Below, in pieces: positions 1 to 64,000 of a stretch of DNA of 64,000 bases; positions within the stretch are counted from its first letter, which is position 1, and each line of letters opens with the position of its first letter. The translations under genes were made by a program, and so were the position numbers. Below the pieces are notes generated by a model. The model was not told the origin of the DNA. It did not search any database and was given only the letters and a program-made list of their open reading frames with translations. The stretch spans positions 449,324 through 513,323 of the forward strand of contig CBDBPJ010000003.1 of NCBI GenBank assembly GCA_965208655.1, read 5' to 3'. This DNA comes from Gammaproteobacteria bacterium (GTDB lineage: Bacteria > Pseudomonadota > Gammaproteobacteria > Eutrophobiales > Eutrophobiaceae).

Positions 1-1212
1 GCCCTGGCAGGTCGCGACAAGGCTGAATTCTATGCGCCCGTACAGCGCAGCCCGTTGTTGGCCTGTCACGAACAACTGAACGCGCAATTTGACGACTACG
101 GTACCTGGCGCCGTCCGCGGGTCTACCTGCGCGAGAGTGAAAGCGAGCAGCAGGCCGTCACCCGCGAGGCCGTGGCTGCCCGTACCTCTGTTGTCGTTTT
201 TGACGGGTCGCCGCTGGGCAAGTTTGATGTGTACGGACCGGATGCTGCCGAATTTTTGAATCGCATCTACATCAATAACGCCGTCTCACTGAAAACAGGC
301 CGGGCCCGTTACGGCCTGATGCTGAACGAAAACGGCATTATCATCGATGACGGCATCTTTGCCCGGCTGGCTGATAACCATTACCTGGTGCATACCACCA
401 GCGCCGGGGCAAACCGGATCCATGCCTGGATGGAGGCCCTGCTGCAGGGGGACTGGCCGGACCTGGACGTATTGCTGACATCGGTGACCACCCAATGGGC
501 AAACATCGCCGTGTCCGGCCCGCGTGCCAGAGAACTGCTTGAACGACTGGAAACCGGCATCGACTTCGGCAATAACGGAATGCCTCATATGTCCATCGTG
601 ACGGGGACGGTTGATAACATCCCGTTACGCGTATTAAGGGCCAGTTTCACCGGCGAATTGTGTTATGAACTGAACGTTCCTGCCGATTGGGGCGCAACCT
701 TGTGGAACCGGTTGCTGCAACTCGGGGAATATCTGCAGGTGATGCCGATTGGTATCGAGACACTGACGGTGCTGCGTACCGAGAAGGGTTACCTGCACGT
801 GGGGAGTGACACCGACGGTTACACTACACCCGGGGACGTCGGCTGGGGCCATGTGGCAGACAGCAAAGAGGGCGAATTCCTGGGCAAGCGTTCCTTGAAC
901 CGCCCCTTCAATGCCAGCGGTGGACGGCTGGAATTCGTCGGCCTGGAACCCCGGGAAGAAGCTGGAGTACTTGTCGCCGGCGCGCATATTATCGATGCGG
1001 TACATTCAAGCGCACCTGCTCCCACCCAGGGTTATGTGACTTCCGCCTGTTACAGTCCCAACCTGCAACGCTATGTGGGACTGGGACTGGTGCGCGACGG
1101 CAGCAAGCGGCTGGGTGAGACAGTGAACGTGTATGACAACGGCCAGGTTCATGCCGCGCAAATCAGCAAACCGGCAGCCTGGGACCCGGAAGGAGAACGG
1201 TTGCATGTTTGA
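1..1212 (+). CDS. soxA: Sarcosine oxidase alpha subunit, C-terminal (aminomethyltransferase/GcvT-like) part; 5' end lies outside the window
   Basis: Frame 1 is open from nt 1 with no stop before the listed start at 55. The translation (GKFDVYGPDAAEFLNRIY, ENGIIIDDG, TGELCYEL) matches the folate-binding GcvT-like C-terminal half of heterotetrameric sarcosine oxidase alpha. It is followed by a gamma-subunit-like gene with an 8-nt overlap. Confidence 0.75.
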   Translation, partial: ALAGRDKAEFYAPVQRSPLLACHEQLNAQFDDYGTWRRPRVYLRESESEQQAVTREAVAARTSVVVFDGSPLGKFDVYGPDAAEFLNRIYINNAVSLKTGRARYGLMLNENGIIIDDGIFARLADNHYLVHTTSAGANRIHAWMEALLQGDWPDLDVLLTSVTTQWANIAVSGPRARELLERLETGIDFGNNGMPHMSIVTGTVDNIPLRVLRASFTGELCYELNVPADWGATLWNRLLQLGEYLQVMPIGIETLTVLRTEKGYLHVGSDTDGYTTPGDVGWGHVADSKEGEFLGKRSLNRPFNASGGRLEFVGLEPREEAGVLVAGAHIIDAVHSSAPAPTQGYVTSACYSPNLQRYVGLGLVRDGSKRLGETVNVYDNGQVHAAQISKPAAWDPEGERLHV

Positions 1213-1765
1213 TGGGAGTCCTTCATTTGCGCTGCAGGGAGATGATGAGCGGTCACGGCTGTCGCAGACAGAGAGGCTGCGGCTGGAGGCGGTCAACGGT
1301 ATCCGCAAGCTGCGCCTGCAGGTGCGGCCACGTTCCGGGGCGGACAAAAGCCGGCTTGAAAGACTGCTGGGAACGGTCCTGCCGGGAGGGCCGGAGGAGA
1401 AAGTAAACAACGATGCTGCCGCGTATTGGCTGGCGCCCAATGACTGGTTGCTGGTTAATCCTGCAGCCGATACAGACAGCATTAAAGTTGCGTTACGGGA
1501 TGCATCCGGTGACGCCACGTCTGTCGTCACCGAAGTGACCGATAGCTGGAGTATCATCGACCTATCCGGTGAGGATGCCCCGGCAAGACTAGCGCAAGGG
1601 TGTTCGGTCGACCTCCATTACAGCGTATTCCCCGCCGGCCGCTATGCATTGACCCGGCTGCAGCACCTGTCCGTCATTATCCACCGTCTGGATGATATCC
1701 CGCGCTTCCGTGTGCTGGTTGACCGCAGTGTGGCGCAATATCTACGGGACTGGCTGGTAGGGTGA
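1205..1765 (+). CDS. soxG: Sarcosine oxidase gamma subunit (candidate)
   Basis: An in-frame ATG at 1205 overlaps the soxA stop (ATGTTTGA). Size and position after soxA fit soxG. The longer listed ORF from 1133 would run inside soxA. Confidence 0.55.
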   Translation: MFDGSPSFALQGDDERSRLSQTERLRLEAVNGIRKLRLQVRPRSGADKSRLERLLGTVLPGGPEEKVNNDAAAYWLAPNDWLLVNPAADTDSIKVALRDASGDATSVVTEVTDSWSIIDLSGEDAPARLAQGCSVDLHYSVFPAGRYALTRLQHLSVIIHRLDDIPRFRVLVDRSVAQYLRDWLVG

Positions 1766-3057
1766 CCCGGATTAGTAGTGGCGAGGCGCCGGCTGGCGGT
1801 GCTATCACCTTGTCACATTACCTGCTGCTTGGTCTTTTGACCCTGCTCAATGTCCTCAATATCGTTGACCGCCAACTGTTAAGCAGTTTTGCAAATTTTA
1901 TCGTACCGGACCTGGGTCTGACCAATACCCAGTTTGGCTTACTTACCGGGTTGATGTTCATGGTGTTTTACTCCTTCATGGCCTTGATCATGGGTGCGCT
2001 TGCCGATATCTACCACCGGCCGCGACTGATCGCCGCGGCGGTCTTTCTCTGGAGCGTGTGTACGGCGGCTTCCGGCGCGGCGCGGGGTTTCATCAGCCTT
2101 GCCATTCCCAGGATGCTGATTGGCGTCGGGGAATCCACCCTGTCACCGGCCGCGATCGCCATGCTGGCAGACAAGTTTCCTGCCGTTAAACGGGGTTTCG
2201 CATCCGGGTTTTACTATATAGGCGTCTCGGTGGGCTTTGGCGCCAGCCTGCTGGTCGCCGGGTACCTGGGGCCGGCCATCGGTTGGCGCAATTGCTTTTA
2301 TCTCCTCGGCGGTATCGGTATCGCGCTGTCCATCGTGATGCTGTTTGTTGCCGATATACCGCGACGGCGCTCAGCAGCTACGGTTGTTGAACAAAGACGT
2401 AACGTGAAAGGCAAGATCATCGAGTTAACCGTCGCACTACGGAAATCCCCTGCGCTTTGCCTGACCATCATCGGCGGCATGTGTGTACACTTCATGTTCG
2501 GCGCAACGGCCTTTGACCAGCTGTGGTACGTACAGGAAAGGGGCTATGACCGGGCACTCATAGCACAGTACACCGGCTGGTCTGGTGTGACGGGCGGCGT
2601 GCTTGGCAACCTGGTTGGCGGCATTGGCAGCGATTACTGGCAGAAGACCACAGGGAAAAGCCGGCTTGCATTCCTGTTCTGGGTATTGCTGCTGCTTGCG
2701 CCCATAAATATCTATTACCGCATTGCCGATCCCGGCTCATTTTTCTTCTGGCTGGGGGTTTTCTTTACGTTCTTTCAACTGGGGTTATTGTACGGTCCGG
2801 CTTACGCCACCCTGCAGGAACTGGCGCCGCCGCATATCTGTTCCACTGCCGTCGCGTTCAATATCCTGATGGCCAGCGTGGTCGGTGTCGGCATGTCTGT
2901 CACGGCAAGCGGTATTTTCATCGATTATTTAATCGCTGCCGGTGTTGCTTCTCCCTATACCGTCTCCCTGCTGCTGTTCACTGTATTGTCGTTCAGCTCA
3001 GTTCCGGCGTTTTATTTTGCTGTCAGGTATATGCCGGAAGAGGGCAAGCGGGTTTAG
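1762..3057 (+). CDS. MFS transporter
   Basis: 431 aa, about 12 hydrophobic segments, MFS-type loop motif (DIYHRPRLIAAAV). The GTG start overlaps the upstream stop (GTGA). Confidence 0.8.
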   Translation: MTRISSGEAPAGGAITLSHYLLLGLLTLLNVLNIVDRQLLSSFANFIVPDLGLTNTQFGLLTGLMFMVFYSFMALIMGALADIYHRPRLIAAAVFLWSVCTAASGAARGFISLAIPRMLIGVGESTLSPAAIAMLADKFPAVKRGFASGFYYIGVSVGFGASLLVAGYLGPAIGWRNCFYLLGGIGIALSIVMLFVADIPRRRSAATVVEQRRNVKGKIIELTVALRKSPALCLTIIGGMCVHFMFGATAFDQLWYVQERGYDRALIAQYTGWSGVTGGVLGNLVGGIGSDYWQKTTGKSRLAFLFWVLLLLAPINIYYRIADPGSFFFWLGVFFTFFQLGLLYGPAYATLQELAPPHICSTAVAFNILMASVVGVGMSVTASGIFIDYLIAAGVASPYTVSLLLFTVLSFSSVPAFYFAVRYMPEEGKRV

Positions 3058-3094
3058 CCCGGATTTCTCACCAGGCCGTTGGTAGCATACGGAA

Positions 3095-3955
3095 TTAATC
3101 CTGCCCTGCAGGTCCGGCAATGGTAGTGCGGTGCATGTGGCGAATATACGCCGGATCGTACCAACTGGCCGAATGGATGACGCAGGCGTTGTCCCACATT
3201 ATCAGGTCATTCGCCTGCCACTCATGGACATAAACAAAGCGTTCGCTGGTCGAGTGTGTAAAGAGTTCACTGAGCAGGTCCGTTGATTCGTCCTCCGGGA
3301 ATCCCTCAATGCGTACGGTGAAGCCTTCATTGACATAGAGTGCAGGGCGGCCCGTTACCGGGTGGGGGCGGACCACGGGGTGCGATACCGGGGGGATTTT
3401 TTTACGGTCTCCGTCCTGCAACTCCGCCCGATCCATGCCGCGCTGTGCATCCTTCTGCCAGCGCTGTTCATAGCTGTGCAGCGCGCGCAAATCCCTGATG
3501 CGTGTTTTCATGGCATCATCCAGCGCATCGTACGCACAATACATGCCCGCATAAGGCGTATTTCCGCCAGCTTCCGGTGGTGGCACTTCATGGGCATAAA
3601 GCAGTGAACCGAGACTGGGGTTTTGCAGGTAGGACAGGTCCGAGTGCCAGTAGCGTCCCGCATCTTCGATACCCAGGCGCCTGCCCCCGGCCACCTTGTT
3701 GGACAGGACAACGATCTCAGGATGCCCTTCCAGCAGGTATTGGCGGGCTATATGTATCTCCAGTTCGCCAAACCGCCTGCTGAAGTCAATATGCTGTTGT
3801 TCCGTCAGGTGTTGATTACGGAACAGGAGAACGCCGCGCTCGTGAAAGGTTCTTTTTATTTCCCTGAAGGTGGCATTATCGATTTTATCGGCGAGGTCGA
3901 TACCCGAGACTTCTGTTCCTACCGCCTCGCTCAGTGCATTGAAAGTTATGCCCAT
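3095..3955 (-). CDS. TauD/TfdA-family Fe(II)/2-oxoglutarate-dependent dioxygenase
   Basis: 286 aa. The N-terminus (GTEVSGIDL...ERGVLLFRNQHLTEQQHIDFSRRFGE) and the WHSDLSY His/Asp iron motif are typical of taurine dioxygenase-like enzymes. Confidence 0.85.
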   Translation of the reverse strand: MGITFNALSEAVGTEVSGIDLADKIDNATFREIKRTFHERGVLLFRNQHLTEQQHIDFSRRFGELEIHIARQYLLEGHPEIVVLSNKVAGGRRLGIEDAGRYWHSDLSYLQNPSLGSLLYAHEVPPPEAGGNTPYAGMYCAYDALDDAMKTRIRDLRALHSYEQRWQKDAQRGMDRAELQDGDRKKIPPVSHPVVRPHPVTGRPALYVNEGFTVRIEGFPEDESTDLLSELFTHSTSERFVYVHEWQANDLIMWDNACVIHSASWYDPAYIRHMHRTTIAGPAGQD

Positions 3956-4002
3956 GCCGGGTTACTTTGCCGAATTGAGGTTGAATATGCCAACAATTCT
4001 TT

Positions 4003-5022
4003 TCAGTTCCTCAGCAATGGCATGACCTCAGTCCCGAACCGTTGCAGTTCCTCCAGCGTGGGGTGAAACTGCAGCAGGAATGTCTCGATACCCAGCGACT
4101 CAAACTGCCGCAAGCGTTCGGCAATCATTTCCGGTGTGCCTACCAGCCCTGCCATCGTGCCGCCGTTGGTGCCCACTTTTTCCTGGTCATGGGGCTGTAC
4201 CTGGTGCATTACCACTTCCTTGTCTGCGCCCTTGATTTGCATGTGGCGTAATGCCAGCAGGCGCCGGAATTCCTCGTTTGCGGCGGCCTCCGTTTCCCGG
4301 CAGATGACAAACCCGCCCATACCAAAGCGAATCGTACGGCCGTGTTTTTGCGCCCGCTCCTTCATGTTGGTCACGAGTTCCGGAAATTGTTCCGGCGGCC
4401 TGCCGTTCATGACAAAAATATCGGCGGCCCGCGCACCCAGGGCTCGGCCCTGTTCCGATTCGCCACCGATATAGATTGGGATGTGGGGCTGTTGCACCGA
4501 GCGCGGGGCGATAGAGGCGTCCTTTATCCGGTAGTACTCGCCGTCGAAACTGAAATTGTTACGGGTCCACAGTCCCCTGAGGATATCGATGTATTCAGCG
4601 GCGCGGGCGTAACGATCATCGTGCGCCAGCACCGGCACGCCAAGCATCTCGTATTCGGGCGGCCACCAGGCAGACACCAGGTTTATCGCGAAGCGTCCCC
4701 GGCTGATGTGGTCAATACTGTTCGCCATTTTTGCGATAACACCGGGCGCCCGCAGACCAGGTTTTACCGCCGCGATGATTTCGATTTTTGATGTCAGTGC
4801 AGCCAGCCCGGCCGCGCTGGTCCAGGCATCGACCATATCAAGCGTCGCGCCATTGGGGTGTATGAAGTGCTCGGCAATCAACAGGGTGTCAAATCCAAGC
4901 TGTTCTGCCAGCAGGGTCGACTCCTTCACGTACTCGTAGGAGGCCACACCGTGATCAGGCGAATCGGTCATGATCCAGTTGCCATAAACCGGTGGCCAGA
5001 AACCAAGTCGCATTGCGCCCAT
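4003..5022 (-). CDS. LLM-class (luciferase-like) flavin-dependent monooxygenase, RutA/SfnG-like
   Basis: 339 aa. RFAINLVSAWWPPEYEMLGV and the overall pattern resemble the RutA/SfnG subgroup of bacterial luciferase-like monooxygenases. Confidence 0.75.
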   Translation of the reverse strand: MGAMRLGFWPPVYGNWIMTDSPDHGVASYEYVKESTLLAEQLGFDTLLIAEHFIHPNGATLDMVDAWTSAAGLAALTSKIEIIAAVKPGLRAPGVIAKMANSIDHISRGRFAINLVSAWWPPEYEMLGVPVLAHDDRYARAAEYIDILRGLWTRNNFSFDGEYYRIKDASIAPRSVQQPHIPIYIGGESEQGRALGARAADIFVMNGRPPEQFPELVTNMKERAQKHGRTIRFGMGGFVICRETEAAANEEFRRLLALRHMQIKGADKEVVMHQVQPHDQEKVGTNGGTMAGLVGTPEMIAERLRQFESLGIETFLLQFHPTLEELQRFGTEVMPLLRN

Positions 5023-5185
5023 ATCCGTTTTTCTCCCGGTTCTTCAGTTGAAATCCAACTCTGAATTATACTGGTAGAAACCCCATATCCAAGTTACGAT
5101 AAACCTGATTGCAATACTGTAATTTATCAGGTTTGCGGGCGGTGTTGCCATATATTGTAGACAATAAACTGGTTGAGGCAGGCGA

Positions 5186-7453
5186 ATGAGGGGGAATCAT
5201 GTCCCTGTATTGAAAGATCTGGTGCTGGTAGGCGGCGGGCATGCCCACGTCACAGTGTTGAAAAAGCTGGGCATGAAACCCATGCCCGGCGTACGCGTGA
5301 CGTTGATATGCCGGGACCTGCAGGCGCCTTATTCCGGCATGCTGCCGGGGTTTATTGCCGGGCACTATACGTTTGACGAAGCGCATATCGACCTGGTTCC
5401 CTTATGCCGGTTTGCCGGCGCCCGGTTTTTCCACGATGAAGTGGTTGGTCTGGATACGGAAAATAAAAGACTGATCTGCCGTGATCGGCCGGACCTGGGT
5501 TACGACGTGCTGTCAATTAACGTCGGCTCAGCCCCTGATATCTCTGCCGTCCCCGGCGCTGCTGCCAATGTAACGCCGGTCAAGCCCATCGATGGTTTTG
5601 TTGACAACTGGCGCAGGCTGTGTGAGCGGATATTGACGCACCGGGGTGGTGTGCGGATCGGCATCGTCGGCGCGGGAGCGGGCGGCGTTGAGTTGACGCT
5701 TGCCGTGCAGTACCGGCTGAAACAGCTATTGGCCGGGAAATGGCCGGACGACGCCGACCCTGAATTTCACCTGTTTACCGATGCCGCTGAGGTCCTGGTC
5801 ACACATAACCGCTTCGTGCGCGCCAAATTTCGACGCGTTCTTGCGGAACGGGATATCAACGTCCATACGGGACACCAGGTGGTTGAAGTCCGGCCCGACG
5901 CGCTGCAATGTGCCAACGGCGCAACCTTTGACCTGGATGAGATCCTGTGGGTGACCATGGCCCGCGCCCAGGCATGGCCGGCAAAAGCCGGTCTTGATGT
6001 CGACGAACAGGGCTTTATCAAGGTCAATGACACGCTTGAGTCCGTTTCACATCCCGGCATCTTCGCGGCCGGCGATATCGCCCACGTGGTGAACCATCCG
6101 CGACCCAAATCCGGCGTCTTCGCCGTGCGCCAGGGGCCGCCCCTGTCATTGAACATCCGGCGCAAACTGCTGGGACGTCCTCTTGTACCCTTTTCCCCGC
6201 AGAAAGAGTTCCTCAGCCTGATCTCCACTGGAGACAAATATGCTGTCGCATCACGCTCCTGGTGGGCGCTGGAGGGACGCTGGGTATGGACCTGGAAAGA
6301 CTGGATCGACCGACGTTTCATGCGCAAGTTCAACCAGCTTCCCGACATGAAGGAAGAAGTGCGCCAGGAAATTCCCCGCGGCCTGGTCGACAAGGATGCG
6401 ATCAGGGAGATATCCGCCATTGCCATGCGTTGTGGCGGCTGCGGTTCAAAGGTGGGCGCCACGGTGCTTGAAAACGCACTGGCAGGACTTGAACCGGTAT
6501 CCCGGGATGACGTGCTTATCGGCCTGCACGAACCAGATGACGCTGCCGTGGCTAGGGTTCCTGACGGTAAGGTCATGGTGCATACGGTGGATTCTTTCCG
6601 GTCGTTTATCGATGATCCCTACCTGTTCGGGCAAGTTGCGGTAAATCATGCGCTGAGTGATCTATACGCGATGGGTGCGGAACCGCAAACGGCACTGGCT
6701 ATCGTGACCGTTCCCTACGCGGATGAAAAGAAGGTCGAGGAACTGCTTGCGCAAATGCTGCAGGGCGCTCTCAAGGTGTTGAACGAGTCAGGCACCGCGC
6801 TGGTCGGCGGGCATACCAGCGAAGGCGAGGAGTTGTCCCTGGGTTTTTCCGTGAACGGTTTGATAGATCGTGACAAAATCCTGCATAAAAGCGGCCTGCG
6901 CGCAGGCGATCGAATCCTGTTGACCAAGCCCGTCGGTACCGGGACCCTGTTTGCGGCCGATATGCGTCACAAGGCAAAAGGGCCGTGGATTACTGCCGCC
7001 CTTGACAGCATGCTGCAATCGAACCATGAAGCAGCGGGGTGCCTGTTCGCGCACGGGGCGACTGCATGCACGGACGTCACCGGCTTCGGCCTGCTGGGCC
7101 ACCTGGTGGAAATGATCAAGCCATCCCGCGTTGATGTCGATATTGACCTCGGCGCCATTCCCTATCTGGATGGCGCCGAGGAGACGGTTGCAGCCGGCAT
7201 ATTCAGTTCGTTACAACCCCAGAACCTGCGTTTGCGCCGGGCCATCCAGGATGTTGAAATTGCATCAAGGGATCTGCGCTACCCGTTGATATTCGATCCG
7301 CAAACTTCAGGCGGACTGCTTGCCGGTGTCCCGGAACAGCAGGCCGATGCCTGTGTCCGGGAATTGCTCAAGCTGGGCTACACCCGCACGGCAATCATCG
7401 GCAAGGTGTTACCTGAGAGTGATCGCCTGGAACCGGTTAGACTGCTGTTTTGA
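5186..7453 (+). CDS. selD: Fusion protein: FAD/NAD(P)-binding pyridine nucleotide-disulfide oxidoreductase domain + selenide,water dikinase (selenophosphate synthetase; SenC-equivalent)
   Basis: 755 aa. N-terminal Rossmann motifs (LVLVGGGHAH, IGIVGAGAGGVE, AAGDIA). From about residue 410 a SelD module begins with the Cys-containing glycine-rich loop RCGGCGSKVG and continues with AIR-synthase-like PurM-fold motifs (DDAAV, GGHT). Confidence 0.85.
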   Translation: MRGNHVPVLKDLVLVGGGHAHVTVLKKLGMKPMPGVRVTLICRDLQAPYSGMLPGFIAGHYTFDEAHIDLVPLCRFAGARFFHDEVVGLDTENKRLICRDRPDLGYDVLSINVGSAPDISAVPGAAANVTPVKPIDGFVDNWRRLCERILTHRGGVRIGIVGAGAGGVELTLAVQYRLKQLLAGKWPDDADPEFHLFTDAAEVLVTHNRFVRAKFRRVLAERDINVHTGHQVVEVRPDALQCANGATFDLDEILWVTMARAQAWPAKAGLDVDEQGFIKVNDTLESVSHPGIFAAGDIAHVVNHPRPKSGVFAVRQGPPLSLNIRRKLLGRPLVPFSPQKEFLSLISTGDKYAVASRSWWALEGRWVWTWKDWIDRRFMRKFNQLPDMKEEVRQEIPRGLVDKDAIREISAIAMRCGGCGSKVGATVLENALAGLEPVSRDDVLIGLHEPDDAAVARVPDGKVMVHTVDSFRSFIDDPYLFGQVAVNHALSDLYAMGAEPQTALAIVTVPYADEKKVEELLAQMLQGALKVLNESGTALVGGHTSEGEELSLGFSVNGLIDRDKILHKSGLRAGDRILLTKPVGTGTLFAADMRHKAKGPWITAALDSMLQSNHEAAGCLFAHGATACTDVTGFGLLGHLVEMIKPSRVDVDIDLGAIPYLDGAEETVAAGIFSSLQPQNLRLRRAIQDVEIASRDLRYPLIFDPQTSGGLLAGVPEQQADACVRELLKLGYTRTAIIGKVLPESDRLEPVRLLF

Positions 7454-7523
7454 CGTGCGAAAAGCACAGTCTAAGCGTGGGAAATCACGTTTATTGTAAA
7501 ATAAAGTCCCTATTATCCGCAAC

Positions 7524-8492
7524 TTAAGTCGAATCTAACTGGTCCGACCCTACTAACAGGGCCTGCCAACGCCTGCCCTCCAGTTCCGGGGCAAACAGGT
7601 GTTTGCGTTTGTTGCCATACTCGTGCAGGCGTTGCAGGAAGCTTTGATCGGTTTCCGCCCGCTGTAACAGGGTGCATAATCCCCCGGTGTTCTCTACCGG
7701 GTAATAACCGGGGTAATCTTCGCCGAGCAGGCCGACGTTGCCGTCTATATCGGAGGCAATGACGGGAACGCCCGCGACCATGGCTTCGGAAACGACATTG
7801 GCGCCGCCTTCCATGATCGAGCTGTGTACCAGCGCATGGGTCTTCAGGAATTCTTGTCTTACCTGCCATGCGCCGACTTCGCCGCGCCAGTGATAGCGGG
7901 GATTTGCCGCCATCTCGGCGCGTGCCTGCCCGGCCCATTCATCATTATGGGCCTTGCCGAGATGGACTACCCGCAAACGGGACTGTTCAGGCATGCCCCG
8001 GGCAGCGTAGGCCGTCCTGAACGGGTCTTTTTCCTCGCGTAAGTGGCCGACGACACAGACATCGAAGGTGCGTGTTGACGGTTTGCGGGCGCGTTTCAGC
8101 GGCTCTGCCGATTGGTGGATTACACGCAGTTTTTCCCGGTATGGTTCCGGAATTGCGCGATGCACCAGGTCGTGCAGGCATACCAGCGCGTCAGCCATCT
8201 CCATGGATTGCAGGGTTTCCTCCGGATGGCTGTGCTGGAAGCGGTAGATATCCGTGCCGGTCAGGGCTACCACCAGGGGGCGGCCGGGGAAGCGCCCGCG
8301 AAATTGTTCTATTGATGAAGCGCTGCGCCACGCATGCAATGCTACCATCATATCGCCCGGCGTCCCGTCCCAGTCGGATTGAACGGTTACACTGTGGCCG
8401 ATACCCCGCAACAGGCGCTCCCAGCGGTTCGCGGTCACGCGATTTCCCGTCTTCGATTGTTTTTTTGCGGGGGTAATCAGGATGATCTTCAT
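7524..8492 (-). CDS. senB: GT1-type glycosyltransferase, candidate selenosugar synthase SenB
   Basis: 322 aa. The N-terminus MKIILITPA..KTGNRVTANRW and a C-terminal GT-B fold (SIMEGGANVVSEA) are as recalled for the SelD/EgtB-linked glycosyltransferase family. It sits between selD and the EgtB-like gene. Confidence 0.6.
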   Translation of the reverse strand: MKIILITPAKKQSKTGNRVTANRWERLLRGIGHSVTVQSDWDGTPGDMMVALHAWRSASSIEQFRGRFPGRPLVVALTGTDIYRFQHSHPEETLQSMEMADALVCLHDLVHRAIPEPYREKLRVIHQSAEPLKRARKPSTRTFDVCVVGHLREEKDPFRTAYAARGMPEQSRLRVVHLGKAHNDEWAGQARAEMAANPRYHWRGEVGAWQVRQEFLKTHALVHSSIMEGGANVVSEAMVAGVPVIASDIDGNVGLLGEDYPGYYPVENTGGLCTLLQRAETDQSFLQRLHEYGNKRKHLFAPELEGRRWQALLVGSDQLDST

Positions 8493-8546
8493 ACTCTTAC
8501 TTTAAGCTACAATACTCATGATGCAACCTCCAGGCAGAACAGGGCA

Positions 8547-8570
8547 GGGGACAGATTTAAATCTGTCCCC
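8547..8570. promoter_or_regulatory. 24-bp perfect palindrome GGGGACAGATTTAAATCTGTCCCC in the divergent senB/senA intergenic region (candidate operator)
   Basis: Read directly; the sequence equals its own reverse complement. It is located in the 110-bp gap between divergent start codons at 8492 and 8603. Confidence 0.4.
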
Positions 8571-8602
8571 GTTTGCTCTCCACACTTTAAGCGACTGAAG
8601 CC

Positions 8603-9919
8603 ATGATGCAACAGGTAAGCAGCAATTATTTGAAGGAAATCATGACGGATGCCCATAACAGGACCCTGGAACTGGTGGCCGGCCTGGATGAAGAGCAATT
8701 GATTGGGCCGAAGCTACCTATAGTCAATCCGTTACGCTGGGAGATCGGGCACGTGGCCTGGTTTCATGAGAAGTTTATCCTGCGCGACCTGTACGGCCGC
8801 CCCCCACTGTTGGCAAACGGTGATGCCATCTATGATTCCATCGCCATCCATCATGAACAGCGCTGGGACCTGCCGCTGTTGAGTATGCAGGAGACGCTGG
8901 ATTACATCGGGAACGTCCTCGATGACTGCCTGTCGTTGCTGCCGGACGGTAGCGCGGACCCGGCACAGAGTTATATATACCGGTTTTCCACCTACCATGA
9001 AGACATGCATACCGAGGCTTATTGCTGGTCGCGCCAGACCTTGGCCTATCCGAAGCCTTCGTTTGCAAATGCGCTGAGACCGGAAGATGCGGATGCCGGG
9101 GCCTGGCCCGGGGATGCGGTTGTCCCGGGACGGGTTTTTTTCCCTGGAGCCGGCAAAGAAACACCGTTTGTCTTCGATAACGAAAAATGGGCGCATGAAG
9201 TCACCGTGGAACCGTTTCACATCGCAAAAGCGCCGGTCACCAATGCCGGGTTCATGGATTTCGTCAATGCGGGGGGGTATCGATACCGGGAGTTCTGGAG
9301 TGATGAAGGCTGGGCCTGGCGGGAGCAGGCAAACGCCGGGCATCCGGTGTACTGGATTGCCGGAGACCGGGGTGAATGGCGGCTGAGGCGGTTTAACGAG
9401 ACAGGGGCTATGCCGCTTCATCAACCTGTCATTCATGTGAACTGGTACGAAGCCGAAGCGTATTGCCGCTGGGCAGGCAGGCGCTTGCCGACGGAAACGG
9501 AGTGGGAAGCCGCCGCACTGGGCGAATCCGGGCAGGACAACAGCGGGCTTGCTTCGGAAAAACGGAGTTACCCGTGGGGAGAACAGCCGCCGGATAGCCG
9601 GCAGGCAAATCTCGATGGCCGTGCGCTGGGATGTATCGATGTGGCCGCCCTGCCTGAAGGAGACAGCGCGTTTGGCTGCCGGCAGATGATCGGCAACGTA
9701 TGGGAATGGACATCAAGTACGTTTGCCCCGTTTCCCGGGTTTTCTCCGGATGCCTACAAGGAATATTCCGAACCGCTGTTTTATGACACCAGGGTATTGA
9801 AAGGTGGTACCTGGGCAACCCGAAGCCGCATGATCACGGGCCGGTACCGTAATTTTTTCACCCCGGACCGGCGCGACGTGCTGGCAGGTTTCAGGACCTG
9901 CGCGCTAACTTCAAGTTAG
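8603..9919 (+). CDS. senA: EgtB-like protein (DinB-like N-domain + FGE-sulfatase C-domain), candidate selenoneine synthase SenA
   Basis: 438 aa. The DinB-type N-terminus (NPLRWEIGHVAWFHE, HEDMHTE) and the FGE-sulfatase motifs (VNWYEAEAYCRWAGRRLPTE, GNVWEWT, RVLKGG) match EgtB/OvoA-type C-S/C-Se bond-forming enzymes. Confidence 0.65.
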   Translation: MMQQVSSNYLKEIMTDAHNRTLELVAGLDEEQLIGPKLPIVNPLRWEIGHVAWFHEKFILRDLYGRPPLLANGDAIYDSIAIHHEQRWDLPLLSMQETLDYIGNVLDDCLSLLPDGSADPAQSYIYRFSTYHEDMHTEAYCWSRQTLAYPKPSFANALRPEDADAGAWPGDAVVPGRVFFPGAGKETPFVFDNEKWAHEVTVEPFHIAKAPVTNAGFMDFVNAGGYRYREFWSDEGWAWREQANAGHPVYWIAGDRGEWRLRRFNETGAMPLHQPVIHVNWYEAEAYCRWAGRRLPTETEWEAAALGESGQDNSGLASEKRSYPWGEQPPDSRQANLDGRALGCIDVAALPEGDSAFGCRQMIGNVWEWTSSTFAPFPGFSPDAYKEYSEPLFYDTRVLKGGTWATRSRMITGRYRNFFTPDRRDVLAGFRTCALTSS

Positions 9920-10144
9920 TTGCTATACGGCGCGGCCCTTACGATGATCTTGAATACTATGATGCGGCTTCCGCCAGGAAGAAATAAGTCCCGGTTGCAT
10001 TCACACTGTGGGGCTCTCTATTTGAGGAAAGGAAGTTGTGCCGGATCGGCGATTACATTAAAAACTAATATAATATTAATAAGTTAAGAAAGAAACTGAA
10101 TGTGTAATATTAGATGTCTATCACATTGAGGACTTAATTCGGGA

Positions 10145-11539
10145 ATGAACAGTGACAAACAGCATCTGAGAAGCCTGCCGTCGGTAGATCGCGTACTGCG
10201 CGAGACGGCCCATCTTGCCGAGCAATGGGGGCATGAGCGTGTGACGGCTGCAATCCGCAATGAGCTTGAACAGATGCGACATAACCCGGAAGCGTTAAAC
10301 ACTGCCGGCAAGACATCATTATTAAGCCATGTCGTGGCTGCCGTTGAAACTGAACTGGAAAATGCCGCGCAGAGCAGTCTGGTTAGCGTATTCAACCTGA
10401 CCGGTACGGTATTGCATACCAACCTTGGCCGCGCATCACTCCCCGAGGAGGCATTGCAAGCGGTGCAGGCCGCGGCGCGCTCGCCCTCCAACCTGGAATA
10501 CGATTTGGGGACCGGAATGCGCGGTGATCGCGATAGTCACGTGGAACGGCTGCTGTGTCAGCTCTGTGATGTGGAAGCGGCAACGGTGGTGAACAACAAT
10601 GCCGCCGCGGTACTGCTGGTATTGAATACTCTGGCAAAGGAGTCGGAGGTTCCTGTCTCCCGAGGTGAACTGGTCGAGATAGGCGGTTCATTTCGCATCC
10701 CGGAGATCATGCAGAGTTCAGGGTGCGTCCTGGTCGAGGTCGGTACGACCAACCGTACCCACCTGAAGGATTATAAAAATGCCGTAAACGACAAAACCGC
10801 GTTGTTGCTCAAGGTGCATGCGAGCAATTATCAGATCCAGGGCTTCACAAGCAGCGTTACCGAAACGGAACTGGCGCAACTGGCCCATGAGTTCGGATTA
10901 CCTTTTATCGTCGATTTGGGCAGCGGTAACCTGGTCGACTTTCCCGCGTTCAACCTGCCCGATGAACCCACCGTGGCGCACACGGTGAAGAACGGCGCGG
11001 ATATTGTCACGTTCAGTGGCGACAAGCTGCTGGGCGGTCCCCAGTGCGGCATCATCGCCGGTAAACGGGAATTGATAACCAGGATCAAGAAGAACCCCAT
11101 GAAGCGGGCCCTGCGCGTCGACAAGATGACACTGGCTGCCCTGTTGGAAGTATTCAGGCTCTATCAGGACCCGTCCCGGTTGGCGGAAAAACTGCCGACC
11201 CTTGCATTCCTGACCCGGCCGGCAGCCGAGATACGCACCCAGGCCGAACGGCTTGCTCCCAGGGTAGCAGAAGCGTTGGCACCCCGTTATGAAGTCGCGG
11301 TAAGCGAATGTCACAGCCAGGTAGGCAGCGGCGCACTGCCGGTTGATACGCTACCCAGCTATGGTTTAAGGATCAGTGCTGCGGATGAGTCGGATGAAGC
11401 GATCAGGCAACTGGCCGAGTCCATGCGCCGGCTGGCTGTACCGGTCATCGGCCGCATCAACAAGGGTGCCTATTTCCTGGATCTGCGTTGCCTGGATAGG
11501 GAGGAAGAATTTGATGCCCAGCTTGAGCAGTGGAAATAA
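10145..11539 (+). CDS. selA: L-seryl-tRNA(Sec) selenium transferase
   Basis: 464 aa. N-terminal LPSVDRVL motif, NLEYDL..G.RG.R, the PLP-lysine region FSGDKLLGGPQ.G, and KVDK at the C-terminal domain are classic SelA features. Confidence 0.9.
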   Translation: MNSDKQHLRSLPSVDRVLRETAHLAEQWGHERVTAAIRNELEQMRHNPEALNTAGKTSLLSHVVAAVETELENAAQSSLVSVFNLTGTVLHTNLGRASLPEEALQAVQAAARSPSNLEYDLGTGMRGDRDSHVERLLCQLCDVEAATVVNNNAAAVLLVLNTLAKESEVPVSRGELVEIGGSFRIPEIMQSSGCVLVEVGTTNRTHLKDYKNAVNDKTALLLKVHASNYQIQGFTSSVTETELAQLAHEFGLPFIVDLGSGNLVDFPAFNLPDEPTVAHTVKNGADIVTFSGDKLLGGPQCGIIAGKRELITRIKKNPMKRALRVDKMTLAALLEVFRLYQDPSRLAEKLPTLAFLTRPAAEIRTQAERLAPRVAEALAPRYEVAVSECHSQVGSGALPVDTLPSYGLRISAADESDEAIRQLAESMRRLAVPVIGRINKGAYFLDLRCLDREEEFDAQLEQWK

Positions 11540-11571
11540 CGTCTTTCTTATCCGACCTGTACTTGACCCGC

Positions 11572-12633
11572 CTAGGCACATATTTCATTGGTAGTAAGAT
11601 TTTTCAACAAGTTATCGTTATCAACAGCCCCTTCGATTTCACGCAGCCACCTGCGGTACTGGATGGATACCATATCGGTCGGGACGGATATCTCGTTAAT
11701 GTCGAAGGGGATTTGTGGCGGGTTCTGTGCTTCGATCACCACAATATCTTCTTCCAGTACACGTTCCTGAAATGCCAGATGAGGATAATCGGGCTCATCC
11801 TTATTGTGATCACGGCAGGTAAACCAGAAACTGCGGCAATGACCCTCGTCAAGGGGTGATGCACTCATCCATAAGATGGCTCGATTGCCTTTCCCGGCTT
11901 TGCTGATGAGTTCAAATTCCAGGTTGACAGTAAACGGCATGGTAATCTGGTAATTCGTTTTTCCCATTAAAGACACATCAGGGATGGGCATATCATCGGT
12001 CTGGGGATTGAAATGAAAAACCAATTGACCGTTATTACGTTCGATTGACGGGGGTGATACTTCCGTCATGTTCGGATCAAACAGTGTGTTTGGATGTACG
12101 TAAGGAAAATGGGCTAAATCCACAAAATTCTCCAGGCGCCTGGCTGCGGAAGTTGGCCAGGTATAGGGTTTGCCGATAACTGCCTTGAACGCGTCATCAT
12201 CAAATCCGGGACAGGGAGGGATTTCTGTCTCTGCATCGGTTTCAAGACGAACCCATACGAGGTCGTATTTTACTTCAGCAGCATATTTTTGAATTTTTGC
12301 ACGACCCGGTATTCTTAAATCACGGCACGCAGGAATGTCGACACATTTTCCGGTACTGTCATAAGCCCAGCCATGATAACGGCAGCGTATTCTCCCATCA
12401 TCTATGAAGCCCCTGGACAAGGATGTTGAACGGTGCGCGCACCGATCGGCGAAAACGGAAATACTCCCGTCCAGTTTTGCTATAACCAGGGCCTCACCCA
12501 GCAACTGCACCTGGAGCGGACCATTACCGGAGGGGTCTGCCGAATACAATTCCTCCAAAGTACAGACAGGATGCCAAAAGTGACGCCAGGTCTCTTCTTT
12601 GATAAACCGGCCCTTATTTTTCTCTATGGTCAT
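11572..12633 (-). CDS. Rieske [2Fe-2S] aromatic oxygenase/O-demethylase alpha subunit (phthalate/VanA-type family)
   Basis: 353 aa. Rieske motif CAHRSTSLSRG...CRYHGW and a C-terminal mononuclear-iron domain (DLAHFPYVH). Confidence 0.8.
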   Translation of the reverse strand: MTIEKNKGRFIKEETWRHFWHPVCTLEELYSADPSGNGPLQVQLLGEALVIAKLDGSISVFADRCAHRSTSLSRGFIDDGRIRCRYHGWAYDSTGKCVDIPACRDLRIPGRAKIQKYAAEVKYDLVWVRLETDAETEIPPCPGFDDDAFKAVIGKPYTWPTSAARRLENFVDLAHFPYVHPNTLFDPNMTEVSPPSIERNNGQLVFHFNPQTDDMPIPDVSLMGKTNYQITMPFTVNLEFELISKAGKGNRAILWMSASPLDEGHCRSFWFTCRDHNKDEPDYPHLAFQERVLEEDIVVIEAQNPPQIPFDINEISVPTDMVSIQYRRWLREIEGAVDNDNLLKNLTTNEICA

Positions 12634-12654
12634 GTAATTCCCCCGTATGCGGGG

Positions 12655-13512
12655 TCAGGTCGCATTGATTGTCAGCGTATCCTCCAGAACGGTCAATCCC
12701 ATCCCTGATAACATCGGCAGGTAGTAATTCCGGTGGATCTTGTTGACCTTCGGGGTTAATGCGCCGCGCATCCCGAGCCACACCATCATCTCCACCGCTT
12801 CGGCGCCACCTCGTTCCATCCATTCATCATGAGGGATATCGACCAGGCTTTCCGGATCGTCTTCGATCCGGTCAAGAAATTCCTGGTCCCAGTCCGAGTT
12901 CATATGGCCGAAACGATCCCCGTGCAACTGGTGAGAAAGTCCACCGGTGCCCACAACAACTACACGCACGTCATCGGGATAGGACTCTACGGCTGTGCGC
13001 AGTGCCTGTCCAAGTTTCCATAACCGGTGCGGTGTCGGTAACGGATGCTGCAGCACATTGACCTGGAAGGGCACAGTCCTGACGCTCCAGTCAGGTTCAT
13101 GATCGAACAATAACGGCAACGGCACCAGGATGCCGTGATCCATCACCATATCCTGGCAGATGGTGAGATCGAATTCACTCTCTACCACCAGGGAGTTAGC
13201 CAGGTGCCAGGAAAATTCGGCATCACCCTTTACCGCGGGCAGCGGACGCGCCCCCCAGCCTTCATCACCGATAGGGTACTCGTCGGCAACACCCAGCGCG
13301 AACGTCGGGTACTTGTCAAAAAAGAAATCGGTGCCATGGTCGTTGTACAGAACGATGGCGTGAGTTATCCCGACGTCCTTCAACCAGGCTTTTGCAGGCT
13401 TATAACCATCAAACAGGGGCTTCCACCCCGGCGCCTCCTGCTGGTTTTGATCGAAAGCCACGCCAACCGAAGGAACGTGGGACGAACCGATACCGGCAAC
13501 TAGTCTACCCAT
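12655..13512 (-). CDS. ligB: Protocatechuate 4,5-dioxygenase beta subunit (class III extradiol dioxygenase)
   Basis: 285 aa. GIGSSHVP, LYNDHG and GTGGLSHQL motifs of LigB-type dioxygenases; immediately downstream of a LigA-like gene. Confidence 0.8.
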   Translation of the reverse strand: MGRLVAGIGSSHVPSVGVAFDQNQQEAPGWKPLFDGYKPAKAWLKDVGITHAIVLYNDHGTDFFFDKYPTFALGVADEYPIGDEGWGARPLPAVKGDAEFSWHLANSLVVESEFDLTICQDMVMDHGILVPLPLLFDHEPDWSVRTVPFQVNVLQHPLPTPHRLWKLGQALRTAVESYPDDVRVVVVGTGGLSHQLHGDRFGHMNSDWDQEFLDRIEDDPESLVDIPHDEWMERGGAEAVEMMVWLGMRGALTPKVNKIHRNYYLPMLSGMGLTVLEDTLTINAT

Positions 13513-13537
13513 TTTATTGCTCCACTGTGTTTTGCTG

Positions 13538-13906
13538 TTACATATTTTGCCGCAACGGCACGTTGCGGGTCTTCATGAATTCTTCCACCGATTCGCCACG
13601 CTGCTGTGCACCGATGGGGACCAGGCCATCACCGGTCATGGCGCCGACTTTCAACAGCATATAGATGTTGCCGCCGCCTTCTTCAATCAGTGCCTTCCAG
13701 TCCTTCTCCTTAACCTTTTGTTGCTCCCAGGCGGAAAGACCGTAGCTGTTCATATAGGCTTCCGGATCTTTACGATAAGCCTCCCGGTTTTCGGCTTTGT
13801 GAAGAGAAAAGGCAAAACTGTTCAGTTTCAGCCCTTTCTGCGACCTTTGCCCGGTGAACACGCATGTGCCCGGGATATGATCACTGTGACCCGTTTCTCT
13901 ACTCAT
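13538..13906 (-). CDS. ligA: Protocatechuate 4,5-dioxygenase alpha subunit
   Basis: 122 aa. LigA-like sequence (NSYGLSAWEQQKVKEKDW, GGNIYMLLK) directly upstream of ligB. Confidence 0.75.
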   Translation of the reverse strand: MSRETGHSDHIPGTCVFTGQRSQKGLKLNSFAFSLHKAENREAYRKDPEAYMNSYGLSAWEQQKVKEKDWKALIEEGGGNIYMLLKVGAMTGDGLVPIGAQQRGESVEEFMKTRNVPLRQNM

Positions 13907-14012
13907 AATTCTCTACCTGGTTCGTGAAAAGTTGAAGGGACGCGGACCCCGTCAGACTGTGCAGTATGCGCATATCGGCACAGGTGATCAATGTCAGGGA
14001 AGGGGTTGGCAT

Positions 14013-15197
14013 TCAGAGCTCCGGCCAGTAATCGAACGGTAGCCCTGTATGTTGCCTGGCATAGGATATCTGGGAGGTCTCGTCAGACACCAGGTATTCC
14101 AGTTCCGCCACTTGCATACGGCGTTCGAAGGGGTTGCTGTCGGGGTGGATATGATACTTGGCCGTGTTACCCGAAGAAAAACGCTGGCACTGGAGGTTAC
14201 GCGCCAGGGCGACGTCGGCATAGCGGTCTAAAATGGTAGCATCGTCCTTTGTAAAGTATTCGATCAGCGCGGCGGACAGGACACTCACATCGGCAAAGGC
14301 CGCGTTAAGGCCCTTGGCGCCCGTCGGCGGGACGATGTGCGAGGCGTCACCGCACAGAAACAAACGGCCATGGGACATGGGTTGGGAGAAGAAACTCCGC
14401 AGCGGGGTCACATCTTTCTGGAAGATCTCCCCTCGCTCAAGCTCCCAGCCGGGGGCGCCCAGGCGCGTGTCGAGTTCTTCCCAGATCCGCTCATCGGGCC
14501 ATTCGTTGATATCTTCATCCGGCGCGCACTGGAGATAGAGCCGCGATACTTTCGGTGAACGCATGCTCAACAGGGCAAAGCCGCGTTCATGATGGCAAAA
14601 CATCGCGACATCCTTCGACGGAGGCGCTTTGGCCATCACGCCGAGCCAGCCGTAGGGATAAACATTCTCGTACGTCTTGAGGACGCCGGCCGGGATCGAA
14701 TGGCGCGAAGGACCATGAAAACCATCGGCGCCGATAACGAATTCACAGCTTATTTCCTTGTCCACGCCCTCGTGAGTGTACTTCACCGTCGGGGAATCGC
14801 CCTCAATACCCTCGATTGCCGTGGCGGGCGCCTCATAGAAAACCTTGTGATCTTCCGCGGCAAGCGCGCCCAGCAGGTCCTTGGTAAGCTCTGACTGGCC
14901 GTATATGGTGACGCCAACCCCTATCAGCTTATCGAAATCGAGAAAGTGATGCTCATTATGCAGGCCGATGACCACACCCGGATGATACATGCATTCCTTT
15001 TTCAGGCGTTCGCCGACACCTGCCTTGATCATCAGGTCTACCGCGTTTTTCTCCATGACACCGGCACGAATGCGACTTTCGACGTATTCACGGCTTTTCC
15101 TTTCCAGGACGACACTTTCGATCCCGCGCTGACGTAAAATCCAGGCCAGGAGCGAACCTGCCGGACCGGCGCCCACTATCACGACTGGTACATGCAT
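14013..15197 (-). CDS. pobA: 4-hydroxybenzoate 3-monooxygenase
   Basis: 394 aa. VVIVGAGPAGSLLA FAD motif and GDASHIVPPTGAKGLN; it aligns along its whole length with my recollection of PobA. Confidence 0.9.
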   Translation of the reverse strand: MHVPVVIVGAGPAGSLLAWILRQRGIESVVLERKSREYVESRIRAGVMEKNAVDLMIKAGVGERLKKECMYHPGVVIGLHNEHHFLDFDKLIGVGVTIYGQSELTKDLLGALAAEDHKVFYEAPATAIEGIEGDSPTVKYTHEGVDKEISCEFVIGADGFHGPSRHSIPAGVLKTYENVYPYGWLGVMAKAPPSKDVAMFCHHERGFALLSMRSPKVSRLYLQCAPDEDINEWPDERIWEELDTRLGAPGWELERGEIFQKDVTPLRSFFSQPMSHGRLFLCGDASHIVPPTGAKGLNAAFADVSVLSAALIEYFTKDDATILDRYADVALARNLQCQRFSSGNTAKYHIHPDSNPFERRMQVAELEYLVSDETSQISYARQHTGLPFDYWPEL

Positions 15198-16231
15198 TGT
15201 CTTGTCTCCTGGTCCGAATTTGTTTTGTTTAAGCGGGCAAATACCCTGCGGGCATTGCCCTCAAAGATGGCCGTTTTTTCATCTTTGCCCAATGTATTAT
15301 TATTATCGATGTAACGTTTGGTGTCGTCGAAATAATGGCCGGTTTCGGGGTCTATGCCGCGTACTGCGCCTATCATTTCTGATGCAAACAAAATATTCCT
15401 GGTTGGAATCACGTCCACCAGCAAATCAATCCCGGGCTGGTGATAAACACAGGTGTCAAAATAGACATTGTTCAACAATAATTCATTGAGCGGAGGCAGT
15501 TTCATCATGTCGGCCAGGCCGCGGAAACGTCCCCAGTGATAGGGTACCGCACCGCCGCCATGGGGGATGATGAACCTGACGTCCGGAAAGTCCCGGCACA
15601 CAGTCGATGTCATCAACTGCATAAAGGCCGTAGTGTCGGCGCTCAGGTAATAGGAACCGGTGGTCTGAAAGGCATGATTACAGGCCCCGCTCACATGGAT
15701 CATGGCAGGAACATCCAGTTCGCACATTTTTTCGTATATCGGATACCAGTAGCGATCTCCCAGGGGAGGGGAGTCCCAGTGGCCGCCGGATGGATCCGGG
15801 TTCAGGTTAAACCCGACAAAGCCGAACTCAAGTACACAACGCTCCAGTTCCAGAACGGCATTACGTAGTCCTGCCCCTAGTGTCTGGGGCAACTGGCATC
15901 CTCCGGCGAAGTTATCCGGGTATAACTGCGTGATGCGATAGATTAACTCGTTACAGTGCTCAGACCAGAATTTACTGGTGCTCTCATTGCCGACATGATG
16001 CCCCATCCAGCTGGCGCGCGGCGAGAATATGGTGAGATCGATACCCCGAGTCCGTTGCAGTTCTAACTGTGCTCCTTCAAGGCTTTCCCGCAACTGGTCA
16101 TCGCTGATATCGATGACGCCTTTCTCATGTTGAAAGTGTGCGTCTTCGGCCAGTTCCGCTTTTTGTTGCTCGCGGTATTCGCCCAGCGCAGCCGGCGCCG
16201 TGGTGTAGTGGCCGTGACAATCAATAACCAT
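15179..16231 (-). CDS. ligJ: Amidohydrolase-2 family, 4-oxalomesaconate hydratase-like
   Basis: 350 aa. The N-terminus MVIDCHGHYTTAP..EYREQQKA resembles LigJ; the gene lies within the lig-type cluster. Confidence 0.65.
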   Translation of the reverse strand: MVIDCHGHYTTAPAALGEYREQQKAELAEDAHFQHEKGVIDISDDQLRESLEGAQLELQRTRGIDLTIFSPRASWMGHHVGNESTSKFWSEHCNELIYRITQLYPDNFAGGCQLPQTLGAGLRNAVLELERCVLEFGFVGFNLNPDPSGGHWDSPPLGDRYWYPIYEKMCELDVPAMIHVSGACNHAFQTTGSYYLSADTTAFMQLMTSTVCRDFPDVRFIIPHGGGAVPYHWGRFRGLADMMKLPPLNELLLNNVYFDTCVYHQPGIDLLVDVIPTRNILFASEMIGAVRGIDPETGHYFDDTKRYIDNNNTLGKDEKTAIFEGNARRVFARLNKTNSDQETRQCMYQS

Positions 16232-16233
16232 GA

Positions 16234-16962
16234 TCAGTCGTTTAAATCGTCCGGTGAATCCAGGTAAACCAGGCCTGCTTTTTCCAGTCGCGGGCGCATG
16301 TCGTATATATCCAGGCCTAAAATACCGTTTGCCAGTTGTTTACGTTTCTCCGCCTCGTTTTGTTCCCGGGTCCGGGCTGCGGCCAAAGCAGATTCGGCTT
16401 GGTGTCTCGGAATCACTACCACGCCGTCATCATCCGCAACCACTACATCACCTGGATTGACGGGCTGGCCGGCACAGACGATGGGTACGTTTACCGAACC
16501 AGGCGTGTTTTTAACCGTGCCCCTGGCTGACACCGCTTTGGACCAAACGGGGAAACTCATATCCTCCAGTGTTGCCACGTCGCGTACGCCGGCATCTATC
16601 ACAAGGCCTTTTACACCTCGGGCCTGGGCCGAAGTGGCCAATAAATCACCAAACATGCCGTCGGTATTGTCCGTGGTGCAAGCTGCCACGAGGACGTCTC
16701 CAGGCCGGCAAAGTTCTATAGCCACATGCAACATCCAGTTGTCGCCAGGCTGGGCCAGAATCGTTATGGCACTGCCTGCCATCCGGGCGCGCCGGTATAT
16801 GGGCCGCATATAGGGTTTTAACAAACCCGTCCGTCCCAGTGCTTCATGTATTGTGGCGACGCCCAGGCTATCCAGTGCTTCCACGACCGCGGCATCTGCC
16901 CGTTCAATGTTTCGAACTGCTACCGTTCTCATCAGCTTACTTTCCTCATCTGGCGGGAACAT
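16234..16962 (-). CDS. ligK: RraA-family 4-carboxy-4-hydroxy-2-oxoadipate aldolase/oxaloacetate decarboxylase
   Basis: 242 aa. RraA-fold motifs ([25 protein letters not shown]-like) within the meta-cleavage cluster. Confidence 0.8.
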
Positions 16963-18019
16963 ACACTACACCCCTGCTCAGCAGGCGTGCAGTGCGCAGC
17001 AAGCTCACTTTTTCAATTACCGGAAATTCTCCGGAATCATTCACTTGCAGAGCTACGGAAAACTCTCCGATAGGGTGTTCCACTGATATGGTTTTGACTT
17101 CGCCCCCTGGCCGTTCGACCATTCCCTCTACGACCGATCCAGGTAATATGCAGGCGGTAGCTGCCGACACTGCTCCCAACACACCGACAGCCGCATGACA
17201 TTTGTGAGGAATGAATGTTCGTGTGTTGACCAGTCCTCCATTTACCGCAGGCGACGCAAGGCACATCTTCGGAATGGTCTTGTTTTTCACGTCATCCAGG
17301 TTCATACCGGGGCCGATTTGAAGTCGAATAGACTCCAATCTCGCCTTTAAATCCTCATTCGCGCTCAGTTCAAGCGGTGACTCATAGCCGCTGATGCCGA
17401 AATCTTTTGCCCGCAAGACCACGACAGGCATGCCATTGTCAACGCAGGTCATTTCCACACCGTCTACAATATCCAGTACCCGGCCGGTGGGCAGGAGGTC
17501 GCCACAGATTGAGCCGGCCAGATCCTGGTAGGAGCAAAGCACCGGCGCCGCACTGCCCGGCACACCATCAATTTGAATTTCGCCCTCGTACTCCGTTTTT
17601 CCACCGGGCGTAGACAGTTCCAACTCGCTCAATCTTCCACTGTTGACCAGGTGCACGGTAAGCCGGGTTTTCTCTTCATGTGCCGGCACCAGGCCGGTCT
17701 CTATGGCAAAGGGCCCGACGCCCGCGAGGATGTTTCCGCAATTTGGTGTGGTATCGACCTTGTCCTGACCTACCACGACCTGTACGAACAGGAAGTCGAT
17801 ATCTGCGTCCGGCCGGGACGAACGGCTCACGATAGCCACCTTGCTGGTGAGGGGATCGGCGCCGCCCAGGCCGTCTATCTGCCGTTCACCCCGGCCCATG
17901 GCATCAAGCAGCACTTCATTACGCCGTGCCGGGTCCGCGGGTAAGTCTTCAGCAAGGAAATACAAGCCTTTCGAACTCCCACCGCGTATTTGCATATACG
18001 GAATCGCTAACTGTTTCAC
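16946..18019 (-). CDS. ligU: PrpF-family 4-oxalomesaconate tautomerase/isomerase
   Basis: 357 aa. The N-terminus [16 protein letters not shown] and the CGN motif ([15 protein letters not shown]) are typical of PrpF/GalD/LigU. Confidence 0.75.
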
Positions 18020-18182
18020 GTTCGCGCTTCTGGTTTGTGTAATAACAGCGTATTTCCAATCCGTTCAGCCAACCAATGGGAATTAATTACCCAACCATGC
18101 GAAAAAGTAATCCGGCCATCCTCACCATGCCCCCGGTTCATCCGGGGACCAAAGCAACATGCCTGTTTCCCGTCCTGAATAA

Positions 18183-19484
18183 TTGTATAAAAACTGCTAT
18201 CTTACTGAAAAAACGTCCTGTTGGAACAGAGTGAGTAACGATAATCTCCACATCCCGGGAGTCAGTCTCCGCCATCTCAAATCTGCCCTGTACGTCGCAG
18301 AATACAAAAACGTGACGCGCGCTGCCAACAAACTGAACCGTTCCCAGACCACCATTACTAAAGCAATCTGTGAATTGGAAGCAACCCTGGGCGCACGGCT
18401 GTTTGACCGGGCCGCAACGGGTATGATGCCCACAGTATATGGCGAAGCCCTGGCTCGCAGGGTAAGGCTGGTGGTTGATGAATTTGACAAGGCCGGGAAA
18501 TCGTACCAGGCATTCAAACCCGGCGGACGACACTACCACTCAATACCGGTTTTCTCACTGGATATCAGTTACAAGCGGTTGGCAGCCTTTGTGGCGCTTT
18601 ACGAGAAGCGTAACGTCAGTGCCGCTGCGCAGACTCTGGGGATAAGCAAAACAGCAGTCTATAACTCCATGCGATACCTGGAGGAGTTGCTGGAATTACC
18701 TCTTTTCCAGACTGAACCTCACGGGGTAACACCAACCGGCCTGGCTACGATTCTGGTACGACACACCAAACTGGCATTTTCACAAATCCATCAAGCCATT
18801 GACGATATCGCCAACCTGGATGGAGTGACCCAGGGACGCGTTGTCATCGGAACGCTGCCTTATACCCGAACCTACCTGACGCCTGTAGCCATCAACAGGT
18901 TACTGGAAAAATATCCCCAGATTGATGTGGTCACCCGGGAGGGTCCCTACGATATACTGGAGTCGTCTTTGCGAAGCGGCGATATCGACTTCATTGTGGG
19001 CGCCATTCGCAACATCGAAAACCGTGCTGATATCGTTACCGAAAAACTCTTTGAGGACCGGCTCTCTGTCATTGCGCGCAAGGACCACCCGCTGGCCGTC
19101 AGGTCAAGAATCAACTTCAAGGACATGCAGGATGCGCAATGGGTGTTGCCCGCCCGGGGAAGCCCCAGCCGGCAATTGTTCGATGAGACGCTGTTGCGTC
19201 ACGAAATGCGCGTGCCGGAGCATGCGGTGGAGACCAGTTCCCTGTCCATGGTAAGAGGCCTCCTGATGGACAGTGACCGGGTAGCCCTGTTGTCGGAACA
19301 CCAGATTTATTATGACATGCAGTTCGGCATACTGGACGTTTTGCCGGTCGTACTGGAGGACACTTATCGCCCCATCGGCCTGACGCTGCGAGCCCATACC
19401 CAACCCTCGCCCGCGGCTGAATTGTTCCTGGGATACCTCAGGGAAGTCTCAGGGGAAATTCACCACCAGGGCACGGCGACCTGA
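18183..19484 (+). CDS. LysR-family transcriptional regulator with two tandem N-terminal wHTH domains (start codon uncertain)
   Basis: There are two LysR-type HTH segments (LRHLKSALYVAEYKNVTRAANKLNRSQTTITKAICELE and YKRLAAFVALYEKRNVSAAAQTLGISKTAVYNSMRYLE), followed by one LysR substrate-binding domain. The gene is divergent from the lig operon. Confidence 0.8.
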   Translation: MYKNCYLTEKTSCWNRVSNDNLHIPGVSLRHLKSALYVAEYKNVTRAANKLNRSQTTITKAICELEATLGARLFDRAATGMMPTVYGEALARRVRLVVDEFDKAGKSYQAFKPGGRHYHSIPVFSLDISYKRLAAFVALYEKRNVSAAAQTLGISKTAVYNSMRYLEELLELPLFQTEPHGVTPTGLATILVRHTKLAFSQIHQAIDDIANLDGVTQGRVVIGTLPYTRTYLTPVAINRLLEKYPQIDVVTREGPYDILESSLRSGDIDFIVGAIRNIENRADIVTEKLFEDRLSVIARKDHPLAVRSRINFKDMQDAQWVLPARGSPSRQLFDETLLRHEMRVPEHAVETSSLSMVRGLLMDSDRVALLSEHQIYYDMQFGILDVLPVVLEDTYRPIGLTLRAHTQPSPAAELFLGYLREVSGEIHHQGTAT

Positions 19485-19505
19485 CCCCGTCACTCCCCAA
19501 TATCA

Positions 19506-20390
<885 letters not shown>

Positions 20391-20394
<4 letters not shown>

Positions 20395-21221
20395 TTACCG
20401 GCCCCGCTTCCGGCGGTAGTTCCGGCGTTTTGAATCGAGGGAATAGCCGGCAAGCCCTCGGACATGAGCTTTTTAAGATTTTCCACTGTGGAATCAGTCA
20501 TCAATGGCTCAATGCCCAGTTCCCGCAATAACACGGCAGATGCCTCCATTTCATGCAAGCGACGCTCAGCGTGCGCCTCGGATCCCGTAACCAGGCGCTC
20601 CAGCAAGCGTTCATCAGCCTGTGTAATTTCTGCACTGATGTTTTGCCACAACCACTCGGACAAACCCGCTTGTTCCGCACCACGCAAGGCTTCAATAACC
20701 ACGGCGGCCAATCCTTTTGTAAATACACTGCGTAACAACTTGCGGCTGGCCGCATCACCCGCCCTGGTTCCCAGAGATTCTACCGGCATGCCCAGGGGCA
20801 AAAAAGACCTCACAAACCGGTCAGCCCCCGTGCCCGCTGCCAGTGCCCGGGTACGTATGCCCCTGCCCGGCACGATCTCCACCAGGGCAATGTCGGCAAA
20901 AGCGATACCGCGTTCGGCTGCTTTCTCCGCCAGTTGGCGTTTCAAGCCCGCAGAACCTGTAGAAAAATCGGCATAGAGTGCATTTTGAGGTATCTGCTCG
21001 AAGGACTGTGACAATGCTGTAGCGGCATCCGAGGCCGCCGTCAATGCAAGGACCGCATCCACACTGGCTACCGCTTCTCCCGGGTCTTCGAAACGGCTTA
21101 CTCCAGCCGGCGTTATCACGGGTGCGGGATCGTAGGCTTGCACGGAAATCCCGGCCGACAGCAGGTCTGAACTGATGATTGAGCCGGCTTCGCCCAGACC
21201 GAATACGCATATGGTGTTCAT
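20391..21221 (-). CDS. NAD(P)-binding oxidoreductase (6PGDH-type Rossmann N-domain, DUF1932-like C-domain)
   Basis: 276 aa. Dinucleotide motif VFGLGEAGS at the N-terminus; its stop overlaps the ligI start (ATGA). Confidence 0.55.
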
Positions 21222-21530
21222 GAGTTCTCCAATTTATTACTATCGGCACTCTGAAAAATACCCGGAATAATAATATATCTCTCTCCTGGCGCAGCGGCGT
21301 TCAATTTGAAAGAGCATTACATTTTGTTGTTGGGCAGTGTATTGGAATAGTTAACATACGAGCCGTTTAGCTTTTAAAGTCAAAAACTTAACAGCAAAAG
21401 ACAGTTGCGTAACTATTTCCCATGACAATCAAAGCAAAAGCTATTGGAGCCCAGGACTTAAATAAACTATATCCAATATATAACTTTTTATACCGGCAAA
21501 ATTACTAATTTCGAAACTGGGGGCAAAATC

Positions 21531-24197
21531 GTGGAAAAGAAGATGGAATCAGGTACAAAAACAATCAACTCCACTCGGAACGGGCAAACAAGGCCTTTTG
21601 CTCCGACTCTGATGCTTGTATGTATGGCGGGTATTTTTTCATCTCCGGCTTCGGCGCAATCAGCGCTTGAAGAAATAACAGTCACCGCCCAACGCCGGGA
21701 GCAGAGTATCCAGGATATCCCCTATAATATTTCAGCCTATTCGGATGAGTATCTTAGAACCGCCCGGGCCTTCGATCTGGGCGACGTCTCCCGTCTCGTT
21801 CCGGGGCTCAATTTCAAGGACCAGGGCGCATCGCTGCGTTCAAGCCGGAATTCTTTTATTCTGCGCGGCATTAATGCCAATGATTCCAGGCTCATCTTCG
21901 GCACCGATGTCAGTTCCGGTGCAGTTTCGATGTATTTCGGCGAGACGCCGCTATTCTTTCCCATCGTTATGAAGGATATCGAACGGGTGGAAGTATTGCG
22001 CGGTCCGCAGGGGACTTTATACGGTTCGGGATCGCTCGGCGGGACAATCCGTTTCATACCGAAAGCGGCCGACCTGGGAGAGTTTTCGCTGGATGCCAAT
22101 GTGCATCTTGATTCCATGTGGGAATCCGATGAGGTTGGTTATGGCGGTGACGTTGCGGTCAACATTCCCCTGGTGGAAGATACCCTGGCCTTGAGGCTGG
22201 TGGCGAGCTGGGATGACCTGGGTGGCTTTGTGGACGGGGTCGGTCTTGTACAACGTGACAGCAGCGGCGAGCCTGTTCCAAGCGTAGCCGGAGACCTTGC
22301 GAGCGGATATGTGCTGGCTCCGGAAGAGGATACCAACGATACTCAATCTCACATGATTCGCGCGAACCTGCACTGGGTGCCGTCGGATACGGTCGATGTC
22401 CAGTTGACCTACCTCAACCAGAAGAGTGAAGTAGATGATTTTTCCGGGGTTAACCCCGGCTTTGACGGGGGGCTGGTTGACGCCAGTCTCGCTAATTTCC
22501 CCGGGTCGTTCTTTTCCAATGCAAATGCCTGTAATGGTGGCGTCGCATTCTCCAGGGATTTTTTCACCCCAAACCAGACTTGTCTTGGCACGGGTGGGAA
22601 TACGCTCTACGCGAACAGTGGCGTAACGATTCCTGATGCAGGTGACTATGATCACACCATGTTCGTCAAATCAGCCGGCGAGAGCAAGGCTGACATTTTT
22701 AACGCGGAAGTGAACATCGATCTTGGCATAGCTTCGGTTACATCTTCGACTTCCTATTCGGAAGTCAGCTATTTCAATACCCCTGATTTTACCGGCTTTG
22801 ATTTGCCAACCAGGGCGCCGGGGGGGTCAAGTGTGGCAACCTTTAATTCGTTTTATCCGCGAGCTGCCGGGGTCACCTCTTCCTTTGACGAAACCGAGCG
22901 GTTTACACAGGAAATTCGCTTCACGTCAAATGGAGATAACAAGATTGACTACGTAATCGGCGCTTATTATGAAGACAGGGAATCGGTCGGTGCGACTATT
23001 ACCACGCAACCGGGGTTAAGTGAATTTGATACGACCATCAATGTGGCAAACCTCGGATTTCCCCGCGGCAGGAACAACGCCAATCACCCGGACGTCACCT
23101 TTGCGGAAGACAGGCTTTTTAAGTTTGAAGATATCGCCGTCTTTGGTGAGTTGACCTTGCACGTAACCAATCAATGGCAGGTTACCGGTGGGATACGGGC
23201 ATTCTGGCAGGAATTTTCCCACGACTTTGAATCGTTAATACCGTTTTGCGGTCTGTTCTGTTCAAGCCCCGAGCAGCCCCGGTTTTTCGAAGGCGGCACG
23301 ACCGTTAATGATGCAAAGCGGGATTTTGAAGACCAGATTTTCAAGGTCAACACGTCATATGATATCAACGACGATATGATGGCTTATTTTACCTGGGCCG
23401 AAGGGTTCCGCCATGGCGGCGCCAATGCGCTTCCGCAAGGTGGCCGCCAGGCTTCCTTGCCGTCATTGCTCCAGTTTCAACCGGATTCGACAACCAATTG
23501 GGAAGTGGGTTTGAAAGGTTCTCTCTCGGAGCATATAAACTATTCAATCGCGGCGTATCTTGTTGAATGGGACAATTTTCAGTTTGAATCTCTGGTAATC
23601 AATGGATTTAAGGTTGTGCTGAATGGAGCTGAAGCCGAAACAAAAGGTATTGAGCTGGAACTGAACGGAAACCTGGGTGAAGGCCTGACATACAATTTCG
23701 GCTATTCATACGTCGATGCGGAGGTCACAAAGGATTTCGTCGTATCAGACTATGTCGCCGGAACGACAGGATCCTTTTTTATACCGCCCTTCACGGTACT
23801 CCCTCTTATTACGGTTTCAGACGGCGATCCGTTGCCGAGTGTGCCTGACCATACCTTTGCATTCGCCCTCGATTACCTGCAACCACTCAATATGAATAAC
23901 TGGTCGCTCGCCTGGCACGTGGATGGAAAATACGCCAGCGACACACAATCGACGTTTAATGAAAATGTAAATCTGGGACGGGATTTCTTCGAAATTGACT
24001 CTTATGCCGTGTTTAATGCATCAGTAGCACTGGAGTCCAATGACAACTGGACTGCATCACTGTTTGTGCGCAATATAGGGAATGAACAGAATTTATCTGC
24101 CGGAAATACCGCAGCATCAGCCGGCGGCGTGCACCAGTACTATTTCACCTTGCGGCCACGCACAATCGGTCTGGCCTTCAATTTCCGATACAATTAA
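21531..24197 (+). CDS. TonB-dependent receptor
   Basis: 888 aa. Signal peptide, a plug region (LEEITVTAQRREQSIQDIP, VEVLRGPQGTLYGSGSLGG) and a long beta-barrel with alternating aromatic residues. Confidence 0.9.
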   Translation: MEKKMESGTKTINSTRNGQTRPFAPTLMLVCMAGIFSSPASAQSALEEITVTAQRREQSIQDIPYNISAYSDEYLRTARAFDLGDVSRLVPGLNFKDQGASLRSSRNSFILRGINANDSRLIFGTDVSSGAVSMYFGETPLFFPIVMKDIERVEVLRGPQGTLYGSGSLGGTIRFIPKAADLGEFSLDANVHLDSMWESDEVGYGGDVAVNIPLVEDTLALRLVASWDDLGGFVDGVGLVQRDSSGEPVPSVAGDLASGYVLAPEEDTNDTQSHMIRANLHWVPSDTVDVQLTYLNQKSEVDDFSGVNPGFDGGLVDASLANFPGSFFSNANACNGGVAFSRDFFTPNQTCLGTGGNTLYANSGVTIPDAGDYDHTMFVKSAGESKADIFNAEVNIDLGIASVTSSTSYSEVSYFNTPDFTGFDLPTRAPGGSSVATFNSFYPRAAGVTSSFDETERFTQEIRFTSNGDNKIDYVIGAYYEDRESVGATITTQPGLSEFDTTINVANLGFPRGRNNANHPDVTFAEDRLFKFEDIAVFGELTLHVTNQWQVTGGIRAFWQEFSHDFESLIPFCGLFCSSPEQPRFFEGGTTVNDAKRDFEDQIFKVNTSYDINDDMMAYFTWAEGFRHGGANALPQGGRQASLPSLLQFQPDSTTNWEVGLKGSLSEHINYSIAAYLVEWDNFQFESLVINGFKVVLNGAEAETKGIELELNGNLGEGLTYNFGYSYVDAEVTKDFVVSDYVAGTTGSFFIPPFTVLPLITVSDGDPLPSVPDHTFAFALDYLQPLNMNNWSLAWHVDGKYASDTQSTFNENVNLGRDFFEIDSYAVFNASVALESNDNWTASLFVRNIGNEQNLSAGNTAASAGGVHQYYFTLRPRTIGLAFNFRYN

Positions 24198-24301
24198 AGT
24201 CCTTTGAAGTTATCTGTCGAAGCCGCCGCATCCTTTCCGGCGGCTTCATCTCGCAAAGCAAACCGGTTACGACCTGACCCCATGCTACATGGGGAAACAG
24301 C

Positions 24302-25522
24302 ATGAACGAATTCAGGAAAGGCTGGGGACCCTTGCTGGCCGCAACGGTAGGCATGATGTGCGGCTTGCTCACAATAACCAATTACTCACAGGGATTCTTC
24401 GTTGGTCCCGTTACGGCCGACCTTGGCTGGTCGGTGCCGGAGTTTTTCTTTGCGTTCACGATCTCGGCCTGTCTGGGGCTTATTACTGCCCCGCTAATCG
24501 GTTCGCTCGCATTGAAGTACGGCATCAAGCGCATGGGTATTCTCGGACTCGTCGGACACGCGCTGGCGTACGTATTGATGTCGCTGAACAATGGTTCGCT
24601 GGCGCTCTGGTACCTGACATTCGCAGCTCTGGCATTTCTCGCAGCGGGTACGCTGCCGGTCATCTGGACGGCCGTCCTCAACGGCTGGTTTGAGAAGAAT
24701 CGCGGCAAGGCAATCGGCATTACGATGGCGGGTACCGGGTTAGGCGCATTCCTGTTACCGCCGATCGCTGAGTTCCTGATTTCCAACTATGGCTGGCGGA
24801 CGGCATATCAGGCTATCGGTATCGGTGCGTTGGTGGTGTCCCTGCCGATAGTCGTTTTGTTGTTCAACGAAAACCCGGAAGCGGGGTCCGGCAAAGCAAA
24901 TTCGACGGCGCCGGATACAAGCTGGGGAATGACGCGGGCGGAGGCGCTGCGCGGGTACCGTTTCTGGGTGCTCGGGTGTGTATTGTTCATCACTGTTTTC
25001 GTCATTGTCGGTTTGCTTTCGAATTTCGAGAGAATCATGGTGGCCCGCGGATTGGCACGCGCGGATATTGCTGGTATCGCGGCGATTATGGGGTTGACCG
25101 TAATTATCGGTCGACTGCTGGTCGGCGTATTGATTGACAGATTCTGGGCGCCTGGCGTCGCATCGGTGTTTATCGTGATGCCCATCATCGCAATGTTGCT
25201 GATGAAATACGGTGTCCCGTCCATGGGGACCGGAATAGTAGTCGGTATCCTTATAGGACTTGCCGCAGGCGCCGAACTGGACATGCTTGCCTATCTTACC
25301 GGCCGTTACTTCGGCCCTGCACACTACCCGGCAGTATTCGGCGGCATTTTTGCTTTTTTTACGGTTGGCGCCGGTATTGCGCCACCACTGTTCGGCGCAG
25401 GCGCGGCGGCTTGGCAGGGGTACGGTATGGTACTGAACGGCTCCATCGGGTTATTGATCCTGTCGATCATATTGTACCTGAGCCTGGGCAAATACCCGGA
25501 CGCCCGGCGTTCCCTTGGTTAG
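24302..25522 (+). CDS. MFS transporter
   Basis: 406 aa with 12 predicted hydrophobic segments and an MFS loop (GIKRMGILG). Confidence 0.8.
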   Translation: MNEFRKGWGPLLAATVGMMCGLLTITNYSQGFFVGPVTADLGWSVPEFFFAFTISACLGLITAPLIGSLALKYGIKRMGILGLVGHALAYVLMSLNNGSLALWYLTFAALAFLAAGTLPVIWTAVLNGWFEKNRGKAIGITMAGTGLGAFLLPPIAEFLISNYGWRTAYQAIGIGALVVSLPIVVLLFNENPEAGSGKANSTAPDTSWGMTRAEALRGYRFWVLGCVLFITVFVIVGLLSNFERIMVARGLARADIAGIAAIMGLTVIIGRLLVGVLIDRFWAPGVASVFIVMPIIAMLLMKYGVPSMGTGIVVGILIGLAAGAELDMLAYLTGRYFGPAHYPAVFGGIFAFFTVGAGIAPPLFGAGAAAWQGYGMVLNGSIGLLILSIILYLSLGKYPDARRSLG

Positions 25523-25533
25523 GCACCGGTACC

Positions 25534-25947
25534 CTATTGTGGCATGTAGTTAATTCTGAAGGGGTTTCCTTCCGGGTCTCTTAATACCGCTTGATACCAA
25601 CCATAGTAGGTTTCAAACGGCGGTTTAAGCATTGTTCCACCCAGTTCAACTGCATAATTGCAACGAGCATCAACATCTTCCCGGCTTGATGCACCAAAGG
25701 TCATTAAGAGTGTGTCTGTTTGGGCATCTGGTTTAGTTAGTGACAAAAGCCCGTAGGCATCCAGGCTACTTATGCCGATACAGCATGCGCCTGTTTCGAA
25801 GCCTCTGAAATAATCTGAACGACTTGCCGTTATCTCTTCAAGATTAAATAGTGTTTGATAATACTCAGCAAGGGCAACCATGTTCTTTGCAAACACATTG
25901 ACATAGAATAATGGATATTTATTCATTTTATTTCTTAAAAGAGTCAA
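25534..25947 (-). CDS. VOC/glyoxalase-fold family protein (candidate)
   Basis: 137 aa. The C-terminal YYGWYQAVLRDPEGNPFRI is typical of the glyoxalase/bleomycin-resistance fold. Confidence 0.5.
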   Translation of the reverse strand: MTLLRNKMNKYPLFYVNVFAKNMVALAEYYQTLFNLEEITASRSDYFRGFETGACCIGISSLDAYGLLSLTKPDAQTDTLLMTFGASSREDVDARCNYAVELGGTMLKPPFETYYGWYQAVLRDPEGNPFRINYMPQ

Positions 25948-26927
25948 GCTGATTTTCCGTACGTTTTCTCATACATGTAAGCAACATGTTCCCCGGCAGT
26001 CGTCTCCGGGAAATCCAGTTCTCCGGATTCAGGCACGCAGGAAGGGACACATTTGACCTTGTAAAAATAATCGGGATCAAAGAAAGTGGGGCAGGAATAG
26101 CGGCTTTTGCCACTCTGGTTATTAACGACACGGTGCATATTGGAGCGATATACACCATTGGTGAACACACGCATCATTTCGCCCAGATTGACGACAAACG
26201 TGCCTTCTATTGGAGGGGTTCTGATCCAGTCACCTGCGGAGTTTTGCACTTCCAATCCGCCAATATCGTCCTGCAAAAGCATGGTTAACATACCCCAGTC
26301 CGTGTGTGCCCCTGCCCCAAGTTGATTGGCAACAATTTCGGAATCCTGGGATGGATAATGCAGCAGACGGCCAACTATCACGGGTTCGGATAAGCCCTCG
26401 TCGAAATAAGCCTCGGTCAGATCCAGTGACAAGGCGAGTATCTTTGAAAGCGTTCTACCCAGGTCCCGCATCAAATCAACATATTCATTAAATGAATCTT
26501 TAAAACCCTCAGGCTGTTCCGGCCATTGATTTGAACCCGTGTTGGGTACTCCTCGTTTCACATAAGGGTGGTTTTCATCCAGGTCATTACCGATAAGAAA
26601 GCCTTCTTTTAAATCGGGTGGCGAACCTTCGTCTAACGTCTGTGCCGCGATAGGTTCGTAGCCGCGAGTACAAGATGAGTTGTTGATATGAACTCTATTC
26701 TTTTCCTCTGCAGGCAATTCGAAGAAAAATCTTGCCAGCTCAAGATGTTGCTCCATTCGCTCAAGAGAAATGCCGTGGTTACTGATATAAAAGAATCCTG
26801 TTTCCCTGGAGGCTTTATGCACCTCCCATGCCACGGCTTTCTTCGCCTCTATATCACCGGAAAAATAAGGGGTAAGGTCGATAACCGGTATCCTGTCAGC
26901 GGCCTTTGCGGGGGTGTAAATAATCAT
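25944..26927 (-). CDS. 2OG-Fe(II) oxygenase (isopenicillin N synthase-like family)
   Basis: 327 aa. IPVIDL...GFFYISNHGI at the N-terminus, plus HTDWGMLT and NMHRV iron/2OG motifs. Confidence 0.8.
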   Translation of the reverse strand: MIIYTPAKAADRIPVIDLTPYFSGDIEAKKAVAWEVHKASRETGFFYISNHGISLERMEQHLELARFFFELPAEEKNRVHINNSSCTRGYEPIAAQTLDEGSPPDLKEGFLIGNDLDENHPYVKRGVPNTGSNQWPEQPEGFKDSFNEYVDLMRDLGRTLSKILALSLDLTEAYFDEGLSEPVIVGRLLHYPSQDSEIVANQLGAGAHTDWGMLTMLLQDDIGGLEVQNSAGDWIRTPPIEGTFVVNLGEMMRVFTNGVYRSNMHRVVNNQSGKSRYSCPTFFDPDYFYKVKCVPSCVPESGELDFPETTAGEHVAYMYEKTYGKSA

Positions 26928-27017
26928 ATGCCGCCGCTAAATTCGGAATTTACTTTCACCCGGTTTGACTGCATTCAGTCGTTCTACGTTCCGCTCCCAT
27001 TTAACTCGACTCTGAGT

Positions 27018-27032
27018 TCGGTTACTTCGCTG
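27018..27032 (+). repeat. Candidate left att-type direct repeat of the genomic island (TCGGTTACTTCGCTG)
   Basis: 14/15 identity, including a perfect 12-mer GTTACTTCGCTG, with 60377-60391 in the same orientation. The partner lies about 130 bp from the integrase start. Confidence 0.35.
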
Positions 27033-27265
27033 GTAATAGTATATATATATCAACCTACTGATTTATAAAGATATTAATTATTTAATAGTAACTGTTTCCC
27101 ACATCATTACCAACATTCAGACGTGGCTTTCGGGAGAGTAACATAAACACGGGTAGATATAAACGGGGGTGATAGGATTCTTGTGACGGCCCGCTTGTGG
27201 TGAGTGGGCGGGGGCACTTCCGAGGGTTCCCGCCTACGGTCTCCGGTGCCCCCTGCCGTCATCAG

Positions 27266-27290
27266 GGCCGGGTTCGTCCCGGCCTTTTGT
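27266..27290 (+). terminator. Intrinsic terminator-like hairpin GGCCGGG-TTCGT-CCCGGCC followed by TTTTGT
   Basis: Read directly. It is preceded by a GC-rich stem (GGGGGCAC...GTGCCCCC at about 27213-27255), suggesting a short structured transcript. Confidence 0.45.
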
Positions 27291-27358
27291 TATCCGGCTC
27301 CCTGTACGTTCCATGTGTTTGTCACGGTATCATGTGAAAAGGAGTGCGTTTTTTCGGG

Positions 27359-27376
27359 GTGTGATCATGATCACAC
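27359..27376. promoter_or_regulatory. 18-bp perfect palindrome GTGTGATCATGATCACAC (candidate operator)
   Basis: Read directly; it lies in non-coding DNA at the edge of the phage-derived segment. Confidence 0.3.
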
Positions 27377-27423
27377 TTTGGTTTTTTCGTACCAAAAGCC
27401 CTGAAAAACCACCATGATTTGAA

Positions 27424-27452
27424 TAAAAAAACCGCTTTGTGCTACGCAAAGC
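27424..27452 (-). terminator. Intrinsic terminator for the minus-strand phage-like gene (GCTTTGCGTAGCACAAAGC + T-run)
   Basis: Hairpin GCTTTG/CAAAGC followed on the minus strand by TTTTTTT, about 20 nt after the TAA at 27469. Confidence 0.5.
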
Positions 27453-27468
27453 CTATCTTGCCTCCTCT

Positions 27469-28125
27469 TTAGTCATCATAAACCAGCAAGGTCTTACTTT
27501 TGCCGGCACGTATGCCGGCTTTCAACATTTTCAGCCGGTCGTCCTGGCCGTCGTCTTCGCCGCCCTGATCTTGTGGGTAGGGCAGAAAATGTCCCACTGC
27601 GCCGCCCGCTTCCTAGCCCAGGCATGTTTCCAGGCTCGCGGCAAGGGTACCCGTCGCCTCGGCCCATTGCAGCGGTCCCAGGCCATATCACGGCCGCGAG
27701 GGGTCGACGGCATATTTTGCGTGGATTACCCCAGTGCTTGGGACGAAATAGGTCAGATTACCCGAAGGGAATTCATACAGGCGATAGAACCAGGCCGGTT
27801 CCGCGGGTCCGCCCCTTACGTCCCAGCTCCCGGCCGGCCGCAACGCCAGGGCGCCGCCCTCGACAACGATGCGGAACAAGGACTCGCCGCGCTTTATGAG
27901 ATTTCTTGCCAGCAGGCCCACCACACCAGAGGTCAGGGCCGGGTGGTTGACGGAGGCCGCAGAAAAACGGGCCGCATACAGGGATGCCGCATTCTCCAGC
28001 GCCCCGATAGCGGAAGGGTTCGGAGTCGTCGTGCCACTTGAGCCCCGGATATTGGACTGGATGACGGAATCAGAGAATGGTTGCGTTTCCAGTTTCTCGG
28101 GTTGTTTTTGCCAGGGCCAGCGCAT
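27469..28125 (-). pseudogene. Phage structural gene remnant (portal-like), with in-frame TGA (27688-27690) and TAG (27613-27615)
   Basis: One continuous frame of 219 codons from the ATG at 28125 (MRWPWQKQ...). The translation reads through ...AVDPSRP*YGLGPLQWAEATG...CLG*EAGG.... The VIHAKYAVDPSRP(W)YGLGPL region resembles portal-protein motifs, from memory only. Confidence 0.35.
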
Positions 28126-28253
28126 CACGTCTCCCGCAGCAGGGTCGCGACGGTAGGGTGTCGGTGTCAACAGGAAATTAAAATGTCCACTTTTCAGGAT
28201 TCTAAAATGTCCCCTGGTGGATAAAGAAATGGCTGTGTCAATCATCTTGTGAA

Positions 28254-29036
28254 TCAGTCCGTATCTGGCAACTGTTCCGGTTTCATTACCGGCGCCCGCC
28301 CCAATAACCCCGCCTTGCGCTTCTCCTTCAACCGGTAACTCTCACCCTTGATATTCAGGGTGGTGGCATGGTGCAGCAAACGGTCCAGGATCGCCGTGGC
28401 CAGCACCTGGTCACCGAAGATCTCGCCCCAGTCGATGAAGCTCTTGTTGGAGGTGAGGATGAGGCTGGCCTTCTCATAGCGGCGTTGGATGAGCCGGAAC
28501 AACAAACTGGCATCCTCCCGGGACAGGGGCAGGTAGCCCATTTCGTCGAGTATAAGGACTTTGGGGTAGACCCATTGCTGCAGTTGTTTCTCCAGGCGGT
28601 TCTCATCCCGGGCCCGTTTCAGTTTGCTGAGCAGGTTGTCCAGGGTCAGGAACAGGACCCGGTGCCCGGCTTCCACGGCTTTCACGCCCAGGGCGACGGC
28701 CAGGTGCGTCTTGCCCACTCCCGGCGGTCCCAGCAGGATGACGTTCTCGCCCCGTTCCACAAACGCCAGGCCCGCCAGGGTCTTGACCAGTTTGCGGTCC
28801 AGGCTCGGCTGGAACGTGAAGTCGAACTGTGCCAGGGTCTTCACCCAGGGCAGGCGCGCCTGCCGCAGTCGGCTGTCCACCCCGTTAACGTGGCGTCCCT
28901 GCCATTCGACCCGTAAGGCCTCGGTTAAAAAGGCCGGATAATCCCATTCCTGTTTGGCGGCCTGTTCACACACCGTCTCCAGTTGTGCCGGCAGGTGCTG
29001 GAACTTCAGCTTCGTCATTAATTGTGTCAGTTCCAT
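28254..29036 (-). CDS. istB: IS21 helper ATPase IstB
   Basis: Walker A GPPGVGKTH, Walker B LILDEMGY, IstB-type C-terminus. The start is taken at MELTQLMTKLKF (29036), overlapping the end of istA. Confidence 0.9.
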   Translation of the reverse strand: MELTQLMTKLKFQHLPAQLETVCEQAAKQEWDYPAFLTEALRVEWQGRHVNGVDSRLRQARLPWVKTLAQFDFTFQPSLDRKLVKTLAGLAFVERGENVILLGPPGVGKTHLAVALGVKAVEAGHRVLFLTLDNLLSKLKRARDENRLEKQLQQWVYPKVLILDEMGYLPLSREDASLLFRLIQRRYEKASLILTSNKSFIDWGEIFGDQVLATAILDRLLHHATTLNIKGESYRLKEKRKAGLLGRAPVMKPEQLPDTD

Positions 29037-30217
29037 TGTCCCGCCTCCTCGTACGCAGCCAACTCCCGTCGCTCTACCTGCAAGGCCTCCCGCCACAGCG
29101 CTGCATGATGGGCCGGGATACTCTGCCAACCGGCGCCGGCCGGGCGCAACCGGTGCTCGGCAATACACCGGTCCTGGCCGTCCACCACGCGTAAGCGGTC
29201 ATCCAGGCCGATGTGCACCGTCACCGGTTGACCACAGTACACTGCCGGCACACTGTAGCGGTTGCCGCGCACCTCGATATACCCGTCCCAGGCCACAAAC
29301 CGCTGTTCCCGGTAAGCCGTATCAAAACGCACCGTCGGTAAGGGGGATAACTGTCCACGCTCTGCCTCAAACCGGTCTATGACGCGCTGCCGATGCGTCC
29401 CGTGCATGCGTGGGTCCGCCTCGTCCCGTAACCAACTCTCCAACTGCTGGTTCAGATGCGCCAGGGTCTCAAACTGCCGGTAGCGCACAAAGAAGTGTTC
29501 CTTCACATAACGCACCATGCGTTCGGTCTTGCCCTTGGTGCGCGCCCGGTACGGCCGGCACGCCTTCGGCATAAATCCGTAATGCCCCGCCAGGTCCAGA
29601 AAACGCGGATGAAACTGCACGCCTTCCCCCACTCGATGCGCAATCACCGCCGACTTCTGGTTGTCCACCAGCACCGTCTTCGTTACACCGCCCAGGTACG
29701 CAAAACTGCGCACCAGACACTCATAGGTGTGCGCCGCATCCTGACTGACCGTGCCCCACACATGAAACCGGCGCGAATACCCCAGCGTGTTCACCGCAAT
29801 AAACACCTTCTGCTCAAGTCCGCCTATCGCCGTCCAGACTTCGCCCCAGTCATGCTGTAACTGCTCCCCTGGCCCAGTCTCAAAACGCACCGTCGCCCGG
29901 CTCGCACGCAACGGACGCTTGGGCCGGATATAGGCCCGGATCAAACTCACTTCACCCGGATAACCCTGTCCCTGCAACTCGCGCTGAATCACCATCGCAT
30001 TCCACACCCCCGCCTGCAACAACCGGTCTATCGCCGGCTTGTACGGGTCCAGAATACTGCCCCGGGCACGCGGCCGTTTCCCGGCCGGCGCACCGCCTCG
30101 CTTCAATGCCCGACTCACCGTCCTGGGGTGTACCCCCAGCTCCCCGGCAATGTCTTTGATATACACCCCGTCGTCGTGTTTGTGTTGTATCATCAGATAG
30201 TCTCCTCGCTTGAGCAT
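29027..30217 (-). CDS. istA: IS21 transposase IstA
   Basis: 396 aa. N-terminal HTH (IAGELGVHPRTVSRALKR) and a DDE integrase core (HDWGE...VLVDNQKSAV...RPYRARTKGKTER). Confidence 0.9.
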   Translation of the reverse strand: MLKRGDYLMIQHKHDDGVYIKDIAGELGVHPRTVSRALKRGGAPAGKRPRARGSILDPYKPAIDRLLQAGVWNAMVIQRELQGQGYPGEVSLIRAYIRPKRPLRASRATVRFETGPGEQLQHDWGEVWTAIGGLEQKVFIAVNTLGYSRRFHVWGTVSQDAAHTYECLVRSFAYLGGVTKTVLVDNQKSAVIAHRVGEGVQFHPRFLDLAGHYGFMPKACRPYRARTKGKTERMVRYVKEHFFVRYRQFETLAHLNQQLESWLRDEADPRMHGTHRQRVIDRFEAERGQLSPLPTVRFDTAYREQRFVAWDGYIEVRGNRYSVPAVYCGQPVTVHIGLDDRLRVVDGQDRCIAEHRLRPAGAGWQSIPAHHAALWREALQVERRELAAYEEAGQWN

Positions 30218-30327
30218 CGGTTATCTCCTGTTCTTGAACAAAACAAGAAGGTAACCCCGATGCTCGGGTTGAGGGGACTTTTTAGTTTCCTGATATGGGG
30301 ACTTTTAACATACTTGCTGACAGTCGG

Positions 30328-30635
30328 CGCCAGGTCATACTTTCCTGGACCACGTACTCCAGGGCCGGGGAGGTACCGATTAGCACGGTGTCGACATTGG
30401 AGTCCTCGAAGGCCGCGGACAGGGCGCCGACAACAGGCACAAAAACCTTGAGTCGGTGCGGATACTGGCAGCCGCCGCCTTCAAACAGGTCCACGTCCTC
30501 AAGGCCCAGGGGTTGAATATTGGCCCGGAATTCTGTCTCAACGACAGTGCCCTCGACGTAATTGCCGAACATATCCCGCATCCCCGGCGTCTGCCGGCGC
30601 CTCACGATGGTGTCCGGATACTTCATATCGCGCAC
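30328..30635 (-). pseudogene. Phage head-tail joining-type gene interrupted near its 3' end by IS21
   Basis: Removing the IS and one TSD copy restores ...QESMTWRRHPTVATLLRET* with the stop overlapping the ATG (TGATG) of the next gene at 28125. The family assignment is weak. Confidence 0.4.
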
Positions 30636-31152
30636 GCCCGCCGTACCTTGAACGTCGTCAACAGCGCCATGCCGCCTCTATGCCGAAGCGCCGACAGGCT
30701 CGCGGTCGCGTACATCGTCGTGACCTGGCCTACTTGCTCACTTCATATCGATGCTCGGGGTTGCTTGCGGCCAACCAGCCCGCGAACCGGATCACGGTCT
30801 CCTTTTTCAGGGGTTGCGGGGCACCTGATGCGTAGTCCTCAACCAAGGCCGCGCTGGCGACGCCCAGGGCCTTGACACGACCATCCGATAGTTCCAGCCC
30901 GATTTCTGCCTTAAGGTGAGATGCCACCTGCAACTGAACCATCTGGCGGTTAGCAATTCACCCCCCGGAAATCTCCAATTTCCAGGTGATCCATTCTCTG
31001 AAGAAATGGAGTCTCCGGCAAACCCGGGGCGGTTCAAGTTTCATCCCAAATTGGAATCTCTCTATAGGAAAGACTAGCGTTGGATGTGGGATTGGTACTT
31101 TCGTGAAGTGCTCCTAGAGGTGATACAAGGCTTTGACGCATCCTCAAAGTCC

Positions 31153-32283
31153 TCATGTAGGCCCTAAACGCCAATCTTCAAAATCGAGTAGATTGCGAAT
31201 ATAAAGTTCGTACTGCTCCTCATTGTCGCTACTTTGATCAATATGATTGCTTCCACCGAGTAGATTAAGAAATCTGTCCAACTCACCGGCACGAAGTACG
31301 GGAATTTTCAGTTTGTATCCCCATCGCAAGCGCGCCTCATTACAAGCCTCCCCTTTCCCGCGAATGGAAAGTGTTGTGGAGTGATCTTCACCTTCGATGG
31401 TGGAATAAAATTTCTGGACTGCGTAATTTATGCTGTCGGCCTTGTAGAAATAGAAAGATCCGGCTCCGAGAGGTCGCGTGTCTGGCGCTACCATTGATTT
31501 CTTGTAGTCGTCAAAACTGACATAACGAACCCGGGCCAATCTAGTCTGATGATATAAAATTTCGTAATATCCTGCATGATTGTTATCGGAGCGAATTTCG
31601 CCACGGGTCCATTCTTCATGGCGAGCTATATGCTCTTCTGCGTCAGTGACCCTCAGGGTAAATTCTGGGAACACGGAATGGTAGAAATTAGCGTTACTTC
31701 CGCTATCGTCGATTAAAAGCGACCACTCAGCAGGATGGCTCAAATACAGTTTTACCCTTTGTAAAGGCGACCTGTCCAAGCCAAAGCGTTCACGCCACAT
31801 CCGTTCAATATCGTGAGGTTGTGCAGTATCATTTATTGGGGTATTTGTGTCACAGACGCGAGTATAAATATGGTGAGGGCGAACTTCGTCATATTTTTCG
31901 ACAAGATAGTAGGGTTTATGCGGAGCATCTGTTATTACAAGAACGTCAAGTAAAATTCCGTTGAGGATGATTTCATTTAGATAAAATTCCGGGAATCTAC
32001 GCTGGAAAAATTTGTTGGCATTACTCCGAAACAAGCCAGCAAAATTTGTTTGGGTTCTTCGTCCGGCGTCTGTATTTATTGGATGTAGGGAAAAATTTTT
32101 GTCATCAACTCCAAATATCAAAAATCGATCACCAGCATGTTTGGAGTTAGCAAGACATAGAACATCATGAATGAGATCAGCTTTTCTTTTGTGATGCTCA
32201 CGTTTGAAGTCCCAATATGCTCCTTCAGCTCTTCGGTTGATCAAGCTAGAGATAGTGCTTAGTAGAGTATCTTGTACGACCAT
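31153..32283 (-). CDS. AlbA_2/Schlafen-like putative DNA-binding domain protein with an uncharacterised C-terminal domain
   Basis: 376 aa. The N-terminus (AEGAYWDFKREHH...IHDVLCLANSKHAGDRFLIFGVDD) matches the pattern of the divergent-AAA/AlbA_2 domain (E.K...ANT.GG.L.GV.D). AT-rich codon usage. Confidence 0.5.
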   Translation of the reverse strand: MVVQDTLLSTISSLINRRAEGAYWDFKREHHKRKADLIHDVLCLANSKHAGDRFLIFGVDDKNFSLHPINTDAGRRTQTNFAGLFRSNANKFFQRRFPEFYLNEIILNGILLDVLVITDAPHKPYYLVEKYDEVRPHHIYTRVCDTNTPINDTAQPHDIERMWRERFGLDRSPLQRVKLYLSHPAEWSLLIDDSGSNANFYHSVFPEFTLRVTDAEEHIARHEEWTRGEIRSDNNHAGYYEILYHQTRLARVRYVSFDDYKKSMVAPDTRPLGAGSFYFYKADSINYAVQKFYSTIEGEDHSTTLSIRGKGEACNEARLRWGYKLKIPVLRAGELDRFLNLLGGSNHIDQSSDNEEQYELYIRNLLDFEDWRLGPT

Positions 32284-32419
32284 GGTAATGTATTTTCAGC
32301 TTTAGGTTGTCCAGCTTTCCACAGTTTCACCATACATTTTGAGGATCTGATGAAAAAGGACACAAATATTATCAGCGTCCCCTATCAGATACGTCAAATG
32401 TACTATTTTGAACTACGGT

Positions 32420-32530
32420 CTACAATCGAAAGGCTGCTGGCAACCATCGATATAGTGTCGGGATGGACACCCCCAAATTATTTGCTACTTCACGGGGCGG
32501 GATACTATCCTGCAGTAACCCCTTGGCAAC
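32420..32530 (-). pseudogene. Serine recombinase (resolvase/invertase) C-terminal HTH fragment
   Basis: The translation ...AKGLLQDSIPPREVANNLGVSIPTLYRWL resembles the C-terminal Hin/resolvase HTH. No catalytic domain lies upstream in frame. Confidence 0.45.
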
Positions 32531-33268
32531 CGTAAATTTGGAAGCATCCTTCGGAACGTCCTTGCCGGCGATTTGTCGGCGAGATTGGCGTGAAGGCCAG
32601 CAGCGTTGACCGCCAGGCCAGTCTGTCCAAACTGCAGACAGGTCTGGGCGTATGCGAACCATCGGCACACCGGGAACCGGTCAGGCAGCCGAGCAGACCG
32701 CTTAGAAATATTGGCACAGATTAGCACGCGAGCAACATCGCTAGCAAACGGGGCGGGGTATCGATCCCGCGGGAAATCTGTGGCCGCAAGGTGCACTACA
32801 CCCGAGTGGAGTTCCTGGATGTCTTCAACTCATCAGCTTCGTAGACCAGGGCAAACGCATTCAGTTTCACGAATGATGCCAGGAGGATGCCATTCTTGCG
32901 GCCATGTAGCTGGCGTCCCAGAAGTGGGATCAGTTCACGGTCAACGGCGGCGAGGAATACAAGGCACTATGCGCCCGGTTAGTGGCAGAGCACTGCTTCA
33001 AGCAGACAAATCCGGAATTTCAGGACACCATCAAGCAACTGCGCCAGTCCGGCCGGCCGCCGTGTGCCCGGAGCATAGCAAATACAAGATCGAGGTATTG
33101 AACGGTGAGTCACCAGCCCGTTTCAGGCCATAGCAACCCTTAGCTTCAGTCATTTCAGCCGCAGGCGTTATTGAATGGAAGCGATGAGACGATTTATACT
33201 TATATCTGGATGCAGTTCCCTCGTCTTATTGGGCGCTAACAGAGATACAGAAACCCCTAATTGATAAT

Positions 33269-33703
33269 ATGTGCTTGTCTTTACTCATATCTACAATTGC
33301 AATATCGATTGCACTTCTCAGCTTTGTTCTTTCTGTTTATCTTGCATTCAGGGACAGATCACATCTTAGTGTTGAGGCTACGTATCTACACAGTTGGGAA
33401 AACATATCTGACGCTATCTATCTTCACATAGTAAACGATGGCCGTCGGCCAATAACAGCCAGGCGTCTGGTTTTGGAATTCTTGAATGGAGACACAGATC
33501 AACACGCACTGAAACATAATGATAGAGTGTTGCGTTTACTAGAAAGTGAAGATTATGAAATAGCACTGGATTCAAGCAATTCAAATATCGTCGAATGGGC
33601 AAGATTACAAATATCAATAGCTTATGTCGAAGATTCAAAGGGCCATCAATATAATGCTAATAACTTCATAAACTGCCTTGTAGAGTATGCTAAAAATATA
33701 TAA
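33269..33703 (+). CDS. Hypothetical single-pass membrane protein
   Basis: 144 aa. N-terminal TM helix (LLISTIAISIALLSFVLSVYLAF) and an AT-rich soluble domain with no recognisable motif, followed by a hairpin terminator. Confidence 0.45.
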   Translation: MCLSLLISTIAISIALLSFVLSVYLAFRDRSHLSVEATYLHSWENISDAIYLHIVNDGRRPITARRLVLEFLNGDTDQHALKHNDRVLRLLESEDYEIALDSSNSNIVEWARLQISIAYVEDSKGHQYNANNFINCLVEYAKNI

Positions 33704-33713
33704 TACCCACTCT

Positions 33714-33740
33714 AATCGGGTAGTTCTTCAACCCGATTTT
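33714..33740 (+). terminator. Hairpin AATCGGGT-(9 nt)-ACCCGATT + TT after the membrane-protein ORF
   Basis: Read directly. The T-tract is weak. It suggests the membrane ORF is transcribed separately from the vsr-dcm operon. Confidence 0.4.
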
Positions 33741-33883
33741 AGAATTTGAATGTAGTTCTGACAGAACTTCTATAGAAGGCCATCATAGAATTTATAATTG
33801 GTACGATCTTCATAGGTAGTGCCAGGAATGATGATGACCTCCCCAAACATCATAAAATTAAAATCAAACTAGTTCTTGGTTAA

Positions 33884-34282
33884 ATGGATAGGTATACAGC
33901 CGAAAAAAGATCTTCTTTGATGTCTTTGGTAAAAGATAAGAATACGAAACTGGAGTTACTTGTCAGGTCAACGCTACACAAAAGCGGTCTACGTTTCAGA
34001 CTTCATCGTAAAGATCTTCCCGGCTCTCCGGATATCGTTTTGCCTAAACACAAAACCGTGATATTCGTGAATGGATGTTTCTGGCATGGCCACGACTGTC
34101 CCAAAGGACGTCGCCCTACCAGCAACCAAGAATTTTGGAATGAAAAGCTTGATAGAAATATGGCGCGCGATAAAGCGAATTATGTCCTACTACATAGATT
34201 GGGTTGGAGTGTGAAGATAATTTGGGAATGTGACTTACTCAATACCACAGCTAATATAATTGACAGCGTAAAATCCAGTTAA
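33884..34282 (+). CDS. vsr: Very short patch repair endonuclease
   Basis: 132 aa. Vsr hallmarks: RSSLMSLVKDKNTKLE, PGSPDIVLPKHKTVIFVNGCFWHGH, WSVKIIWECD. Confidence 0.9.
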   Translation: MDRYTAEKRSSLMSLVKDKNTKLELLVRSTLHKSGLRFRLHRKDLPGSPDIVLPKHKTVIFVNGCFWHGHDCPKGRRPTSNQEFWNEKLDRNMARDKANYVLLHRLGWSVKIIWECDLLNTTANIIDSVKSS

Positions 34283-34438
34283 ATTGGAATAATTCAGCAG
34301 AATAATTTGTATAAATTCTTCCATGCGTAGAAGGTGCGATATTGCGATTTCATGTAATATGGCTTCAAATGAGTCATCATCGTAAAGAGCACAAATTCAG
34401 GGAAAAATTGGACTTATTGTTGTTTAAATACAGTTGAG

Positions 34439-35647
34439 ATGAAATCGGAAATACCAAATTGCATCATTTGCGACCAAGATAATTCGGTCCTGAGGTCCAC
34501 AGTTCTTCCTTCGGAAAATCCTTCCTGGCCTAAATTTAGAGTTGCCGACCTTTTTTCAGGTTGTGGTGGCCTGTCGTTGGGAATACAAATGGCGTCTAAC
34601 GCTCTAGGTTACTCCCTAGATGTCAGGCTTGCGTTGGATTCAGACCAAGTAGCAATGAACGTGTATCAAAACTTATTCCCGTCAGCGAGGACTTTTTGTG
34701 TTCCTATAGAAGACTTATTCGACGGAGAGATCGGCTCTCCGAATTCTGAAACAGAAAGTGAGGTCAAGCGGCTTGTCGGTCCACTAGATATTTTACTGGG
34801 TGGCCCGCCATGTCAGGGGCACTCGAATCTAAACAATTATTCAAGGCGTGATGATCCAAGAAATGGGTTATACATCCGGATAGCTAGGGCGGCCGAAGTA
34901 CTACATCCATCGGCTATTCTCGCTGAGAATGTCCCCACCGTAACTTATGATGTTCGCAAAACTGTCCATCAAACCATAGGGAGGCTCAGTGAGATTGGTT
35001 ATACAATCGGACAGGATGTTGTAGACCTGTCGAATTTAGGTGTGCCACAGAAGCGACGCAGGCATGTAATAATAGCGGTTCAAGAAGATTACGATATCGA
35101 TGTTCAGAGGGTACTTGAAAGGTTAAAATTACCCATATGCGATCACATCCCAAGAAATGTTCAATGGGCTATCAGTGATCTGGAAGATGTTATTAAACCG
35201 AACCTTTTCAACTCACCTTCTCAACCCTATCCGATCAACCAATCCCGGATCAACTGGTTATTTGACAATGACGAGAGCGATTTACCCAATGTTCTGAGGC
35301 CACGTTGCCACCGTTCTGACCACAGCTACACTGCCATGTATGGTAGGATGAAATGGGATCTTCCAGCCCAAACTGTGACTACTGGTTTTAATTGCATAGG
35401 GCAAGGTAGGTACATTCATCCTTCTCGCCGAAGAGTAATTACTCCCCACGAAGCCGCGAGGCTACAGATGATCCCGGATTTCGTAGATTTTAGCACCGTT
35501 ACGGCAAGGAAACACTTGGCGAAGCTTATAGGGAATTCTGTGCCACCGCCGCTGGCGTTCGTCACCGGTAAGTTGATGATCCCGCATTTGAGAGGAATGT
35601 CTCTGTCCAGCCAAACTATTCGGAATACTGGAAGAAGACCTAGTTAA
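34439..35647 (+). CDS. dcm: DNA (cytosine-5)-methyltransferase (system A)
   Basis: 402 aa. Motif I FSGCGGLSLG, motif IV GGPPCQGHS, motif VI ENV, motif VIII QKRRRHVIIA, motif X GNSVPPPLA. Confidence 0.9.
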   Translation: MKSEIPNCIICDQDNSVLRSTVLPSENPSWPKFRVADLFSGCGGLSLGIQMASNALGYSLDVRLALDSDQVAMNVYQNLFPSARTFCVPIEDLFDGEIGSPNSETESEVKRLVGPLDILLGGPPCQGHSNLNNYSRRDDPRNGLYIRIARAAEVLHPSAILAENVPTVTYDVRKTVHQTIGRLSEIGYTIGQDVVDLSNLGVPQKRRRHVIIAVQEDYDIDVQRVLERLKLPICDHIPRNVQWAISDLEDVIKPNLFNSPSQPYPINQSRINWLFDNDESDLPNVLRPRCHRSDHSYTAMYGRMKWDLPAQTVTTGFNCIGQGRYIHPSRRRVITPHEAARLQMIPDFVDFSTVTARKHLAKLIGNSVPPPLAFVTGKLMIPHLRGMSLSSQTIRNTGRRPS

Positions 35648-35652
35648 TTACA

Positions 35653-37881
35653 ATGCGAAACCTCAAACCGATCAAATTCACTGTTGCTTCAGAACTACTT
35701 AGAGAACTGGGTGAGCGGTTAGTCGGTCGTCAGTATATCGCTCTCGCCGAATTGGTCAAGAACAGCTTTGATGCCGACGCATCCAAAGTTGAGATTCGTA
35801 TCCAAAACGATTGGATTGAGATATCCGACAACGGTCACGGCATGTCCGAGTATGACTTTGCAAATCGTTGGATGCGCGTTGGTTCGACCCATAAGGTCAA
35901 GGAGAAGTTGTCGCCGGAGTTAAAGCGTCCGTTAACGGGTTCAAAAGGGGTAGGACGGTTAGCTGCTCAATTCCTTGCGCATGAATTAGAGCTGACTTCT
36001 GTCCCAAAAAAGTCGCGACTGAAAAATCAATCAGCGCTTTGTGAGTTATACGCGATGGTAGATTGGGACACGGCAGTCCAGGCTGGAGAATTAACTCATG
36101 CAGAGGCACTATACGAACTGGACCAATCTCCGAGCGCAGTTTTCCCTCTCGGAAATCAACATGGTACTACGATAACTCTGAGAGGTCTCAAACATAAATG
36201 GGCATCTGAAGAATTTGAAGCCTTGGCCAGAGAAATATGGTTCCTCCAGCCACCATTCCGCTCCTTGAGACGGGTTTCCAAGGTAGACTCCAGCGATTTT
36301 GAAGTTGACTTTTCATCAACAGATCCAAAGGCGGTTTCTTTGTTCAAAACCCAGATGTCCCGTATATTGGACCTCTATACATCCCGTCTTGTAGGAAAAC
36401 TTTCATCTGTTGATAAATCGCAGAAAAAGCGAAAAATACAATTATCACTAGAACTAGAAAGTCAATCCGCCACAGCCTACGAGTATCAAGTTCCTATTCA
36501 CGGTGATGGCATATGTTTAATCGACTCACTTGAATTTGAAATTCGTATTTTTACATTAAAGCGCCGGCAACCTTATGGGATACCAGTACAAGATGCGCGT
36601 GAATATATGGCCGATTGGGGAGGGGTGCATATTTACGATGCAGGATTTCGAATACCATATGCCGGACCAGACTCGGATTGGTTGAAGCTAGAGTTCGATC
36701 ACTCGCATCGCTTAACACAATCCCAACTTCTCCCGGACGAATTGAACGTTCCGATGGGATTGAATTACCTACCAACAAATTCACGTGTTCTCGGTATCGT
36801 AAACATTGATACATCACTTGAGGCGAGGGATTCGAATACAAAACAACCTCCTTCGAATCAATACTTGCAGATACAAGTATCCCGAGATCGTTTGGTTGAC
36901 AACGAAGCGTTCCGCCAACTTCGAGACATCGTCAGGTACGCTATTGATTATTACGCAACCCGCCTAGCAGTTCTACGGCTTCAAGAGAGGCAGGATCAAC
37001 GGGCTGTGGGAAGCCCTTTATCCCTAATTCAAAACGTATGGGATGTACTAGGTCAACATGAAGATGTAATTCCTCAGTCAGTAGCAAGCCAACTTAGGAC
37101 TGAATTAAACAGGACTATCGATTCCGTTCGCGAACAATCCGAATGGGCAAAAAGCCAATCTGGATTGCTCGGAGCAATGGCAACAGTCGGGGCGACGGCT
37201 ATTGCATTTGATCATCAATTCAACCAGCAACTCAATATTTTGGAATCCCACATTACTTCTCTAAATAACCTGATTAACACTACCGGAGATCTGAAGAAAT
37301 CGATTAGTGTCATTTCTGACCAAATTTATAAATGGATTCAAGACGCACGTGATACACGCACGATATTCTCACCAATTACCGACGAAAGAAACAGGACGAC
37401 AGTAAGCCGCTTTAAGGCTAGACCGTTAGTTGAGAGCTTGAGCAACAACCTGAGAACTTTTCTTCGAGGGGTAAATGTGGACCTATCGCGTATCGATAGT
37501 GATTTATTGCTACCCGAGACTAGCTACCCGGTATGGATGGCAATCTTCCACAACGTTTTTATGAATGCTTTCAATGCAATGCTGGATAGCGACGTTAAAC
37601 AGATAACGGTATCATCATTTAAAAGAGGCGATAGAAGAGGAATTCGAGTCCACGACACGGGAATAGGCATCGATCTAGACATGGCGGATGAATTATTTAA
37701 ACCCTTAGTACGAGACTTGGAGATTTCCTCAGAACGTCGGGCATTGGGGTATGGAGGTACAGGATTGGGTTTAGCTATTGTAAAAATGTTGGCCACAGAC
37801 TTGAAGGGGGACGTTCGCTTCATCACCCCGGAAGCGCCATTCAAAACATGCTTTGAAATAGCATGGAACGAGGAGCAATGA
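35653..37881 (+). CDS. Dual GHKL protein: N-terminal MORC/HATPase_c_3-like ATPase + central H-box-like segment + C-terminal histidine-kinase-type HATPase_c
   Basis: 742 aa. The N-terminal Bergerat fold has ELVKNSFDADA (aa 33-43), DNGHGM (59-64) and GSKGVGRLA (96-104). There is an H-box-like AFDHQFNQQL with the His at residue 521. The C-terminal kinase boxes are HNVFMNAFNAM (N), HDTGIGI (G1), LFKPL (F) and GGTGLGLAIV (G2). Confidence 0.7.
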   Translation: MRNLKPIKFTVASELLRELGERLVGRQYIALAELVKNSFDADASKVEIRIQNDWIEISDNGHGMSEYDFANRWMRVGSTHKVKEKLSPELKRPLTGSKGVGRLAAQFLAHELELTSVPKKSRLKNQSALCELYAMVDWDTAVQAGELTHAEALYELDQSPSAVFPLGNQHGTTITLRGLKHKWASEEFEALAREIWFLQPPFRSLRRVSKVDSSDFEVDFSSTDPKAVSLFKTQMSRILDLYTSRLVGKLSSVDKSQKKRKIQLSLELESQSATAYEYQVPIHGDGICLIDSLEFEIRIFTLKRRQPYGIPVQDAREYMADWGGVHIYDAGFRIPYAGPDSDWLKLEFDHSHRLTQSQLLPDELNVPMGLNYLPTNSRVLGIVNIDTSLEARDSNTKQPPSNQYLQIQVSRDRLVDNEAFRQLRDIVRYAIDYYATRLAVLRLQERQDQRAVGSPLSLIQNVWDVLGQHEDVIPQSVASQLRTELNRTIDSVREQSEWAKSQSGLLGAMATVGATAIAFDHQFNQQLNILESHITSLNNLINTTGDLKKSISVISDQIYKWIQDARDTRTIFSPITDERNRTTVSRFKARPLVESLSNNLRTFLRGVNVDLSRIDSDLLLPETSYPVWMAIFHNVFMNAFNAMLDSDVKQITVSSFKRGDRRGIRVHDTGIGIDLDMADELFKPLVRDLEISSERRALGYGGTGLGLAIVKMLATDLKGDVRFITPEAPFKTCFEIAWNEEQ

Positions 37882-37886
37882 AATCT

Positions 37887-39113
37887 ATGAAAATATTGGT
37901 TTATGAAGATCTGCCCGCAATCGCCAAAAATTGGTCTGATAAGATACGCTTGGCTTGTAGTGGGGCAGATGTAGTAACCGCGAAACGTGAGGACTTTTTG
38001 CGTTTGTTAAAACTATTAAATCATCGGAGAACTGAATGGAGAAATGGAAGGATAGAATTCTCTTCGACCGAAGTGCATGTTGTTGACAACACAGATGTAA
38101 TCATAATTGATTATGACTTATTTCAATATTCGGATGCTGCGGACACTACAGGTAGCAGGTTGGCTTATCTTCTCCGCTGTTTCACTGAATGTGGGATCAT
38201 TATTGTTCTCAACGAGTATGGGAATAATGTCTTCGATCTAAAACTTGCCAACCCTCCTGAGGGGTTCGCTGATTTAAATGTCGGTGGCGAACAGATTGGA
38301 AACCCTGGCCTTTGGCAAGTTCCCTTCAATGGTTTTCGACCGTGGTATTGGCCTAATATCTCTCACGCGAGGAAAAACTTTGAGATATGTGTCAAGGAGG
38401 TTCAGGACAACCTTGAAAAGCCGATTATTGAGTTCTTAGGTCTGGACCGTGTGATCGACTGGATGCCGCAGCGTGCGTGGGACTTTGTCTTGGGTAAACA
38501 GATCGTTGAAGAGATAACATTTAATGATTTTATTAAAGATACCCACGGTGGTATTGACGACAAAGATAAGCTCATCCCGAAGCAGATAGCACGAGTTGCA
38601 GCGGCAAGAATCGGTGCATTACTCAACTCGATAATCCTGCCGGATCAAAGCCTGCTCGTGGATGCACCACATTTGATTTCGCGGTTTCCCAGTCTAATAT
38701 CAGGTTCACGTGATGACATCGAAACATGGAATAAACTATGCAATCCTATCGAACAAAAAATAGATAATTTATTGATTGAACGATTGAAACAATATAGGTT
38801 CCAAAAATCGCATTGGCTTTGGAGACCAGCTTGGTATTGGCCCGAAATTAATAGAGATGAAGAAATCGAAGAAGTGAAAAGCCCTTGGACGACAGTGGAC
38901 ATCGACTGGGTGTTTTGCGAAGATATATCTCGATTCGTGCCTATTGAGGATGCTAAAGACTTCAGAGCACTCGTTTCTCCACCGTATATTAAGCGCTTTG
39001 TGTTAGATAGTAATTCACCAGGCGGGCTGAAATACGTTGCACAGATAAGCCAAGTCGGGGCACCGGACCCGTCTAAAGTGAATTATGTGCCTCAAGCGGC
39101 GTTTGGCTTGTAG
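37887..39113 (+). CDS. Receiver (REC)-like N-domain protein with an uncharacterised about 290-aa C-terminal region containing two PWYWP motifs
   Basis: MKILVYEDL (beta1 acidic pair), DVIIIDYDL (beta3 Asp) and IIIVLNEYG (beta4) resemble CheY-like receivers. The start is chosen at the ATG 11 nt after AGGAG; alternative in-frame ATGs are at 37863 and 37878 (ATGA overlap with the upstream stop). Confidence 0.5.
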   Translation: MKILVYEDLPAIAKNWSDKIRLACSGADVVTAKREDFLRLLKLLNHRRTEWRNGRIEFSSTEVHVVDNTDVIIIDYDLFQYSDAADTTGSRLAYLLRCFTECGIIIVLNEYGNNVFDLKLANPPEGFADLNVGGEQIGNPGLWQVPFNGFRPWYWPNISHARKNFEICVKEVQDNLEKPIIEFLGLDRVIDWMPQRAWDFVLGKQIVEEITFNDFIKDTHGGIDDKDKLIPKQIARVAAARIGALLNSIILPDQSLLVDAPHLISRFPSLISGSRDDIETWNKLCNPIEQKIDNLLIERLKQYRFQKSHWLWRPAWYWPEINRDEEIEEVKSPWTTVDIDWVFCEDISRFVPIEDAKDFRALVSPPYIKRFVLDSNSPGGLKYVAQISQVGAPDPSKVNYVPQAAFGL

Positions 39114-39121
39114 AATCCGAC

Positions 39122-39766
39122 ATGCCCATTGAACCGGCAAATATTGCCGCTCGAATCGCCACATTTGATATCCTGTCCAGATTTTTACATGTGAGTCAAT
39201 GGAATTACAAAGATTTTACCCCGCTCCATGAAAAAACTTATAAGGAATATCACGAATTAGCGTTGCCGGTAGATATTATGCAACTTAAAAGAAATTTCGA
39301 TAATAACAAAGAAGTCGACATGATGGAGAGGAACATGTTTCTGTATCTTGAACCTACAAAGAGCAAGAGCATCTTGCCCCTCGTAACAATCCAGAGTTCT
39401 AATAAGTGGTGTCATTTCAGAATCTATGCGTTACTCACTATGCTCGACAGAGATTCGAACCTTCAATCACTGGCCATAAGATATGAGACCGACGAAGGAG
39501 ACGGTCAAATTGGGAGTGCAACTGGAGCACATGACTTTTGCCATGCACAGTTATGTAGATATATAACTGGTAAAGTTCCAGCCTCAACCCCTGCTTGGCT
39601 ACCAGAATCGCAACCTTCATTCCCACTAGATGCCGAAGATCAAATTGGTCTTGTAGTTTGCATGCTAACGTCGATTTACGGCGGCGCCCACGTACTTCGA
39701 AAATTAAGTGCCAGCGGAGACCGGGATCTTCGAAAGCACATGCGAAAAGTACGAGCATTGCGGTAA
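39122..39766 (+). CDS. Hypothetical protein, last gene of system A
   Basis: 214 aa, 8 nt after the upstream stop, same AT-rich codon usage. No motif is recognised with confidence (contains GAHDFCHAQLC and a C-terminal RDLRKH). Confidence 0.45.
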   Translation: MPIEPANIAARIATFDILSRFLHVSQWNYKDFTPLHEKTYKEYHELALPVDIMQLKRNFDNNKEVDMMERNMFLYLEPTKSKSILPLVTIQSSNKWCHFRIYALLTMLDRDSNLQSLAIRYETDEGDGQIGSATGAHDFCHAQLCRYITGKVPASTPAWLPESQPSFPLDAEDQIGLVVCMLTSIYGGAHVLRKLSASGDRDLRKHMRKVRALR

Positions 39767-39767
39767 T

Positions 39768-39974
39768 TTAGCATTGAAATATTCGGCCTGTCCTATCTAC
39801 CAGGGTTTCGTTATTCCATAGGACATCCAGCGCCAGTTTCAGACCTTCCTGTGAGGCCTTGGCTCCTCTGGCTTTGTCCTCATAGATTTTATCGCATTGC
39901 ACCTGGCGGGGTGCTTCATACTGCAAGCGTAAATCCTGATCCTGGGTGGATACCCAGGCATAACCGACTTGCAT
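39768..39974 (-). pseudogene. Serine recombinase N-terminal fragment
   Basis: MQVGYAWVSTQDQDLRLQYEA...IYEDKARGAKASQEGLKLALD matches the catalytic N-terminus (Y.RVST.DQ) of resolvases/invertases. It is truncated after about 60 residues, directly abutting the end of system A. Confidence 0.6.
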
Positions 39975-40242
39975 ACTTTCACCGATTTCTGAAAGCTATC
40001 GAATCTCGCCGCAGAACTCACCCGGCAGGGTAGTGACATACGCCACCAGTATTGTACCGCCGCCGCTCTCAGTCAGGTCAATCCCAAGTTGTGTGAACCG
40101 GACACATCCTTTTAACTTTTACTCGGGACCCTTGACCCTGTCCCCTTTCTTGATCCACGAACCATTTAGGAGGTCACGGAAAAAGAAACGGCGAGCCGTG
40201 ATAGAGGCAAGAAGAAAAAGTACTAGAAATCTTCACATTAGA

Positions 40243-40290
40243 CTGGACAGTTTTGGGCGCCAACTGCTGGATAGTTTTGGATGCCAATTG
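40243..40290 (+). repeat. Two tandem 24-bp repeats (CTGGACAGTTTTGGGCGCCAACTG / CTGGATAGTTTTGGATGCCAATTG)
   Basis: Read directly, 20/24 identical. They lie about 270 bp upstream of the recombinase fragment start. Confidence 0.5.
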
Positions 40291-40617
40291 ACAAAGCTCT
40301 TCTTTACCGATTACCATGTAGATCGTTGGTTGTCACAGGAAACAGCTCAAGATTGAGACATGGTCACTGGTCAGGGCCGGGACAATGTGGTTCGGGTCGT
40401 TCCGAGCAGTCCGTGTGGTTCAGTCATATGCTCTCTAAGAGATGGCGAAGGGCTGCTTTCTCCTGGCACAAGCCCGATTCGCTATGAGCACAGGGCTTGC
40501 CCTAACTCAGCGGTTGGGGAAATCAGCTCTTTCTCGACCAGGCCGTTCATCTCGTACCAATTGAACGAGTTGTTCTGTAAATCGAATAGACAAACAGGAC
40601 TCTGAAGGATAATTGCG

Positions 40618-41484
40618 ATGCGCGCTACCGTCTACAACCTCAAGCATCACGCCTCGGCACCGTTGGCACAGTGGCTGATCCACGCGGCGAAGCGCCGGTC
40701 GTCGGTCACTTACGGCGAGGCAAAGCGGCGACTGGAAACAGAGTTGGAGTTCGATTCCATCTTCCCAACCAGGATGGGTATCCCCGCCGGTGCGCTGATG
40801 TATCGGATCCTCGAAATCCAACCCGACTGTCCCTTGCTCAACATCCTGCTGGTACGGCAAGATGACTGCATGCCGGGCGATGGCGCTGGCCCATTCATGG
40901 CCAACTATCTTGAGCAGCCCCAGCTCGCCAAGCCCGGATACCGCAACAAGCACCGGCGGCGATGGGGCTCCGCATGTGGCGAAATCGCGACCGACGTCTA
41001 TGCCTTCAAGGACTGGGAACAGATCTACCGCAAGGCGTTCGGCGAGCGTCTTCCGGCTGCCACCAGTCCCCGGGGCACTGAACACGACGGCATCAGCTAC
41101 ACGAGAAAAGGCGAAGGTCCCAACCACAAGGCGCTCCGCCTATGGATTAGGGACAATCCGGGCCGAGTTCGACGAGGCTACGCGGACTTTGATACCGACA
41201 CCGAAGTCGTTCTGGACTCTGCGGACAAGGTCGACGTCGTCTACTACGGCTCCATGTCGACCGTCGTCATCGAAGTCAAGTCAATCGATTCGAACGATGC
41301 CGACCTCAGGCGCGGAGTCTTCCAGTGCATCAAGTACCGCGCAGTCATGGAGGCCATGGATATGGGATCAAAAATGCAGGTTGTCCCCGTGCTGGTCACC
41401 CAGAAGCCGATTCCTGGCGACCTTGCTTATCTCGTCCGGCGCCACGGCATCTGGCATTTCAAAGCGCCCCGCACGCTTGAGTAA
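40618..41484 (+). CDS. Hypothetical protein with PD-(D/E)XK-like C-terminal core
   Basis: 288 aa, high GC. The C-terminal DKVDVVYYG...VVIEVKS...QCIKY fits a D...E.K restriction-endonuclease-like fold, preceded by a GEGPNHKALRLWI segment. Confidence 0.4.
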   Translation: MRATVYNLKHHASAPLAQWLIHAAKRRSSVTYGEAKRRLETELEFDSIFPTRMGIPAGALMYRILEIQPDCPLLNILLVRQDDCMPGDGAGPFMANYLEQPQLAKPGYRNKHRRRWGSACGEIATDVYAFKDWEQIYRKAFGERLPAATSPRGTEHDGISYTRKGEGPNHKALRLWIRDNPGRVRRGYADFDTDTEVVLDSADKVDVVYYGSMSTVVIEVKSIDSNDADLRRGVFQCIKYRAVMEAMDMGSKMQVVPVLVTQKPIPGDLAYLVRRHGIWHFKAPRTLE

Positions 41485-41570
41485 TGCGCGGTGACCCGCT
41501 CCAGTTCCTTGAGGATTCGTGCCTGGGAGGCGCGTTATATTGCCCATTCCGACGGTCGTCTCCTCCCCGG

Positions 41571-42195
41571 TGTGCAAAAACAATAAAGTGTCATACTTAC
41601 AAAAAAGTATCATACTTTGTACGCTAGACTTGGGTTCTTAACACTCCGTGTTCGGAGTGGCCGTTGAAGGTTTTTTAAGGTGTTCTTGTGATGCTGACGA
41701 GTATCGCGGTTATCCGAGAGCGATACTGAGCACGGTAACGAATATAGCAATCTGGAGGGCAGTGTTGTAGTTGATTTTGGTTTCAACTTTAATTAGACGT
41801 TGTTCGGTATTTGTCACACGTTCTTCAATGTTTTTGATACTTTCTGGTTGTTCAAGACTGCTTACCGCTTGTTTGGCTTTTTCTTCGGATACGTTTGGTA
41901 TCTCGCGTAGTACTTCGTAAAGGTCTATTGCGCTTATTATGATTACCTTGTGATTAATAGCATGGGATTGGATATTTTTTGTAAATCTGGGTCCAGTTTT
42001 TGTTTATTTGCTATGTTATGCAGGGAATCTTGGGGTTTGATAAGTATGATAGCTTGTATGTATTCGTTAGGGGTTCAGTGTAAAAAAAATAGAAAGTATG
42101 ATACTTTTAATTTTCTCCTAAAAACCCCCTCAGTAAAATCAATAACATACAATAGTGAAAGTATGACGCTTTATTGTTTTCTACACGACTTTATT
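41571..42195. mobile_element. Non-autonomous Tn7-like mini-element 1 (R-like end at 41571, L-like end at 42195), no clear TSD
   Basis: The termini are TGTGCAAAAACAATAAAGTGTCATACTTAC + AAAAAAGTATCATACTTT (packed repeats) and, inverted, TGTAGAAAACAATAAAGCGTCATACTTTCAC plus two spaced AAGTATCATACT-type repeats (42091-42108, 42041-42056). There is no transposase inside. Confidence 0.55.
41710..41937 (-). pseudogene. Diverged copy of the mini-element small ORF lacking a canonical start (ATA instead of ATG)
   Basis: The translation (I)SAIDLYEVLREIPNVSEEKAKQAV...ALQIAIFVTVLSIALG* parallels MSTIDLYQVLRQIPNVTEEQAKQAA... of 56010-56249. No ATG, GTG or TTG start lies in frame upstream. Confidence 0.35.
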
Positions 42196-43012
42196 CGTGG
42201 TCTATGTGCAGATTTATTCTTTATCGTCTCGTTCGGCCAGGTATCGTGCCAAGCGGAACATGCCGAGGAAACCAAAAAGTATTACAAACAGGGTAATCAG
42301 GGCCGTTGTATTCATGTTAGTTCTCCGGGCTCGCTGCCCATATCAGTATCATGCCGACTGCTACACTGGACACGGTCAGTATTAACTGGTCTGAGTAGAA
42401 CATACCTGTAATAAAGCCAGTGCCGGTTATGATAACGCCTACCTGCCGTCCTGCAGTGTAGAGATGGTCAAAGTTTCGTTACATTTTGTTTCCCTATAGT
42501 ATAGCGCATTTATAACGTGCACGGTGTCAACGCATGTGGGGTGTAGGCGGGACGCCCCTGTCCGCGGGGATAGGGTGCCGGCAGGGGCGTTGGTGTCTTG
42601 GATGAGCCGGATCAACGGCTGCTGGGGACGTCGAGGGGTGAATACGCGGGGGTGAGGGTGTGCGGTGGAACGGCCGGTATCGGGAGTGGTATCTGTTCTT
42701 CGATGTGTCCCGTGAAATCCGCTTTGTCCAGGTTGCCGGTCAGAAAGGCTACTAATGCGCCGGGGACATATTTGAAGTAGTACACCTGCCGAACCCGGCC
42801 GGCCAGGGGCGTATCATTTTTATTACAGGCTGATGAGTCTGCTCACCGGCTGAAACGGCTGGTTCCAGGCCATAGCCAACGCTTAGGGCCGGTTATTTAA
42901 ATCGTTTGGAGGCGATTGACAACTGGCGATTTCGGCCGAAATTATAAGTTGTTCTCGCACCTAAGGTATCAAGTGATATAATTTAGAGCATGAAGATTGC
43001 AGAGTTATTGCC

Positions 43013-43288
43013 ATGAAAACGCTCCCTGCAGAGGTGTCAAAGTACGCCACCAGCCCTGAATTCACGGAAGAAACCATCCCTGGGAATCTGAAGAAGTCCC
43101 ACCTGACTAAACATGAGACATGGGCAAAAATTGTGATTCTGGAAGGAACATTACGATACCGCATTCTTGAGCCGGTGCTGGAAGAGGTCAATCTTTCTCT
43201 CAGCAACTATGGGGTCGTGGAGCCGGAGGTCCCGCATGAGGTCGAAGCGATAGGGAAGGTGCGTTTTTATTTGGAGTTTTATCGCTAG
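43013..43288 (+). CDS. DUF1971 (TehB/YeaR-like) domain protein
   Basis: 91 aa. The pattern TPEFTEETIP..L.K.H.TK..TWAKI.ILEG.L.Y is as recalled for YeaR/TehB-associated DUF1971. Confidence 0.55.
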   Translation: MKTLPAEVSKYATSPEFTEETIPGNLKKSHLTKHETWAKIVILEGTLRYRILEPVLEEVNLSLSNYGVVEPEVPHEVEAIGKVRFYLEFYR

Positions 43289-43864
43289 TGTTTGACGACA
43301 GTTAACTTGGCCGGTTCATTCCAGGCGCACGCGCTACCCAGCATTCAATGTAGCCGGAAAATCGCCCGCCACCGCCAGGATGTCTTCGAATGCCGGCACC
43401 TCGCCAATGCCGGCCATGATCAACCGGTAGAGGCCGTAGTAGTGCCGTGCCATGCCGTGCTGGTGTATTTTATTGGCTTTTGGACGAGAGGTTTCCCGTC
43501 AGGGATTCGAGCCTGAATTACAACTCGTTGATATAACTGGAATTTATAAAATCTGAAATATCCTTACCAACGAAAAAACCAACAGAGCATTAAGGGTATT
43601 CCAGTATTTGAGCCGATATTATAGGCGAATTATTCTACGGGCGTCATTAAGCCCTCTAAAACGACCAAAGGAAATTTCAGTCACAAGGATTTATCTAACC
43701 CTAAATCTTGACGAGGTTTTGGGAGCACAATATTCAATTCACTAGTCCTGTCAACTTGCCATGGAAACAATGAATCAAGACATCTCAATGCGTTCCTTAG
43801 TGCTTAATTCCTGTCAATGCAGTAACCAATGAATAAATCCAATGCACAATAATACACACATGTG

Positions 43865-43894
43865 TTGATAATTGCGCAGTTGAGTGACTATAAT
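43865..43894 (+). promoter_or_regulatory. Sigma70-like promoter TTGATA-18 nt-TATAAT upstream of the RHH gene
   Basis: Read directly: TTGATA at 43865-43870 and TATAAT at 43889-43894, about 24 nt before the ATG at 43918. Confidence 0.45.
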
Positions 43895-43917
43895 ACCAGA
43901 CATGGGGTCCAACGAAA

Positions 43918-44112
43918 ATGGCTGAACTGGTTCGCGTGCAGGTGCTGATGCCGAAGCCACAGGCAGTTCGTTTTGATACCTATTGCCGTGATAAAGGATA
44001 CAAGAAGTCAACGCTGATCGCACGTCTCGTCCGAGAGTATCTTGACAGGGAAACTTTCACTCCACAGTCGGAACTGTTCAGTCGAGAGCAACAGGAGTTC
44101 CAAGACGTGTGA
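43918..44112 (+). CDS. Ribbon-helix-helix (CopG/Arc-like) protein, candidate controller of system B
   Basis: 64 aa. VRVQVLMPKPQAVRFDTYCRDKGYKKSTLIARLVREYL fits the beta-strand/helix/helix RHH pattern. Its stop overlaps the GTG start of dcm (GTGA). Confidence 0.6.
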   Translation: MAELVRVQVLMPKPQAVRFDTYCRDKGYKKSTLIARLVREYLDRETFTPQSELFSREQQEFQDV

Positions 44113-45680
44113 CGGATCGAATCATTCACAATAAAATTTCGAGACTTCGAATTGGTGCGCAGCCGCGTGTGCTCTCTCTTTTTTCCGGATGCGGTGGACT
44201 TTCTCTCGGCTTCAGTGCAGCGGGGTTTGAGATTACAGCTGCAATTGAGAACAACCCAAAAGCGGCAGCCTCCTACGGTAAAAATTTTCATGCGGATGTA
44301 AAACGGCATTCAGTGCACCGCGATATCACATCGACAACTCCCGGCCTGCTTGTACGGGCATTGAAACTCGGCAGGATGGCGGAAGCCTTCGACATCATCA
44401 TTGGTGGTCCGCCATGTCAACCTTTCGCTCGGGTAGGTAGATCGAAACTACGGGAAATTGAGGCGGACCCTGAAGCATTTCGTAACGACCCCCGTGCCAA
44501 GCTATATACAGCATACCTCAGATACGTGAAGTCCTGTCGCCCCCTTGCAATTCTGATAGAAAATGTCCCGGATATCATGAATTTCGGTGGTCATAATGTG
44601 CCCGAGGAAATATGCGAAGTTTTGGAAGACCTTGGCTATGTCTGCGCCTATTCACTGTTGAACGCCGCATTTTACGGCGTGCCCCAGACACGCGAACGCA
44701 TGTTTTTGATCGCATATCACCGCAAACTTGCCTCAAGTGTCAGTTTCCCTGAACCGACACATTACATTGATCTGCCTTCCGGCTATGAAAGTTCACGACG
44801 GGTCGCGCTGAAAATGTTGACAAACGGTAATATGTCCACATCAGCGCACAGGTATGTGGATCCACCGAAGTCCGCAAATGGCCTGCAACCTGCCGTAACG
44901 GCTGAAAAGGCGATCGCCGATTTGCCCGAAATAGACGCGCAGAAACTGTTGACCACTGGCGTCCTGAAACGCGGTGTACGTCGTTTTAACACACTGATAC
45001 CATACGATGATAGCCGCTCAGTTTCGGAATATGCCCAGTTGATGAAGAGTTGGTCCGGGTTTGAGGGCGGGGAAGGTGTCTATGATCACGTAATTCGATA
45101 CCTTCCACGCGATTACCCACTTTTTGCACGTATGAAAGAAGGTGACCAGTACCCGGAAGCACACAAATTAGCGCTGAAGATGTTTGATGAAAAGTTGGCG
45201 GAACATACCGGAAAGGGGGTCTGCATCAAACCGGATTCGGTGAAATATGAAGAGCTGAAAGGCTCAGTCGTGCCGCCTTACGATGCAGGTAAATTTCCGA
45301 ACAAATGGCGGAAGATTGCACGAGATCAGCCGGTGCGCACAGTAATGGCGCATTTGAGTAAGGACGGATACAGCCATATCCATTACGACGATTCCCAAGC
45401 TCGGACAATTTCAGTACGGGAAGCAGCGCGGCTTCAGTCATTCCCGGACGGATTCGTGTTCACTGGTGCAATGAACCAAGCGTTCCAGCAGATAGGGAAC
45501 GCAGTTCCTCCCTTAATGGCCAAAGCGATCGCTTTGGAAATCATGAAGAAGATCCGAACGTCGGCAAATACCCATTCGAGGCAACTTCCGTATCGAATCA
45601 AAGATGCATCTGAGACTGAAACTGGATTACCGAGCGCTGCATACAGCCAACCCGCGATGGGTGAGACGGTTGAAACTTGA
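44109..45680 (+). CDS. dcm: DNA (cytosine-5)-methyltransferase (system B)
   Basis: 523 aa. Motif I FSGCGGLSLGF, motif IV GGPPCQPFA, motif VI ENVP, motif VIII QTRERMFLIA, motif X GNAVPPLMA, with a long variable target-recognition region. Confidence 0.9.
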   Translation: MTDRIIHNKISRLRIGAQPRVLSLFSGCGGLSLGFSAAGFEITAAIENNPKAAASYGKNFHADVKRHSVHRDITSTTPGLLVRALKLGRMAEAFDIIIGGPPCQPFARVGRSKLREIEADPEAFRNDPRAKLYTAYLRYVKSCRPLAILIENVPDIMNFGGHNVPEEICEVLEDLGYVCAYSLLNAAFYGVPQTRERMFLIAYHRKLASSVSFPEPTHYIDLPSGYESSRRVALKMLTNGNMSTSAHRYVDPPKSANGLQPAVTAEKAIADLPEIDAQKLLTTGVLKRGVRRFNTLIPYDDSRSVSEYAQLMKSWSGFEGGEGVYDHVIRYLPRDYPLFARMKEGDQYPEAHKLALKMFDEKLAEHTGKGVCIKPDSVKYEELKGSVVPPYDAGKFPNKWRKIARDQPVRTVMAHLSKDGYSHIHYDDSQARTISVREAARLQSFPDGFVFTGAMNQAFQQIGNAVPPLMAKAIALEIMKKIRTSANTHSRQLPYRIKDASETETGLPSAAYSQPAMGETVET

Positions 45681-45699
45681 TCCTACAGATGCGTTAACT

Positions 45700-46191
45700 G
45701 TGGAAGACAGAGGCACAGATGTATTAACTCCAGAACAGCGTCACTTGGTGATGAGTCGGATAAGGGGCAAGGACACCAAACCTGAACTGCTAATCAGGTA
45801 TGGGCTTCACCAGCGAGGCCTGCGATACAGGCTACATGGGGCGGATATACCTGGCAAACCAGATCTGGTGTTTCCGAAGTATCGAACTGTGGTTTTTGTG
45901 CACGGATGCTTCTGGCACGGTCACGGATGCTCACTGTTCAGGTGGCCAAAAACCCGTGCAGCGTTTTGGAATTCCAAGATCAGCCGCAACATTGAACGAG
46001 ACCGGGAGGTGCGGGTTGCCTTGAAGACGGCCGAGTGGCGCTCGATTGTGGTTTGGGAATGCGCCTTGAAAGGTAAGTTCAGGTGGGCACTGTCGGATGT
46101 GCTGAGTGACGTAGAAGCCTTTATCAGGCACGGCTGTGAGTATGTTGACGAAATTGCCGAATACGAGAATATAGCCAGAAGCGCATTGTGA
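45700..46191 (+). CDS. vsr: Very short patch repair endonuclease (start uncertain; the listed ORF begins at 45604 inside dcm)
   Basis: TPEQRHLVMSRIRGKDTKPE, PGKPDLVFPKYRTVVFVHGCFWHGH, WRSIVVWECA. The in-frame GTG at 45700 lies 19 nt after the dcm stop. Confidence 0.85.
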   Translation: MEDRGTDVLTPEQRHLVMSRIRGKDTKPELLIRYGLHQRGLRYRLHGADIPGKPDLVFPKYRTVVFVHGCFWHGHGCSLFRWPKTRAAFWNSKISRNIERDREVRVALKTAEWRSIVVWECALKGKFRWALSDVLSDVEAFIRHGCEYVDEIAEYENIARSAL

Positions 46192-46319
46192 ATGTACCAT
46201 GATGGCATGATTTTCGAGGATTGCACAAATTCAATCAGGTTTTGCAATATCTCTGCATGCATTGACATGCCCGGAAGGCGCCAAGTGCCGAGTAAGTGTT
46301 GACTGCACGGGACGCAGCA

Positions 46320-47834
46320 ATGTCGAAAGCATCGAGACCGAACTTCGAGATTGCTGCCCCACCGGCATCATCAATGATCGAATCCTTGCGTGGAGTTGGG
46401 TATTCCCCCGAGACCGCAATTGCCGACTTGATTGACAACAGTATTTCCGCCCATGCACGAAACGTCTGGATCACGTTCTGGTGGGAGGGTCGCAGATCGC
46501 ACATCGCCATTCTGGATGATGGCGACGGTATGACGGAAAGCGAACTTTCCAAAGCAATGCGCCCCGGCAACATAAGTCCACTTGAAAATCGTCCAGCGGA
46601 CGATCTTGGCCGGTTTGGTCTCGGGCTAAAGACGGCATCATTCTCTCAGTGTCGGCAACTTACGGTCGCTTCGCTTCAAAATGGACAGTTCTCAACGAGG
46701 CGCTGGGATCTCGATCATGTGGCGCGGGTCGAGGAATGGCAGCTATTGAAGAGCCCTGTCTCTGGGTCCGAAGAAATTCTGAAGCCGCTCCTAAAGCTTG
46801 GCCAAGGCACAATGATTCTTTGGGAGGACCTGGATCGGGTCGTCGGAAATATTCAGACTTCAGATAGCAGTTCCCATGATCATTTCTTGAGTCTGATCGA
46901 TCGAATTGAATCGCACTTAGCAATGGTATTTCACAGATTTCTTGAGGGTGGTTCGGCGAGTTTGTCAATATTCATAAATGGAAGCGACGAAGGTCATCGC
47001 GTGAAAGCATGGGACCCCTTCATGAGAGATCACGGTGCGACTATTGCGACTCCAGAGGAACGGATAACGACTCATCGAGGAATTGTGGAGATCCAGGGAT
47101 TCGTCCTGCCACATAAGGACAACATGGCGCAGCGTCAATTCGAGACTGGTGCCGGTTTGGAGGGGTGGACGGCACAGCAAGGTTTCTACGTCTACAGGAA
47201 CAGGCGAATGCTTGTCTCGGGTGGTTGGCTGGGATTTGGGAAAAGTAAGGCGTGGACCAGGGAAGAGCCTTACAAGCTTGCCAGACTGAGGCTCGACGTA
47301 CCGAATACCGCGGATGCCGACTGGAATATCGACATAAAGAAATCGGTGGCACGTGCTCCCAGCTACATCGCGTTTCGCTTGCGCGATCTTGCCGAGCATG
47401 TACGGGATCAGGCACGGCAGGTGTTCGCTCACCGCGGAAGCTACGGGCCTCGGGTACCCACACCCGACCTGCAGAGGGCCTGGAGGGTCGTAAAGCGGAA
47501 GGAATCAACAGCCTACCTGGTGGACCGAAGCCATCCTCTCGTGAAGCAGGTGCTTGATGAGGCCGGTCCGCTCAAGGAAGCGGTGGTCGCAATGCTTCGA
47601 CTGTTGGAGGAGACCATGCCTGTGCAGCGAGTGTGGATCGATACTGTGGAAAATGGAGAGATCCACAAGGGAGCATTTGAGGGTGCCCCGTCCGCTGACG
47701 TTAAGATCGTACTAAACGTACTGTATCGTCATCTGGTCGAGACGATTGGCCTCGATAGGAGCATGGCCCGATCCCAGCTGTTGAAAACTGAGCCGTTCCA
47801 CAATCATCCGGAACTGGTTGAGTCACTCGAATAA
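46320..47834 (+). CDS. GHKL (HATPase_c_3/MORC-like) ATPase of the Z1/AIPR system
   Basis: About 504 aa from the ATG at 46320. Bergerat motifs AIADLIDNSISA, LDDGDGM and GRFGLGLKTAS. Confidence 0.8.
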   Translation: MSKASRPNFEIAAPPASSMIESLRGVGYSPETAIADLIDNSISAHARNVWITFWWEGRRSHIAILDDGDGMTESELSKAMRPGNISPLENRPADDLGRFGLGLKTASFSQCRQLTVASLQNGQFSTRRWDLDHVARVEEWQLLKSPVSGSEEILKPLLKLGQGTMILWEDLDRVVGNIQTSDSSSHDHFLSLIDRIESHLAMVFHRFLEGGSASLSIFINGSDEGHRVKAWDPFMRDHGATIATPEERITTHRGIVEIQGFVLPHKDNMAQRQFETGAGLEGWTAQQGFYVYRNRRMLVSGGWLGFGKSKAWTREEPYKLARLRLDVPNTADADWNIDIKKSVARAPSYIAFRLRDLAEHVRDQARQVFAHRGSYGPRVPTPDLQRAWRVVKRKESTAYLVDRSHPLVKQVLDEAGPLKEAVVAMLRLLEETMPVQRVWIDTVENGEIHKGAFEGAPSADVKIVLNVLYRHLVETIGLDRSMARSQLLKTEPFHNHPELVESLE

Positions 47835-47852
47835 GTCGATCAAAATCAAAGA

Positions 47853-50717
47853 ATGAGGAACAAAGTGACAAACGACTACGAAACTGTACTGGTCATGGTC
47901 CAGGCAATGATCAGGCAAAAGATGGACGATGGACCATTGTCTCGGGAGGCGATTGCCGAATCCGTGGAAAAGGTTCTTTCAATTGATCCCAGCTGGCGCG
48001 AGTCGATTGATATCGATAGTCTCGTACGTGATTTGGAAACCCGCTTCGATGTTTGGATTGGTCGAGAAACCACACTGGAGGGGAATGACGATCACGTAAG
48101 GTGGTTGGATTCAGAGCGGGCACAAGGATGGCGATACTGGCCACGGTATCGACAGTACCTCGAGAGTTCGTGGGCACCCAGCACCGTCGATTCTCTGGAT
48201 ACGGTAACCGATCGCGTTCTGTCACTCCTGGAAGATCCAAATCGGGAGGGCACATGGGACCGACGAGGGTTGGTCGTGGGGCACGTCCAGTCCGGAAAGA
48301 CATCCAACTATATAGGTTTGATTTGCAAGGCGGCCGATGCAGGTTACAAATTAATCGTCGTACTATCCGGGCTCCACAAGAATCTGAGAAGCCAGACTCA
48401 GATGCGGCTGGACGAGGGATTTCTCGGATACGAGACATTACCTCCGCAGGAAGCACACACTCAGGAATTGCGAACCATAGGAGCGGGCTTGATCGATCCT
48501 GATCCGACAATCAGGCCGGACTACGTCACGAACCGCGCCGATAATGGAGATTTCAGCCGCACCGTGGCAAACAGTCTTGGAATCAACCCGGGGGGACGCC
48601 CACTCTTGTTCGTAATCAAGAAGAACGTCAGTGTTCTCCGCAATCTACAGTCCTGGGTTGATCGGGTCGCCAACTCGAGAGAGGCAGAAACGGACCGACC
48701 TATCGTCAGAAATATTCCTCTGCTTGTCATTGACGATGAAGCTGACCTTGCCTCTGTTGACACGCATGAGCAGGATTTTGACGAGGAAGGGCGTCCTGAC
48801 CCCGAGCATGATCCTACAGCAATCAACAGACATATCCGGCGGTTTCTATTCTGTTTCGAAAAGAGCGCATATGTCGGATACACAGCAACACCGTTTGCCA
48901 ACATCTTTATCCACGAACGGGGCACAACCGCGACGGAATGGGAAGACCTGTTTCCGCGTAGCTTTATAATGACTTTGCCGGCACCGTCAAACTATATTGG
49001 ACCTGTTCGGATTTTTGGTCTGGAGCCAGACGATGATGTGTCGAATGCGGTGGAGCCACTACCGCTGTATCGTCCGGTGAGAGATCATGCTGAGTCGCTC
49101 GACCTTCGAGAGCGCAAAGGCTGGATGCCGCCTCGACACATCAACGGTCATGTTCCTAGATATGAAGGTCTAGATGATCTACCACCATCCCTTCGGCAGG
49201 CCATCTATGCGTTCATATTGTCCTGCACTGCACGTCGCGTCCGGGGACATACAGGTAAACACAACTCGATGCTTGTCCATGTGACTAGGTTTACGGTGGT
49301 ACAGCATGCTGTTTTCTCTCAGGTGGAAAGGTTGCTGCAACAGCTGCGCCGAAGAATAGTAAGAGGTGAAGGCGCTTCGAGAGCACCAACATTTACCGAG
49401 CTCAGACGAATGTGGGAAGAGGATTTCTTACCCACCACCGCCACAGTTAAGCAACAAATCGATGATTCAGAAATTGTCAATGTTTCATGGGAAGAGGTGG
49501 AAAAACACTTGATGCGCGTCATTTCCGACATTTCTGTGCGGGAAATAAACGGTACAGCGGGCGACGTACTCGATTACGACACTCACCACGCGACCGGGCT
49601 GAACGTAATCGCAATTGGTGGGGACAAGCTCGCACGCGGTTTGACACTGGAAGGATTAACTGTCAGCTACTTCCTTCGTGCGTCGCGAATGTACGATACG
49701 TTGATGCAAATGGGCCGCTGGTTTGGCTACAGGCCCGGTTATTTGGACCTTTGTCGTCTGTATACTACGCCTGATCTTGCGGAATGGTTTCAGCACATAA
49801 CGGAGGCAAGTGAAGAACTACGCCAGGAATTTGATCACATGGTTGCCGTCGGCGGGACGCCGAAACAGTACGGTCTGAGAGTCATGAGCCATCCAGCTAT
49901 GATGGTTACATCAAGGGTAAAGATGCGCCATGGCACTGCGCTTCAGCTTTCTTTTGCTCACTCCATTTCCGAGACAGTCGTATTTCACAAAGATGCTCAC
50001 AATATTTCATTGAATTTTCGTGCAACTGAAGAATTTATCCGGAAGTTGGGTTCTCCTAGTGAAACTGCTCCGACAAGATCGAGACCAAACGAGGGGACAC
50101 ATCGCTGGTCCGGTACGTACCTTTGGTCCGACGTCAGCGCAATAAAAGTCATGGCATTTCTTGATAATTATACGACGCACAACAGCGCCGTACGAGTGCA
50201 CAGCAGAATCCTTCGAGAGTTCATTCAGGCACAGGTAGAGGTGGACGAATTAGTTAGTTGGACGGTTGCGCTGATGTCGGGAGGCAGAGGTGGACAATGC
50301 ATTATCGGAGGACACAACATTGTGTTGAGCGAACGTTCGCCCAGTACCCGCGGTGGCCATCTACCAGAGACGGAACGTTACGTTATCGGGCGTTTGCTTG
50401 CCCCTCGTGACGAAGCGATTGATCTCGACCTCGTAAACTACGAGGCGGCATTGCGCATGACTATAGATGCTTGGCGAGAAGATCCAGGTCTTTCACGCAA
50501 TCAACAAGAACCTACAACGCCGTCGGGACCGAGTATCCGGGAAAAACGGAGCGCGCAAAACGGCTTGCTTCTACTCTACCCGCTGTCCCCAACCGGCGAT
50601 CATGTAGAAGGCGGCGTTCCAGTAATTGGGTTCGGCATCAGCTTTCCTAACAGCCGGAGTGCAAGGACAGTGACCTACACGGTAAACAACGTCTATTCGC
50701 AACAGGAATTCGGATAG
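47853..50717 (+). CDS. Z1-domain protein (P-loop, helicase-like NTPase)
   Basis: 954 aa. Walker A GHVQSGKTSNYIGL, Walker B LLVIDDEADLASV, and the later GGDKLARGLTLEGL and MGRWFGYR motifs that I associate with the Z1 family. Confidence 0.85.
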   Translation: MRNKVTNDYETVLVMVQAMIRQKMDDGPLSREAIAESVEKVLSIDPSWRESIDIDSLVRDLETRFDVWIGRETTLEGNDDHVRWLDSERAQGWRYWPRYRQYLESSWAPSTVDSLDTVTDRVLSLLEDPNREGTWDRRGLVVGHVQSGKTSNYIGLICKAADAGYKLIVVLSGLHKNLRSQTQMRLDEGFLGYETLPPQEAHTQELRTIGAGLIDPDPTIRPDYVTNRADNGDFSRTVANSLGINPGGRPLLFVIKKNVSVLRNLQSWVDRVANSREAETDRPIVRNIPLLVIDDEADLASVDTHEQDFDEEGRPDPEHDPTAINRHIRRFLFCFEKSAYVGYTATPFANIFIHERGTTATEWEDLFPRSFIMTLPAPSNYIGPVRIFGLEPDDDVSNAVEPLPLYRPVRDHAESLDLRERKGWMPPRHINGHVPRYEGLDDLPPSLRQAIYAFILSCTARRVRGHTGKHNSMLVHVTRFTVVQHAVFSQVERLLQQLRRRIVRGEGASRAPTFTELRRMWEEDFLPTTATVKQQIDDSEIVNVSWEEVEKHLMRVISDISVREINGTAGDVLDYDTHHATGLNVIAIGGDKLARGLTLEGLTVSYFLRASRMYDTLMQMGRWFGYRPGYLDLCRLYTTPDLAEWFQHITEASEELRQEFDHMVAVGGTPKQYGLRVMSHPAMMVTSRVKMRHGTALQLSFAHSISETVVFHKDAHNISLNFRATEEFIRKLGSPSETAPTRSRPNEGTHRWSGTYLWSDVSAIKVMAFLDNYTTHNSAVRVHSRILREFIQAQVEVDELVSWTVALMSGGRGGQCIIGGHNIVLSERSPSTRGGHLPETERYVIGRLLAPRDEAIDLDLVNYEAALRMTIDAWREDPGLSRNQQEPTTPSGPSIREKRSAQNGLLLLYPLSPTGDHVEGGVPVIGFGISFPNSRSARTVTYTVNNVYSQQEFG

Positions 50718-50722
50718 ATACG

Positions 50723-51751
50723 GTGGTTTCTGTCGGGGAAATCTGGGACGAACTGGCGACGACAAGCGATCGAGTAGCGAGGAAGGATGGATGGCATTTG
50801 CGGCGGATTTATCCGGACGCGGACAGTGACATTTTCGTTGCATTACGCCAACCTGGTGCGATACCTGCCCTGCTGGTAGAAGTTAACGCCACCGCCATAG
50901 AAGTGGTTGGGGAGTTTCCATCTGCCCGGGGATTCGAGCTTTATCCCGAGTCTGTGACACCAGGTCCTCGGGGCCGTACCAGGCTGTGCTTGGTACTCGC
51001 TGATACCCGTTATCGTGATGTCTTTGAGGTGCTCGTGAATGATGTTAGTGAAAGGACCGTACTCACACCCGGAGAAGGCGATGGCGTGAAGACATTCATC
51101 GCCAGATTACACATCTGGCAGAATTTCATGAAAAAGCATGGAGTCGAAGGGCTGACAAGAGAAGCGCAGATCGGTCTGTTTGGAGAACTGTTTTTTCTAG
51201 CGACCCATCTGGTCGATCGGCTGCCAGCTCATGATTCGGTGAAAGCATGGAAAGGGCCATGTGGAGGAAACCAGGATTTCAACCTAGAGGGGCGGTGTAT
51301 AGAAGTCAAGAGCACGACAGTTATTCCTCCTGTCACGATGAATATCTCCAACATGGCGCAACTGGACGAGACTCTTGTCGAATTGTTGCTACTCTGCCAT
51401 TTGTCGCTGGCTCTCGGTGACCGTGACGGGGAAAGCCTTCCGGAACTGGTGAAGCGACTCAGGGAAACTATACGTATTCAGGACGACTCGGCACTTGACG
51501 GTTTCAACGCAAAGCTGATTGAGGCAGGCTACCTTGATTCACATTCTGAACTGTATTCGGATACACGATACAGATACCGAAAAACATTGTTTTTCAAAGT
51601 AGCCGACAGTTTTCCACGGATAACGGCGAGCGATCTTCATGATGGAATCTCGGATTGCAGTTACGCAATTCTTCTGAATGCGTGTGTGCCCTACCAAGTA
51701 GGAGACACGGAGGCTATTGGAGCATTGTTGAATGAAAAAGAGAGGAAATGA
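50723..51751 (+). CDS. PD-(D/E)XK motif protein
   Basis: 342 aa. GGNQDFNLEGRCIEVKST provides the D-x(n)-E-x-K core. It starts 5 nt after Z1 and has a 4-nt overlap with the AIPR gene. Confidence 0.75.
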   Translation: MVSVGEIWDELATTSDRVARKDGWHLRRIYPDADSDIFVALRQPGAIPALLVEVNATAIEVVGEFPSARGFELYPESVTPGPRGRTRLCLVLADTRYRDVFEVLVNDVSERTVLTPGEGDGVKTFIARLHIWQNFMKKHGVEGLTREAQIGLFGELFFLATHLVDRLPAHDSVKAWKGPCGGNQDFNLEGRCIEVKSTTVIPPVTMNISNMAQLDETLVELLLLCHLSLALGDRDGESLPELVKRLRETIRIQDDSALDGFNAKLIEAGYLDSHSELYSDTRYRYRKTLFFKVADSFPRITASDLHDGISDCSYAILLNACVPYQVGDTEAIGALLNEKERK

Positions 51752-53817
51752 AATTGGAGCGTGAGATTCGAATATTTACGGAAAGACTGAGTTCCGAGAT
51801 TCGTGACCGAGCTATGGGTGGTGGCCCATTTGGAAAAAAGAATTTCAGGGAAAATGCGTTCACGGAAATCGTCATCGAGTATCTATCCGAGATTGGGATG
51901 GTTGAGAATGGGGAGGTTTGCTATTGTGAAACACGCGTAGGACGTGGTATCGGAAAGGTGAGTGGTTTCGGTTTCAACGACGACGAGGACACCTTGGAAG
52001 TATTCACGAGTGTCTTTCTTGATTCCAGAACGCCAGCCACACTGCCCAGTGACGATATTCGGAAAGGGGCAGAACGCGCGGCAAGGTTTGTGCAGGCATG
52101 TTTCAGTGGAGTTCATAATAATATGGAGGTCGCACACGATGCGCATGCAATGGCGTCCAGGATACATGAACTCGAAAAACAGCTCGATAGAATACGAATA
52201 TTCATCCTTTCCGATGGCGTCACCCAATTGAAGCAACAGGATGCTATGGAAATCAACGGTATTCCGGTCAAATTCGAGATTTGGGATATCGAACGACTGT
52301 TTAGAGGAATGCAGTCAGGGCTGCCTCGGGACGAGATCGAAATTGATTTCGAAGAGGTGTTCAACGAAGCGTTACCTTGCCTGACACTACCACAACCACC
52401 GAAAGACTACACAGTCCACCTCGCGATTCTGTCAGGTGACATGATTTATAGGTTATACGACGAATACGGCTCCCGACTTCTTGAGCTCAACGTCCGGTCG
52501 TTTCTTCAGGCTCGAGGAAAGGTGAATAGGGGCATCCGCGATACACTACGAGAGGAGCCAGGACGATTCATGGCCTATAACAATGGGATATCCATGACTG
52601 TTGACGAGTTGACGACCATTGTGCTTTCGGATGGACGTCCGGCCATCAAGTCGGTTCGCGGTCTTCAGGTCGTGAACGGCGGACAGACCACGGCATCCAT
52701 ATACCGCGCAAAAAAGCAGGATGGAGCAGATATCTCATCAGTGTTCGTGCCTGCGAAGATTACGACAGTTGTAGGAGAAACAGTAGATCAATTGGTTCCC
52801 AAGATATCTCGGTATGCCAACACGCAGAATGTGATCCAGATGGCTGATTTCTCAGCAAATGACCCCTTCCATGTAGAGATTGAGCGGCTTTCACAAACGA
52901 TTTGGTGTCCTGGTGAGCAGGGTCGATGGTTTTATGAGAGAGCCCGCGGCCAATATCAGGATGCCAAGGCCCGAAAAGGTACGACCCCAGCGAGAACCCG
53001 TAGATTTAATGAACAGACGCCGCCAGCTCGAAAATTCACCAAAACCGACCTTGCGAAGTTCATAACCTGTTGGAACCAGAGTCCACACCTTGTGAGCCGT
53101 GGTGCTCAGAAAAATTTTGACATCTTTATGCAGGAACTACGCGTCGGAAAGGAACAAGAATGGTTGCCAGACGAATCCTATTACAAGCTGCTAATTGCCA
53201 AGGCAATTCTGTTCAAGACGACCACACGAATTATCAGGAAAGAACAGTTTGCAGCCTATCGAGCGAACATTGTTGCATATCTCATAGCCTACATTTCTTT
53301 CCGGACTGGCGGGCAGCTTGACATGGGCCTAATTTGGCGGGAACAGGCTTTGTCTGAGGCGTTTGAGGAATTGATACGGTCGTGGTCGCACAGTATCGAT
53401 GAGGCGATCCGAAGTACCGCGAATGGTCGAAACATTACGGAATGGTGCAAGAAGGAGGATTGCTGGAAATCGATCAGTAAAATGTCTTTTCCTCTGTCCA
53501 ATCCAATCCCGCTGGAATTACAAGAGCACACCGAACCAGGTGAACACCGCGGGCGCCGTGCAACGCAGTTATCTCCCAGTGATTATGAGAATATCACCGA
53601 ATGTAAGAAACTGAATGGTGAAGAATGGTTGAAGATCCATGCCTGGGGTGTTCGTACGGGGCTGCTGGAAAACTGGCAATGCGGCATCGCGCAGACGCTT
53701 GCCGGTTATGCGGCGAATGAATGGGACCGCGAGCCTTCCCACAAACAGGCAAGACAGGGAGTTGCTATCCTGGAGATCACAAAACAGCACGAAGCCGGGA
53801 TCAACAGGACCAGCTAG
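51748..53817 (+). CDS. AIPR (abortive-infection phage resistance-like) family protein
   Basis: 689 aa. The central region RSFLQARGKVNRGIRDTL..PGRFMAYNNGIS...VNGGQTT is characteristic of AIPR proteins as recalled. Confidence 0.8.
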   Translation: MKLEREIRIFTERLSSEIRDRAMGGGPFGKKNFRENAFTEIVIEYLSEIGMVENGEVCYCETRVGRGIGKVSGFGFNDDEDTLEVFTSVFLDSRTPATLPSDDIRKGAERAARFVQACFSGVHNNMEVAHDAHAMASRIHELEKQLDRIRIFILSDGVTQLKQQDAMEINGIPVKFEIWDIERLFRGMQSGLPRDEIEIDFEEVFNEALPCLTLPQPPKDYTVHLAILSGDMIYRLYDEYGSRLLELNVRSFLQARGKVNRGIRDTLREEPGRFMAYNNGISMTVDELTTIVLSDGRPAIKSVRGLQVVNGGQTTASIYRAKKQDGADISSVFVPAKITTVVGETVDQLVPKISRYANTQNVIQMADFSANDPFHVEIERLSQTIWCPGEQGRWFYERARGQYQDAKARKGTTPARTRRFNEQTPPARKFTKTDLAKFITCWNQSPHLVSRGAQKNFDIFMQELRVGKEQEWLPDESYYKLLIAKAILFKTTTRIIRKEQFAAYRANIVAYLIAYISFRTGGQLDMGLIWREQALSEAFEELIRSWSHSIDEAIRSTANGRNITEWCKKEDCWKSISKMSFPLSNPIPLELQEHTEPGEHRGRRATQLSPSDYENITECKKLNGEEWLKIHAWGVRTGLLENWQCGIAQTLAGYAANEWDREPSHKQARQGVAILEITKQHEAGINRTS

Positions 53818-54262
53818 TCGACACTGCTGGGATTTATTATAGTACCTCGACCGCTGGCGACAGGAACTCCACGAATTTGAGCAGTTGCGCGCGATATAGT
53901 AGAAATATTCAAGTAATCGGACCGGTAAGCAACGACCTCCGTAGAGCAGGTGATGGCGAGGGAATTCAGGGCAGACATACTTCTTAATTCTTGAATACGG
54001 CTGTGATGCAAAGGCTGGCAAGAAGCGTTCTGCCTAGTTATCCTGACTACGTGATGCAACGGGGGAACCTCCTTCGGGATGTGTTCTGTTGTAAAGGCAA
54101 ATATTAGTTGAGTATTGTGTCCCCTACATTGCTAAGAATCTGAAGAAAACGTTCTGCGTCCCTGATGTCTACAGGGCTGGTATGAAAGTACGGTAAAGGT
54201 GCTCAAATAAACATCTGCGAGAACAGTGTGCAGTACCTTACATACAGTCGTATGATATAGAC

Positions 54263-55438
54263 ATGCAATTCGTACCTTTTTCATACGCCCACTCCACCGA
54301 CCTTAAGGTCGATGCTGTCTATCAAGGAGGCCGCCTGGGAAATGCTGGAGATGACCCCTTGCCTCACCTTCTTAACGTCAGCAATTCAGGAGGATTCAGA
54401 TATCGGGGTCAAGTGCACAAATTGGAACTGGTGGTTCTGACGTCTTCAGGCAAAGATCCAGACTGGCCGGACCTGCTTGAACGCGAGACCGGTATTTACA
54501 CTTACTTCGGAGACAATAAAAGACCTGGTCGAGGACTGCACGAAACCCCCAGAAAGGGGAACGAGCTTCTCCGGCGGATTTTTGATTTGGCTCATTCAGG
54601 CATTGAAGGACGTCGGCAGGTACCCCCTATATTGTTGTTCGCGAATACAGGGGAATGGAGAGATGTTGTATTTCTTGGACTTGCTGTTCCTGGCACAGCC
54701 GACCTCCGTGCATCAGAAGACCTTGTTGCCATTTGGAGAATTGCCAAAGGAAGTCGATTTCAGAACTATCGCGCCCGTTTCACAGTTCTCGATGTGTCAT
54801 TTATATCACGAGCCTGGATTGCTGATATCATCGCCGGCAATCCTCACTCTTCCAACGCACCTGAGGCGTGGTCAGCCTGGGTTCAAACCGGCCGTCCGCG
54901 CTCGCTGCTCGCCGCCAGATCATTGGAATACAGAACCAAAGGCGAGCAAATTCCAGATAACTCAATTGATCGTTCCATCTTGGAAAGAATTCACGAATAT
55001 TTCGAAAATGATTCTCACGGTTTCGAACGCTGTGCTGCTGAGCTTGCAAAACTGCTCCTCCCTGATATTGCAGAAATCGATTTGACCAGGCCTTCTCGTG
55101 ATGGGGGCCGCGATGCAATTGGTAAACTGCGTATCGGAAGCGGGGCATCCGGGATTTTGGTTGACTTTGCGCTTGAAGCCAAATGCTACGCTCTTTCCAG
55201 CGGCGTAGGTGTAAAAGGCATGTCCCGGTTGATCTCCCGGCTGCGTCACAGGCAGTTTGGCATACTGGTTACAACTAGCTATGTAAATGTTCAGGTTTAT
55301 CGTGAGATCAAAGAGGATCAGCATCCCATTATCGTTATCTCTGGTGCAGATATCGTGGCGCTATTACGAGCTGATGGCTACGCTCATCCAGAATCCGTCA
55401 GAACGTGGCTGAAGCAAAACTTTGTCCTCAATGAGTGA
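54263..55438 (+). CDS. Candidate modification-dependent restriction endonuclease: SRA/YDG-like N-domain + Mrr-cat-type PD-(D/E)XK C-domain
   Basis: 391 aa. VVLTSSGKDPDWPD...GIYTYFGDNKRPG..LHETPRKGNELL parallels the SRA pattern (SGGY.DD.D.G....YTG.GG....Q.L..GN.AL). The C-terminal part, SRDGGRDAIG...LVDFALEAKCY, supplies D...E.K. Confidence 0.5.
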   Translation: MQFVPFSYAHSTDLKVDAVYQGGRLGNAGDDPLPHLLNVSNSGGFRYRGQVHKLELVVLTSSGKDPDWPDLLERETGIYTYFGDNKRPGRGLHETPRKGNELLRRIFDLAHSGIEGRRQVPPILLFANTGEWRDVVFLGLAVPGTADLRASEDLVAIWRIAKGSRFQNYRARFTVLDVSFISRAWIADIIAGNPHSSNAPEAWSAWVQTGRPRSLLAARSLEYRTKGEQIPDNSIDRSILERIHEYFENDSHGFERCAAELAKLLLPDIAEIDLTRPSRDGGRDAIGKLRIGSGASGILVDFALEAKCYALSSGVGVKGMSRLISRLRHRQFGILVTTSYVNVQVYREIKEDQHPIIVISGADIVALLRADGYAHPESVRTWLKQNFVLNE

Positions 55439-55479
55439 ACAAGACTGGTAGCTGCTTTTCACAAAACTTGAACCAGGCA

Positions 55480-55755
55480 TCATCATGAACTTAACAGGAT
55501 CAGAGCGGAAAGATATTTCAAACAGGAGCATCAGGGAATTACCGCATTATTGAACTTGAACGGCAAGGTGGAGCGGTCACACCAAACCGACAGGACCGAA
55601 ATTCTATGCAACGGGTGGTATCACCGATGATAACCTGGAGCTGTTATTGGCGGAATGGCAATACTACCAACTGGGACCGGCCGCACAGCGCGCACATCAT
55701 GGCAAATCGCCGATGGAACGTTACTTTCAACTGGGTGATGAAACCCCTTACTCAG
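55480..55755 (+). pseudogene. DDE (rve-type, IS481/IS3-like) transposase C-terminal remnant, cut by mini-element 2
   Basis: One frame reads ...NGKVERSHQTDRTEFYATGGITDDNLELLLAEWQYYQLGPAAQRAHHGKSPMERYF, the conserved TNGKVER...H.ALGG..P end of rve transposases. Upstream frames are broken. Confidence 0.4.
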
Positions 55756-56361
55756 TGTAAAAACACAATAAAGTATCATACTCACGACATTCTATATTAT
55801 TGATTTTATTGAGTAGCTTTTTTAACAGAGCCGTAAAAGTATCATACTTTCCACTGCAGTTAGCGCCAACCTCCTAACTACGACAGACGAAAGTATCATA
55901 CTCACGCAACCCGAGAACACCTCTTCATGGCATACAAGATAAACAACAGCTATCTTCAGATTTACAAGATAGCACCCTCTCTGATACTATTAATGATAAG
56001 GTAAACAAGATGAGCACAATAGACCTCTACCAAGTACTACGCCAGATACCAAACGTAACCGAAGAACAAGCAAAGCAGGCCGCGGCCGGCGCGCAACAAA
56101 CAGGCCGTTCAGAAGGTATCGAAACGAGACTAGCTAATCTAAAGACCCAAGTGGCTGAGTTGGGCGCAGAGTTGCGGACAACGACGCGTATCATCCTGGG
56201 CCTGCTGCTCGCCGTCCTGGCAATACTGCTGGCACCACTAGTCCAATAACCACCGAAACCAAAGACCCGCACCACTATCTACTCGACTTTACAGAAGGAT
56301 GATACTTTATTGTAAAGTATGATACTTTTTTGTAAGTATGACGCTTTATTGTTTTTACACA
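55756..56361. mobile_element. Non-autonomous Tn7-like mini-element 2 (L-like end at 55756, R-like end at 56361) with 5-bp TSD CTCAG
   Basis: The termini are TGTAAAAACACAATAAAGTATCATACTCAC plus spaced repeats (55835-55850, 55891-55905) and, inverted, TGTGTAAAAACAATAAAGCGTCATACTTAC-AAAAAAGTATCATACTTTAC-AATAAAGTATCATCC (packed). CTCAG occurs at both 55751-55755 and 56362-56366. Confidence 0.65.
56010..56249 (+). CDS. Small coiled-coil protein with C-terminal TM helix carried by mini-element 2
   Basis: 79 aa. Heptad-like central region and hydrophobic tail ILGLLLAVLAILLAPLV. A diverged homologue lies in mini-element 1. Confidence 0.5.
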   Translation: MSTIDLYQVLRQIPNVTEEQAKQAAAGAQQTGRSEGIETRLANLKTQVAELGAELRTTTRIILGLLLAVLAILLAPLVQ

Positions 56362-56742
56362 CTCAGATGAAGCCTATGAACTTTATGAACCTTCTCTTGA
56401 ACGAATTCAAAACCCGAATTACAAGGTAGATTTAGAACTGAGAGAAAATTGAAACGATCTCTGTGAATCACAAATTCAAGATATCCGGCTTGGAACGACA
56501 TCTTTCTATCCCGCCCAAAGCTTCCTTTCTTTAAGCATAGCTATAATGTCTTCCAGAATACTTTTTTTCTGAGCGTCATCCTGCACGTACACCTGAAAGG
56601 CCTGCATCGTCCCTTTCTCCCCCTTGTCGAACAGATTCCCTTCGATGATAAAAGGTGTCTTTGATTCGCTCACGACTGCGCTGCAAGAGGTGTACGTCGT
56701 CATAGCTATTTGGACAGTTGTCCGCCCGATTGAAGAGACGGT

Positions 56743-57741
56743 TCAGCTCATCGGGTTGGTTGTCAGTTGTCGATCATAATGTAATTGTCGGCGCTGGGCC
56801 ATAGTATTTAATTTGATCAGGCCTCTTTCCTCTCGTATTTGCTGTCCCCTGCCATAGTACACATCTGCCGGTGTCAGGTTGTCCAGTGATTCATGATAGC
56901 GCTCGTGGTTGTAGTAGGTGACGAAGCGTTGAATATGCTCCTGTAGTTCACTGGGAAAGTAATAATTATTCAGCAAGATCTGGTTTTTCATGGAACGATG
57001 CCAGCGCTCAATCTTGCCCTGGGTTTGTGGATGGTAAGGCTTGCCTCTGGAGTGGGTCATACCGTTAGCGGCCAGATAATCGGCCAGGTCGCTCGAGAGA
57101 TAACAGGGGCCATTGTCACTGAGCAGGCGGGGTTTGTGTTTGACCTTCACCTCATCTAGCCCGGTGAAGTCCAGGGCATCATTTAAGGTATCCATGACAT
57201 CATCAGCCTTCATGCCGGTGCACAATCGCCAGGCCAGGATGAAGCGTGAGTAATCGTCCATGACGGTAGACAGGTAATACCAGCCCCAGCCAACGACCTT
57301 GAAGTAGGTAAAATCGGTCTGCCACAGGTCGTTGACTCGACGGCTGGGATGCTGGAACCTGTCTGAAGCCTGCATCAGGATATAGGCGGGGCTGGTGATC
57401 AGGTCCTGAGCCTTGAGCAAGCGATACACCGTGGACTCGGAGACAAAATAGCGGGTCTCATCCGTATAGCGAACCGCTAATTCCCGGGGTGACAGTGTCG
57501 GTTCCTTCAGCGCCAGTTCCACAATAGCAGTGCGGTGCCGGTCCGGAAGCCGGTTCCATACGGCAACAGGATGAGGGCTATTATCCGCCAGGGCATCAAC
57601 CCCACCATCGTAGTAGCGTTTGAGCCAGTTGTAGTAAGTGGAACGGTGAATAGCCAGCCGTTTGAGCGTCTGGCCCACTGAGAGGCTGGATTGTTCCACC
57701 AGTTGGAGGATCTCGTACTTCTCGGACGCTGAATACCTCAT
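56743..57741 (-). CDS. IS3-family transposase OrfB (HTH + rve integrase core)
   Basis: 332 aa. DDE core LWQTDFTY...LLSDNGPCY...HPQTQGKIERWH. Confidence 0.9.
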   Translation of the reverse strand: MRYSASEKYEILQLVEQSSLSVGQTLKRLAIHRSTYYNWLKRYYDGGVDALADNSPHPVAVWNRLPDRHRTAIVELALKEPTLSPRELAVRYTDETRYFVSESTVYRLLKAQDLITSPAYILMQASDRFQHPSRRVNDLWQTDFTYFKVVGWGWYYLSTVMDDYSRFILAWRLCTGMKADDVMDTLNDALDFTGLDEVKVKHKPRLLSDNGPCYLSSDLADYLAANGMTHSRGKPYHPQTQGKIERWHRSMKNQILLNNYYFPSELQEHIQRFVTYYNHERYHESLDNLTPADVYYGRGQQIREERGLIKLNTMAQRRQLHYDRQLTTNPMS

Positions 57742-58100
57742 ATACCGTCCTGCCCATCCCCGATTATGCTTTTTTTGAGCAGACGGTTTTCCATCACCAC
57801 TTCGGCCAGAGCTTCTTTCAGGGAAGCTGTCTCGGCTCGCAGGGTCTTGACCTCATCTGAAGTGGCTTCCCGAACGGTGTCACCCGACAGGCGTTTTTTG
57901 CCCGCCTCCAGAAATTCCTTGCTCCAGCGGTAGTACACATTGGTATTGATGCCCTCACGGCGGCAAAGCTCGGCAATACTGTCTTCGCCGCGTAGGCCCT
58001 CGAGGACAATGCGGATTTTCTCTTCGGCAGCGTATTTCTTGCGGGTATGGCGGCGAATATCACGTACCGTCTTTTCAACTTCAGGTTTTTTCTTCATCAT
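57738..58100 (-). CDS. IS3-family transposase OrfA (HTH, leucine-zipper)
   Basis: 120 aa. RKKYAAEEKIRIVLEGLRGEDSIAELCRREGINTNVYYRWSKEF; 4-nt overlap with orfB. Confidence 0.9.
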   Translation of the reverse strand: MMKKKPEVEKTVRDIRRHTRKKYAAEEKIRIVLEGLRGEDSIAELCRREGINTNVYYRWSKEFLEAGKKRLSGDTVREATSDEVKTLRAETASLKEALAEVVMENRLLKKSIIGDGQDGI

Positions 58101-58194
58101 TCTCTCCTCCGGGAGTTAACGATGAGCCAAAACCGTCTCTTAAGCAATCAGGCTATTCTGTCCAACTGGGGCTGACGGGGTACAGCACATTGGT

Positions 58195-58629
58195 TCACGA
58201 TTCATAGTCCAGTTCCATATTATAATTGTTCGGCCGTTTTACCGCCCCGCCCCCTTTTGCGGTCTCATTGTCCCATGTCAAAACACTCAGGGCGCGGAGG
58301 CGCAGCGGCCGATAAATGACGGAGCGGCGACCGTGTCCACACTTTTCGGCTAGGGTTTCATAGGATATCTGGCAATGGTTGATTTGAACGTAAAAGTTCG
58401 CGATTGCGCTCAACAGCTTTTTTTCCGTCTTAGTGGTCCTGCAGGCCGGATGACGGCTTGCCCAGGTAGCCACCTCGGACGGTGTCGCGTCGGCGCGTAG
58501 CCCCGGATAATCCCGCACCCTGGCGCCCAGGTCATCGGGCACCACGTCGTGGACGTGCAGGCCCGAGGCCCTGAGCGGAATTTGACGCGGATTTGTTTCT
58601 GGCTTAAGACTGTTCACGTAACCCTTCAT
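58195..58629 (-). CDS. Hypothetical island protein (start taken at MKGYVNSL)
   Basis: An ORF downstream of the AlpA-like gene, as is usual in P4-type islands. No confident motif. Confidence 0.35.
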   Translation of the reverse strand: MKGYVNSLKPETNPRQIPLRASGLHVHDVVPDDLGARVRDYPGLRADATPSEVATWASRHPACRTTKTEKKLLSAIANFYVQINHCQISYETLAEKCGHGRRSVIYRPLRLRALSVLTWDNETAKGGGAVKRPNNYNMELDYES

Positions 58630-58692
58630 CCAGATAACACACGTTCCTCGCCAGGAACACGAAAACCCGGTTCGCCACAACCGGGATTTCTT

Positions 58693-58899
58693 TTATGCGG
58701 GTTGAGTTTTGCGGGGTTGCGCCTGTAACCAGGCCCTTATCTCGGTCAGGTACCAGCGTGAAGACCTCCCCAGCTTTATCGGCTTCGGGAATCTGTCTTC
58801 GCTCATCATTTTGTAAATGCCGGGCCTGGACAGGCCCGTGCAGGTCATAATCGTTTTCAGGTCCACCAATGTCGGCAGGATTTCCACGGAATCACTCAT
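58693..58899 (-). CDS. AlpA-family transcriptional regulator/excisionase-like protein
   Basis: LVDLKTIMTCTGLSRPGIYKMMSEDRFPKPIKLGRSSRWYLTEIRAWL is the AlpA/Xis-type HTH pattern. Confidence 0.75.
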   Translation of the reverse strand: MSDSVEILPTLVDLKTIMTCTGLSRPGIYKMMSEDRFPKPIKLGRSSRWYLTEIRAWLQAQPRKTQPA

Positions 58900-59020
58900 A
58901 ACAAACCTCTTTGATTTGTGTCTCTGCACATCACCGGGTGCAGTTACCGAGGGGTGGAAATTTTCAATCTGATGGAGTATCAGTATAGTTGATTGTATTC
59001 CTATGTCAACAAACGTCTAT

Positions 59021-60244
59021 TCACGCCCTTTTCAGTTCAACGATTTTCGCGTCAGCGCCGGCCAGGTATTGCGCCCACTGGCTCATAAGCAGCGCTCTGC
59101 GCTGAAATAAATCGGTCCTGAAATAAGCACCTTCGACGCCCGGTACCGCGCGCGCCAACGCCGCCTCTGCGATCTCCCGGGGCTTGCCGGTATCGGCACA
59201 CCAATCGCGAAACGAACTCCGAAATCCGTGGACCGTTGCCCGATGATGATAGCCGGCGCGCTCCAACAGTTTCGCCAGCGTCATGCTCGACATCGGTTTA
59301 CCCGGCCGACGCGGCGACGGAAAAACCAGCCCGGAACCATCCGCCAGTATCCGGGCCTTGTCCAGCACGGCAACCGCGGCATCACTCAACGGTACCCGGT
59401 GCTCCCGATTCATCTTCATCCGCGTCGCCGGTATCGTCCAGGTCCGGGTCTCGAGGTCTATCTCATCCCAGGTCGTGCCCAGGACCTCACCGGTTCTGGT
59501 CGCAGTCAGTATCAGGAACCTGAACGCGAGTTCCGCGGGAACTGAGCAACTGCCGCCGCCGACGGCCTCCAGGGCCGCGGATACATCCTTGTGTGGCAAG
59601 GCCCGTAAATGCGTCTTCGCGGCCTTCTGCTTCGGCAGGGCCCCGTCAATGACCTCGCCGGCAGGGTTGGTATCAATGTAACCGTGCGCTTGCGCCCACC
59701 GGAATATTGCCTGCATGTTCTGGCGCAGGCGTCTGGCAATGTCCGGTGTCTTCGACCACAACGGCACCAGGACGTGCAGGACGTCCTCGCGGCCTACCTG
59801 GTCAATGGGAATGTGACCGATAGCAGGCCCCGCGTGCTTCTCTACAATCCGGCGCCAGGTCCAGACATTGGGACCGGCCCGCCAGCGCGGTTTCAATGCC
59901 TCCCAGGTCCTTATCGTTGCCGTTGCAAAGTCCGGTGTACGCTCCCGGCGCTTCTCCGCCAGGGGGTTCCGCCCCTCGACCCTGGCCGCGCGCTGGTTGG
60001 CCAGTGCAAGTTCCCGCGCGTCCGCCAGGCCCACGTGACGGAAACTGCCCAGGCCTATGTCATGGCGCTTGCCGTTGATCACCAGTCTCTGTACCCAGGA
60101 CTTTGAACCGGTGTACCCCACCCGCAGATAAAGAGTGTCGCCGCACCGGTATGTCCCCGGTCGCTTGATTGCTTTCGCTTCTGCCGCCGTCATTTTTCGC
60201 ATGTCTGTTCCCGGTATAGTGGTTACCCACATTTTTTCCAACAA
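59021..60244 (-). CDS. Tyrosine-type site-specific integrase (P4-like, DUF4102-type N-terminal arm-binding domain)
   Basis: 407 aa. N-terminus GTYRCGDTLYLRVGYTGSKSWVQRLVINGKRHDIGLG. The catalytic region has TATRTGE, HGFRSSFRDW and the terminal Y in GAYFRTD. Confidence 0.9.
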   Translation of the reverse strand: MLEKMWVTTIPGTDMRKMTAAEAKAIKRPGTYRCGDTLYLRVGYTGSKSWVQRLVINGKRHDIGLGSFRHVGLADARELALANQRAARVEGRNPLAEKRRERTPDFATATIRTWEALKPRWRAGPNVWTWRRIVEKHAGPAIGHIPIDQVGREDVLHVLVPLWSKTPDIARRLRQNMQAIFRWAQAHGYIDTNPAGEVIDGALPKQKAAKTHLRALPHKDVSAALEAVGGGSCSVPAELAFRFLILTATRTGEVLGTTWDEIDLETRTWTIPATRMKMNREHRVPLSDAAVAVLDKARILADGSGLVFPSPRRPGKPMSSMTLAKLLERAGYHHRATVHGFRSSFRDWCADTGKPREIAEAALARAVPGVEGAYFRTDLFQRRALLMSQWAQYLAGADAKIVELKRA

Positions 60245-60351
60245 TGAAAATTTGTGCCCCTATAGAATTTGATAGATACCCATAGAACACAGTATAAATG
60301 CAGGCGTCGGAAATGTAAAATTTTTTCTTATGTAACAGACAGTTATAGCGG

Positions 60352-61551
60352 TCAGCGTAATCCGGTGAACACCAACTCCGTTACTTCGCTGACAAACATA
60401 TTGGTGTTTACCTTGAAGCTTTTTAACCGGGCATTGGAGTGGCTGCCTACCATTTCTGCGACGGCTTCCTGGGTCTCGATTAATGCCACATGCTGACCGA
60501 GACAGGAGTATAGGCCGCCGCCAAAGTCCAGCAGATGGTGGACAACTTTCCGGGTCGGATCGTAGCGTAAGGGGTCGTCGTAAACCCTCGGGTCCCGGTG
60601 GGCCGCGGGTATCAGGTGATGGATCGGTGTGCCTTCAGGGATCAGGACTCCACCGTATTCCAGGTCTTCTGAAGCATAGCGCATCAGCGTATTGATACGG
60701 CCGGACAAACGGATTGTTTCATCGACAGCAGCCGGAATCAGTTCAGGATGATCAATGACCTGTTGCCAGCGTTGCCTGTCACTCGCAAGCCGGCCGATGA
60801 CTGTGGCGATGCCATGGGCGGTGTTGTCGGTACTGGCCTCGTTGAACATGGAGACGATGTGGAACAACTCCTGCTCACTGAAATAACCGGCCTGATGCTG
60901 GGCAATGAAATTGGCAAGGAGATTTTCCTTCGGTGCTTCCATTGCATTGTCTATGAGGCTTTGGACGTAGGGAAACAATTCATCGTAGGCAGCGATAATA
61001 CCGGGGGTAAATTCAGGATTTCTGCTGAATATCTTCAGAAGCCGGTCAGACAGGTCGGCGATCCAGGGGGCATCACTCAGCGGTGCGCCAAACCATAGAC
61101 AAAACAGGCTGGACGGGACCGAAAAAGCAAAATCGTGCAGCAGATCGGTTTCTGTGTCCGGATCTATGTTCTGCAGGAGGTCCTTGACCAGTTGCCGGAT
61201 CATGGGGCGTTGTTCTTCGATGACCGAGGCGCCGATTGCCCGTGTCAGTGCCTGGCGGATACGCGTGCGGTATGCATCCCGGCCGTGGCTTAATAACATG
61301 CATCTCTTGAATTCCTTTGCCGGTCCTTCAGGAAAGTTCATGGCCTCGACCAGGCCCATATGATCTGCATACAAGCGCCGATCCCTTAACAAGCCGACAC
61401 ATTCCTTATGTCCCAGCACTTCCAGCCCGCGGGCACTGCGGGCGAAGGGCCCCCGTTCGTGGGCCGACATGACAACAGCATCAAAATCGTCACTGGAGGC
61501 AAAGGCTGCGGTGATATCAATGGTGGGGAGTTGGTCGATGGTGAGTGTCAT
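60352..61551 (-). CDS. Cytochrome P450
   Basis: 399 aa. Heme-binding loop FGGGLYSCLGQHVA, the ExxR (ETIR) motif and the I-helix (ASTDNTA). Confidence 0.9.
   Translation of the reverse strand: MTLTIDQLPTIDITAAFASSDDFDAVVMSAHERGPFARSARGLEVLGHKECVGLLRDRRLYADHMGLVEAMNFPEGPAKEFKRCMLLSHGRDAYRTRIRQALTRAIGASVIEEQRPMIRQLVKDLLQNIDPDTETDLLHDFAFSVPSSLFCLWFGAPLSDAPWIADLSDRLLKIFSRNPEFTPGIIAAYDELFPYVQSLIDNAMEAPKENLLANFIAQHQAGYFSEQELFHIVSMFNEASTDNTAHGIATVIGRLASDRQRWQQVIDHPELIPAAVDETIRLSGRINTLMRYASEDLEYGGVLIPEGTPIHHLIPAAHRDPRVYDDPLRYDPTRKVVHHLLDFGGGLYSCLGQHVALIETQEAVAEMVGSHSNARLKSFKVNTNMFVSEVTELVFTGLR
60377..60391 (+). repeat. Candidate right att-type direct repeat (TCCGTTACTTCGCTG), inside the 3' end of the P450 gene
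   Basis: The partner of 27018-27032 (14/15 identity), about 130 bp from the integrase start codon. Confidence 0.35.
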
Positions 61552-61758
61552 GAGACTCTTGTGGATACCTCTGTTTAAGCCCGTTTAACCGATTGCTATT
61601 TTAGCAGGATACAGAGTCTTCCAATCATAATTATTGTTTACAAGTGATGATAATTAGTTATGGTTGCCCGTAACTGCCCAGGCTGACTGAAGACTGGTGA
61701 TCCCGCACATGGTCGACAACATTCCCGTCATCGCGCCGTATTCGGTGAGAAATCCGGG

Positions 61759-62955
61759 CTAACTGCTCGCCTCCCGGATCATCTTGCGGAACATGCGTAT
61801 GCCCACGAGTTTGAGCATCAGCATTTTAAAAAAGGAAGGTCGTCCGGAGTTGGCCGCGGATACATACTCGTTGATGCCCAGTTGTTCCCGCAGGTCTTCG
61901 GACATCGCCTGCATGGGGCCGTCGGCCGGGATGCCGGTTGAATCGGCGATCCGCACCATGCGCTGGAAGTTGGATATGACCCCGGCTGTATCGATCATCG
62001 CCGCTGAACCCATTTTATCCACCAGGGCCTGGCGCGCCGTCTCCAGTTCAGCGCCATCCACGCCCATGGAGGCGTTGGTGAACTGCAGCAGTTCGCGGGA
62101 ATTCGGTATCCCCTTGATTTCCGTACAGGACGGATCGGTAAGGCCGTCGAAGTCGATGGACCCCCCTGTCAGCTCGACGCTCTCACGGAGCATCACCACG
62201 TGTGAGGCAGTTCAGTAGAAACAGCCGTTGAGTGCGGACACTCGTGCGGCCACTACCTCGGTCTGGGGACGGGTCAGGTTTCCATGAGGGGACTTGGTAA
62301 CATTCCAGACTTCACCAACCTCCAGGTAATGCGCTACGGAACTATCGAGCAGGGAACGAACTTCATCAGGCACCAGGCTGAGTGCCCGGATGACGTAGCC
62401 GCGCATATCGCCTTCCCACAGGTCGGCGTCCGGCCCGCTGTCGACCCGCGTCGGGAGTATCGGGACCCAGGCCCGGTCGTAGGCAGCATTGTCGGGACGG
62501 TATTGGTTGGGCTCGCCCGGTTGCGGATCCGGCAGTTCGTTCAGAGGCAGGCCGAGGCAGCGGCAGAATTCGTCTATGGAGAACACCGCGACCTGGGTGC
62601 CGATAATTTCAACGTACTGTTCTTCGCTGAGACCCTGCTGCATGATCCCGTCGAACCAGCTTTTGGTGAGGCGCGCCGAATCGGTGGTGACGCGGTGGAT
62701 GACTTCTAGCACGACGTCGGGAAGATCGCCGACTGTGTCATGCACCCCGTCAACCGTGTATGGAGATAACGCTTCCTTGCGCCGGCGGCAGAGATTGCAT
62801 TGCTGCGAATGGCGGATTTCCCTGGCTATGTCGACCCGTTCGGCGCCCGTGAACCAGTTACCCGGTGCAGCCAGACGCTGCCAGTAACGATTATGACTTG
62901 CTGCGAAGTTCTCGCGCACCGGCCAGGGCGCATTGCTATAGTCAATCTTGCTCAT
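61759..62955 (-). CDS. AhpD/carboxymuconolactone decarboxylase-like protein with in-frame UGA (62212-62214) at the CxxC position: candidate selenoprotein (CFYU)
   Basis: The two listed ORFs (62212..62955 and 61759..62199) are in the same frame, separated only by TGA plus 4 codons. The joined sequence reads ..VSALNGCFY-U-TASHVVML.., which superimposes on the AhpD-family signature N.C.YC...H. Confidence 0.6.
62165..62208 (-). promoter_or_regulatory. Candidate bacterial SECIS hairpin just downstream of the UGA
   Basis: The mRNA reads UGA ACUGC CUCAC ACGUGGUGAUGCUCC GUGAG AGC. This gives a 5-bp stem starting 6 nt after the UGA with a G/U-rich loop containing GGUG. The fold was judged by eye only. 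Confidence 0.3.
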
Positions 62956-63076
62956 TTGCAGGAATTCTCCCTGATCCTACAGGTTGCGTCAATGCAGTCA
63001 GGCAAATTTGGGACACCCATAAATTTACATTAATCCGAAATTTATGGGTGTCCCAAATTTACACTGGCCCCTGGTA

Positions 63077-64000
63077 TTATTGGCCGTAAGCCCAGCTTAC
63101 CTGTGCGCCGAAGGTGCGCGGCCTGACGGTGAAGAGCCTGTACGTATCCGGTCCCCAGGAACCGTCTATATCGATTCTTGCCCGCTTGTCGGTGATGTTG
63201 TCCACGAAGAAACGCAGGCCCCAGTCGCCATGCTGGAAGTTGGCGCTCAGACCCAACAGGAAATAATCACCAATTTCAACAAAGCCGGGAAAGTTGTTGT
63301 TGAAGAACGTGTCGGATTCACCCGTGTAGGAGAAATTGCCGCGCAGCGATGCTTCCGTGTTATCCAGCATGGTAAACGGGAACGTATATTCCATGGTGCC
63401 GGAGAAAGCCCACTCAGGCACTTTCGGTATGTTGTCGCCGTCCACACCCAGGGGAGGGGTAAACCCCGGTGCAGCCAGGCCCGGGTCAATCAACTGGTCC
63501 TCGGTCAGTTCCGCATTGAGCCAGGTGGCGCCGAAGTGCAGCAAAAATTGATCCGTCGGCCGCGCGGACAGTTCAAGCTCGACCCCGTCCACCTCGGCTT
63601 CCGCCGCGTTGGAAATGAACTCGACAGCGCCGGTGGGTTCCACGCCGGGTACCTGCATGTCGTCCCAGAACATCTTGAAATACGTCGCGTTCAGGGTGAC
63701 CCGGTCGTCGTTCCAGGAGGTCTTGGCGCCAACCTCGACGCTCAGGACTTCATCTGAAGTGAACGCAGCGGGGATGCTGATACCGAAAGCGGATGCCGTG
63801 GAGGCGTCGTTGATCCCCCCCTGCCTGAAACCGGTTGCCGCGCGCACGTAGTACATCTGGCTGTCGGTCGGGGCAAAGGACACGCTGGCATCCCAGGTGA
63901 CTTGATCTTCCTTCGCTGTGGCATCCACCGTCGGTATCGGCGTGGTCTGGATCGGACCGCCGAACAACGGTGGGATGGTAAAAGCGATACTGCCCTGGAA
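63077..64000 (-). CDS. TonB-dependent receptor, C-terminal part (5' end beyond window)
   Basis: Beta-barrel-type sequence (NATYFKMFWDDMQV, GVELELSARP, FVDNITDKR) running to the window edge with an open frame. Confidence 0.8.
   Translation of the reverse strand, partial: FQGSIAFTIPPLFGGPIQTTPIPTVDATAKEDQVTWDASVSFAPTDSQMYYVRAATGFRQGGINDASTASAFGISIPAAFTSDEVLSVEVGAKTSWNDDRVTLNATYFKMFWDDMQVPGVEPTGAVEFISNAAEAEVDGVELELSARPTDQFLLHFGATWLNAELTEDQLIDPGLAAPGFTPPLGVDGDNIPKVPEWAFSGTMEYTFPFTMLDNTEASLRGNFSYTGESDTFFNNNFPGFVEIGDYFLLGLSANFQHGDWGLRFFVDNITDKRARIDIDGSWGPDTYRLFTVRPRTFGAQVSWAYGQ

Follow-up and report, generated by a model that had tools for sequence, protein, structure and literature searches.

The genes at positions 5186–9919 of the 64-kb window, by which we mean the whole stretch of DNA analyzed here, very probably form a genuine gene cluster for selenoneine (sen) biosynthesis, from a gammaproteobacterium that has not been cultured. 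Judged from its sequence, the cluster is an ordinary instance of the known three-gene bacterial selenoneine pathway, in a version with a fused SelD that is common. The first gene, senC (5186–7453, plus strand), encodes a flavoprotein domain and SelD in a single open reading frame of 755 aa. It is followed on the opposite strand by senB (7524–8492, minus strand, 322 aa), the predicted selenosugar synthase, a Se-glycosyltransferase with a GT-B fold. The third gene, senA (8603–9919, plus strand, 438 aa), encodes the predicted selenoneine synthase, a non-haem iron selenoxide synthase with a DinB and FGE-sulfatase fold. Beyond it lies selA (10145–11539, plus strand), for L-seryl-tRNA(Sec) selenium transferase. 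The open reading frame map agrees with all the coordinates and strands of the original prediction and with the arrangement it described, senC convergent with senB and senB divergent from senA. The two divergent genes are 110 bp apart, and senC lies on the far side of senB. Pfam assigns Pyr_redox_2, AIRS and AIRS_C to SenC, Glycos_transf_1 to SenB, DinB_2 and FGE-sulfatase to SenA, and SelA to SelA. All three sen products pass curated NCBIfam cut-offs, which confirms the proposed set of a SelD, a SenB and a SenA-type enzyme.

A SenA protein search returned no identical protein; the nearest species representative (L001) stands at 87% identity and the nearest protein cluster (P0001) at 89%, and relatives at 62–66% identity are named “selenoneine synthase SenA” by NCBI. 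Across the 80 nearest genomic loci, SenB adjoins the SenA homologue in 67, and the complete layout, with senC and senA reading forward on either side of a reversed senB, is present in 22. On the strength of its genes, the cluster would extend the known production of selenoneine, which is a potent selenium antioxidant, to a further uncultured lineage of gammaproteobacteria. Automated models already pick out sen clusters of this kind.

The product of senA is predicted to be a selenoneine synthase. It scores 485.1 bits with the SenA model NF041186 (cut-off 420) and 321 bits with the EgtB model TIGR03440, under the cut-off of 360; SenB also clears its curated cut-off, so that the profile comparison recommended in the original prediction came out in favor of both sen assignments. 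The composite active-site motif formed by H50, H84, R87, H132, H136, Y385, Y388, N417, F418 and F419 reads HHRHHYYNFF, identical to that of the crystallised and assayed SenA of V. paradoxus, while the same positions read HHRHHYMQAY in OvsA and HRRHHYYNWD in EgtB. Within this motif, the three-His iron triad (H50, H132 and H136) and the catalytic Y385 align with V. paradoxus SenA, OvsA and EgtB. The thiol-binding Arg87 and Asp416 of EgtB are replaced by His84 and Phe419, and replacement by His and Phe/Tyr has been reported for all SenA (bioRxiv 10.1101/2022.04.13.486033; PMC11237966). The hercynine-binding residues Y388, N417 and F418 are present, where OvsA has Met, Gln and Ala; the roles of these hercynine- and histidine-binding residues in SenA and OvsA come from bioRxiv 10.1101/2024.04.10.588772. 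In a neighbor-joining tree, the SenA clade of the source, which is linked to senB, is separate from OvsA, V. paradoxus SenA and EgtB, although a tree with one reference per family cannot alone assign function. By model score and by His84/Phe419, the EgtB-like protein does not behave as a sulfur-specific EgtB. Because the protein is 43% identical to V. paradoxus SenA and its phmmer score is higher for OvsA (299–309 bits) than for V. paradoxus SenA (224 bits), we base the functional call on the residues of the active site and on the gene neighborhood, and not on closeness of homology.

A selenoneine pathway requires hercynine, and its source bears on the strongest of the alternatives. As originally claimed, the window holds no EgtD-type methyltransferase: Pfam scans of ~50 ORFs in the 64-kb window revealed none, and tblastn of the same window with M. 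smegmatis EgtD, a query validated against PDB 4uy5, gave a best E-value of 1.7. Since the window is without egtD, an EgtD that supplies hercynine would have to be encoded elsewhere in the genome. In the four closest relatives, too, the gene is absent from the 10 kb around the locus (21-kb loci), and the slot after senA, often held by egtD in more distant relatives, is occupied here by selA. A genome scan for EgtD (query L005 EgtD), built on six exact 8-residue patterns only, matched 138 relatives, the four closest genomes not among them. These observations would fit a lineage that carries genuine sen enzymes without hercynine synthesis, making only selenosugars or importing hercynine, with SenC working mainly for SelA and selenocysteine. 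We consider such a lineage unlikely. A scan limited to six exact peptides cannot show absence, and most sen clusters have no linked egtD and rely for hercynine on an egt pathway encoded at another locus (bioRxiv 10.1101/2022.04.13.486033). Moreover, SenA's motif for binding hercynine is intact, which argues for continued selection. That egtD neighbors the SenA homologue at 33 of the 80 related loci points to hercynine as the substrate of the clade, and we retain selenoneine as the probable product.

The original prediction made no mention of ovoselenol. The ovs cluster, known through OvsA of Halomonas utahensis (8u41/8u42), also combines a senB/senC selenosugar cassette with an EgtB-like non-haem iron selenoxide synthase. 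If the enzyme studied here were an OvsA, it would selenylate free histidine at C5, which would account for the absence of egtD from the 64-kb window and the four closest loci. Where EgtB has Arg87 and Asp416, OvsA carries a His and an aromatic residue, as SenA does here, and it gives the top pairwise phmmer score and the top PDB match (299–309 bits, over 224 bits for V. paradoxus SenA). The host is gammaproteobacterial, as in most ovs carriers (bioRxiv 10.1101/2024.04.10.588772), and there was no OvsA-named NCBIfam match, so the SenA model might take in OvsA proteins too. We nevertheless regard an ovoselenol cluster as very improbable. The residues that switch OvsA to SenA, M401Y/Q430N/A431F, correspond to Tyr388, Asn417 and Phe418, the SenA state, in place of the histidine-binding Met/Gln/Ala of OvsA; and the top PDB match is actually 8ux5, the OvsA-YNF mutant, an engineered enzyme that produces selenoneine and scores over wild-type OvsA. 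NCBIfam and Pfam scans of the 64-kb window found neither an OvsM-type nor any other small-molecule methyltransferase, OvsA branches outside the SenA clade of the source, and egtD adjoins the SenA homologue in the 33 of 80 clade members noted above. The OvsA identity was dropped on the Tyr/Asn/Phe motif, the absence of OvsM from the 64 kb and the position in the tree.

An ordinary sulfur EgtB of ergothioneine synthesis that happens to adjoin selenium genes is more improbable still: the Pfam architecture is identical, the identity to M. thermoresistibile EgtB is 38%, relatives are called “EgtB” in older annotations (P0040), and this type I enzyme (4x8b) is alike in fold, in its three-His facial triad and catalytic Tyr, and in the Tyr/Asn/aromatic set that binds hercynine, but we rejected this identity because the EgtB model cut-off is missed and His and Phe take the place of Arg87 and Asp416, which bind gamma-Glu-Cys, and the gene is moreover paired divergently with senB in a conserved layout and linked to senB and selD instead of egtA/C/D/E, with egtA, egtC and egtE not found in the 64-kb window by NCBIfam and Pfam scans.

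The remaining enzymes of the selenoneine cluster were assigned in the same way. SenB scores 419 bits with TIGR04348 (cut-off 300), and its PDB matches, 8jjn and 8fbx, are structures of SenB from V. paradoxus (E 2e-53). Residues N17, T20, H53, R56, T78, T80, D81, R152, K155, E228 and E236 are all conserved in the alignment and are equivalent to N20, T23, H58, R61, T83, T85, D86, R155, K158, E231 and E239 of the reference enzyme. There, K158 is catalytic, N20, H58, R61, T83, T85 and R155 form the selenophosphate (SeP) pocket, and N20, T23 and E231 determine sugar selectivity (PMC10891094). The EGGAHV motif of SenB appears here as EGGANV. Its family score and retained catalytic residues place the glycosyltransferase inside the SenB family, as had been proposed. 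The accompanying label of “GT1 glycosyltransferase” holds in the sense of the Pfam family Glycos_transf_1 and the GT-B fold, but not in the sense of CAZy family GT1.

SenC joins two domains. The N-terminal one (aa 10–382; 5213–6331, plus strand) is a flavoprotein of the pyridine nucleotide-disulfide oxidoreductase or NDH-2-like type, with two dinucleotide-binding glycine motifs, VGGGHAH and GAGAGG. It scores 505 bits with the Nterm_to_SelD model TIGR03169 (cut-off 310, aa 11–382), and its closest solved structures are the type II NADH dehydrogenases 4nwz and 9pxk (E ~1e-12). No invariant cysteine was found in this domain among 33 fused homologues. The SelD domain (aa 414–755; 6425–7453, plus strand) scores 303 bits with TIGR00476 (cut-off 125, aa 414–719) and aligns end to end with SelD of A. 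aeolicus (2yye) and E. coli (3u0o), with E ~1e-48. The motifs DDAAV, TVD, SDxxAMG and TDVTGFGLLGH are kept, including those for ATP and Mg. Since the score for TIGR04369, the oxidoreductase/SelD-related “fusion_not_SelD” family, is 494.7 bits and under the cut-off of 700, that reading was rejected and SenC was taken as a true SelD fusion.

The active-site loop of the SelD domain, R415-C416-G-G-C419-G-S-K422 (6428–6451, plus strand), retains the catalytic residues, C419 and K422 corresponding to Cys17 and Lys20 of E. coli SelD (3u0o). The additional C416 creates a CxxC motif that is specific to fused SelD. Both cysteines occur without exception in the fused homologues (33/33) and in the fused SelD of beta-proteobacteria (23/23), and the loop RCGGCG[A/S]K occurs in all 56 fused SelD examined. 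Unfused SelD instead has GGGCGCK, in 38/38 cases including V. paradoxus SenC, and in two further unfused SelD near the relatives of the source. On these sequences, the split between fused (CGGCG[A/S]K) and unfused (GGGCGCK) loops is a small new point. The fusion around which the original prediction built the cluster is real; its implied rarity did not hold, as such fusions are frequent in sen clusters (32/80 nearest SenA loci and 23/80 beta-proteobacterial sen loci) and are already in the literature. The accessible text of Zhang 2008 (PMC2432076) and Mariotti 2015 (PMC4561486) describes NADH-oxidoreductase (COG1252)–SelD fusions of the same two-domain build, an N-terminal extension on a Cys-type SelD. 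These sources predict that the fusions keep selenophosphate synthetase activity and that a selenium compound is reduced by the added domain, a reductase role proposed in PMC2432076, and according to PMC4561486 the genomes with such fusions retain selenoprotein machinery. The published fusions are tied there to the selenocysteine and selenouridine traits, whereas here, and in the 32 and 23 loci just counted, the fusion serves as SenC in a selenoneine cluster, and the CxxC loop goes without mention in the same accessible text.

The closest characterized system, the senABC cluster of V. paradoxus DSM 30034 (Kayrouz et al. 2022; SenA 8k5i, SenB 8jjn/8fbx), comprises the same three enzyme families. 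Both systems share the SenA motif, the catalytic Lys and substrate residues of SenB, the catalytic Cys and Lys of SelD and the divergent senA/senB pair. The identity is low, at 43% for SenA, 40% for SenB and 31% for the SelD domain. In V. paradoxus, SenC consists of SelD only, has the loop GGGCGCK and is encoded in the same direction as senB, whereas SenC here has an extra flavoprotein domain of ~400 aa, a CGGCGSK loop and a convergent orientation. SenA here further contains a 56-aa loop (aa 308–363) that is missing in V. paradoxus SenA and present in EgtB and OvsA. The adjacency of selA also distinguishes this locus from the V. paradoxus cluster.

Based on these assignments, we propose that the SelD domain of SenC would convert selenide and ATP into selenophosphate. 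With a UDP-sugar as its second substrate, probably UDP-GlcNAc, SenB would then glycosylate selenophosphate and hydrolyze the Se–P bond to give a 1-seleno-sugar. Using Fe(II) and O2, SenA would join the selenium of this sugar to C2 of hercynine, and the resulting selenoxide would eliminate the sugar to yield selenoneine. The NDH-2-like domain and the CxxC loop would most likely use NAD(P)H to generate selenide from oxidized or bound selenium in the active site of SelD. A tentative and more specific version, which we find possible but hold with less than even confidence, is that the fused SenC acts as a self-sufficient “selenium reductase–selenophosphate synthetase”. In such an enzyme, electrons from NAD(P)H would travel through the FAD domain to selenium bound as an adduct on the CxxC loop (C416/C419), selenide would be released straight into the SelD active site, and this single enzyme would supply both SenB and SelA in the lineage. 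If so, the split between CGGCG[A/S]K and GGGCGCK would be its sequence signature. Many sen clusters employ a flavoprotein-fused SelD with a CxxC loop and not the characterized plain SelD, and for the reduction of selenium and its delivery to SelD the fusion offers a natural candidate that can be tested.

The divergent intergenic region between senB and senA contains a perfect 24-bp palindrome, GGGGACAGATTTAAATCTGTCCCC (8547–8570), present as a single copy in the 64-kb window, where chance would give 0. It could act as an operator or form a hairpin. The palindrome is absent from all 80 related loci, and because it is not conserved in relatives we do not treat it as a defined operator.

SelA is full length and scores 596 bits with TIGR00474 (cut-off 268), and the 225-bp gap originally reported between senA and selA is confirmed at 9920–10144. 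We regard selA as a neighboring consumer of selenophosphate that lies outside the sen pathway proper. It probably draws on the same selenophosphate pool as SenB, for selenocysteine synthesis, and from the 64 kb it is plausible that one SelD serves both the selenoneine and the selenocysteine traits. In searches that included tRNA-Sec, the 64-kb window gave no tRNA or Rfam match and the loci L001–L003 and L006 no tRNA. A scan for promoters and terminators gave no evidence linking selA to the sen genes; sites were no more numerous than in shuffled sequence, so that operon structure could not be inferred. selA lies 3' of senA in L001–L003 and 6.5 kb away in L006, and in none of the other 76 of the 80 loci. 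Among the sequences compared, this restriction of selA–senA proximity to the four closest relatives is a further small new point, and selA beside senA offers a compact locus for asking how the two pathways share selenophosphate.

The genes at window positions 5186–9919 form a selenoneine sen cluster, a reading upheld by curated family models, active-site residues and gene context. The ORF map places senC at 5186–7453 (+ strand, 755 aa), senB at 7524–8492 (− strand, 322 aa) and senA at 8603–9919 (+ strand, 438 aa), followed by selA at 10145–11539 (+ strand, 464 aa). These coordinates and orientations, with senC convergent with senB and senB divergent from senA, agree exactly with the original prediction, and the map likewise bears out the position of selA, 225 bp downstream of senA. 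Each product was scored with curated NCBIfam models against the model's own cut-off. SenA (NF041186, 485 bits against 420) and SenB (TIGR04348, 419 against 300) both exceeded the thresholds for their proposed families, as did SelA (TIGR00474, 596 against 268). Within SenC, residues 11–382 matched TIGR03169 “Nterm_to_SelD” (505 against 310) and residues 414–719 matched TIGR00476 SelD (303 against 125). The model for a fusion that is not SelD, TIGR04369, was rejected for SenC at 495 bits, below its cut-off of 700. Pfam architectures of the cluster's proteins were consistent with these assignments. The cluster is a member of the pathway described in 2022, for which curated models are already available; what remains of value is the fused, CxxC-bearing SenC and the placement of senA next to selA, which is specific to this lineage.

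The window SenB matches the V. paradoxus SenB structures with E = 2e-53. The residues that mutagenesis identified as important in SenB (N20, T23, H58, R61, T83, T85, D86, R155, K158, E231 and E239; PMC10891094) are all kept, as N17, T20, H53, R56, T78, T80, D81, R152, K155, E228 and E236. Together with the model score, this conservation places the glycosyltransferase inside the SenB family.

Among solved structures, the window SenA was matched first by the ovoselenol enzyme OvsA (299–309 bits), second by M. thermoresistibile EgtB (253 bits) and last by V. paradoxus SenA (224 bits, with the match in two pieces). This ranking raised the alternative, absent from the original prediction, that the protein is an ovoselenol enzyme. 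The higher OvsA score is largely due to a 56-residue loop (aa 308–363) that is common to the window SenA, OvsA and EgtB but lost in V. paradoxus SenA. Substrate choice is set by three residues: Met401, Gln430 and Ala431 of OvsA select histidine, their SenA counterparts Tyr, Asn and Phe select hercynine, and the OvsA-YNF triple mutant yields selenoneine (bioRxiv 10.1101/2024.04.10.588772). The window protein carries Tyr388, Asn417 and Phe418 at these positions, where OvsA has Met/Gln/Ala, which argues against an OvsA identity; in the PDB its best single match is 8ux5, the OvsA-YNF mutant, ahead of the wild-type enzyme. An identity as EgtB, the ergothioneine sulfoxide synthase, was rejected, since the EgtB model gave 321 bits, below its cut-off of 360, and the thiol-binding Arg87 and Asp416 of EgtB, replaced in every SenA by His and Phe/Tyr (bioRxiv 10.1101/2022.04.13.486033; PMC11237966), are His84 and Phe419 here.

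NCBIfam scores and active-site residues thus agree that the EgtB-like protein is SenA, as had been proposed, and not a sulfur EgtB. A composite active-site motif of ten positions in a MAFFT alignment reads HHRHHYYNFF in both the window and V. paradoxus SenA, HHRHHYMQAY in OvsA and HRRHHYYNWD in EgtB. The window SenA is a modest 43% identical overall to V. paradoxus SenA, with 41% for OvsA and 38% for EgtB, and in a neighbour-joining tree it lies within a large senB-linked clade, with OvsA and V. paradoxus SenA outside it. The SenA assignment is therefore based on active-site residues and gene context, not on close homology.

As predicted, the window lacks the hercynine synthase EgtD: none appeared in Pfam scans of about 50 ORFs, and a tblastn search of the 64 kb with validated M. 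smegmatis EgtD gave a best E-value of 1.7. Such an absence is normal, since sen clusters usually take their hercynine from an unlinked egt pathway (bioRxiv 10.1101/2022.04.13.486033). No egtD was found within 10 kb in the four closest loci, and their genomes were not among the matches of a pattern-limited genome scan for EgtD.

The N-terminal domain of the fused SenC contains two dinucleotide-binding motifs and has type II NADH dehydrogenases as its closest solved relatives. Over its full length the SelD domain aligns with SelD of E. coli and of A. aeolicus (E about 1e-48); C419 and K422 are equivalent to Cys17 and Lys20, and the Asp-rich ATP/Mg motifs are kept. This “NADH oxidoreductase/dehydrogenase-like-SelD” architecture has been known since 2006–2015, and the extra domain was proposed to reduce a selenium compound for SelD (PMC2432076; PMC4561486). 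Among the SelD genes of the window and of related loci L001–L239, all 56 fused SelD domains examined carry RCGGCG[A/S]K (6428–6451 in the window), in which the catalytic Cys and a second one at −3 make up the CxxC. In contrast, unfused SelD near V. paradoxus-type clusters, V. paradoxus SenC included, reads GGGCGCK in 38 of 38 cases, as do two of the unfused SelDs near relatives of the window. The second cysteine thus lies at +2 from the catalytic one in unfused and at −3 in fused SelD, a split that is a small new observation. No invariant cysteine was found in the flavoprotein domain among the fused homologues compared. These sequence features would be compatible with a model in which FAD reduces a selenium adduct bound at the loop of SelD. 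In five related loci (L013, L014, L051, L052 and L069), the unfused SelD frame beside senB/senA is interrupted by a stop codon a few dozen codons before the aligned SelD start, which could be a candidate in-frame TGA, i.e., a selenocysteine-type SelD.

No GTDB species representative corresponds to the window's genome, and a large protein collection lacks its exact SenA. The closest loci (L001 and L006, 87%; L002, 81%; L003, 79%) come from MAGs built from long reads and labelled Gammaproteobacteria. Among the 80 nearest SenA loci, SenB is adjacent to the SenA homologue in 67, egtD adjoins it in 33, and 22 have exactly the window's arrangement (senC-> <-senB senA->). A complete one-ORF flavoprotein–SelD fusion is present in 32 of the 80, with several more interrupted by contig ends. 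The reference V. paradoxus locus, L160, differs in order (<-senA senB-> senC->), and its SenC, an unfused SelD, shares 31% identity with the SelD domain of the window. Around L160, 23 of 80 beta-proteobacterial sen loci carry the fusion; its recurrence in both sets identifies the fused form as a common SenC type, frequent and not exceptional.

Only the four closest of the 80 nearest loci have selA nearby. Several distant gammaproteobacterial relatives (L043, L053, L063, L067, L070, L072 and others) are arranged senB<- senA-> egtD-> fused senC->, so that the slot directly after senA holds egtD in these and selA in the window's lineage. In L006 (locus 10001–19147), the senA match, in an ORF of 319 aa, ends at about residue 315 and selA lies ~6.5 kb beyond senA, not directly downstream, which suggests that senA was disrupted by an insertion. 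The window's selA reading frame is intact; no tRNA-Sec, selB or selenoprotein genes were detected within the window or close loci. That one SelD feeds both the selenoneine and selenocysteine traits, as originally suggested, is plausible (PMC4561486). The 225-bp senA–selA gap is AT-rich, and a promoter scan was uninformative on co-transcription.

The 110-bp divergent senB–senA spacer contains a perfect 24-bp palindrome, GGGGACAGATTTAAATCTGTCCCC, at 8547–8570, which occurs once in the window and has no counterpart in any related locus; the L001 senB and senA ORFs are separated by just 13 bp. Conservation together with the sen genes was found for none of the surrounding sox, MFS–TauD–monooxygenase, meta-cleavage or defence-island genes. 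Upstream lie sarcosine oxidase genes, as in L001: a soxA fragment (55–1212) and soxG (1133–1765). Between soxG and senC (1762–5022) are genes for an MFS transporter, a dioxygenase of the TauD family and a luciferase-type monooxygenase resembling SfnG, whose 256 bits fall short of the 383-bit cut-off. Together they look like organosulfur-scavenging genes. L001 lacks this trio, and its soxG overlaps the senC start; the trio was therefore apparently inserted in the lineage of the window.

A gene cluster for aromatic meta-cleavage, of the protocatechuate/gallate 4,5-cleavage type, occupies the minus strand downstream of selA (11572–21221), encoding a VanA-like Rieske oxygenase, a LigB-type extradiol dioxygenase, an FAD monooxygenase, amidohydrolases, an RraA-like aldolase and PrpF, with a LysR regulator on the plus strand (18183–19484); a TonB-dependent receptor follows. 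A mobile defence island spans ~27000–60300, with GC down to about 44% at 32–40 kb. It comprises transposases (29027–30217 and 56743–57741), a PDC-S50 candidate (31153–32283), Vsr, Dcm and HATPase genes (33884–37881) with two unknown ORFs after them that reach 39766, a Dcm methylase (44109–45680) followed by a Mza system (MzaB, C, D and E; 46296–53817), an AspBHI-like methyl-directed restriction enzyme (54263–55438) and a tyrosine integrase (59021–60244).

Follow-up and report, generated by a model that had tools for sequence, protein, structure and literature searches.

Results

Gene content and distribution of the cassette

The window, by which we mean the whole 64,000-nt stretch of DNA that was analyzed, contains a cassette of five genes on the + strand, in the order Vsr, C5 methylase, dual-GHKL kinase, receiver protein and 214-aa protein. 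The first gene (33884–34282) encodes a 132-aa very-short-patch repair endonuclease (Pfam Vsr, E 4e-31; NCBIfam vsr, E 6e-43) that is accessory to the C5 methylase, and the second (34439–35647) encodes the 402-aa C5 cytosine DNA methyltransferase (Pfam DNA_methylase, E 1.5e-46; PADLOC MTase_II/DruM), the modification ("self-marking") component. The third gene (35653–37881), an uninterrupted ORF with an ATG start, encodes a 742-aa protein that its domains, motifs, structure, profile alignment and homology to AbrB identify as a dual-GHKL sensor kinase of the AbrB-like or HEF_HK type. It is followed by the gene for a 408-aa receiver-domain protein (37887–39113), for which an alternative upstream ATG at 37863 would give a 416-aa product; a GAGGAG sequence lies 11 nt upstream of the ATG at 37887, within the 3′ end of the kinase gene. 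The last gene (39122–39766) encodes a 214-aa protein, a candidate effector subunit.

The cassette is a horizontally acquired, mobile block, with a GC content of 44–45% compared to 52–58% in its flanks. Cassettes of the window type recurred in 38 species-level genomes from both bacteria and archaea, with the receiver gene present at all 38 related loci, the gene for the 214-aa protein at 34, a C5 methylase gene within 8 kb at 32 and a Vsr gene, variable in position, within 8 kb at 25. The triad of kinase, receiver and small protein was kept together across 80 species-level loci and plasmids. The class of methylase swapped with clade, being C5 in the clade of the window and an amino-methylase in sister clades (an NPPY-type methylase at 21 of 25 loci of the sister clade). 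Pfam searches of the cassette and of homologues of the partner proteins found no HNH or HTH family, and around the cassette we found no conserved regulator or extra flanking genes and no XRE/C-protein gene. A promoter and terminator scan gave nothing above shuffled expectation, none of the phage-borne copies was full-length, and a search for tRNAs and integration sites found no tRNA in the window.

The 742-aa protein combines a MutL/MORC-type ATPase with a complete histidine-kinase core

The 742-aa protein is a MutL/MORC-type ATPase joined to a complete histidine-kinase core. Its two Pfam matches, HATPase_c_3 at residues 29–130 (E 2.4e-23, 83 bits) and HATPase_c at residues 631–737 (E 1.7e-20, 74 bits), exceed the curated cut-offs (25 and 26.4 bits) by a wide margin. 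This architecture is not a chance combination, because more than 1700 relatives of the full-length protein are in the database, those at E ≤ 1e-30 forming 945 clusters at 50% identity. Residue conservation was analyzed in 60 close homologues and in 81 diverse homologues with 23–45% identity to the window protein. The AF2 model was of medium confidence (pLDDT 70.8), falling below 50 at residues 513–519, just N-terminal of His521.

By sequence criteria, a MutL/MORC/HgiDII-type GHKL ATPase domain (residues 9–195; 35677–36237) with all catalytic residues intact makes up the N-terminal third. The original prediction of a MORC/Hsp90/MutL-like HATPase_c_3 domain with N-box, G1 and G2 motifs was borne out by E33, N37, D59-x-G61-x-G63 and G96-S-K98-G99-x-G101, in which E33, N37, D59, G61, G63, G96, K98, G99 and G101 are invariant in both the close and the diverse homologues and S97 is conserved at ≥90% in the diverse set. 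Both sequence and profile searches matched this domain to MutL/PMS2 N-termini in the PDB, and the PADLOC REase_II model also matched the kinase N-terminus. The BbrUII/HgiDII model (NF050001) matched with an E-value of 3.4e-26 across profile positions 3–183 of 659, at 92 bits compared to a curated cut-off of 550 bits; because this match was confined to the GHKL domain, we rejected membership in the HgiDII/BbrUII restriction-enzyme family.

The region that follows (residues 196–474; 36238–37074) is conserved and possibly combines linker helices with a transducer or a module that binds substrate. It contains the motifs GGVHIYDAGFRIPYAG and DWLxLEFDH, whose counterparts in AbrB of the Ambrosia system are GVRIYRDHFRVKPYG..DWLGL. 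Neither Pfam nor searches of profiles against the PDB gave an assignment for this region, and its AF2 confidence was low to medium, with beta/alpha elements placed at residues 217–322 at modest confidence. When we looked for an S5 fold following the GHKL domain, MutL sequence matches ended at about residue 85 and the listed Foldseek matches covered the kinase core only.

In the C-terminal third, a DHp hairpin with an invariant His521 and a CA domain form a complete class-I histidine-kinase core. The DHp-like helical region with its H-box spans residues 475–582 (37075–37398) and the catalytic domain with its N, G1, F and G2 boxes spans residues 589–739 (37417–37869). AF2 placed helices at residues 475–512, 514–543 and 547–576 ahead of the CA domain, and the best 50 Foldseek matches in the PDB were all DHp+CA cores aligned over ~240–260 columns, the best being YF1 (4gcz, E 4e-10). 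Comparison of the kinase family profile with the PDB (E 2.5e-19) gave alignments to FixL, CpxA, HK853 and EnvZ that span both DHp and CA, with "aleHE" falling on the phospho-His of FixL/YF1 and H521 aligning with the His of "ALAHELNQPL" (FixL/YF1) and of "MSHEIRTPL" (7z8n). Thus the DHp-like segment anticipated from the sequence, AFDHQFNQQLNILESH, lies as predicted at 37204–37251 with the His521 codon at 37213–37215, and this His is invariant in 60 of 60 close and 81 of 81 diverse homologues, 117 residues N-terminal of the Mg-binding Asn638. The four predicted kinase boxes likewise proved not to be degenerate. They comprise N634, N638, D668-x-G670-x-G672, F682-x-P684 and G701-G702-x-G704-x-G706-L707, with N634, N638, D668, G670, G672, G704, G706 and L707 invariant in both sets of homologues and F682, P684 and G702 conserved at ≥90% in the diverse set. 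By sequence, the CA domain matched AdeS in the PDB (E 1.4e-7).

In HisKA kinases an acidic residue at H+1 is the general base for autophosphorylation. This residue, expected of the HisKA class, is absent from the window kinase, which has Gln522 at H+1, as do all 60 close homologues; in the wider family H+1 is Glu in 75 and Asp in 3 of 81 proteins. H+4 is also Gln, instead of Lys or Arg, in all 60 close homologues.

The downstream genes encode a divergent receiver protein and a conserved small protein

The adjacent protein, predicted from the outset to be receiver-like, was modeled by AF2 with a pLDDT of 87.8 and a pTM of 0.90, and its top Foldseek matches in PDB and BFVD were all REC domains, aligned over ~135–150 residues with probabilities of 0.97–1.0 and target TM-scores of up to 0.64. 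The REC domain occupies residues 1–145 (37887–38321), and its acidic pocket, E7-D8 and D75 (codon 38109–38111), is present, D8 and D75 being invariant across 72 receiver homologues and also conserved at 41 diverse loci. Two other positions depart from the canonical pattern in the clade of the window, with Asn109 replacing Thr/Ser almost universally at the end of beta-4 and no Lys following beta-5 ("FADLNVGG"). In contrast, receivers of the sister clade retain a Ser and a Lys and match canonical REC by sequence (E 6e-8). The two receiver families were linked by hhalign with 93% probability (E 3e-7). The C-terminal domain of ~260 aa had no fold match: profile searches against the PDB returned nothing for it, and no solved structure outranked the REC matches. 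Its invariant residues are D259, H262, H309 and E345.

The 214-aa protein contains the conserved residues E122, E125, H137, D138, H141, Q143 and C145. As a single sequence it matched nothing in Pfam, NCBIfam or PADLOC, and Pfam searches with 77 homologues and PDB profile searches with this family and that of the sister clade returned only noise. Weak matches to APOBEC3 and DUF4423 were rejected as chance, and homology between the small proteins of the two clades was not accepted (hhalign probability 10%; a lead only). A local motif, H-x3-H-x-Q ... P-x-x-P-x-D, lines up between the small proteins of both clades.

Relationship to described systems

The original prediction had called the fusion of the two GHKL folds unusual, which does not stand: the architecture is present in hundreds of species and was reported in 2008 (PMC2441816), 2021 (PMC8011034) and 2025 (bioRxiv 10.1101/2025.09.30.679545). 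The kinase family is widespread and both methylase- and receiver-adjacent, and the 742-aa kinase is a homologue of Ambrosia AbrB and of HEF_HK proteins. It is therefore real but not new in kind, since it belongs to a widespread family that had already been described. The earliest published note of the architecture concerns R.EcoUTORF4938P, a putative REBASE restriction enzyme with an N-terminal GHKL domain, an unassigned middle part and, at the C-terminus, a histidine-kinase domain in which the N, D, F and G motifs are conserved (Orlowski & Bujnicki 2008, PMC2441816), which we liken to the window kinase by description only.

A gene neighborhood of this kind has been described for HEF_HK/RR-like gene pairs adjoining C5 methylase and Vsr, in purely computational work (Bellieny-Rabelo et al. 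2021, PMC8011034). HEF_HK "group 1" proteins (HATPase_c_3 + H-box + HATPase_c) have exactly the architecture of the window kinase, and their neighborhood is that of the window, with a C5 methylase upstream, an RR-like gene downstream and Vsr nearby; the interpretation offered for these pairs is also the one that the original prediction gave for the window kinase (PMC8011034). The Pfam HEF_HK model (PF19191) did not match the window kinase even at E ≤ 10 and was missing from the precomputed Pfam lists of 120 homologues. A relative with 24% identity matched the model below its cut-off (E 0.0079) at the equivalent position, 515–569. Response_reg_2 (PF19192), a model whose presence in our Pfam copy is unconfirmed, matched none of the receiver proteins in sets of 72 and 37. 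The conserved receiver Lys reported for HEF_HK partners (PMC8011034) was not found in the clade of the window.

Ambrosia is an experimentally validated anti-phage system of P. aeruginosa (bioRxiv 10.1101/2025.09.30.679545). Its 747-aa AbrB has the same HATPase_c_3 ... HATPase_c order as the window kinase and is likewise encoded between a DNA methylase gene and a receiver-domain gene. BLASTP against the 399 N-terminal residues published for AbrB gave 29% identity (E 4e-29) over residues 9–346, including the middle-region motifs. The partners differ. Ambrosia has an N6-adenine methylase (AbrA), a 209-aa receiver (AbrC), an HNH nuclease (AbrD) and an XRE regulator (AbrR), whereas the window cassette has a C5 methylase with Vsr, a 408-aa receiver whose C-terminal domain is unrelated, a 214-aa protein that is not of the HNH type in the operon position of AbrD, and no XRE gene. 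Family profiles from the window showed no similarity to AbrC or AbrD. Across the sampled loci, the AbrB fragment matched 93 ORFs, dual-GHKL genes among them, and phmmer searches with AbrA, AbrC and AbrD found the full set only at L073, with L087, at a contig end, having no AbrA match; the window had no such match, and a few of the remaining loci had isolated AbrA or AbrC matches. In this sample, only L073 and L087 are true Ambrosia operons. In Ambrosia, substitution of the N-terminal GHKL Asn of AbrB (N40A), of the AbrC receiver Asp (D60A) or of the AbrD HNH His each abolished phage defense; the AbrB mutants covered the N-terminal ATPase and not the H-box (bioRxiv 10.1101/2025.09.30.679545).

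The window kinase also shares features with canonical HisKA kinases (FixL/YF1, HK853, CpxA and EnvZ), namely a matching DHp hairpin and CA domain, the equivalent His, and a cognate receiver encoded directly downstream. In contrast to these kinases it is soluble, a MutL/MORC-type ATPase and a 280-residue region replacing the PAS, HAMP or transmembrane sensor, and the kinase-receiver pair differs from canonical HisKA/CheY-like pairs in having Gln at H+1, a receiver with Asn for Thr/Ser and without the Lys, and an output domain without a match. Detocs, reported by Millman in 2022 and Rousset in 2023, is a three-gene defense system that combines receiver-domain proteins with a sensor resembling a histidine kinase; phosphotransfer probably activates a nucleoside-phosphorylase-like effector domain fused to a receiver, and the system is not known to include a methylase or an N-terminal MutL-type ATPase. 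Both Detocs and the window cassette thus pair a histidine-kinase-like sensor with a receiver protein, and only the window cassette has the methylase and the MutL-type ATPase. Identity with Detocs or another two-component defense system was rejected, since no such PADLOC model matched the window proteins at E ≤ 0.1. Lastly, paraMORC or prokaryotic MORC proteins of restriction-modification operons have a GHKL domain of the same HATPase_c_3 subtype with intact ATPase motifs, and their genes are likewise laterally mobile and operonic with cytosine methylases and Vsr; kinase cores and receiver partners are absent from all five described paraMORC families (Iyer, Abhiman & Aravind 2008, PMC2292703).

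Discussion

We favor, with somewhat better than even confidence, the reading that the 742-aa protein provides the sensor-kinase subunit for a mobile "two-component-like" defense cassette that is linked to restriction-modification and acts from kinase to receiver to effector. The kinase would dimerize through its DHp bundle, and a trigger, either foreign or unmodified DNA or some cue of infection, would be sensed by the N-terminal ATPase and the middle region, shifting the register of the long helices (residues 418–512) that lead into the DHp. DNA sensing by this N-terminal module, like the DNA clamping named in the original prediction, is conjecture. The CA domain would then phosphorylate His521, from which the phosphoryl group would pass to Asp75 of the receiver, switching on the receiver's C-terminal domain, probably together with its 214-aa partner. 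The C-terminal domain and the 214-aa protein are candidate effectors purely by operon position; they would together form the effector, and the HNH protein that Ambrosia has at the same position makes a nuclease the likeliest candidate. Meanwhile, the methylase would mark self DNA and Vsr would repair the damage caused by 5mC deamination.

Phosphorylation of His521 and transfer to the receiver are plausible from the conserved residues, and we go only as far as plausible because of the Gln at H+1 and a receiver that has neither the canonical Thr/Ser nor the Lys. Our literature search found no published autophosphorylation or phosphotransfer assay for the dual-GHKL kinase family. A more far-reaching version, which we put forward tentatively and consider somewhat unlikely, is phosphorelay-gated restriction, in which the ATPase would read the state of the DNA and a bona fide His-to-Asp phosphotransfer would activate a new type of effector post-translationally. 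Here the 260-residue domain fused to the receiver and the 214-aa H-x3-H-x-Q protein, neither of them nuclease-like by family, would together be the effector, and the swap between C5 and amino-methylases would mean that a single signaling chassis was redirected to different epigenetic marks.

The authors of the Ambrosia study propose transcriptional control, in which the kinase-receiver pair induces restriction-like genes upon infection and the receiver is a DNA-binding transcription factor. Infection switched on reporters inserted in the Ambrosia cluster, and the study describes AbrC as combining REC with a winged helix (bioRxiv 10.1101/2025.09.30.679545), but such a model seems unlikely to hold for the window cassette, where no HTH or winged-helix family was detected in the 408-aa protein or in its 72 homologues, AbrC is not detectably similar to the receiver and no XRE/C-protein gene accompanies the cassette. 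Moreover, the invariant D259, H262, H309 and E345 resemble an active site more than a DNA-reading head, and the cassette would have no recognizable nuclease to regulate.

The departures from canonical two-component residues suggest a different possibility, that DHp-CA and the receiver serve a multi-subunit, ATP-dependent restriction enzyme as ATP-driven modules for dimerization and docking, with no phosphotransfer at least in the subclade of the window. The Gln residues at both H+1 and H+4 in all close homologues and the missing receiver Thr/Ser and Lys are consistent with this proposal, as is the classing of relatives as putative restriction subunits in REBASE-derived resources (REase_II; BbrUII/HgiDII; R.EcoUTORF4938P, PMC2441816). 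We nevertheless judge it quite improbable, since the invariance of His521, the ATP-binding residues of the CA domain and the acidic triad of the receiver across large distances is hard to explain without catalysis, and the receiver Asp is essential in Ambrosia (bioRxiv 10.1101/2025.09.30.679545).

Least probable, and in our view very unlikely, is that the 742-aa protein itself acts as the restriction endonuclease, with the middle region (residues 196–420; D329, D342, E347 and H350-x-H352) an unrecognized nuclease that the kinase and receiver only tune: the N-terminal domain shares its subtype with the characterized HgiDII/BbrUII enzymes, acidic and His residues are conserved in the middle region, an HxH nuclease site was proposed in paraMORC5 (Iyer et al. 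2008, PMC2292703) and the C-terminal part of R.HgiDII is under a parallel suspicion, but H352 is not conserved beyond the close subclade (diverse-set consensus IExDHxxRL), both H350 and H352 are conserved at <90% in the 81 diverse homologues, Pfam, Foldseek and PDB profile searches detected no nuclease family or fold, and the two downstream genes are conserved as strictly as the kinase. Because of this equally strict conservation, the output of the favored kinase-to-receiver-to-effector cassette probably resides in the downstream genes.

Two-component-like signaling in restriction and defense cassettes is only now being recognized, with Ambrosia as the one validated example, and for Ambrosia both transcriptional control and direct activation of an effector are in play. 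The branch linked to C5 methylase and Vsr is a good test case because it is widespread, in bacteria and archaea alike, has no recognizable nuclease and carries natural variants at catalytic positions. It bears on whether the kinase chemistry is truly used and on the identity of the two partner proteins.

[quoted passage not shown]

A MutL/MORC-type ATPase fused to a histidine-kinase core

Analysis of the 742-aa protein, encoded by an open ORF at 35653-37881 (+), revealed a MutL/MORC-type ATPase joined in one chain to a HisKA-type kinase core that is structurally complete. Both GHKL (Bergerat) folds that had been proposed for it were recovered far over the curated Pfam cut-offs, HATPase_c_3 at residues 29-130 (E 2.4e-23) and HATPase_c at residues 631-737 (E 1.7e-20). 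Sequence matches place the N-terminal part among GHKL domains of the MutL/MORC type: the N-termini of MutL and PMS2 were the sole non-kinase PDB matches of the protein, and the NCBI model of the characterised restriction enzymes BbrUII/HgiDII aligned with its N-terminus over the model's first 183 positions (E 3.4e-26). At 92 bits, this match scores far under the 550-bit cut-off, indicating that the domain subtype alone is common to the window protein and BbrUII/HgiDII. The S5 transducer domain, which defines MORC and paraMORC proteins, was not demonstrable in the 742-aa protein; residues 196-474 form a middle region that is conserved yet unassigned.

An AlphaFold2 model built from a 60-sequence alignment (mean pLDDT 70.8) contained long helices at residues 418-449, 457-468 and 475-512, then hairpin helices at 514-543 and 547-576, followed by an alpha/beta domain at 589-739. 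In a Foldseek search of the PDB, the top 50 matches were all solved histidine-kinase cores comprising the dimerisation hairpin (DHp) and the catalytic domain (CA), aligned over ~240-260 columns and including YF1/FixL (E 4e-10), HK853, CpxA, ZraS and CusS. A sequence profile of 81 diverse relatives matched those kinases across DHp plus CA, with E values down to 2.5e-19, and aligned the family's 'aleHE' over 'ALAHELNQPL' of FixL and 'MSHEIRTPL' of 7z8n, which places His521 (codon 37213-37215, within the segment AFDHQFNQQLNILESH encoded by 37204-37251) on the phospho-accepting His. Model, structure search and profile together argue that the C-terminal part is a real kinase core, and they bear out the DHp-like segment of the original prediction.

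A large and laterally mobile family

The original prediction had also called this architecture unusual, a view overturned by the size of the family and by its presence in the literature since 2008, with an experimentally validated cousin. A large protein database held more than 1700 relatives of the 742-aa protein, the best 120 of which were 60-79% identical to it, nearly all at 94-100% coverage, and had the identical Pfam domain pair. Searching 1.8 billion cluster representatives with a profile returned 945 clusters at E <= 1e-30, ~100 of them full-length. With each species represented by a single genome, a scan found at least 576 relatives, the best 80 of which span nearly without exception the whole protein and come from many bacterial phyla as well as archaea. 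His521 and the residues that define the motifs of the two ATP-binding folds were invariant in 81 relatives with 23-45% identity to the window protein. Such numbers argue against an isolated fusion; the family is large, and it is also laterally mobile. Distant plasmid relatives (Bacillus, Clavibacter, Agrobacterium) retain the dual-GHKL architecture, with a receiver-like gene following in at least the Clavibacter plasmid relative.

Full cassettes or kinase genes were also present in archaeal assemblies (loci L025, L028, L046 and L051, from Nitrososphaerales, an archaeal SAG, an uncultured archaeon and Halostagnicola), indicating that the system crosses the domain boundary. Elsewhere the kinase gene was split into two to four ORFs (L057:7986-10325, L042:8010-11506, L034, L041, L065 and L083), with an interruption of ~1.3 kb in L042. 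Decay of the copies, insertion or misassembly may account for the split genes.

Orlowski and Bujnicki (2008) described a putative REBASE enzyme, R.EcoUTORF4938P, with an N-terminal GHKL domain, an unassigned middle and a C-terminal histidine-kinase domain whose N, D, F and G motifs are intact (PMC2441816), and Iyer et al. (2008) classed such GHKL proteins, with no kinase fused to them, among the paraMORCs encoded in R-M operons (PMC2292703). Bellieny-Rabelo et al. (2021) reported the architecture HATPase_c_3, 'HEF_HK' H-box and HATPase_c, next to an 'RR-like' gene, downstream of a C5 methylase and in the vicinity of Vsr, and suggested that it forms part of a cytoplasmic two-component system linked to R-M; the arrangement in the window is exactly theirs (PMC8011034). 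The Pfam HEF_HK model did not match the window protein and grazed one distant relative, at the homologous position.

The validated cousin is Ambrosia, demonstrated in P. aeruginosa in a 2025 preprint and composed of an XRE regulator, an N6 methylase, the dual-GHKL protein AbrB, the receiver AbrC and the HNH nuclease AbrD (10.1101/2025.09.30.679545). AbrB (747 aa) has the same HATPase domain pair as the window protein, and defence was abolished by mutating the Asn of its N-terminal GHKL domain, AbrC Asp60 or the HNH His (10.1101/2025.09.30.679545). In its published part, the N-terminal 399 residues, AbrB is 29% identical to the window protein (E 4e-29), middle-region motifs included. AbrC and AbrD showed no similarity to the window's partner proteins. 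We found no phosphorylation assays for the dual-GHKL kinase family in the literature.

The cassette and its operon types

The kinase gene is the third of five tightly packed, co-directional genes (all +), preceded by Vsr (33884-34282) and a C5 cytosine methylase (34439-35647) and followed by genes for a 408-aa protein (37887-39113) and a 214-aa protein (39122-39766). GC content of the block is 44-45%, compared with 52-58% in its surroundings, and a GAGGAG within the end of the kinase gene precedes the 408-aa protein gene. This protein, encoded directly downstream of the kinase, has a receiver fold with an intact acidic pocket, in agreement with the receiver-like neighbour originally proposed. 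Its AlphaFold2 model was confident (pLDDT 87.8, pTM 0.90), its first ~145 residues (37887-38321) matched receiver domains only in the PDB and a viral structure library, and Asp8 and Asp75 (codon 38109-38111) are invariant. The remaining 260 residues, in which D259, H262, H309 and E345 are invariant, matched no family and, among the matches listed, no solved structure. The 214-aa protein, which had no match in family or PDB profile searches, contains the conserved motif E122/E125 ... H137-D138-x-x-H141-x-Q143.

A six-frame search of 80 species-level loci plus plasmid loci, using a profile of each cassette protein, revealed three operon types with the dual-GHKL gene in common. In type C, the window's clade (38 loci), kinase and receiver are co-inherited with methylase and small protein: the window's receiver family was found in 38/38 loci, the small-protein family in 34/38, a C5 methylase in 32/38 and Vsr in 25/38. 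Type B (~35 loci) has kinases 23-27% identical to the window kinase, no C5 methylase or Vsr, an NPPY-type motif in 21/25 upstream ORFs, a receiver protein of ~360 aa and a third protein of ~235 aa. The profile of this receiver protein matched canonical response regulators in the PDB (E 6e-8), and its N-terminus matched the window's receiver family (hhalign probability 93%, E 3e-7); the 235-aa protein, with the motif H-x-D ... H-P-x-x-H-x-Q-x-G-G, is like the window's small protein in a local stretch only. Type A (L073 and L087) combines an AbrA-like methylase (matched in L073 only) with an AbrC-like receiver and an AbrD-like (HNH) third protein. Comparison of the three types thus identified the kinase and receiver pair as the constant core, with variable methylase class and output proteins.

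Which class of methylase is present depends on the clade: in sister-clade loci L043-L089 (e.g. L008:4256-9888), the kinase-receiver chassis is accompanied by NPPY-type amino-methylases and in no case by a C5 methylase or Vsr. In L008 a small HTH regulator lies upstream, as in Ambrosia, and at two sister-clade loci an HNH protein occupies the third-protein slot. The small proteins of the two clades have in common no more than a short motif, an acidic cluster followed by H-x3-H-x-Q and then P-x-x-P-x-x-P-x-D, which could be a common metal site, although the hhalign probability is just 10%.

Proposed mechanism and alternatives

[quoted passage not shown] The C5 methylase would mark self DNA and Vsr would repair the mutagenic side-effect of 5mC. 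The 214-aa protein has the operon slot of the HNH nuclease in Ambrosia. We regard the domain identities as nearly certain, phosphotransfer from His521 to Asp75 as probable and the model as a whole as only slightly favoured, its weakest steps being the effector assignment and DNA sensing. The alternative readings do not strictly exclude one another.

Transcriptional control by the kinase-receiver pair, which the Ambrosia authors favour (10.1101/2025.09.30.679545), is in our view unlikely. We give a rather smaller chance to a pseudo-two-component scaffold that acts without phosphotransfer, the points in its favour being a Gln directly after His521 (H+1) and an atypical receiver. At H+1, 75 of the 81 diverse relatives have Glu and 3 have Asp; all 60 close homologues have Gln. 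The Lys/Arg at H+4 is also replaced by Gln in the window's narrow subclade, the family consensus E-H-E-x-x-K-Q becoming D-H-Q-F-N-Q-Q in 60/60 close homologues, with Gln522 (37216-37218, +) in place of the H+1 catalytic acid and Gln525 (37225-37227, +) in place of the H+4 basic residue. Autophosphorylation of HisKA kinases uses the H+1 acid as its general base, and kinase activity of this subclade therefore cannot be assumed. The double Gln change also occurs in L010 and L031 (Latescibacterota and Dehalococcoidia loci).

Receivers of the whole C5-methylase-linked clade (L007-L065) have Asn for the beta-4 Thr/Ser and no Lys after beta-5, so that the conserved receiver Lys of the 2021 paper (PMC8011034) was not reproduced for this clade. 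They strictly keep three acidic residues along with a second Asp/Asn two residues past the acceptor (D-Y-D-L or D-N-N-L). The window's branch, with its uncharacterised output proteins, thus has interesting departures at catalytic positions. A nuclease hidden in the middle region of the kinase is very doubtful.

Surrounding defence genes

Downstream of the cassette, 54263-55438 (+) encodes a methyl-directed (Type IV-like) restriction enzyme that resembles AspBHI and has the domains RE_AspBHI_N and Mrr_cat (PADLOC mREase_II, E 6e-160). With a 5mC-dependent enzyme next to two C5-methylase systems, target-site compatibility must be an issue. On the other side, a candidate defence protein, PDC-S50 (31153-32283, -), with a Schlafen/AlbA_2 domain (PADLOC E 5.5e-79), adjoins a Mu-type/rve transposase (29027-30217, -) in a 60% GC patch. 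Counting this pair with the other defence genes, the region from 29 to 56 kb of the window is a defence island. Another defence-island context is found at L003, L004 and L005 on Chloroflexota contigs, where the cassette adjoins a ThsB-like TIR gene, an Eco57I-type methylase plus PLD-helicase gene and IS110 transposases.

Follow-up and report, generated by a model that had tools for sequence, protein, structure and literature searches.

Tn7 is a textbook transposon and has become the chassis of CRISPR-guided integration tools. Within the wider Tn7/Tn5053 superfamily, class 1 integrons are defective derivatives of Tn402 (TniABQ) that have kept their transposon ends and need the tni genes in trans, though they have another transposase subfamily, other ends and other cargo, and show no attTn7 targeting. 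In Tn7 itself, as read from the E. coli sequence, the TnsB-binding sites lie at offsets 10, 30, 51 and 71 of the right (R) end and at offsets 10, 74 and 130 of the left (L) end. The general rule for Tn7-like ends is one of about three dispersed TnsB-type sites over ~150 bp at L and three to four contiguous sites at R, with the outermost site ~10-12 bp from the tip (PMC8649781). Moreover, laboratory mini-elements made of Tn7-family ends alone are mobile once Tns proteins are provided in trans (PMC11014353, PMC9881144). We found natural miniature Tn7 derivatives devoid of a transposase described nowhere in the searchable literature.

The window, by which we mean the whole 64-kb stretch of gammaproteobacterial DNA that was analysed, contains two such candidates, E1 (41571-42185, 615 bp, running L to R on the minus strand) and E2 (55756-56361, 606 bp, plus strand). 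We assign a probability of roughly 85% to the explanation that both are independently inserted, non-autonomous miniatures of a prototypic (glmS-targeting) Tn7-clade transposon, mobilised in trans. An earlier note had described 11 repeats in four clusters, each headed by a terminal TGT, with one packed and one spaced cluster per element. In the window, CAATAAAGNNTCATACT at no more than three mismatches has 9 matches where 1.13 are expected (9 or more occurred in 0 of 100 shuffles), and AAGTATCATACT at no more than one mismatch has 12 where 0.17 are expected. The matches are confined to the four clusters, far above chance, and the total of 11 holds once two degenerate L-end sites are included. 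Termini of the form TGT...ACA are present at all four ends in the window and in all relatives, with the repeats beginning ~10 nt inward of the TGT, and the asymmetry is likewise real, amounting to three spaced sites at each L end against two or three packed ones at each R end. In E2, the L-end array (55765-55902, plus strand) has sites at 55765-55782, 55831-55848 and 55885-55902 (offsets 10, 76 and 130), and the R-end array (56296-56352, minus strand) has packed sites at 56335-56352, 56316-56333 and 56296-56313 (offsets 10, 29 and 49), an arrangement that conforms to the published rule for asymmetric TnsB-type arrays (PMC8649781). The first site of the E2 ends has ACAATAAAG in common with the first site of Tn7, and the likeness of the repeat core to the TnsB-binding repeat, which the earlier note had put forward, is borne out by comparison with real Tn7 in E. 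coli.

E1 is an older and decayed copy. Its R-end array (41580-41616, plus strand) retains two 18-bp sites of TnsB type, packed together at 41580-41597 and 41599-41616 (offsets 10 and 29), a third having been lost, and its L-end array (42043-42177, minus strand) has spaced sites at 42160-42177, 42095-42112 and 42043-42060, of which the third is degenerate. Loss of 1 bp from the terminal segment of L places the first L site at offset 9 instead of 10, and the start codon of the small gene within E1 is also lost. The boundaries given earlier were exact for E2, while E1 ends at 42185 and not at 42195. The two elements are homologous but inverted relative to one another, with 64% identity over ~536 aligned nt. 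E1 is 71% identical to a copy at locus L135, and E2 shares 93.4% identity with L134 and 91.8% with L118, copies that sit at other loci, with other target-site duplications (TSDs), in other samples. The family is diverged and comprises at least two sublineages, with E1 and E2 falling in different ones.

The insertion sites differ as well. E2 is flanked by perfect 5-bp copies of CTCAG at 55751-55755 and 56362-56366, as the earlier note had observed, and it lies, again as observed, within a decayed transposase gene. This is a plus-strand IS481-family C-terminal remnant (55550-56452, in pieces 55550-55755 and 56367-56452) that is frameshifted, has no N-terminus and is interrupted by E2; the joined flanks align with the last 95 aa of an IS481-family transposase (62% identity, E=2e-28), the match spans the E2 junction, and removal of E2 restores the IS481 reading frame. 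E2 is a clean simple insertion that looks intact and mobilisable. No target duplication surrounds E1, with CCCGG on one side and CGACT on the other. Its target module (40286-41570, plus strand) comprises a 288-aa conserved hypothetical gene (40618-41484) and its 3' flank, and the R junction is exact: homology to two relatives of this module (L250 and L251) ends at 41570, at the E1 R terminus, while those two remain alike for at least 200 bp further. The DNA beside the L end of E1 has been replaced since insertion, which removed the second copy of the duplication.

That neither element encodes a transposase was correctly noted, since the sole ORF between the ends is one of 72-79 aa. This small conserved ORF, present in both elements and across the family, was absent from the earlier reading. 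In E2 it is intact (56010-56249, plus strand, 79 aa) and codes for a protein whose N-terminus is conserved (MSTIDLYQVLRQIPNVTEEQAKQAA) and which combines one long helix with a hydrophobic anchor at its C-terminus. The AlphaFold model (pLDDT 80) places the helix at residues 18-78, and a tail-anchored helical membrane protein is predicted. The E1 remnant (41710-41937, minus strand, 75 codons) has an open frame with its start changed from ATG to ATA and belongs to the '...IKVETKINY...G' subfamily. Upstream of the E2 gene (55961-55994, plus strand) lies a promoter-like TTTACA-N16-18-TACTAT/TATTAAT with an AAGG ribosome-binding site, conserved family-wide. With promoter and ribosome-binding site conserved and a dN/dS of 0.14-0.57, the ORF is a real gene under purifying selection. 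The gene also occurs without any Tn7-type repeats, and distant homologues represented by P0024 (57% identity) sit among short cassettes arrayed in mosaic fashion, with a 329-aa tyrosine recombinase nearby. One could therefore propose that a different enzyme, such as such a recombinase, moves the gene as a cassette by site-specific recombination. What the P0024 arrays have in common with the mini-elements, however, is only ~300 bp around the ORF; the element ends and the Tn7-type repeats are absent from them, as are recombination-site cores from the element boundaries. The window's integrase (59021-60244), at a distance of 2.7 kb, is of the P4 island type, and 5-bp duplications with TGT/ACA termini are signatures of a transposase, which together make this proposal exceedingly improbable.

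Relatives, defined as sequences with the same ends and the same small gene, are informative as to how such elements insert. The two ends, the promoter and the small ORF recur together at no fewer than nine loci with different 5-bp TSDs, and seven of nine independent family insertions carry a perfect duplication (CTCAG, TTCTG, ACAGG, TTGGC, CCATC, ACCTG and GGCCG), a clean one being absent in E1 and the L129 lineage. Two of the lineages outside the window are inserted at attTn7 with their R end towards glmS, and 24 nt (L136) or 25 nt (L129) separate the glmS stop codon from the TGT, as against 25 nt for Tn7 in E. coli. Furthermore, 771-bp copies that differ by 2-4 positions (99.5-99.7% identity) stand at three loci in a single sample (L136, L137 and L138), with the TSDs CCATC, ACCTG and GGCCG.

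A search of the 64-kb window, part of a contig of ~725 kb, with TnsA, TnsB, TnsC, TnsD and TnsE (tblastn) returned no tnsABCD or tnsE homologue, and since no tns gene lies between the ends, the elements are non-autonomous. Elsewhere, in Hahella (L002) and in L112, the packed repeat immediately precedes tnsA-tnsB-tnsC-tnsD. The TnsB of L136 matches Tn7 TnsB (7PIK) from end to end (E=2.7e-139), and 27 genome loci encode a TnsB 63-88% identical to it; in ~20 of these 27 L136-clade loci a repeat array lies ~950 bp upstream of tnsB, with the element 24-29 bp after glmS. The repeats are associated with tnsABC(D) operons whose TnsB belongs to the prototypic Tn7 clade. These data also dispose of the reading in which the repeats are operator sites through which some unrelated regulator controls the small gene, with the TGT termini and CTCAG coincidental. 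The repeats do flank a small gene that looks expressed, and some are partly palindromic (AAGTATCATACTT), yet this reading would have to accommodate seven independent perfect duplications placed exactly at TGT/ACA termini, copies at attTn7 in the distance and orientation of Tn7, the same array at the ends of tnsABCD operons, and a small gene that also occurs without such repeats. The insertion-site data refute it, and we give it practically no credence.

The only full-length partner found beside a mini-element (L135/L136) is itself decayed, with IS3 and IS21 inserted and TnsC truncated to 378 aa; neither tnsD nor an L end was found in it. Among the 27 full-length relatives, no homologue of the small ORF was found within 10 kb of tnsB, and none of them thus offers a candidate for the deletion parent of the mini-element. 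One might suppose that the mini-elements are relics formed in situ, that is, full-length Tn7-like transposons that lost their interiors on the spot and were never mobile as such. Some internal deletion must have produced the mini-element at some time, decayed Tn7-like elements do exist, as L135/L136 attests, and E1 is plainly degenerate. Independent deletions would not, however, be expected to yield the identical internal junctions seen in the family alignment, nor does on-the-spot loss fit a fixed assembly of ends, promoter and ORF at so many differently duplicated sites, or the three near-identical 771-bp copies of one sample. We consider such an origin very improbable.

Taken together, the family duplications, the use of attTn7, the association with tnsABC and the near-identical copies at multiple sites indicate non-autonomous mini-Tn7 elements mobilised in trans, and the corresponding suggestion of the earlier note, that Tn7-like mini-elements depend on proteins supplied in trans, is supported by the same attTn7 insertions, tnsABC(D) association and multi-site copies. 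Each element has kept only its TGT...ACA termini, three spaced L sites and two to three packed R sites of TnsB type, and one promoter-bearing passenger gene. A full-length relative in the same cell would supply TnsA and TnsB, which would bind to the arrays at both ends and move the element by cut and paste, while TnsC and a target selector would direct insertion. TnsD would lead to the position 24-25 nt past glmS, and another pathway, possibly TnsE-like, to other sites, often in mobile or island DNA; insertion would leave the 5-bp duplication. We infer that the mobilising proteins come from the glmS-targeting clade, and E2 may conceivably still move in this genome. Target immunity in the Tn7 family should make insertion less likely where TnsB-site arrays are already close by (PMC11014353). 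Contrary to this expectation, E1 and E2 are 13.6 kb apart, and the L136 mini-element directly abuts the R end of a tnsA-tnsB-tnsC element bearing the same repeats.

The proximity of E1 and E2 bears on a further suggestion of the earlier note, namely that the two elements together form a composite, defence-carrying unit. Between them lie a Mza-type defence cassette ('system B', 43857-53817, plus strand) encoding Dcm, Vsr, MzaB (HATPase), MzaC (Z1), MzaD (DUF4420) and MzaE (AIPR), for which PADLOC gave matches to MzaB (3e-144), MzaC (1e-299), MzaD (2e-29) and MzaE (4e-133) with Dcm and Vsr also present, and, between this cassette and E2, an AspBHI-like methyl-directed restriction enzyme (54263-55438, plus strand); the cassette is outside both mini-elements. 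The R-like ends do face outward, as had been stated and as the array positions confirm, such that the 14.8 kb from 41571 to 56361, with the Mza and type IV genes, could in principle be a present or past mobilisable R...R unit. Tn7 with two right ends transposes in vivo and with two left ends does not (Arciszewska 1989, as cited in PMC9308760), defence cargo is common in Tn7-like elements (PMC8649781), and Tn3-derived miniature elements reportedly build mosaic non-autonomous transposons (PMC4133298). The unit itself, however, has no duplication, a point on which the earlier note was right, with CCCGG at 41566-41570 and CTCAG at 56362-56366. Because the IS481 remnant is continuous across E2, the outward R end of E2 owes its present flank to E2's own insertion and has not been re-inserted since E2 arrived with its own TSD. 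Moreover, the Mza cassette has counterparts in other phyla, but what they have in common with it is confined to 43857-53817 (83% nucleotide identity to a Bryobacterales MAG over exactly this interval), so that homology to its closest relatives breaks off 1.7 and 1.9 kb inside the elements. Repeat clusters occur in 0 of 80 related Mza loci (1.57 Mb); the cassette spreads without such ends. The low mutual identity and separate sublineages of E1 and E2 and the two-site R end of E1 are also adverse. A composite unit is thus not supported and in our judgement very improbable; the Mza/type IV segment is bracketed by chance, through two insertions into a mosaic genomic island.

If they are independent miniatures, E1, E2 and their relatives would show that minimal hitchhikers parasitise even machinery as elaborate as that of Tn7, much as MITEs do with IS elements. 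The family offers naturally minimised, evolutionarily validated L and R ends of ~250 bp together, and a natural test of target immunity. It also carries a warning for annotation, in that Tn7-type end arrays in defence islands may not delimit the cargo between them, and the predicted small membrane protein, conserved and carried on at least three kinds of vehicle, deserves flagging. More speculatively, and in our view rather unlikely, the mini-elements could be maintained single-gene 'satellites' of prototypic Tn7-like transposons rather than debris, a lineage that would persist through the selectable value of its conserved tail-anchored membrane protein to the host or the element. Their TnsB-site arrays would occupy attTn7 and seed islands, and might shift full-length landing through target immunity or its evasion. 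Were this so, the tandem or clustered copies (L136; E1 and E2) would denote a Tn7 clade with weak or bypassed immunity.

Among described systems, Tn7 is closest in anatomy. It has in common with the mini-elements the TGT/ACA termini, an 18-22-bp TnsB-site core (ACAATAAAG....A.ACT), near-equal site offsets (L 10/74/130 and R 10/30/51(/71) in Tn7), the 5-bp duplication and, for the attTn7 relatives, a position 24-25 nt past glmS, the R end being the one nearer the gene; the TnsB of the partner element is homologous to Tn7 TnsB over its full length. The mini-elements differ in having no tnsABCDE, in measuring 0.6-0.8 kb against 14 kb, in a repeat whose 3' half reads TCATACT where Tn7 has TTAAACT, and in three R sites where Tn7 has four. 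Laboratory mini-Tn7, mini-Tn6022 and mini-CAST vectors are likewise composed only of ends and a passenger gene and move with TnsABC and a target selector in trans, but those are engineered, whereas the family of E1 and E2 is natural and diverged, with a conserved native passenger gene. MITEs, mobile insertion cassettes and Tn3-derived TIMEs (PMC4133298) are similarly short, transposase-less, multicopy and trans-mobilised, and retain the termini and target duplication length of their parent. Their parents are simple IS or Tn3 elements with plain inverted repeats, in contrast to the heteromeric Tn7-type parent with asymmetric multi-site ends and target selectors. A MITE in the strict sense has no coding capacity, and a conserved ORF with its own promoter is present here. 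Because they carry a coding gene, we place the mini-Tn7 elements closer to mobile insertion cassettes than to MITEs.

E1 (41571-42185) and E2 (55756-56361), two 0.6-kb elements without a transposase gene, are members of a natural single-gene mini-Tn7 family that is apparently undescribed, since a literature search for Tn7 derivatives that occur in nature and are non-autonomous, miniature or MITE-like brought up nothing beyond general reviews and engineered mini-Tn7 tools. The repeat motif that defines them is real and non-random. Matches to CAATAAAGNNTCATACT with at most three mismatches number nine in the window against 1.13 expected (none of 100 shuffles reached nine), and matches to AAGTATCATACT with at most one mismatch number 12 against 0.17 expected. 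All of them are confined to four clusters that pair into the two elements, which upholds the earlier note on this point. Every terminus takes the form TGT...ACA, and homology between E1 and E2 spans their entire length at 64% identity. The two lie in inverted orientation with their packed-repeat (R) ends pointing outward, as had been described; the other end of each carries spaced repeats (L). The start previously assigned to E1, 41571, stands, but its true end is 42185 rather than 42195. The perfect 5-bp duplication CTCAG reported on both sides of E2 is likewise present, while the flanks of E1 show no target duplication (CCCGG vs. CGACT).

The small protein of E2 has approximately 53 homologous clusters, and the contexts of these yielded further mini-elements (loci L118, L129-133, L134, L135, L136, L137, and L138) with a common order of L end, promoter, ORF and R end. 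Of nine independent insertions, seven are accompanied by perfect 5-bp duplications. The insertions of two lineages occupy attTn7, their R end pointing towards glmS at 24 nt (L136) or 25 nt (L129) from its stop codon, and thus share the geometry of Tn7. Moreover, a single sample holds 771-bp copies at three loci (L136, L137, and L138) with three duplications and only 2-4 differing positions, and E2 itself is 93.4% identical to the L134 copy and 91.8% identical to the L118 copy, both of which lie at other places. The mini-elements therefore move as units, and the combination of duplications, attTn7 geometry and near-identical copies at several loci excludes both the decay in situ of full-length Tn7-like elements and a reading of the repeats as operator arrays. 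Site-specific movement by a tyrosine recombinase was also rejected. Elsewhere, the exact 37-mer of the R end had no match in representative genomes, a subfamily-specific pattern matched one MAG only (L052, where the stretch read excludes the element interior) and nothing in JGI metagenomes, and the small-protein profile found no relatives among JGI metagenome contigs or viral contigs.

Some family members differ in structure. Those of 771-780 bp carry about 190 bp between the small ORF and the R end (L129 10229-10470; L136 10220-10460) that is conserved between these two lineages, has no counterpart in E2-type copies and may contain an antisense ORF. The L129-lineage element at attTn7 (L129 9730-9747 and 10527-10545) shows no clean 5-bp duplication (TAATC vs. 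ATTCT), and TCTGCG-containing motifs on both its sides resemble the glmS-distal att region of L136.

The repeat of E1 and E2 belongs to a TnsB clade. In a genome-wide scan, two packed repeats occurred at more than 117 loci, mostly in Gammaproteobacteria and typically just after a TGT; in Hahella (L002) and at L112, tnsA, tnsB, tnsC, and tnsD come directly after the array. On the metagenome contig L136, a relative of the mini-elements adjoins a tnsA-tnsB-tnsC element whose R end has the same repeats, and the TnsB encoded there matches Tn7 TnsB (PDB 7PIK) over its full length with E = 2.7e-139. A TnsB 63-88% identical to it is present at 27 genome loci; in approximately 20 of them the packed array precedes tnsB by about 950 bp, and the element follows glmS at a distance of 24-29 bp. 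The L136 mini-element (9676-10522) lies at attTn7 with the CCATC target re-duplicated, an arrangement beside a tnsABC element that classical Tn7 target immunity makes unexpected; such immunity is known in the Tn7 family (PMC11014353), and tandem and clustered copies are unexpected for the same reason. The sole full-length partner seen (L135/L136) is broken by IS insertions, a search of L135 found no L end for it, and one of its proteins barely exceeds the TnsE_C threshold (27.6 vs. 26.7 bits). There are no tns genes in the 64-kb window. A resident full-length element of the TnsB clade would supply TnsA/TnsB, TnsC and a selector to the mini-elements, and TnsD would direct their attTn7 insertions. 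Insertions outside att lie in IS elements and islands; TnsE sends Tn7 to mobile DNA (10.1101/154229), and a TnsE-like route may apply to them.

The insertion of E2 can be read from its flanks. With E2 and one CTCAG removed, the joined sequence reads as the last 95 aa of a transposase of the IS481 family (62% identity, E = 2e-28), with an alignment that crosses the junction in tblastn against plasmids; the earlier note had placed E2 inside a decayed transposase gene, and the remnant is indeed frameshifted and without its N-terminus. The predicted empty allele would read ...CCTTACTCAGATGAAGCC..., in which CTCAG occurs just once. The 95-aa remnant went unrecognised by Pfam, and no match to it came from the rve transposases of the compared loci, IS3-type or other.

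E1 is the older copy of the two and is probably immobile. Its R end has lost the third site, its L end lacks 1 bp between the terminal TGT and the outermost site, and its ORF now has ATA where the start codon was. To its left, a module with a 288-aa gene (40286-41570) shares 92% identity with L250 and 86% with L251, and its homology to both loci breaks off precisely at 41570, immediately before the TGT of E1. The two loci stay homologous for at least 200 bp further (...CCCCGG|GCTTCAGCC...), a continuation that is absent from the window. The R junction of E1 is thus that of a genuine insertion, and the DNA past its L end has been replaced, which accounts for E1's lack of a duplication. To the right of E1, a sequence of approximately 114 bp (42803-42916) is 74-84% identical to a repeat separating short gene cassettes in metagenome arrays (L122 9655-9768 and L119-L127); a homologue of the small protein is also encoded in these arrays, which have a 329-aa tyrosine recombinase nearby. 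As an integron attC, the 114-bp repeat gave no convincing hairpin in a folding test (z -1.3 to -1.6), and Rfam had no matches within 40-58 kb of the window.

Between the two elements lies the Mza defence cassette (43857-53817), and the earlier note had considered conceivable a composite, mobilisable unit that carries this segment between two outward R ends. Such a unit is mechanistically legitimate, given that Tn7 transposition driven by two right ends is on record (PMC9308760), but no duplication surrounds it, and the IS481 remnant runs on without a break from one side of E2 to the other, which means that E2's outward end acquired its flank through E2's own insertion. Furthermore, the cassette's homology (nucleotide identity over the full 10 kb is 83% with a MAG from Bryobacterales and 78% with one from Terriglobia) ends before either element, 1.7 kb from E1 and 1.9 kb from E2, and a set of 80 related Mza loci (1.57 Mb) contains no cluster of these repeats. 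The composite is not supported, and the most fitting reading of the bracket is that of two independent insertions in a low-GC mosaic island.

That island (~31-60 kb) contains IS21, IS3, IS481 and resolvase remnants together with a P4-type integrase. Its low-GC region (about 31-57 kb, 40-53% GC vs. 55-60% outside) is bounded by intact-looking IS21 (istA/istB) and IS3-type elements and by the P4-type integrase (28254-30217, 56743-58100, and 59021-60244); no tRNA genes occur anywhere in the window. Homology of the Mza cassette (Dcm, Vsr, and MzaB-E) stops exactly at the mzaE stop codon, and sequence comparison points to its recent cross-phylum transfer as a discrete cassette. Upstream, a second Dcm-linked system (33884-39766) encodes Vsr, a DruM-like Dcm (3e-101), a 742-aa protein with two HATPase domains, and 416- and 214-aa proteins without a family, and is followed by a serine-recombinase N-terminal remnant (39768-39974). 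A 376-aa Schlafen/AlbA_2-domain protein at the island's left edge (31153-32283) may be another defence-related gene.

The single gene of E2 (56010-56249) encodes a 79-aa protein behind a conserved promoter (TTTACA...TATTAAT) and AAGG ribosome-binding site. The family has an invariant N-terminus, MSTIDLYQVLRQIPNVTEEQAKQAA, followed by a coiled-coil segment whose length varies and then by a hydrophobic C-terminal part, and AlphaFold models the E2 protein as a short helix and then one long helix over residues 18-78 (pLDDT 80). E1 and E2 carry two different subfamilies. Pairwise dN/dS values of 0.14-0.57 indicate purifying selection. The gene is a passenger rather than a factor in transposition, since it also exists without Tn7 ends, at L248 and L249 and as a ~300-bp cassette in mosaic arrays that have a tyrosine recombinase nearby. 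At L248 (5820-6210) it directly follows a tRNA gene and keeps the mini-element promoter region; at L249 (6001-6207) it is a plain chromosomal gene between a GTP cyclohydrolase-like gene and mazG. Pfam, NCBIfam, PHROGs and PDB profile searches found nothing significant, the best match being phrog_1193 'hemolysin' (3e-4, for one family member only). By analogy, the architecture may be likened to that of small tail-anchored coiled-coil proteins.

The ends of the mini-elements were compared with those of Tn7 in E. coli, where the Tn7 right-end sequence is matched at 100% in chromosomes; the left end is that of the same chromosomal copy, in which glmS ends 25 nt before the TGT and tnsA comes next. 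Right-end sites begin at offsets 10/30/51/71 in Tn7, 10/29/49 in E2 and 10/29 in E1, and left-end sites at 10/74/130, 10/76/130 and 9/74, respectively, with a degenerate third site at ~126 in E1. The asymmetry claimed for E1 and E2 is thus nearly that of real Tn7. The first nine bases of the Tn7 site (ACAATAAAG) are identical to those in the mini-elements, and the layout of their ends agrees with the published rule for Tn7 of three TnsB sites on the left and four on the right, the outermost lying ~12 bp from the tip (PMC8649781).

Follow-up and report, generated by a model that had tools for sequence, protein, structure and literature searches.

An AhpD-related gene with an in-frame UGA, very probably a selenoprotein gene of the NF041238 family, in a gammaproteobacterial genome

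Introduction

In AhpD of M. tuberculosis, the catalytic set is formed by Glu118, Cys130, Cys133 and His137. AhpD-like and CMD-domain selenoproteins, in which selenocysteine (Sec) is part of a CxxU motif, were described from the Sargasso Sea in 2005 (PMC1088965) and in the GOS survey of 2008 (PMC2398784). The same Sargasso Sea selenoproteome included a "hypothetical protein 1", a family of four sequences with a conserved CXXU that was reported without functional evidence (Zhang, Fomenko and Gladyshev 2005, PMC1088965). A 2026 review cross-lists this protein with NF041238 (PMC13188914), an NCBIfam equivalog model for an "alkylhydroperoxidase-related (seleno)protein", and our literature search found no experimental work on the NF041238 family.

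Here, we analyzed a stretch of 64,000 nucleotides of a gammaproteobacterial genome (contig CBDBPJ010000003.1), referred to below as the window. An original prediction, made from the letters of this DNA, had proposed an AhpD-like gene near one end of it, with an in-frame UGA at the place of a redox-active Cys. We consider it very probable that positions 61759..62955 of the minus strand form one gene for a 398-residue NF041238 selenoprotein, whose UGA at 62212..62214 is decoded as Sec. The family to which the gene belongs has been known since 2005, and NCBI already curates it.

Results

A single reading frame with one internal TGA

The complete gene occupies one frame of 398 codons on the minus strand (61759..62955), which closes on a TAG stop and whose translation is interrupted only by a lone TGA at 62212..62214. 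As ordinary open reading frames, it falls into two pieces: a minus-strand ORF of 247 aa (62212..62955), with the C-terminus AARVSALNGCFY followed directly by the TGA, and an ORF at 61759..62199 on the same strand, in frame with the first and separated from it by the TGA and four codons. This is the arrangement given in the original prediction, whose coordinates and sequence features for the pair proved correct, and the CNLC motif that it had placed in the N-terminal half was found at residues 53-56 (62788..62799, minus strand).

In a G+C-rich window, such an arrangement is common. A mechanical six-frame scan returned ~70 in-frame TGA junctions between long open stretches, so that a junction of this kind means little alone. 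The one at 62212..62214 is the sole junction of the ~70 that has a redox-motif context or joins two parts of one annotated gene, and it stands out because the family model and the Pfam CMD domain both cross the stop and because every related locus read preserves both the TGA and the frame beyond it, as described below.

Upstream of the gene, a consensus scan found a promoter-like site, TTGACG-17 nt-GAGAAT, at 62964..62992 on the minus strand, its 3′ end lying 8 nt before the ATG. The same hexamers also precede the gene in related loci L001-L013. From its sequence, this site might act as the promoter, and the selenoprotein mRNA may have a very short leader or none at all. At 63004..63060, in the gap separating the selenoprotein gene from the TonB-receptor gene, lies a 23-bp perfect inverted repeat, AAATTTGGGACACCCATAAATTT, with an 11-nt spacer; the window has a single copy of it. 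One to three copies or variants of it are present at the same place in L001, L003, L004 and L018, and it is absent from L002, L007, L010 and L011. This repeat could represent either an operator or a small insertion element of palindromic structure.

Family assignment and Cys-containing homologues

When the stop was replaced by Cys in the joined protein, the NF041238 model (AhpD_rel_CFYUT) matched it with an E-value of 1.2e-141 and 472.1 bits against a cutoff of 175. The match extends over residues 13-365 of the protein and over 1-356 of the 357 model positions, thus crossing the TGA. Pfam CMD (PF02627) was also found across the UGA, at residues 220-258 (29.4 bits, gathering score 23). In contrast, the short AhpD-like model TIGR01926 scored 37.6 bits against a cutoff of 81.8, and the model for AhpD proper, an alkylhydroperoxidase acting as AhpC reductase (TIGR00777), reached 13.3 bits against a cutoff of 191.95. 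Because both scores fall far below their cutoffs, the protein is AhpD-related but is neither AhpD nor a classic short AhpD-like selenoprotein. That AhpD-like proteins are a known selenoprotein family, as the original prediction had stated, holds for the present one: NF041238 is curated, carries the CFYUT motif in its name and is listed in the 2026 review (PMC13188914).

The window protein is like NF041238/hypothetical protein 1 in its length class, its C-F-Y-U-T motif, its Sec/Cys alternation and its coverage of the full-length model. Nothing substantial sets it apart from this family; its basic, hydrophobic C-terminal tail (residues ~370-398) is present in some members only. It also resembles AhpD-like 1 and AhpD-like 2 (TIGR01926/COG2128, PMC2398784) in having a CxxU within a domain of the CMD/AhpD fold and in being abundant in marine metagenomes. 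However, those proteins are single-domain and have ~180 residues, whereas the window protein is twice as long and has an extra N-terminal helical half with its own CxxC.

A search of a collection of 5.8 billion proteins gave 2006 matches, and nearly all of the best 120 were 245-250 aa long, covering 62% of the query. These homologues look truncated in the protein databases because gene callers stop at the TGA. The expectation that standard gene callers would split or truncate the gene was therefore well founded, as the databases carry the 247-aa product and nearly all of the best 120 relatives end there. Among the same 120 were four proteins of 376-382 aa (P0017-P0020; 52-55% identity, 93% query cover) that read C-Y-Y-C-T-S-G-H opposite the C-F-Y-TGA-T-A-S-H of the window, and their similarity to it runs ~120 residues past the TGA (e.g., GLTDPxCTE and NFQRMxRIADxTGxP). 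Aligning the joined protein with Cys homologues, a check proposed with the original prediction, thus put a Cys in the UGA column, with similarity unbroken across the TGA.

An alignment of 23 full-length forms (26-55% identity) has five invariant positions, E233, N243, C245, C248 (the Sec column) and H252, and C53, C56, H72 and H87 are conserved in at least 90% of the same sequences. The UGA codon, which would specify U248, hence aligns with an invariant Cys. It belongs to the motif C245-F-Y-U248-T-A-S-H252 (62200..62223, minus strand), in which the Cys forms of the family read CFYC or CYYC, and C53-N-L-C56 makes up a second conserved Cys pair. The proposed position of the UGA, at the second redox Cys of the CMD signature with the downstream His retained, is borne out by the Cys found in that column of the full-length homologues and by the invariant H252.

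We also searched the representatives of 50%-identity clusters exhaustively with the Cys form P0017, which gave 1457 relatives. Among the best 150 of these, 91 end directly after Cxx (72 of them after CFY) and 22 are full-length with CxxC. As judged from these sequences, the Sec form predominates in the NF041238 family, and gene callers routinely cut such putative Sec forms short.

Conservation of the TGA and of the frame beyond it

Two sets of related loci were gathered at the DNA level, 17 from genomes that represent species, all of them MAGs of Gammaproteobacteria with identities of up to 95%, and a further 80 from metagenomes (51-91% identity). A TGA stands at the same codon in all 95 readable sites, a count biased towards Sec forms because the queries for both sets were truncated forms or the CFY motif. 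Where the contig extends to the next stop, the frame stays open for 118-157 codons past the TGA, except in L084, where it closes after 30 codons. In gap-free pairs with the window, dN/dS was 0.03-0.19 downstream of the TGA and 0.10-0.14 upstream. At the DNA level, homologues thus continue beyond the UGA, and it is only in protein databases that they end at this position, which the original prediction had named as an outcome that would speak against it.

The same loci bear on whether the TGA could be a true stop, leaving either a truncated gene or pseudogene, or two genes of 247 aa and 146 aa, the second starting from the GTG at 62199. Gene callers and protein databases do list the 247-aa product, and in the window this GTG lies only four codons past the TGA, but the conserved sequence begins before any possible start. 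The Thr and His at +1 and +4 after the TGA are invariant among the related loci and precede any start codon, and in ~40% of the loci, the first in-frame ATG, GTG or TTG is found 10-65 codons past the TGA, so a separately initiated second gene cannot explain the conservation. A stop here would also sever the catalytic His of the CxxC-x3-H motif from its Cys, while the full-length Cys homologues are single proteins. Moreover, the TGA persists among proteins of 50-95% identity, with the sequence on either side of it under purifying selection, and a conserved RNA hairpin follows it at SECIS distance. Taken with these observations, a true stop appears extremely improbable, and we retain the reading as one selenoprotein gene.

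Two tandem selenoprotein paralogues were seen in L015 (~6747 and ~8088), each with an in-frame TGA and a SECIS-like hairpin. An NrtS-like small membrane protein gene (NF038050, 64 bits) lies immediately upstream on the same strand in L080 (407..916), and such an upstream gene was found in 21 further loci of this branch of the family, most of them from metagenomes of soil and sediment. The window lacks a gene of this kind, but its protein ends in the basic, hydrophobic tail described above.

A conserved SECIS-type stem-loop downstream of the UGA

The sequence following the UGA can form a stem-loop at 62175..62195 (minus strand), GAUGCUC-CGUGA-GAGCGUC, with a stem of 7-8 bp (U-GAUGCUC/GAGCGUC-G) and an apical loop of 5 nt, CGUGA, which has a G in second position and starts 24 nt past the UGA. 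According to the published bacterial SECIS rules, the apical loop has 3-9 nt with a G in its first two positions, the upper stem has 4-16 bp, and the distance from UGA to loop is 16-37 nt (PMC13188914). The hairpin agrees with these rules for loop, stem and spacing. It is like the E. coli fdhF-type SECIS in being a coding-sequence hairpin just past the UGA, at the expected distance and with a G-U in a small apical loop, but has no sequence similarity to it and is supported here as an upper stem with its loop.

To compare this element among relatives, we used a gap-free alignment (A3) of 67 distinct 45-nt sequences from the UGA onward, in which the helix corresponds to columns 20-27 paired with 33-40. 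Its six core pairs (columns 22-27 with 33-38) are kept in 65-67 of the 67 sequences (98-100%), with exchanges that preserve pairing: columns 22-38 hold CG in 35 sequences, AU in 25, GU in 4 and GC in 1, and columns 24-36 hold GC in 53, GU in 12 and AU in 2. In register, 88.8% of the cells are paired, against 26-53% when the register is slid, and the RNAalifold consensus fold independently gives the core helix at the same place. Constraint was also visible in codon usage. In a set of 81 distinct sequences, most codons nearby have a synonymous diversity of 0.5-0.7, which collapses at codons +6 to +12: Leu+8 is CTC in 80/80, Leu+7 is CTG in 44/44, Ala+10 is GCG in 45/45, and Arg+9 is encoded by CGT (71 sequences) or CGG (10).

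The SECIS call is a comparative one, because single-sequence folding of the 37-81 nt past the UGA gave energies no better than those of shuffles (z +0.23 to -1.09). No Rfam family matched, either in the whole window at gathering scores or in 62100..62300 at E-values up to 10.

A different hairpin had been put forward in the original prediction as the SECIS, CUCAC with GUGAG across a 15-nt loop. These two arms exist, at 62202..62206 and 62182..62186, and 89.0% of the cells of this helix (columns 9-13 with 29-33) are paired in the 67-sequence alignment, one pair switching between UA (25) and GC (31). However, its pairs are broken in 11-23 of the 67 sequences (columns 10-32 in 11/67, columns 12-30 in 23/67), synonymous variation is mostly normal at codons +1 to +5, among them those of its 5′ arm (0.67, 0.30 and 0.50 at +2 to +4), and both its loop of 15 nt and its spacing of 10 nt from the UGA break the published loop and spacing rules (PMC13188914). 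It is absent from the RNAalifold prediction, and the minimum-energy fold of the window sequence holds the 62175..62195 helix instead, with which the CUCAC/GUGAG helix is mutually exclusive and which is better supported. Hence, while a hairpin does follow the UGA as predicted, the one named is not the conserved element, and it is very unlikely to be the SECIS. We take the stem-loop at 62175..62195 as the candidate SECIS.

A divergent member of the family in L038 (~3744) reads CFY-TGA-GTGH, and its sequence after the TGA could not be aligned with the family SECIS. This locus may use a different SECIS element.

Predicted structure and active site

As a structural proxy, we modeled the Cys homologue P0017, which is 54% identical to the window protein, from the 23-sequence alignment. 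The model is all-helical (pLDDT 90, pTM 0.91). Foldseek searches of the PDB with this model returned 2prr, 3c1l, 2pfx, 6k40 and 2oyo, with target-normalized TM-scores of 0.65-0.71 over ~200 columns, and the E-values of these AhpD-core matches are weak, 5e-3 at best. A PDB sequence search aligned only residues 209-272, around the motif (E ~3e-4). Based on the homologue model, the window protein is probably all-helical, with a C-terminal half formed by an AhpD/CMD-type domain.

Over its whole length, P0017 weakly matched Sestrin2 (query-normalized TM 0.43, probability ~0.9, E 0.26-1, RMSD ~15 Å). Sestrin2 consists of two AhpD-like halves.

With E233 (codon at 62257..62259, minus strand), the motif has the spacing Glu-x11-Cys-x2-Cys-x3-His. 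We take E233-x11-C245-x2-U248-x3-H252 to correspond to the AhpD catalytic set, in which case Sec would sit at the nucleophilic Cys. The protein thus resembles M. tuberculosis AhpD and the AhpD-core "peroxidase-related" proteins in this spacing and in the all-helical fold of the homologue model. It differs from them in that the similarity is limited to ~50 residues around the motif and in that Sec would replace the second Cys, and an AhpC partner is not evident near the window gene. The protein is most likely a putative thiol/selenol oxidoreductase that would cycle through a selenenylsulfide.

Sec machinery genes and gene neighborhood

The window encodes further selenium genes, located far from the gene under study. 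A selA gene for selenocysteine synthase is found at 10145..11539 (plus strand; TIGR00474, 596 bits against a cutoff of 268), and SelD is encoded at 5186..7453 (plus strand) as a fusion to an N-terminal pyridine nucleotide-disulfide oxidoreductase domain (TIGR03169, 505 bits; TIGR00476, 303 bits). The original prediction had noted selA and selD in this DNA, and both are there, the latter within the fusion protein. This SelD fusion resembles the Ndh-SelD fusion of the GOS survey (PMC2398784). Two genes of selenoneine biosynthesis lie between them, senB (7524..8492, minus strand) and senA (8603..9919, plus strand), so 5186..11539 is a compact selenium locus combining selenoneine genes and the Sec synthase gene, which apparently share one SelD. 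An NCBIfam scan of 30 long ORFs of the window gave no match to selB, and ARAGORN found no tRNA or tmRNA genes in the window, tRNA-Sec included. In Gammaproteobacteria, the tRNA-Sec gene selC may lie inside selB (PMC13188914).

That selB and tRNA-Sec were not seen within the window would fit a UGA that is read through without Sec, either by near-cognate insertion of Trp or Cys or through a locally reassigned code. Yet TGA is the commonest ordinary stop in the window, ending 10 of the 19 confidently identified genes, and the code is therefore not reassigned. In addition, the residue aligned in homologues is a Cys in a redox motif, a classic Sec/Cys pair, selA is present and adjoins the gene in related genomes, and the SECIS-type hairpin is conserved. 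Against this evidence, reading through without Sec is hardly credible, and decoding of the UGA as Sec remains our preferred explanation.

In eleven related loci, the gene directly downstream of the selenoprotein gene is selA. Eight of the genomes examined (L006, L007, L009, L010, L012, L013, L014 and L019) have the selenoprotein gene followed by selA and senA on the opposite strand and then by senB, and the sequence retrieved for six of these eight also shows the selD fusion after them. In L007 and L010, the selenoprotein gene is closely preceded by a TonB-receptor gene. The window has the same selenium genes in the same relative orientation, but ~50 kb (11572..61551) separate selA from the selenoprotein gene. 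As selA adjoins the gene in related genomes and ~50 kb intervene here, the selenoprotein gene was ancestrally part of the selenium locus.

The ~50-kb interval holds aromatic-catabolism genes and is partly mobile DNA. It contains an IS21 transposase (29027..30217), cytosine methylase and restriction genes (34439..37881), an MZA anti-phage system (46296..53817), an IS481 transposase (56743..57741) and a P4-type integrase (59021..60244, minus strand), and resembles DNA that entered the selenium locus by one or more insertions. No tRNA or tmRNA gene accompanies the P4-type integrase within the window.

The next gene downstream of the selenoprotein gene encodes a cytochrome P450 (60352..61551, minus strand), and this neighbor is common only to the closest relatives (L001, L003, L008 and L017). 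The bmp cluster of Bmp8, a CMD-fold debrominase, also encodes a cytochrome P450, Bmp7. Bmp8 is a weak fold match. As the P450 neighbor is confined to these four closest relatives, we did not retain a Bmp8-like role for the selenoprotein.

Discussion

In the mechanism that we propose, the UGA at 62212..62214 would be read as Sec during translation, and the signal for Sec insertion would be the coding-sequence stem-loop at 62175..62195. By analogy with E. coli, SelB carrying Sec-tRNA(Sec) would bind this stem-loop, and the selA and selD genes of the window would supply the Sec-tRNA. The predicted active site would comprise C245-x-x-U248 together with H252 and E233, with Sec in place of the nucleophilic second Cys of AhpD, and the protein would act on its presumed substrate as a thiol/selenol oxidoreductase via a selenenylsulfide. 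Its N-terminal half carries the second conserved CxxC pair, along with conserved histidines.

A more specific role can be imagined, in which the NF041238 protein is a working part of the selenium locus and acts on a selenium compound rather than in general peroxide defense; for example, it could reduce or traffic selenoneine, its oxidized forms, or selenide. The adjacency to selA, senA and senB in eight genomes, the two helical halves, of which the C-terminal one matches AhpD-core structures, the weak whole-length match of the model to Sestrin2 and the second CxxC/His cluster are compatible with such a role, which we nevertheless regard as rather unlikely.

For annotation, the two ORFs are to be merged into one selenoprotein gene, with the SECIS at 62175..62195. 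Metagenomes from the sea and from soil are very rich in members of the NF041238 family, which are mostly miscalled as a 247-residue protein. The thread of interest in this family is its tight linkage to selA and to the selenoneine genes, together with its N-terminal CxxC domain.
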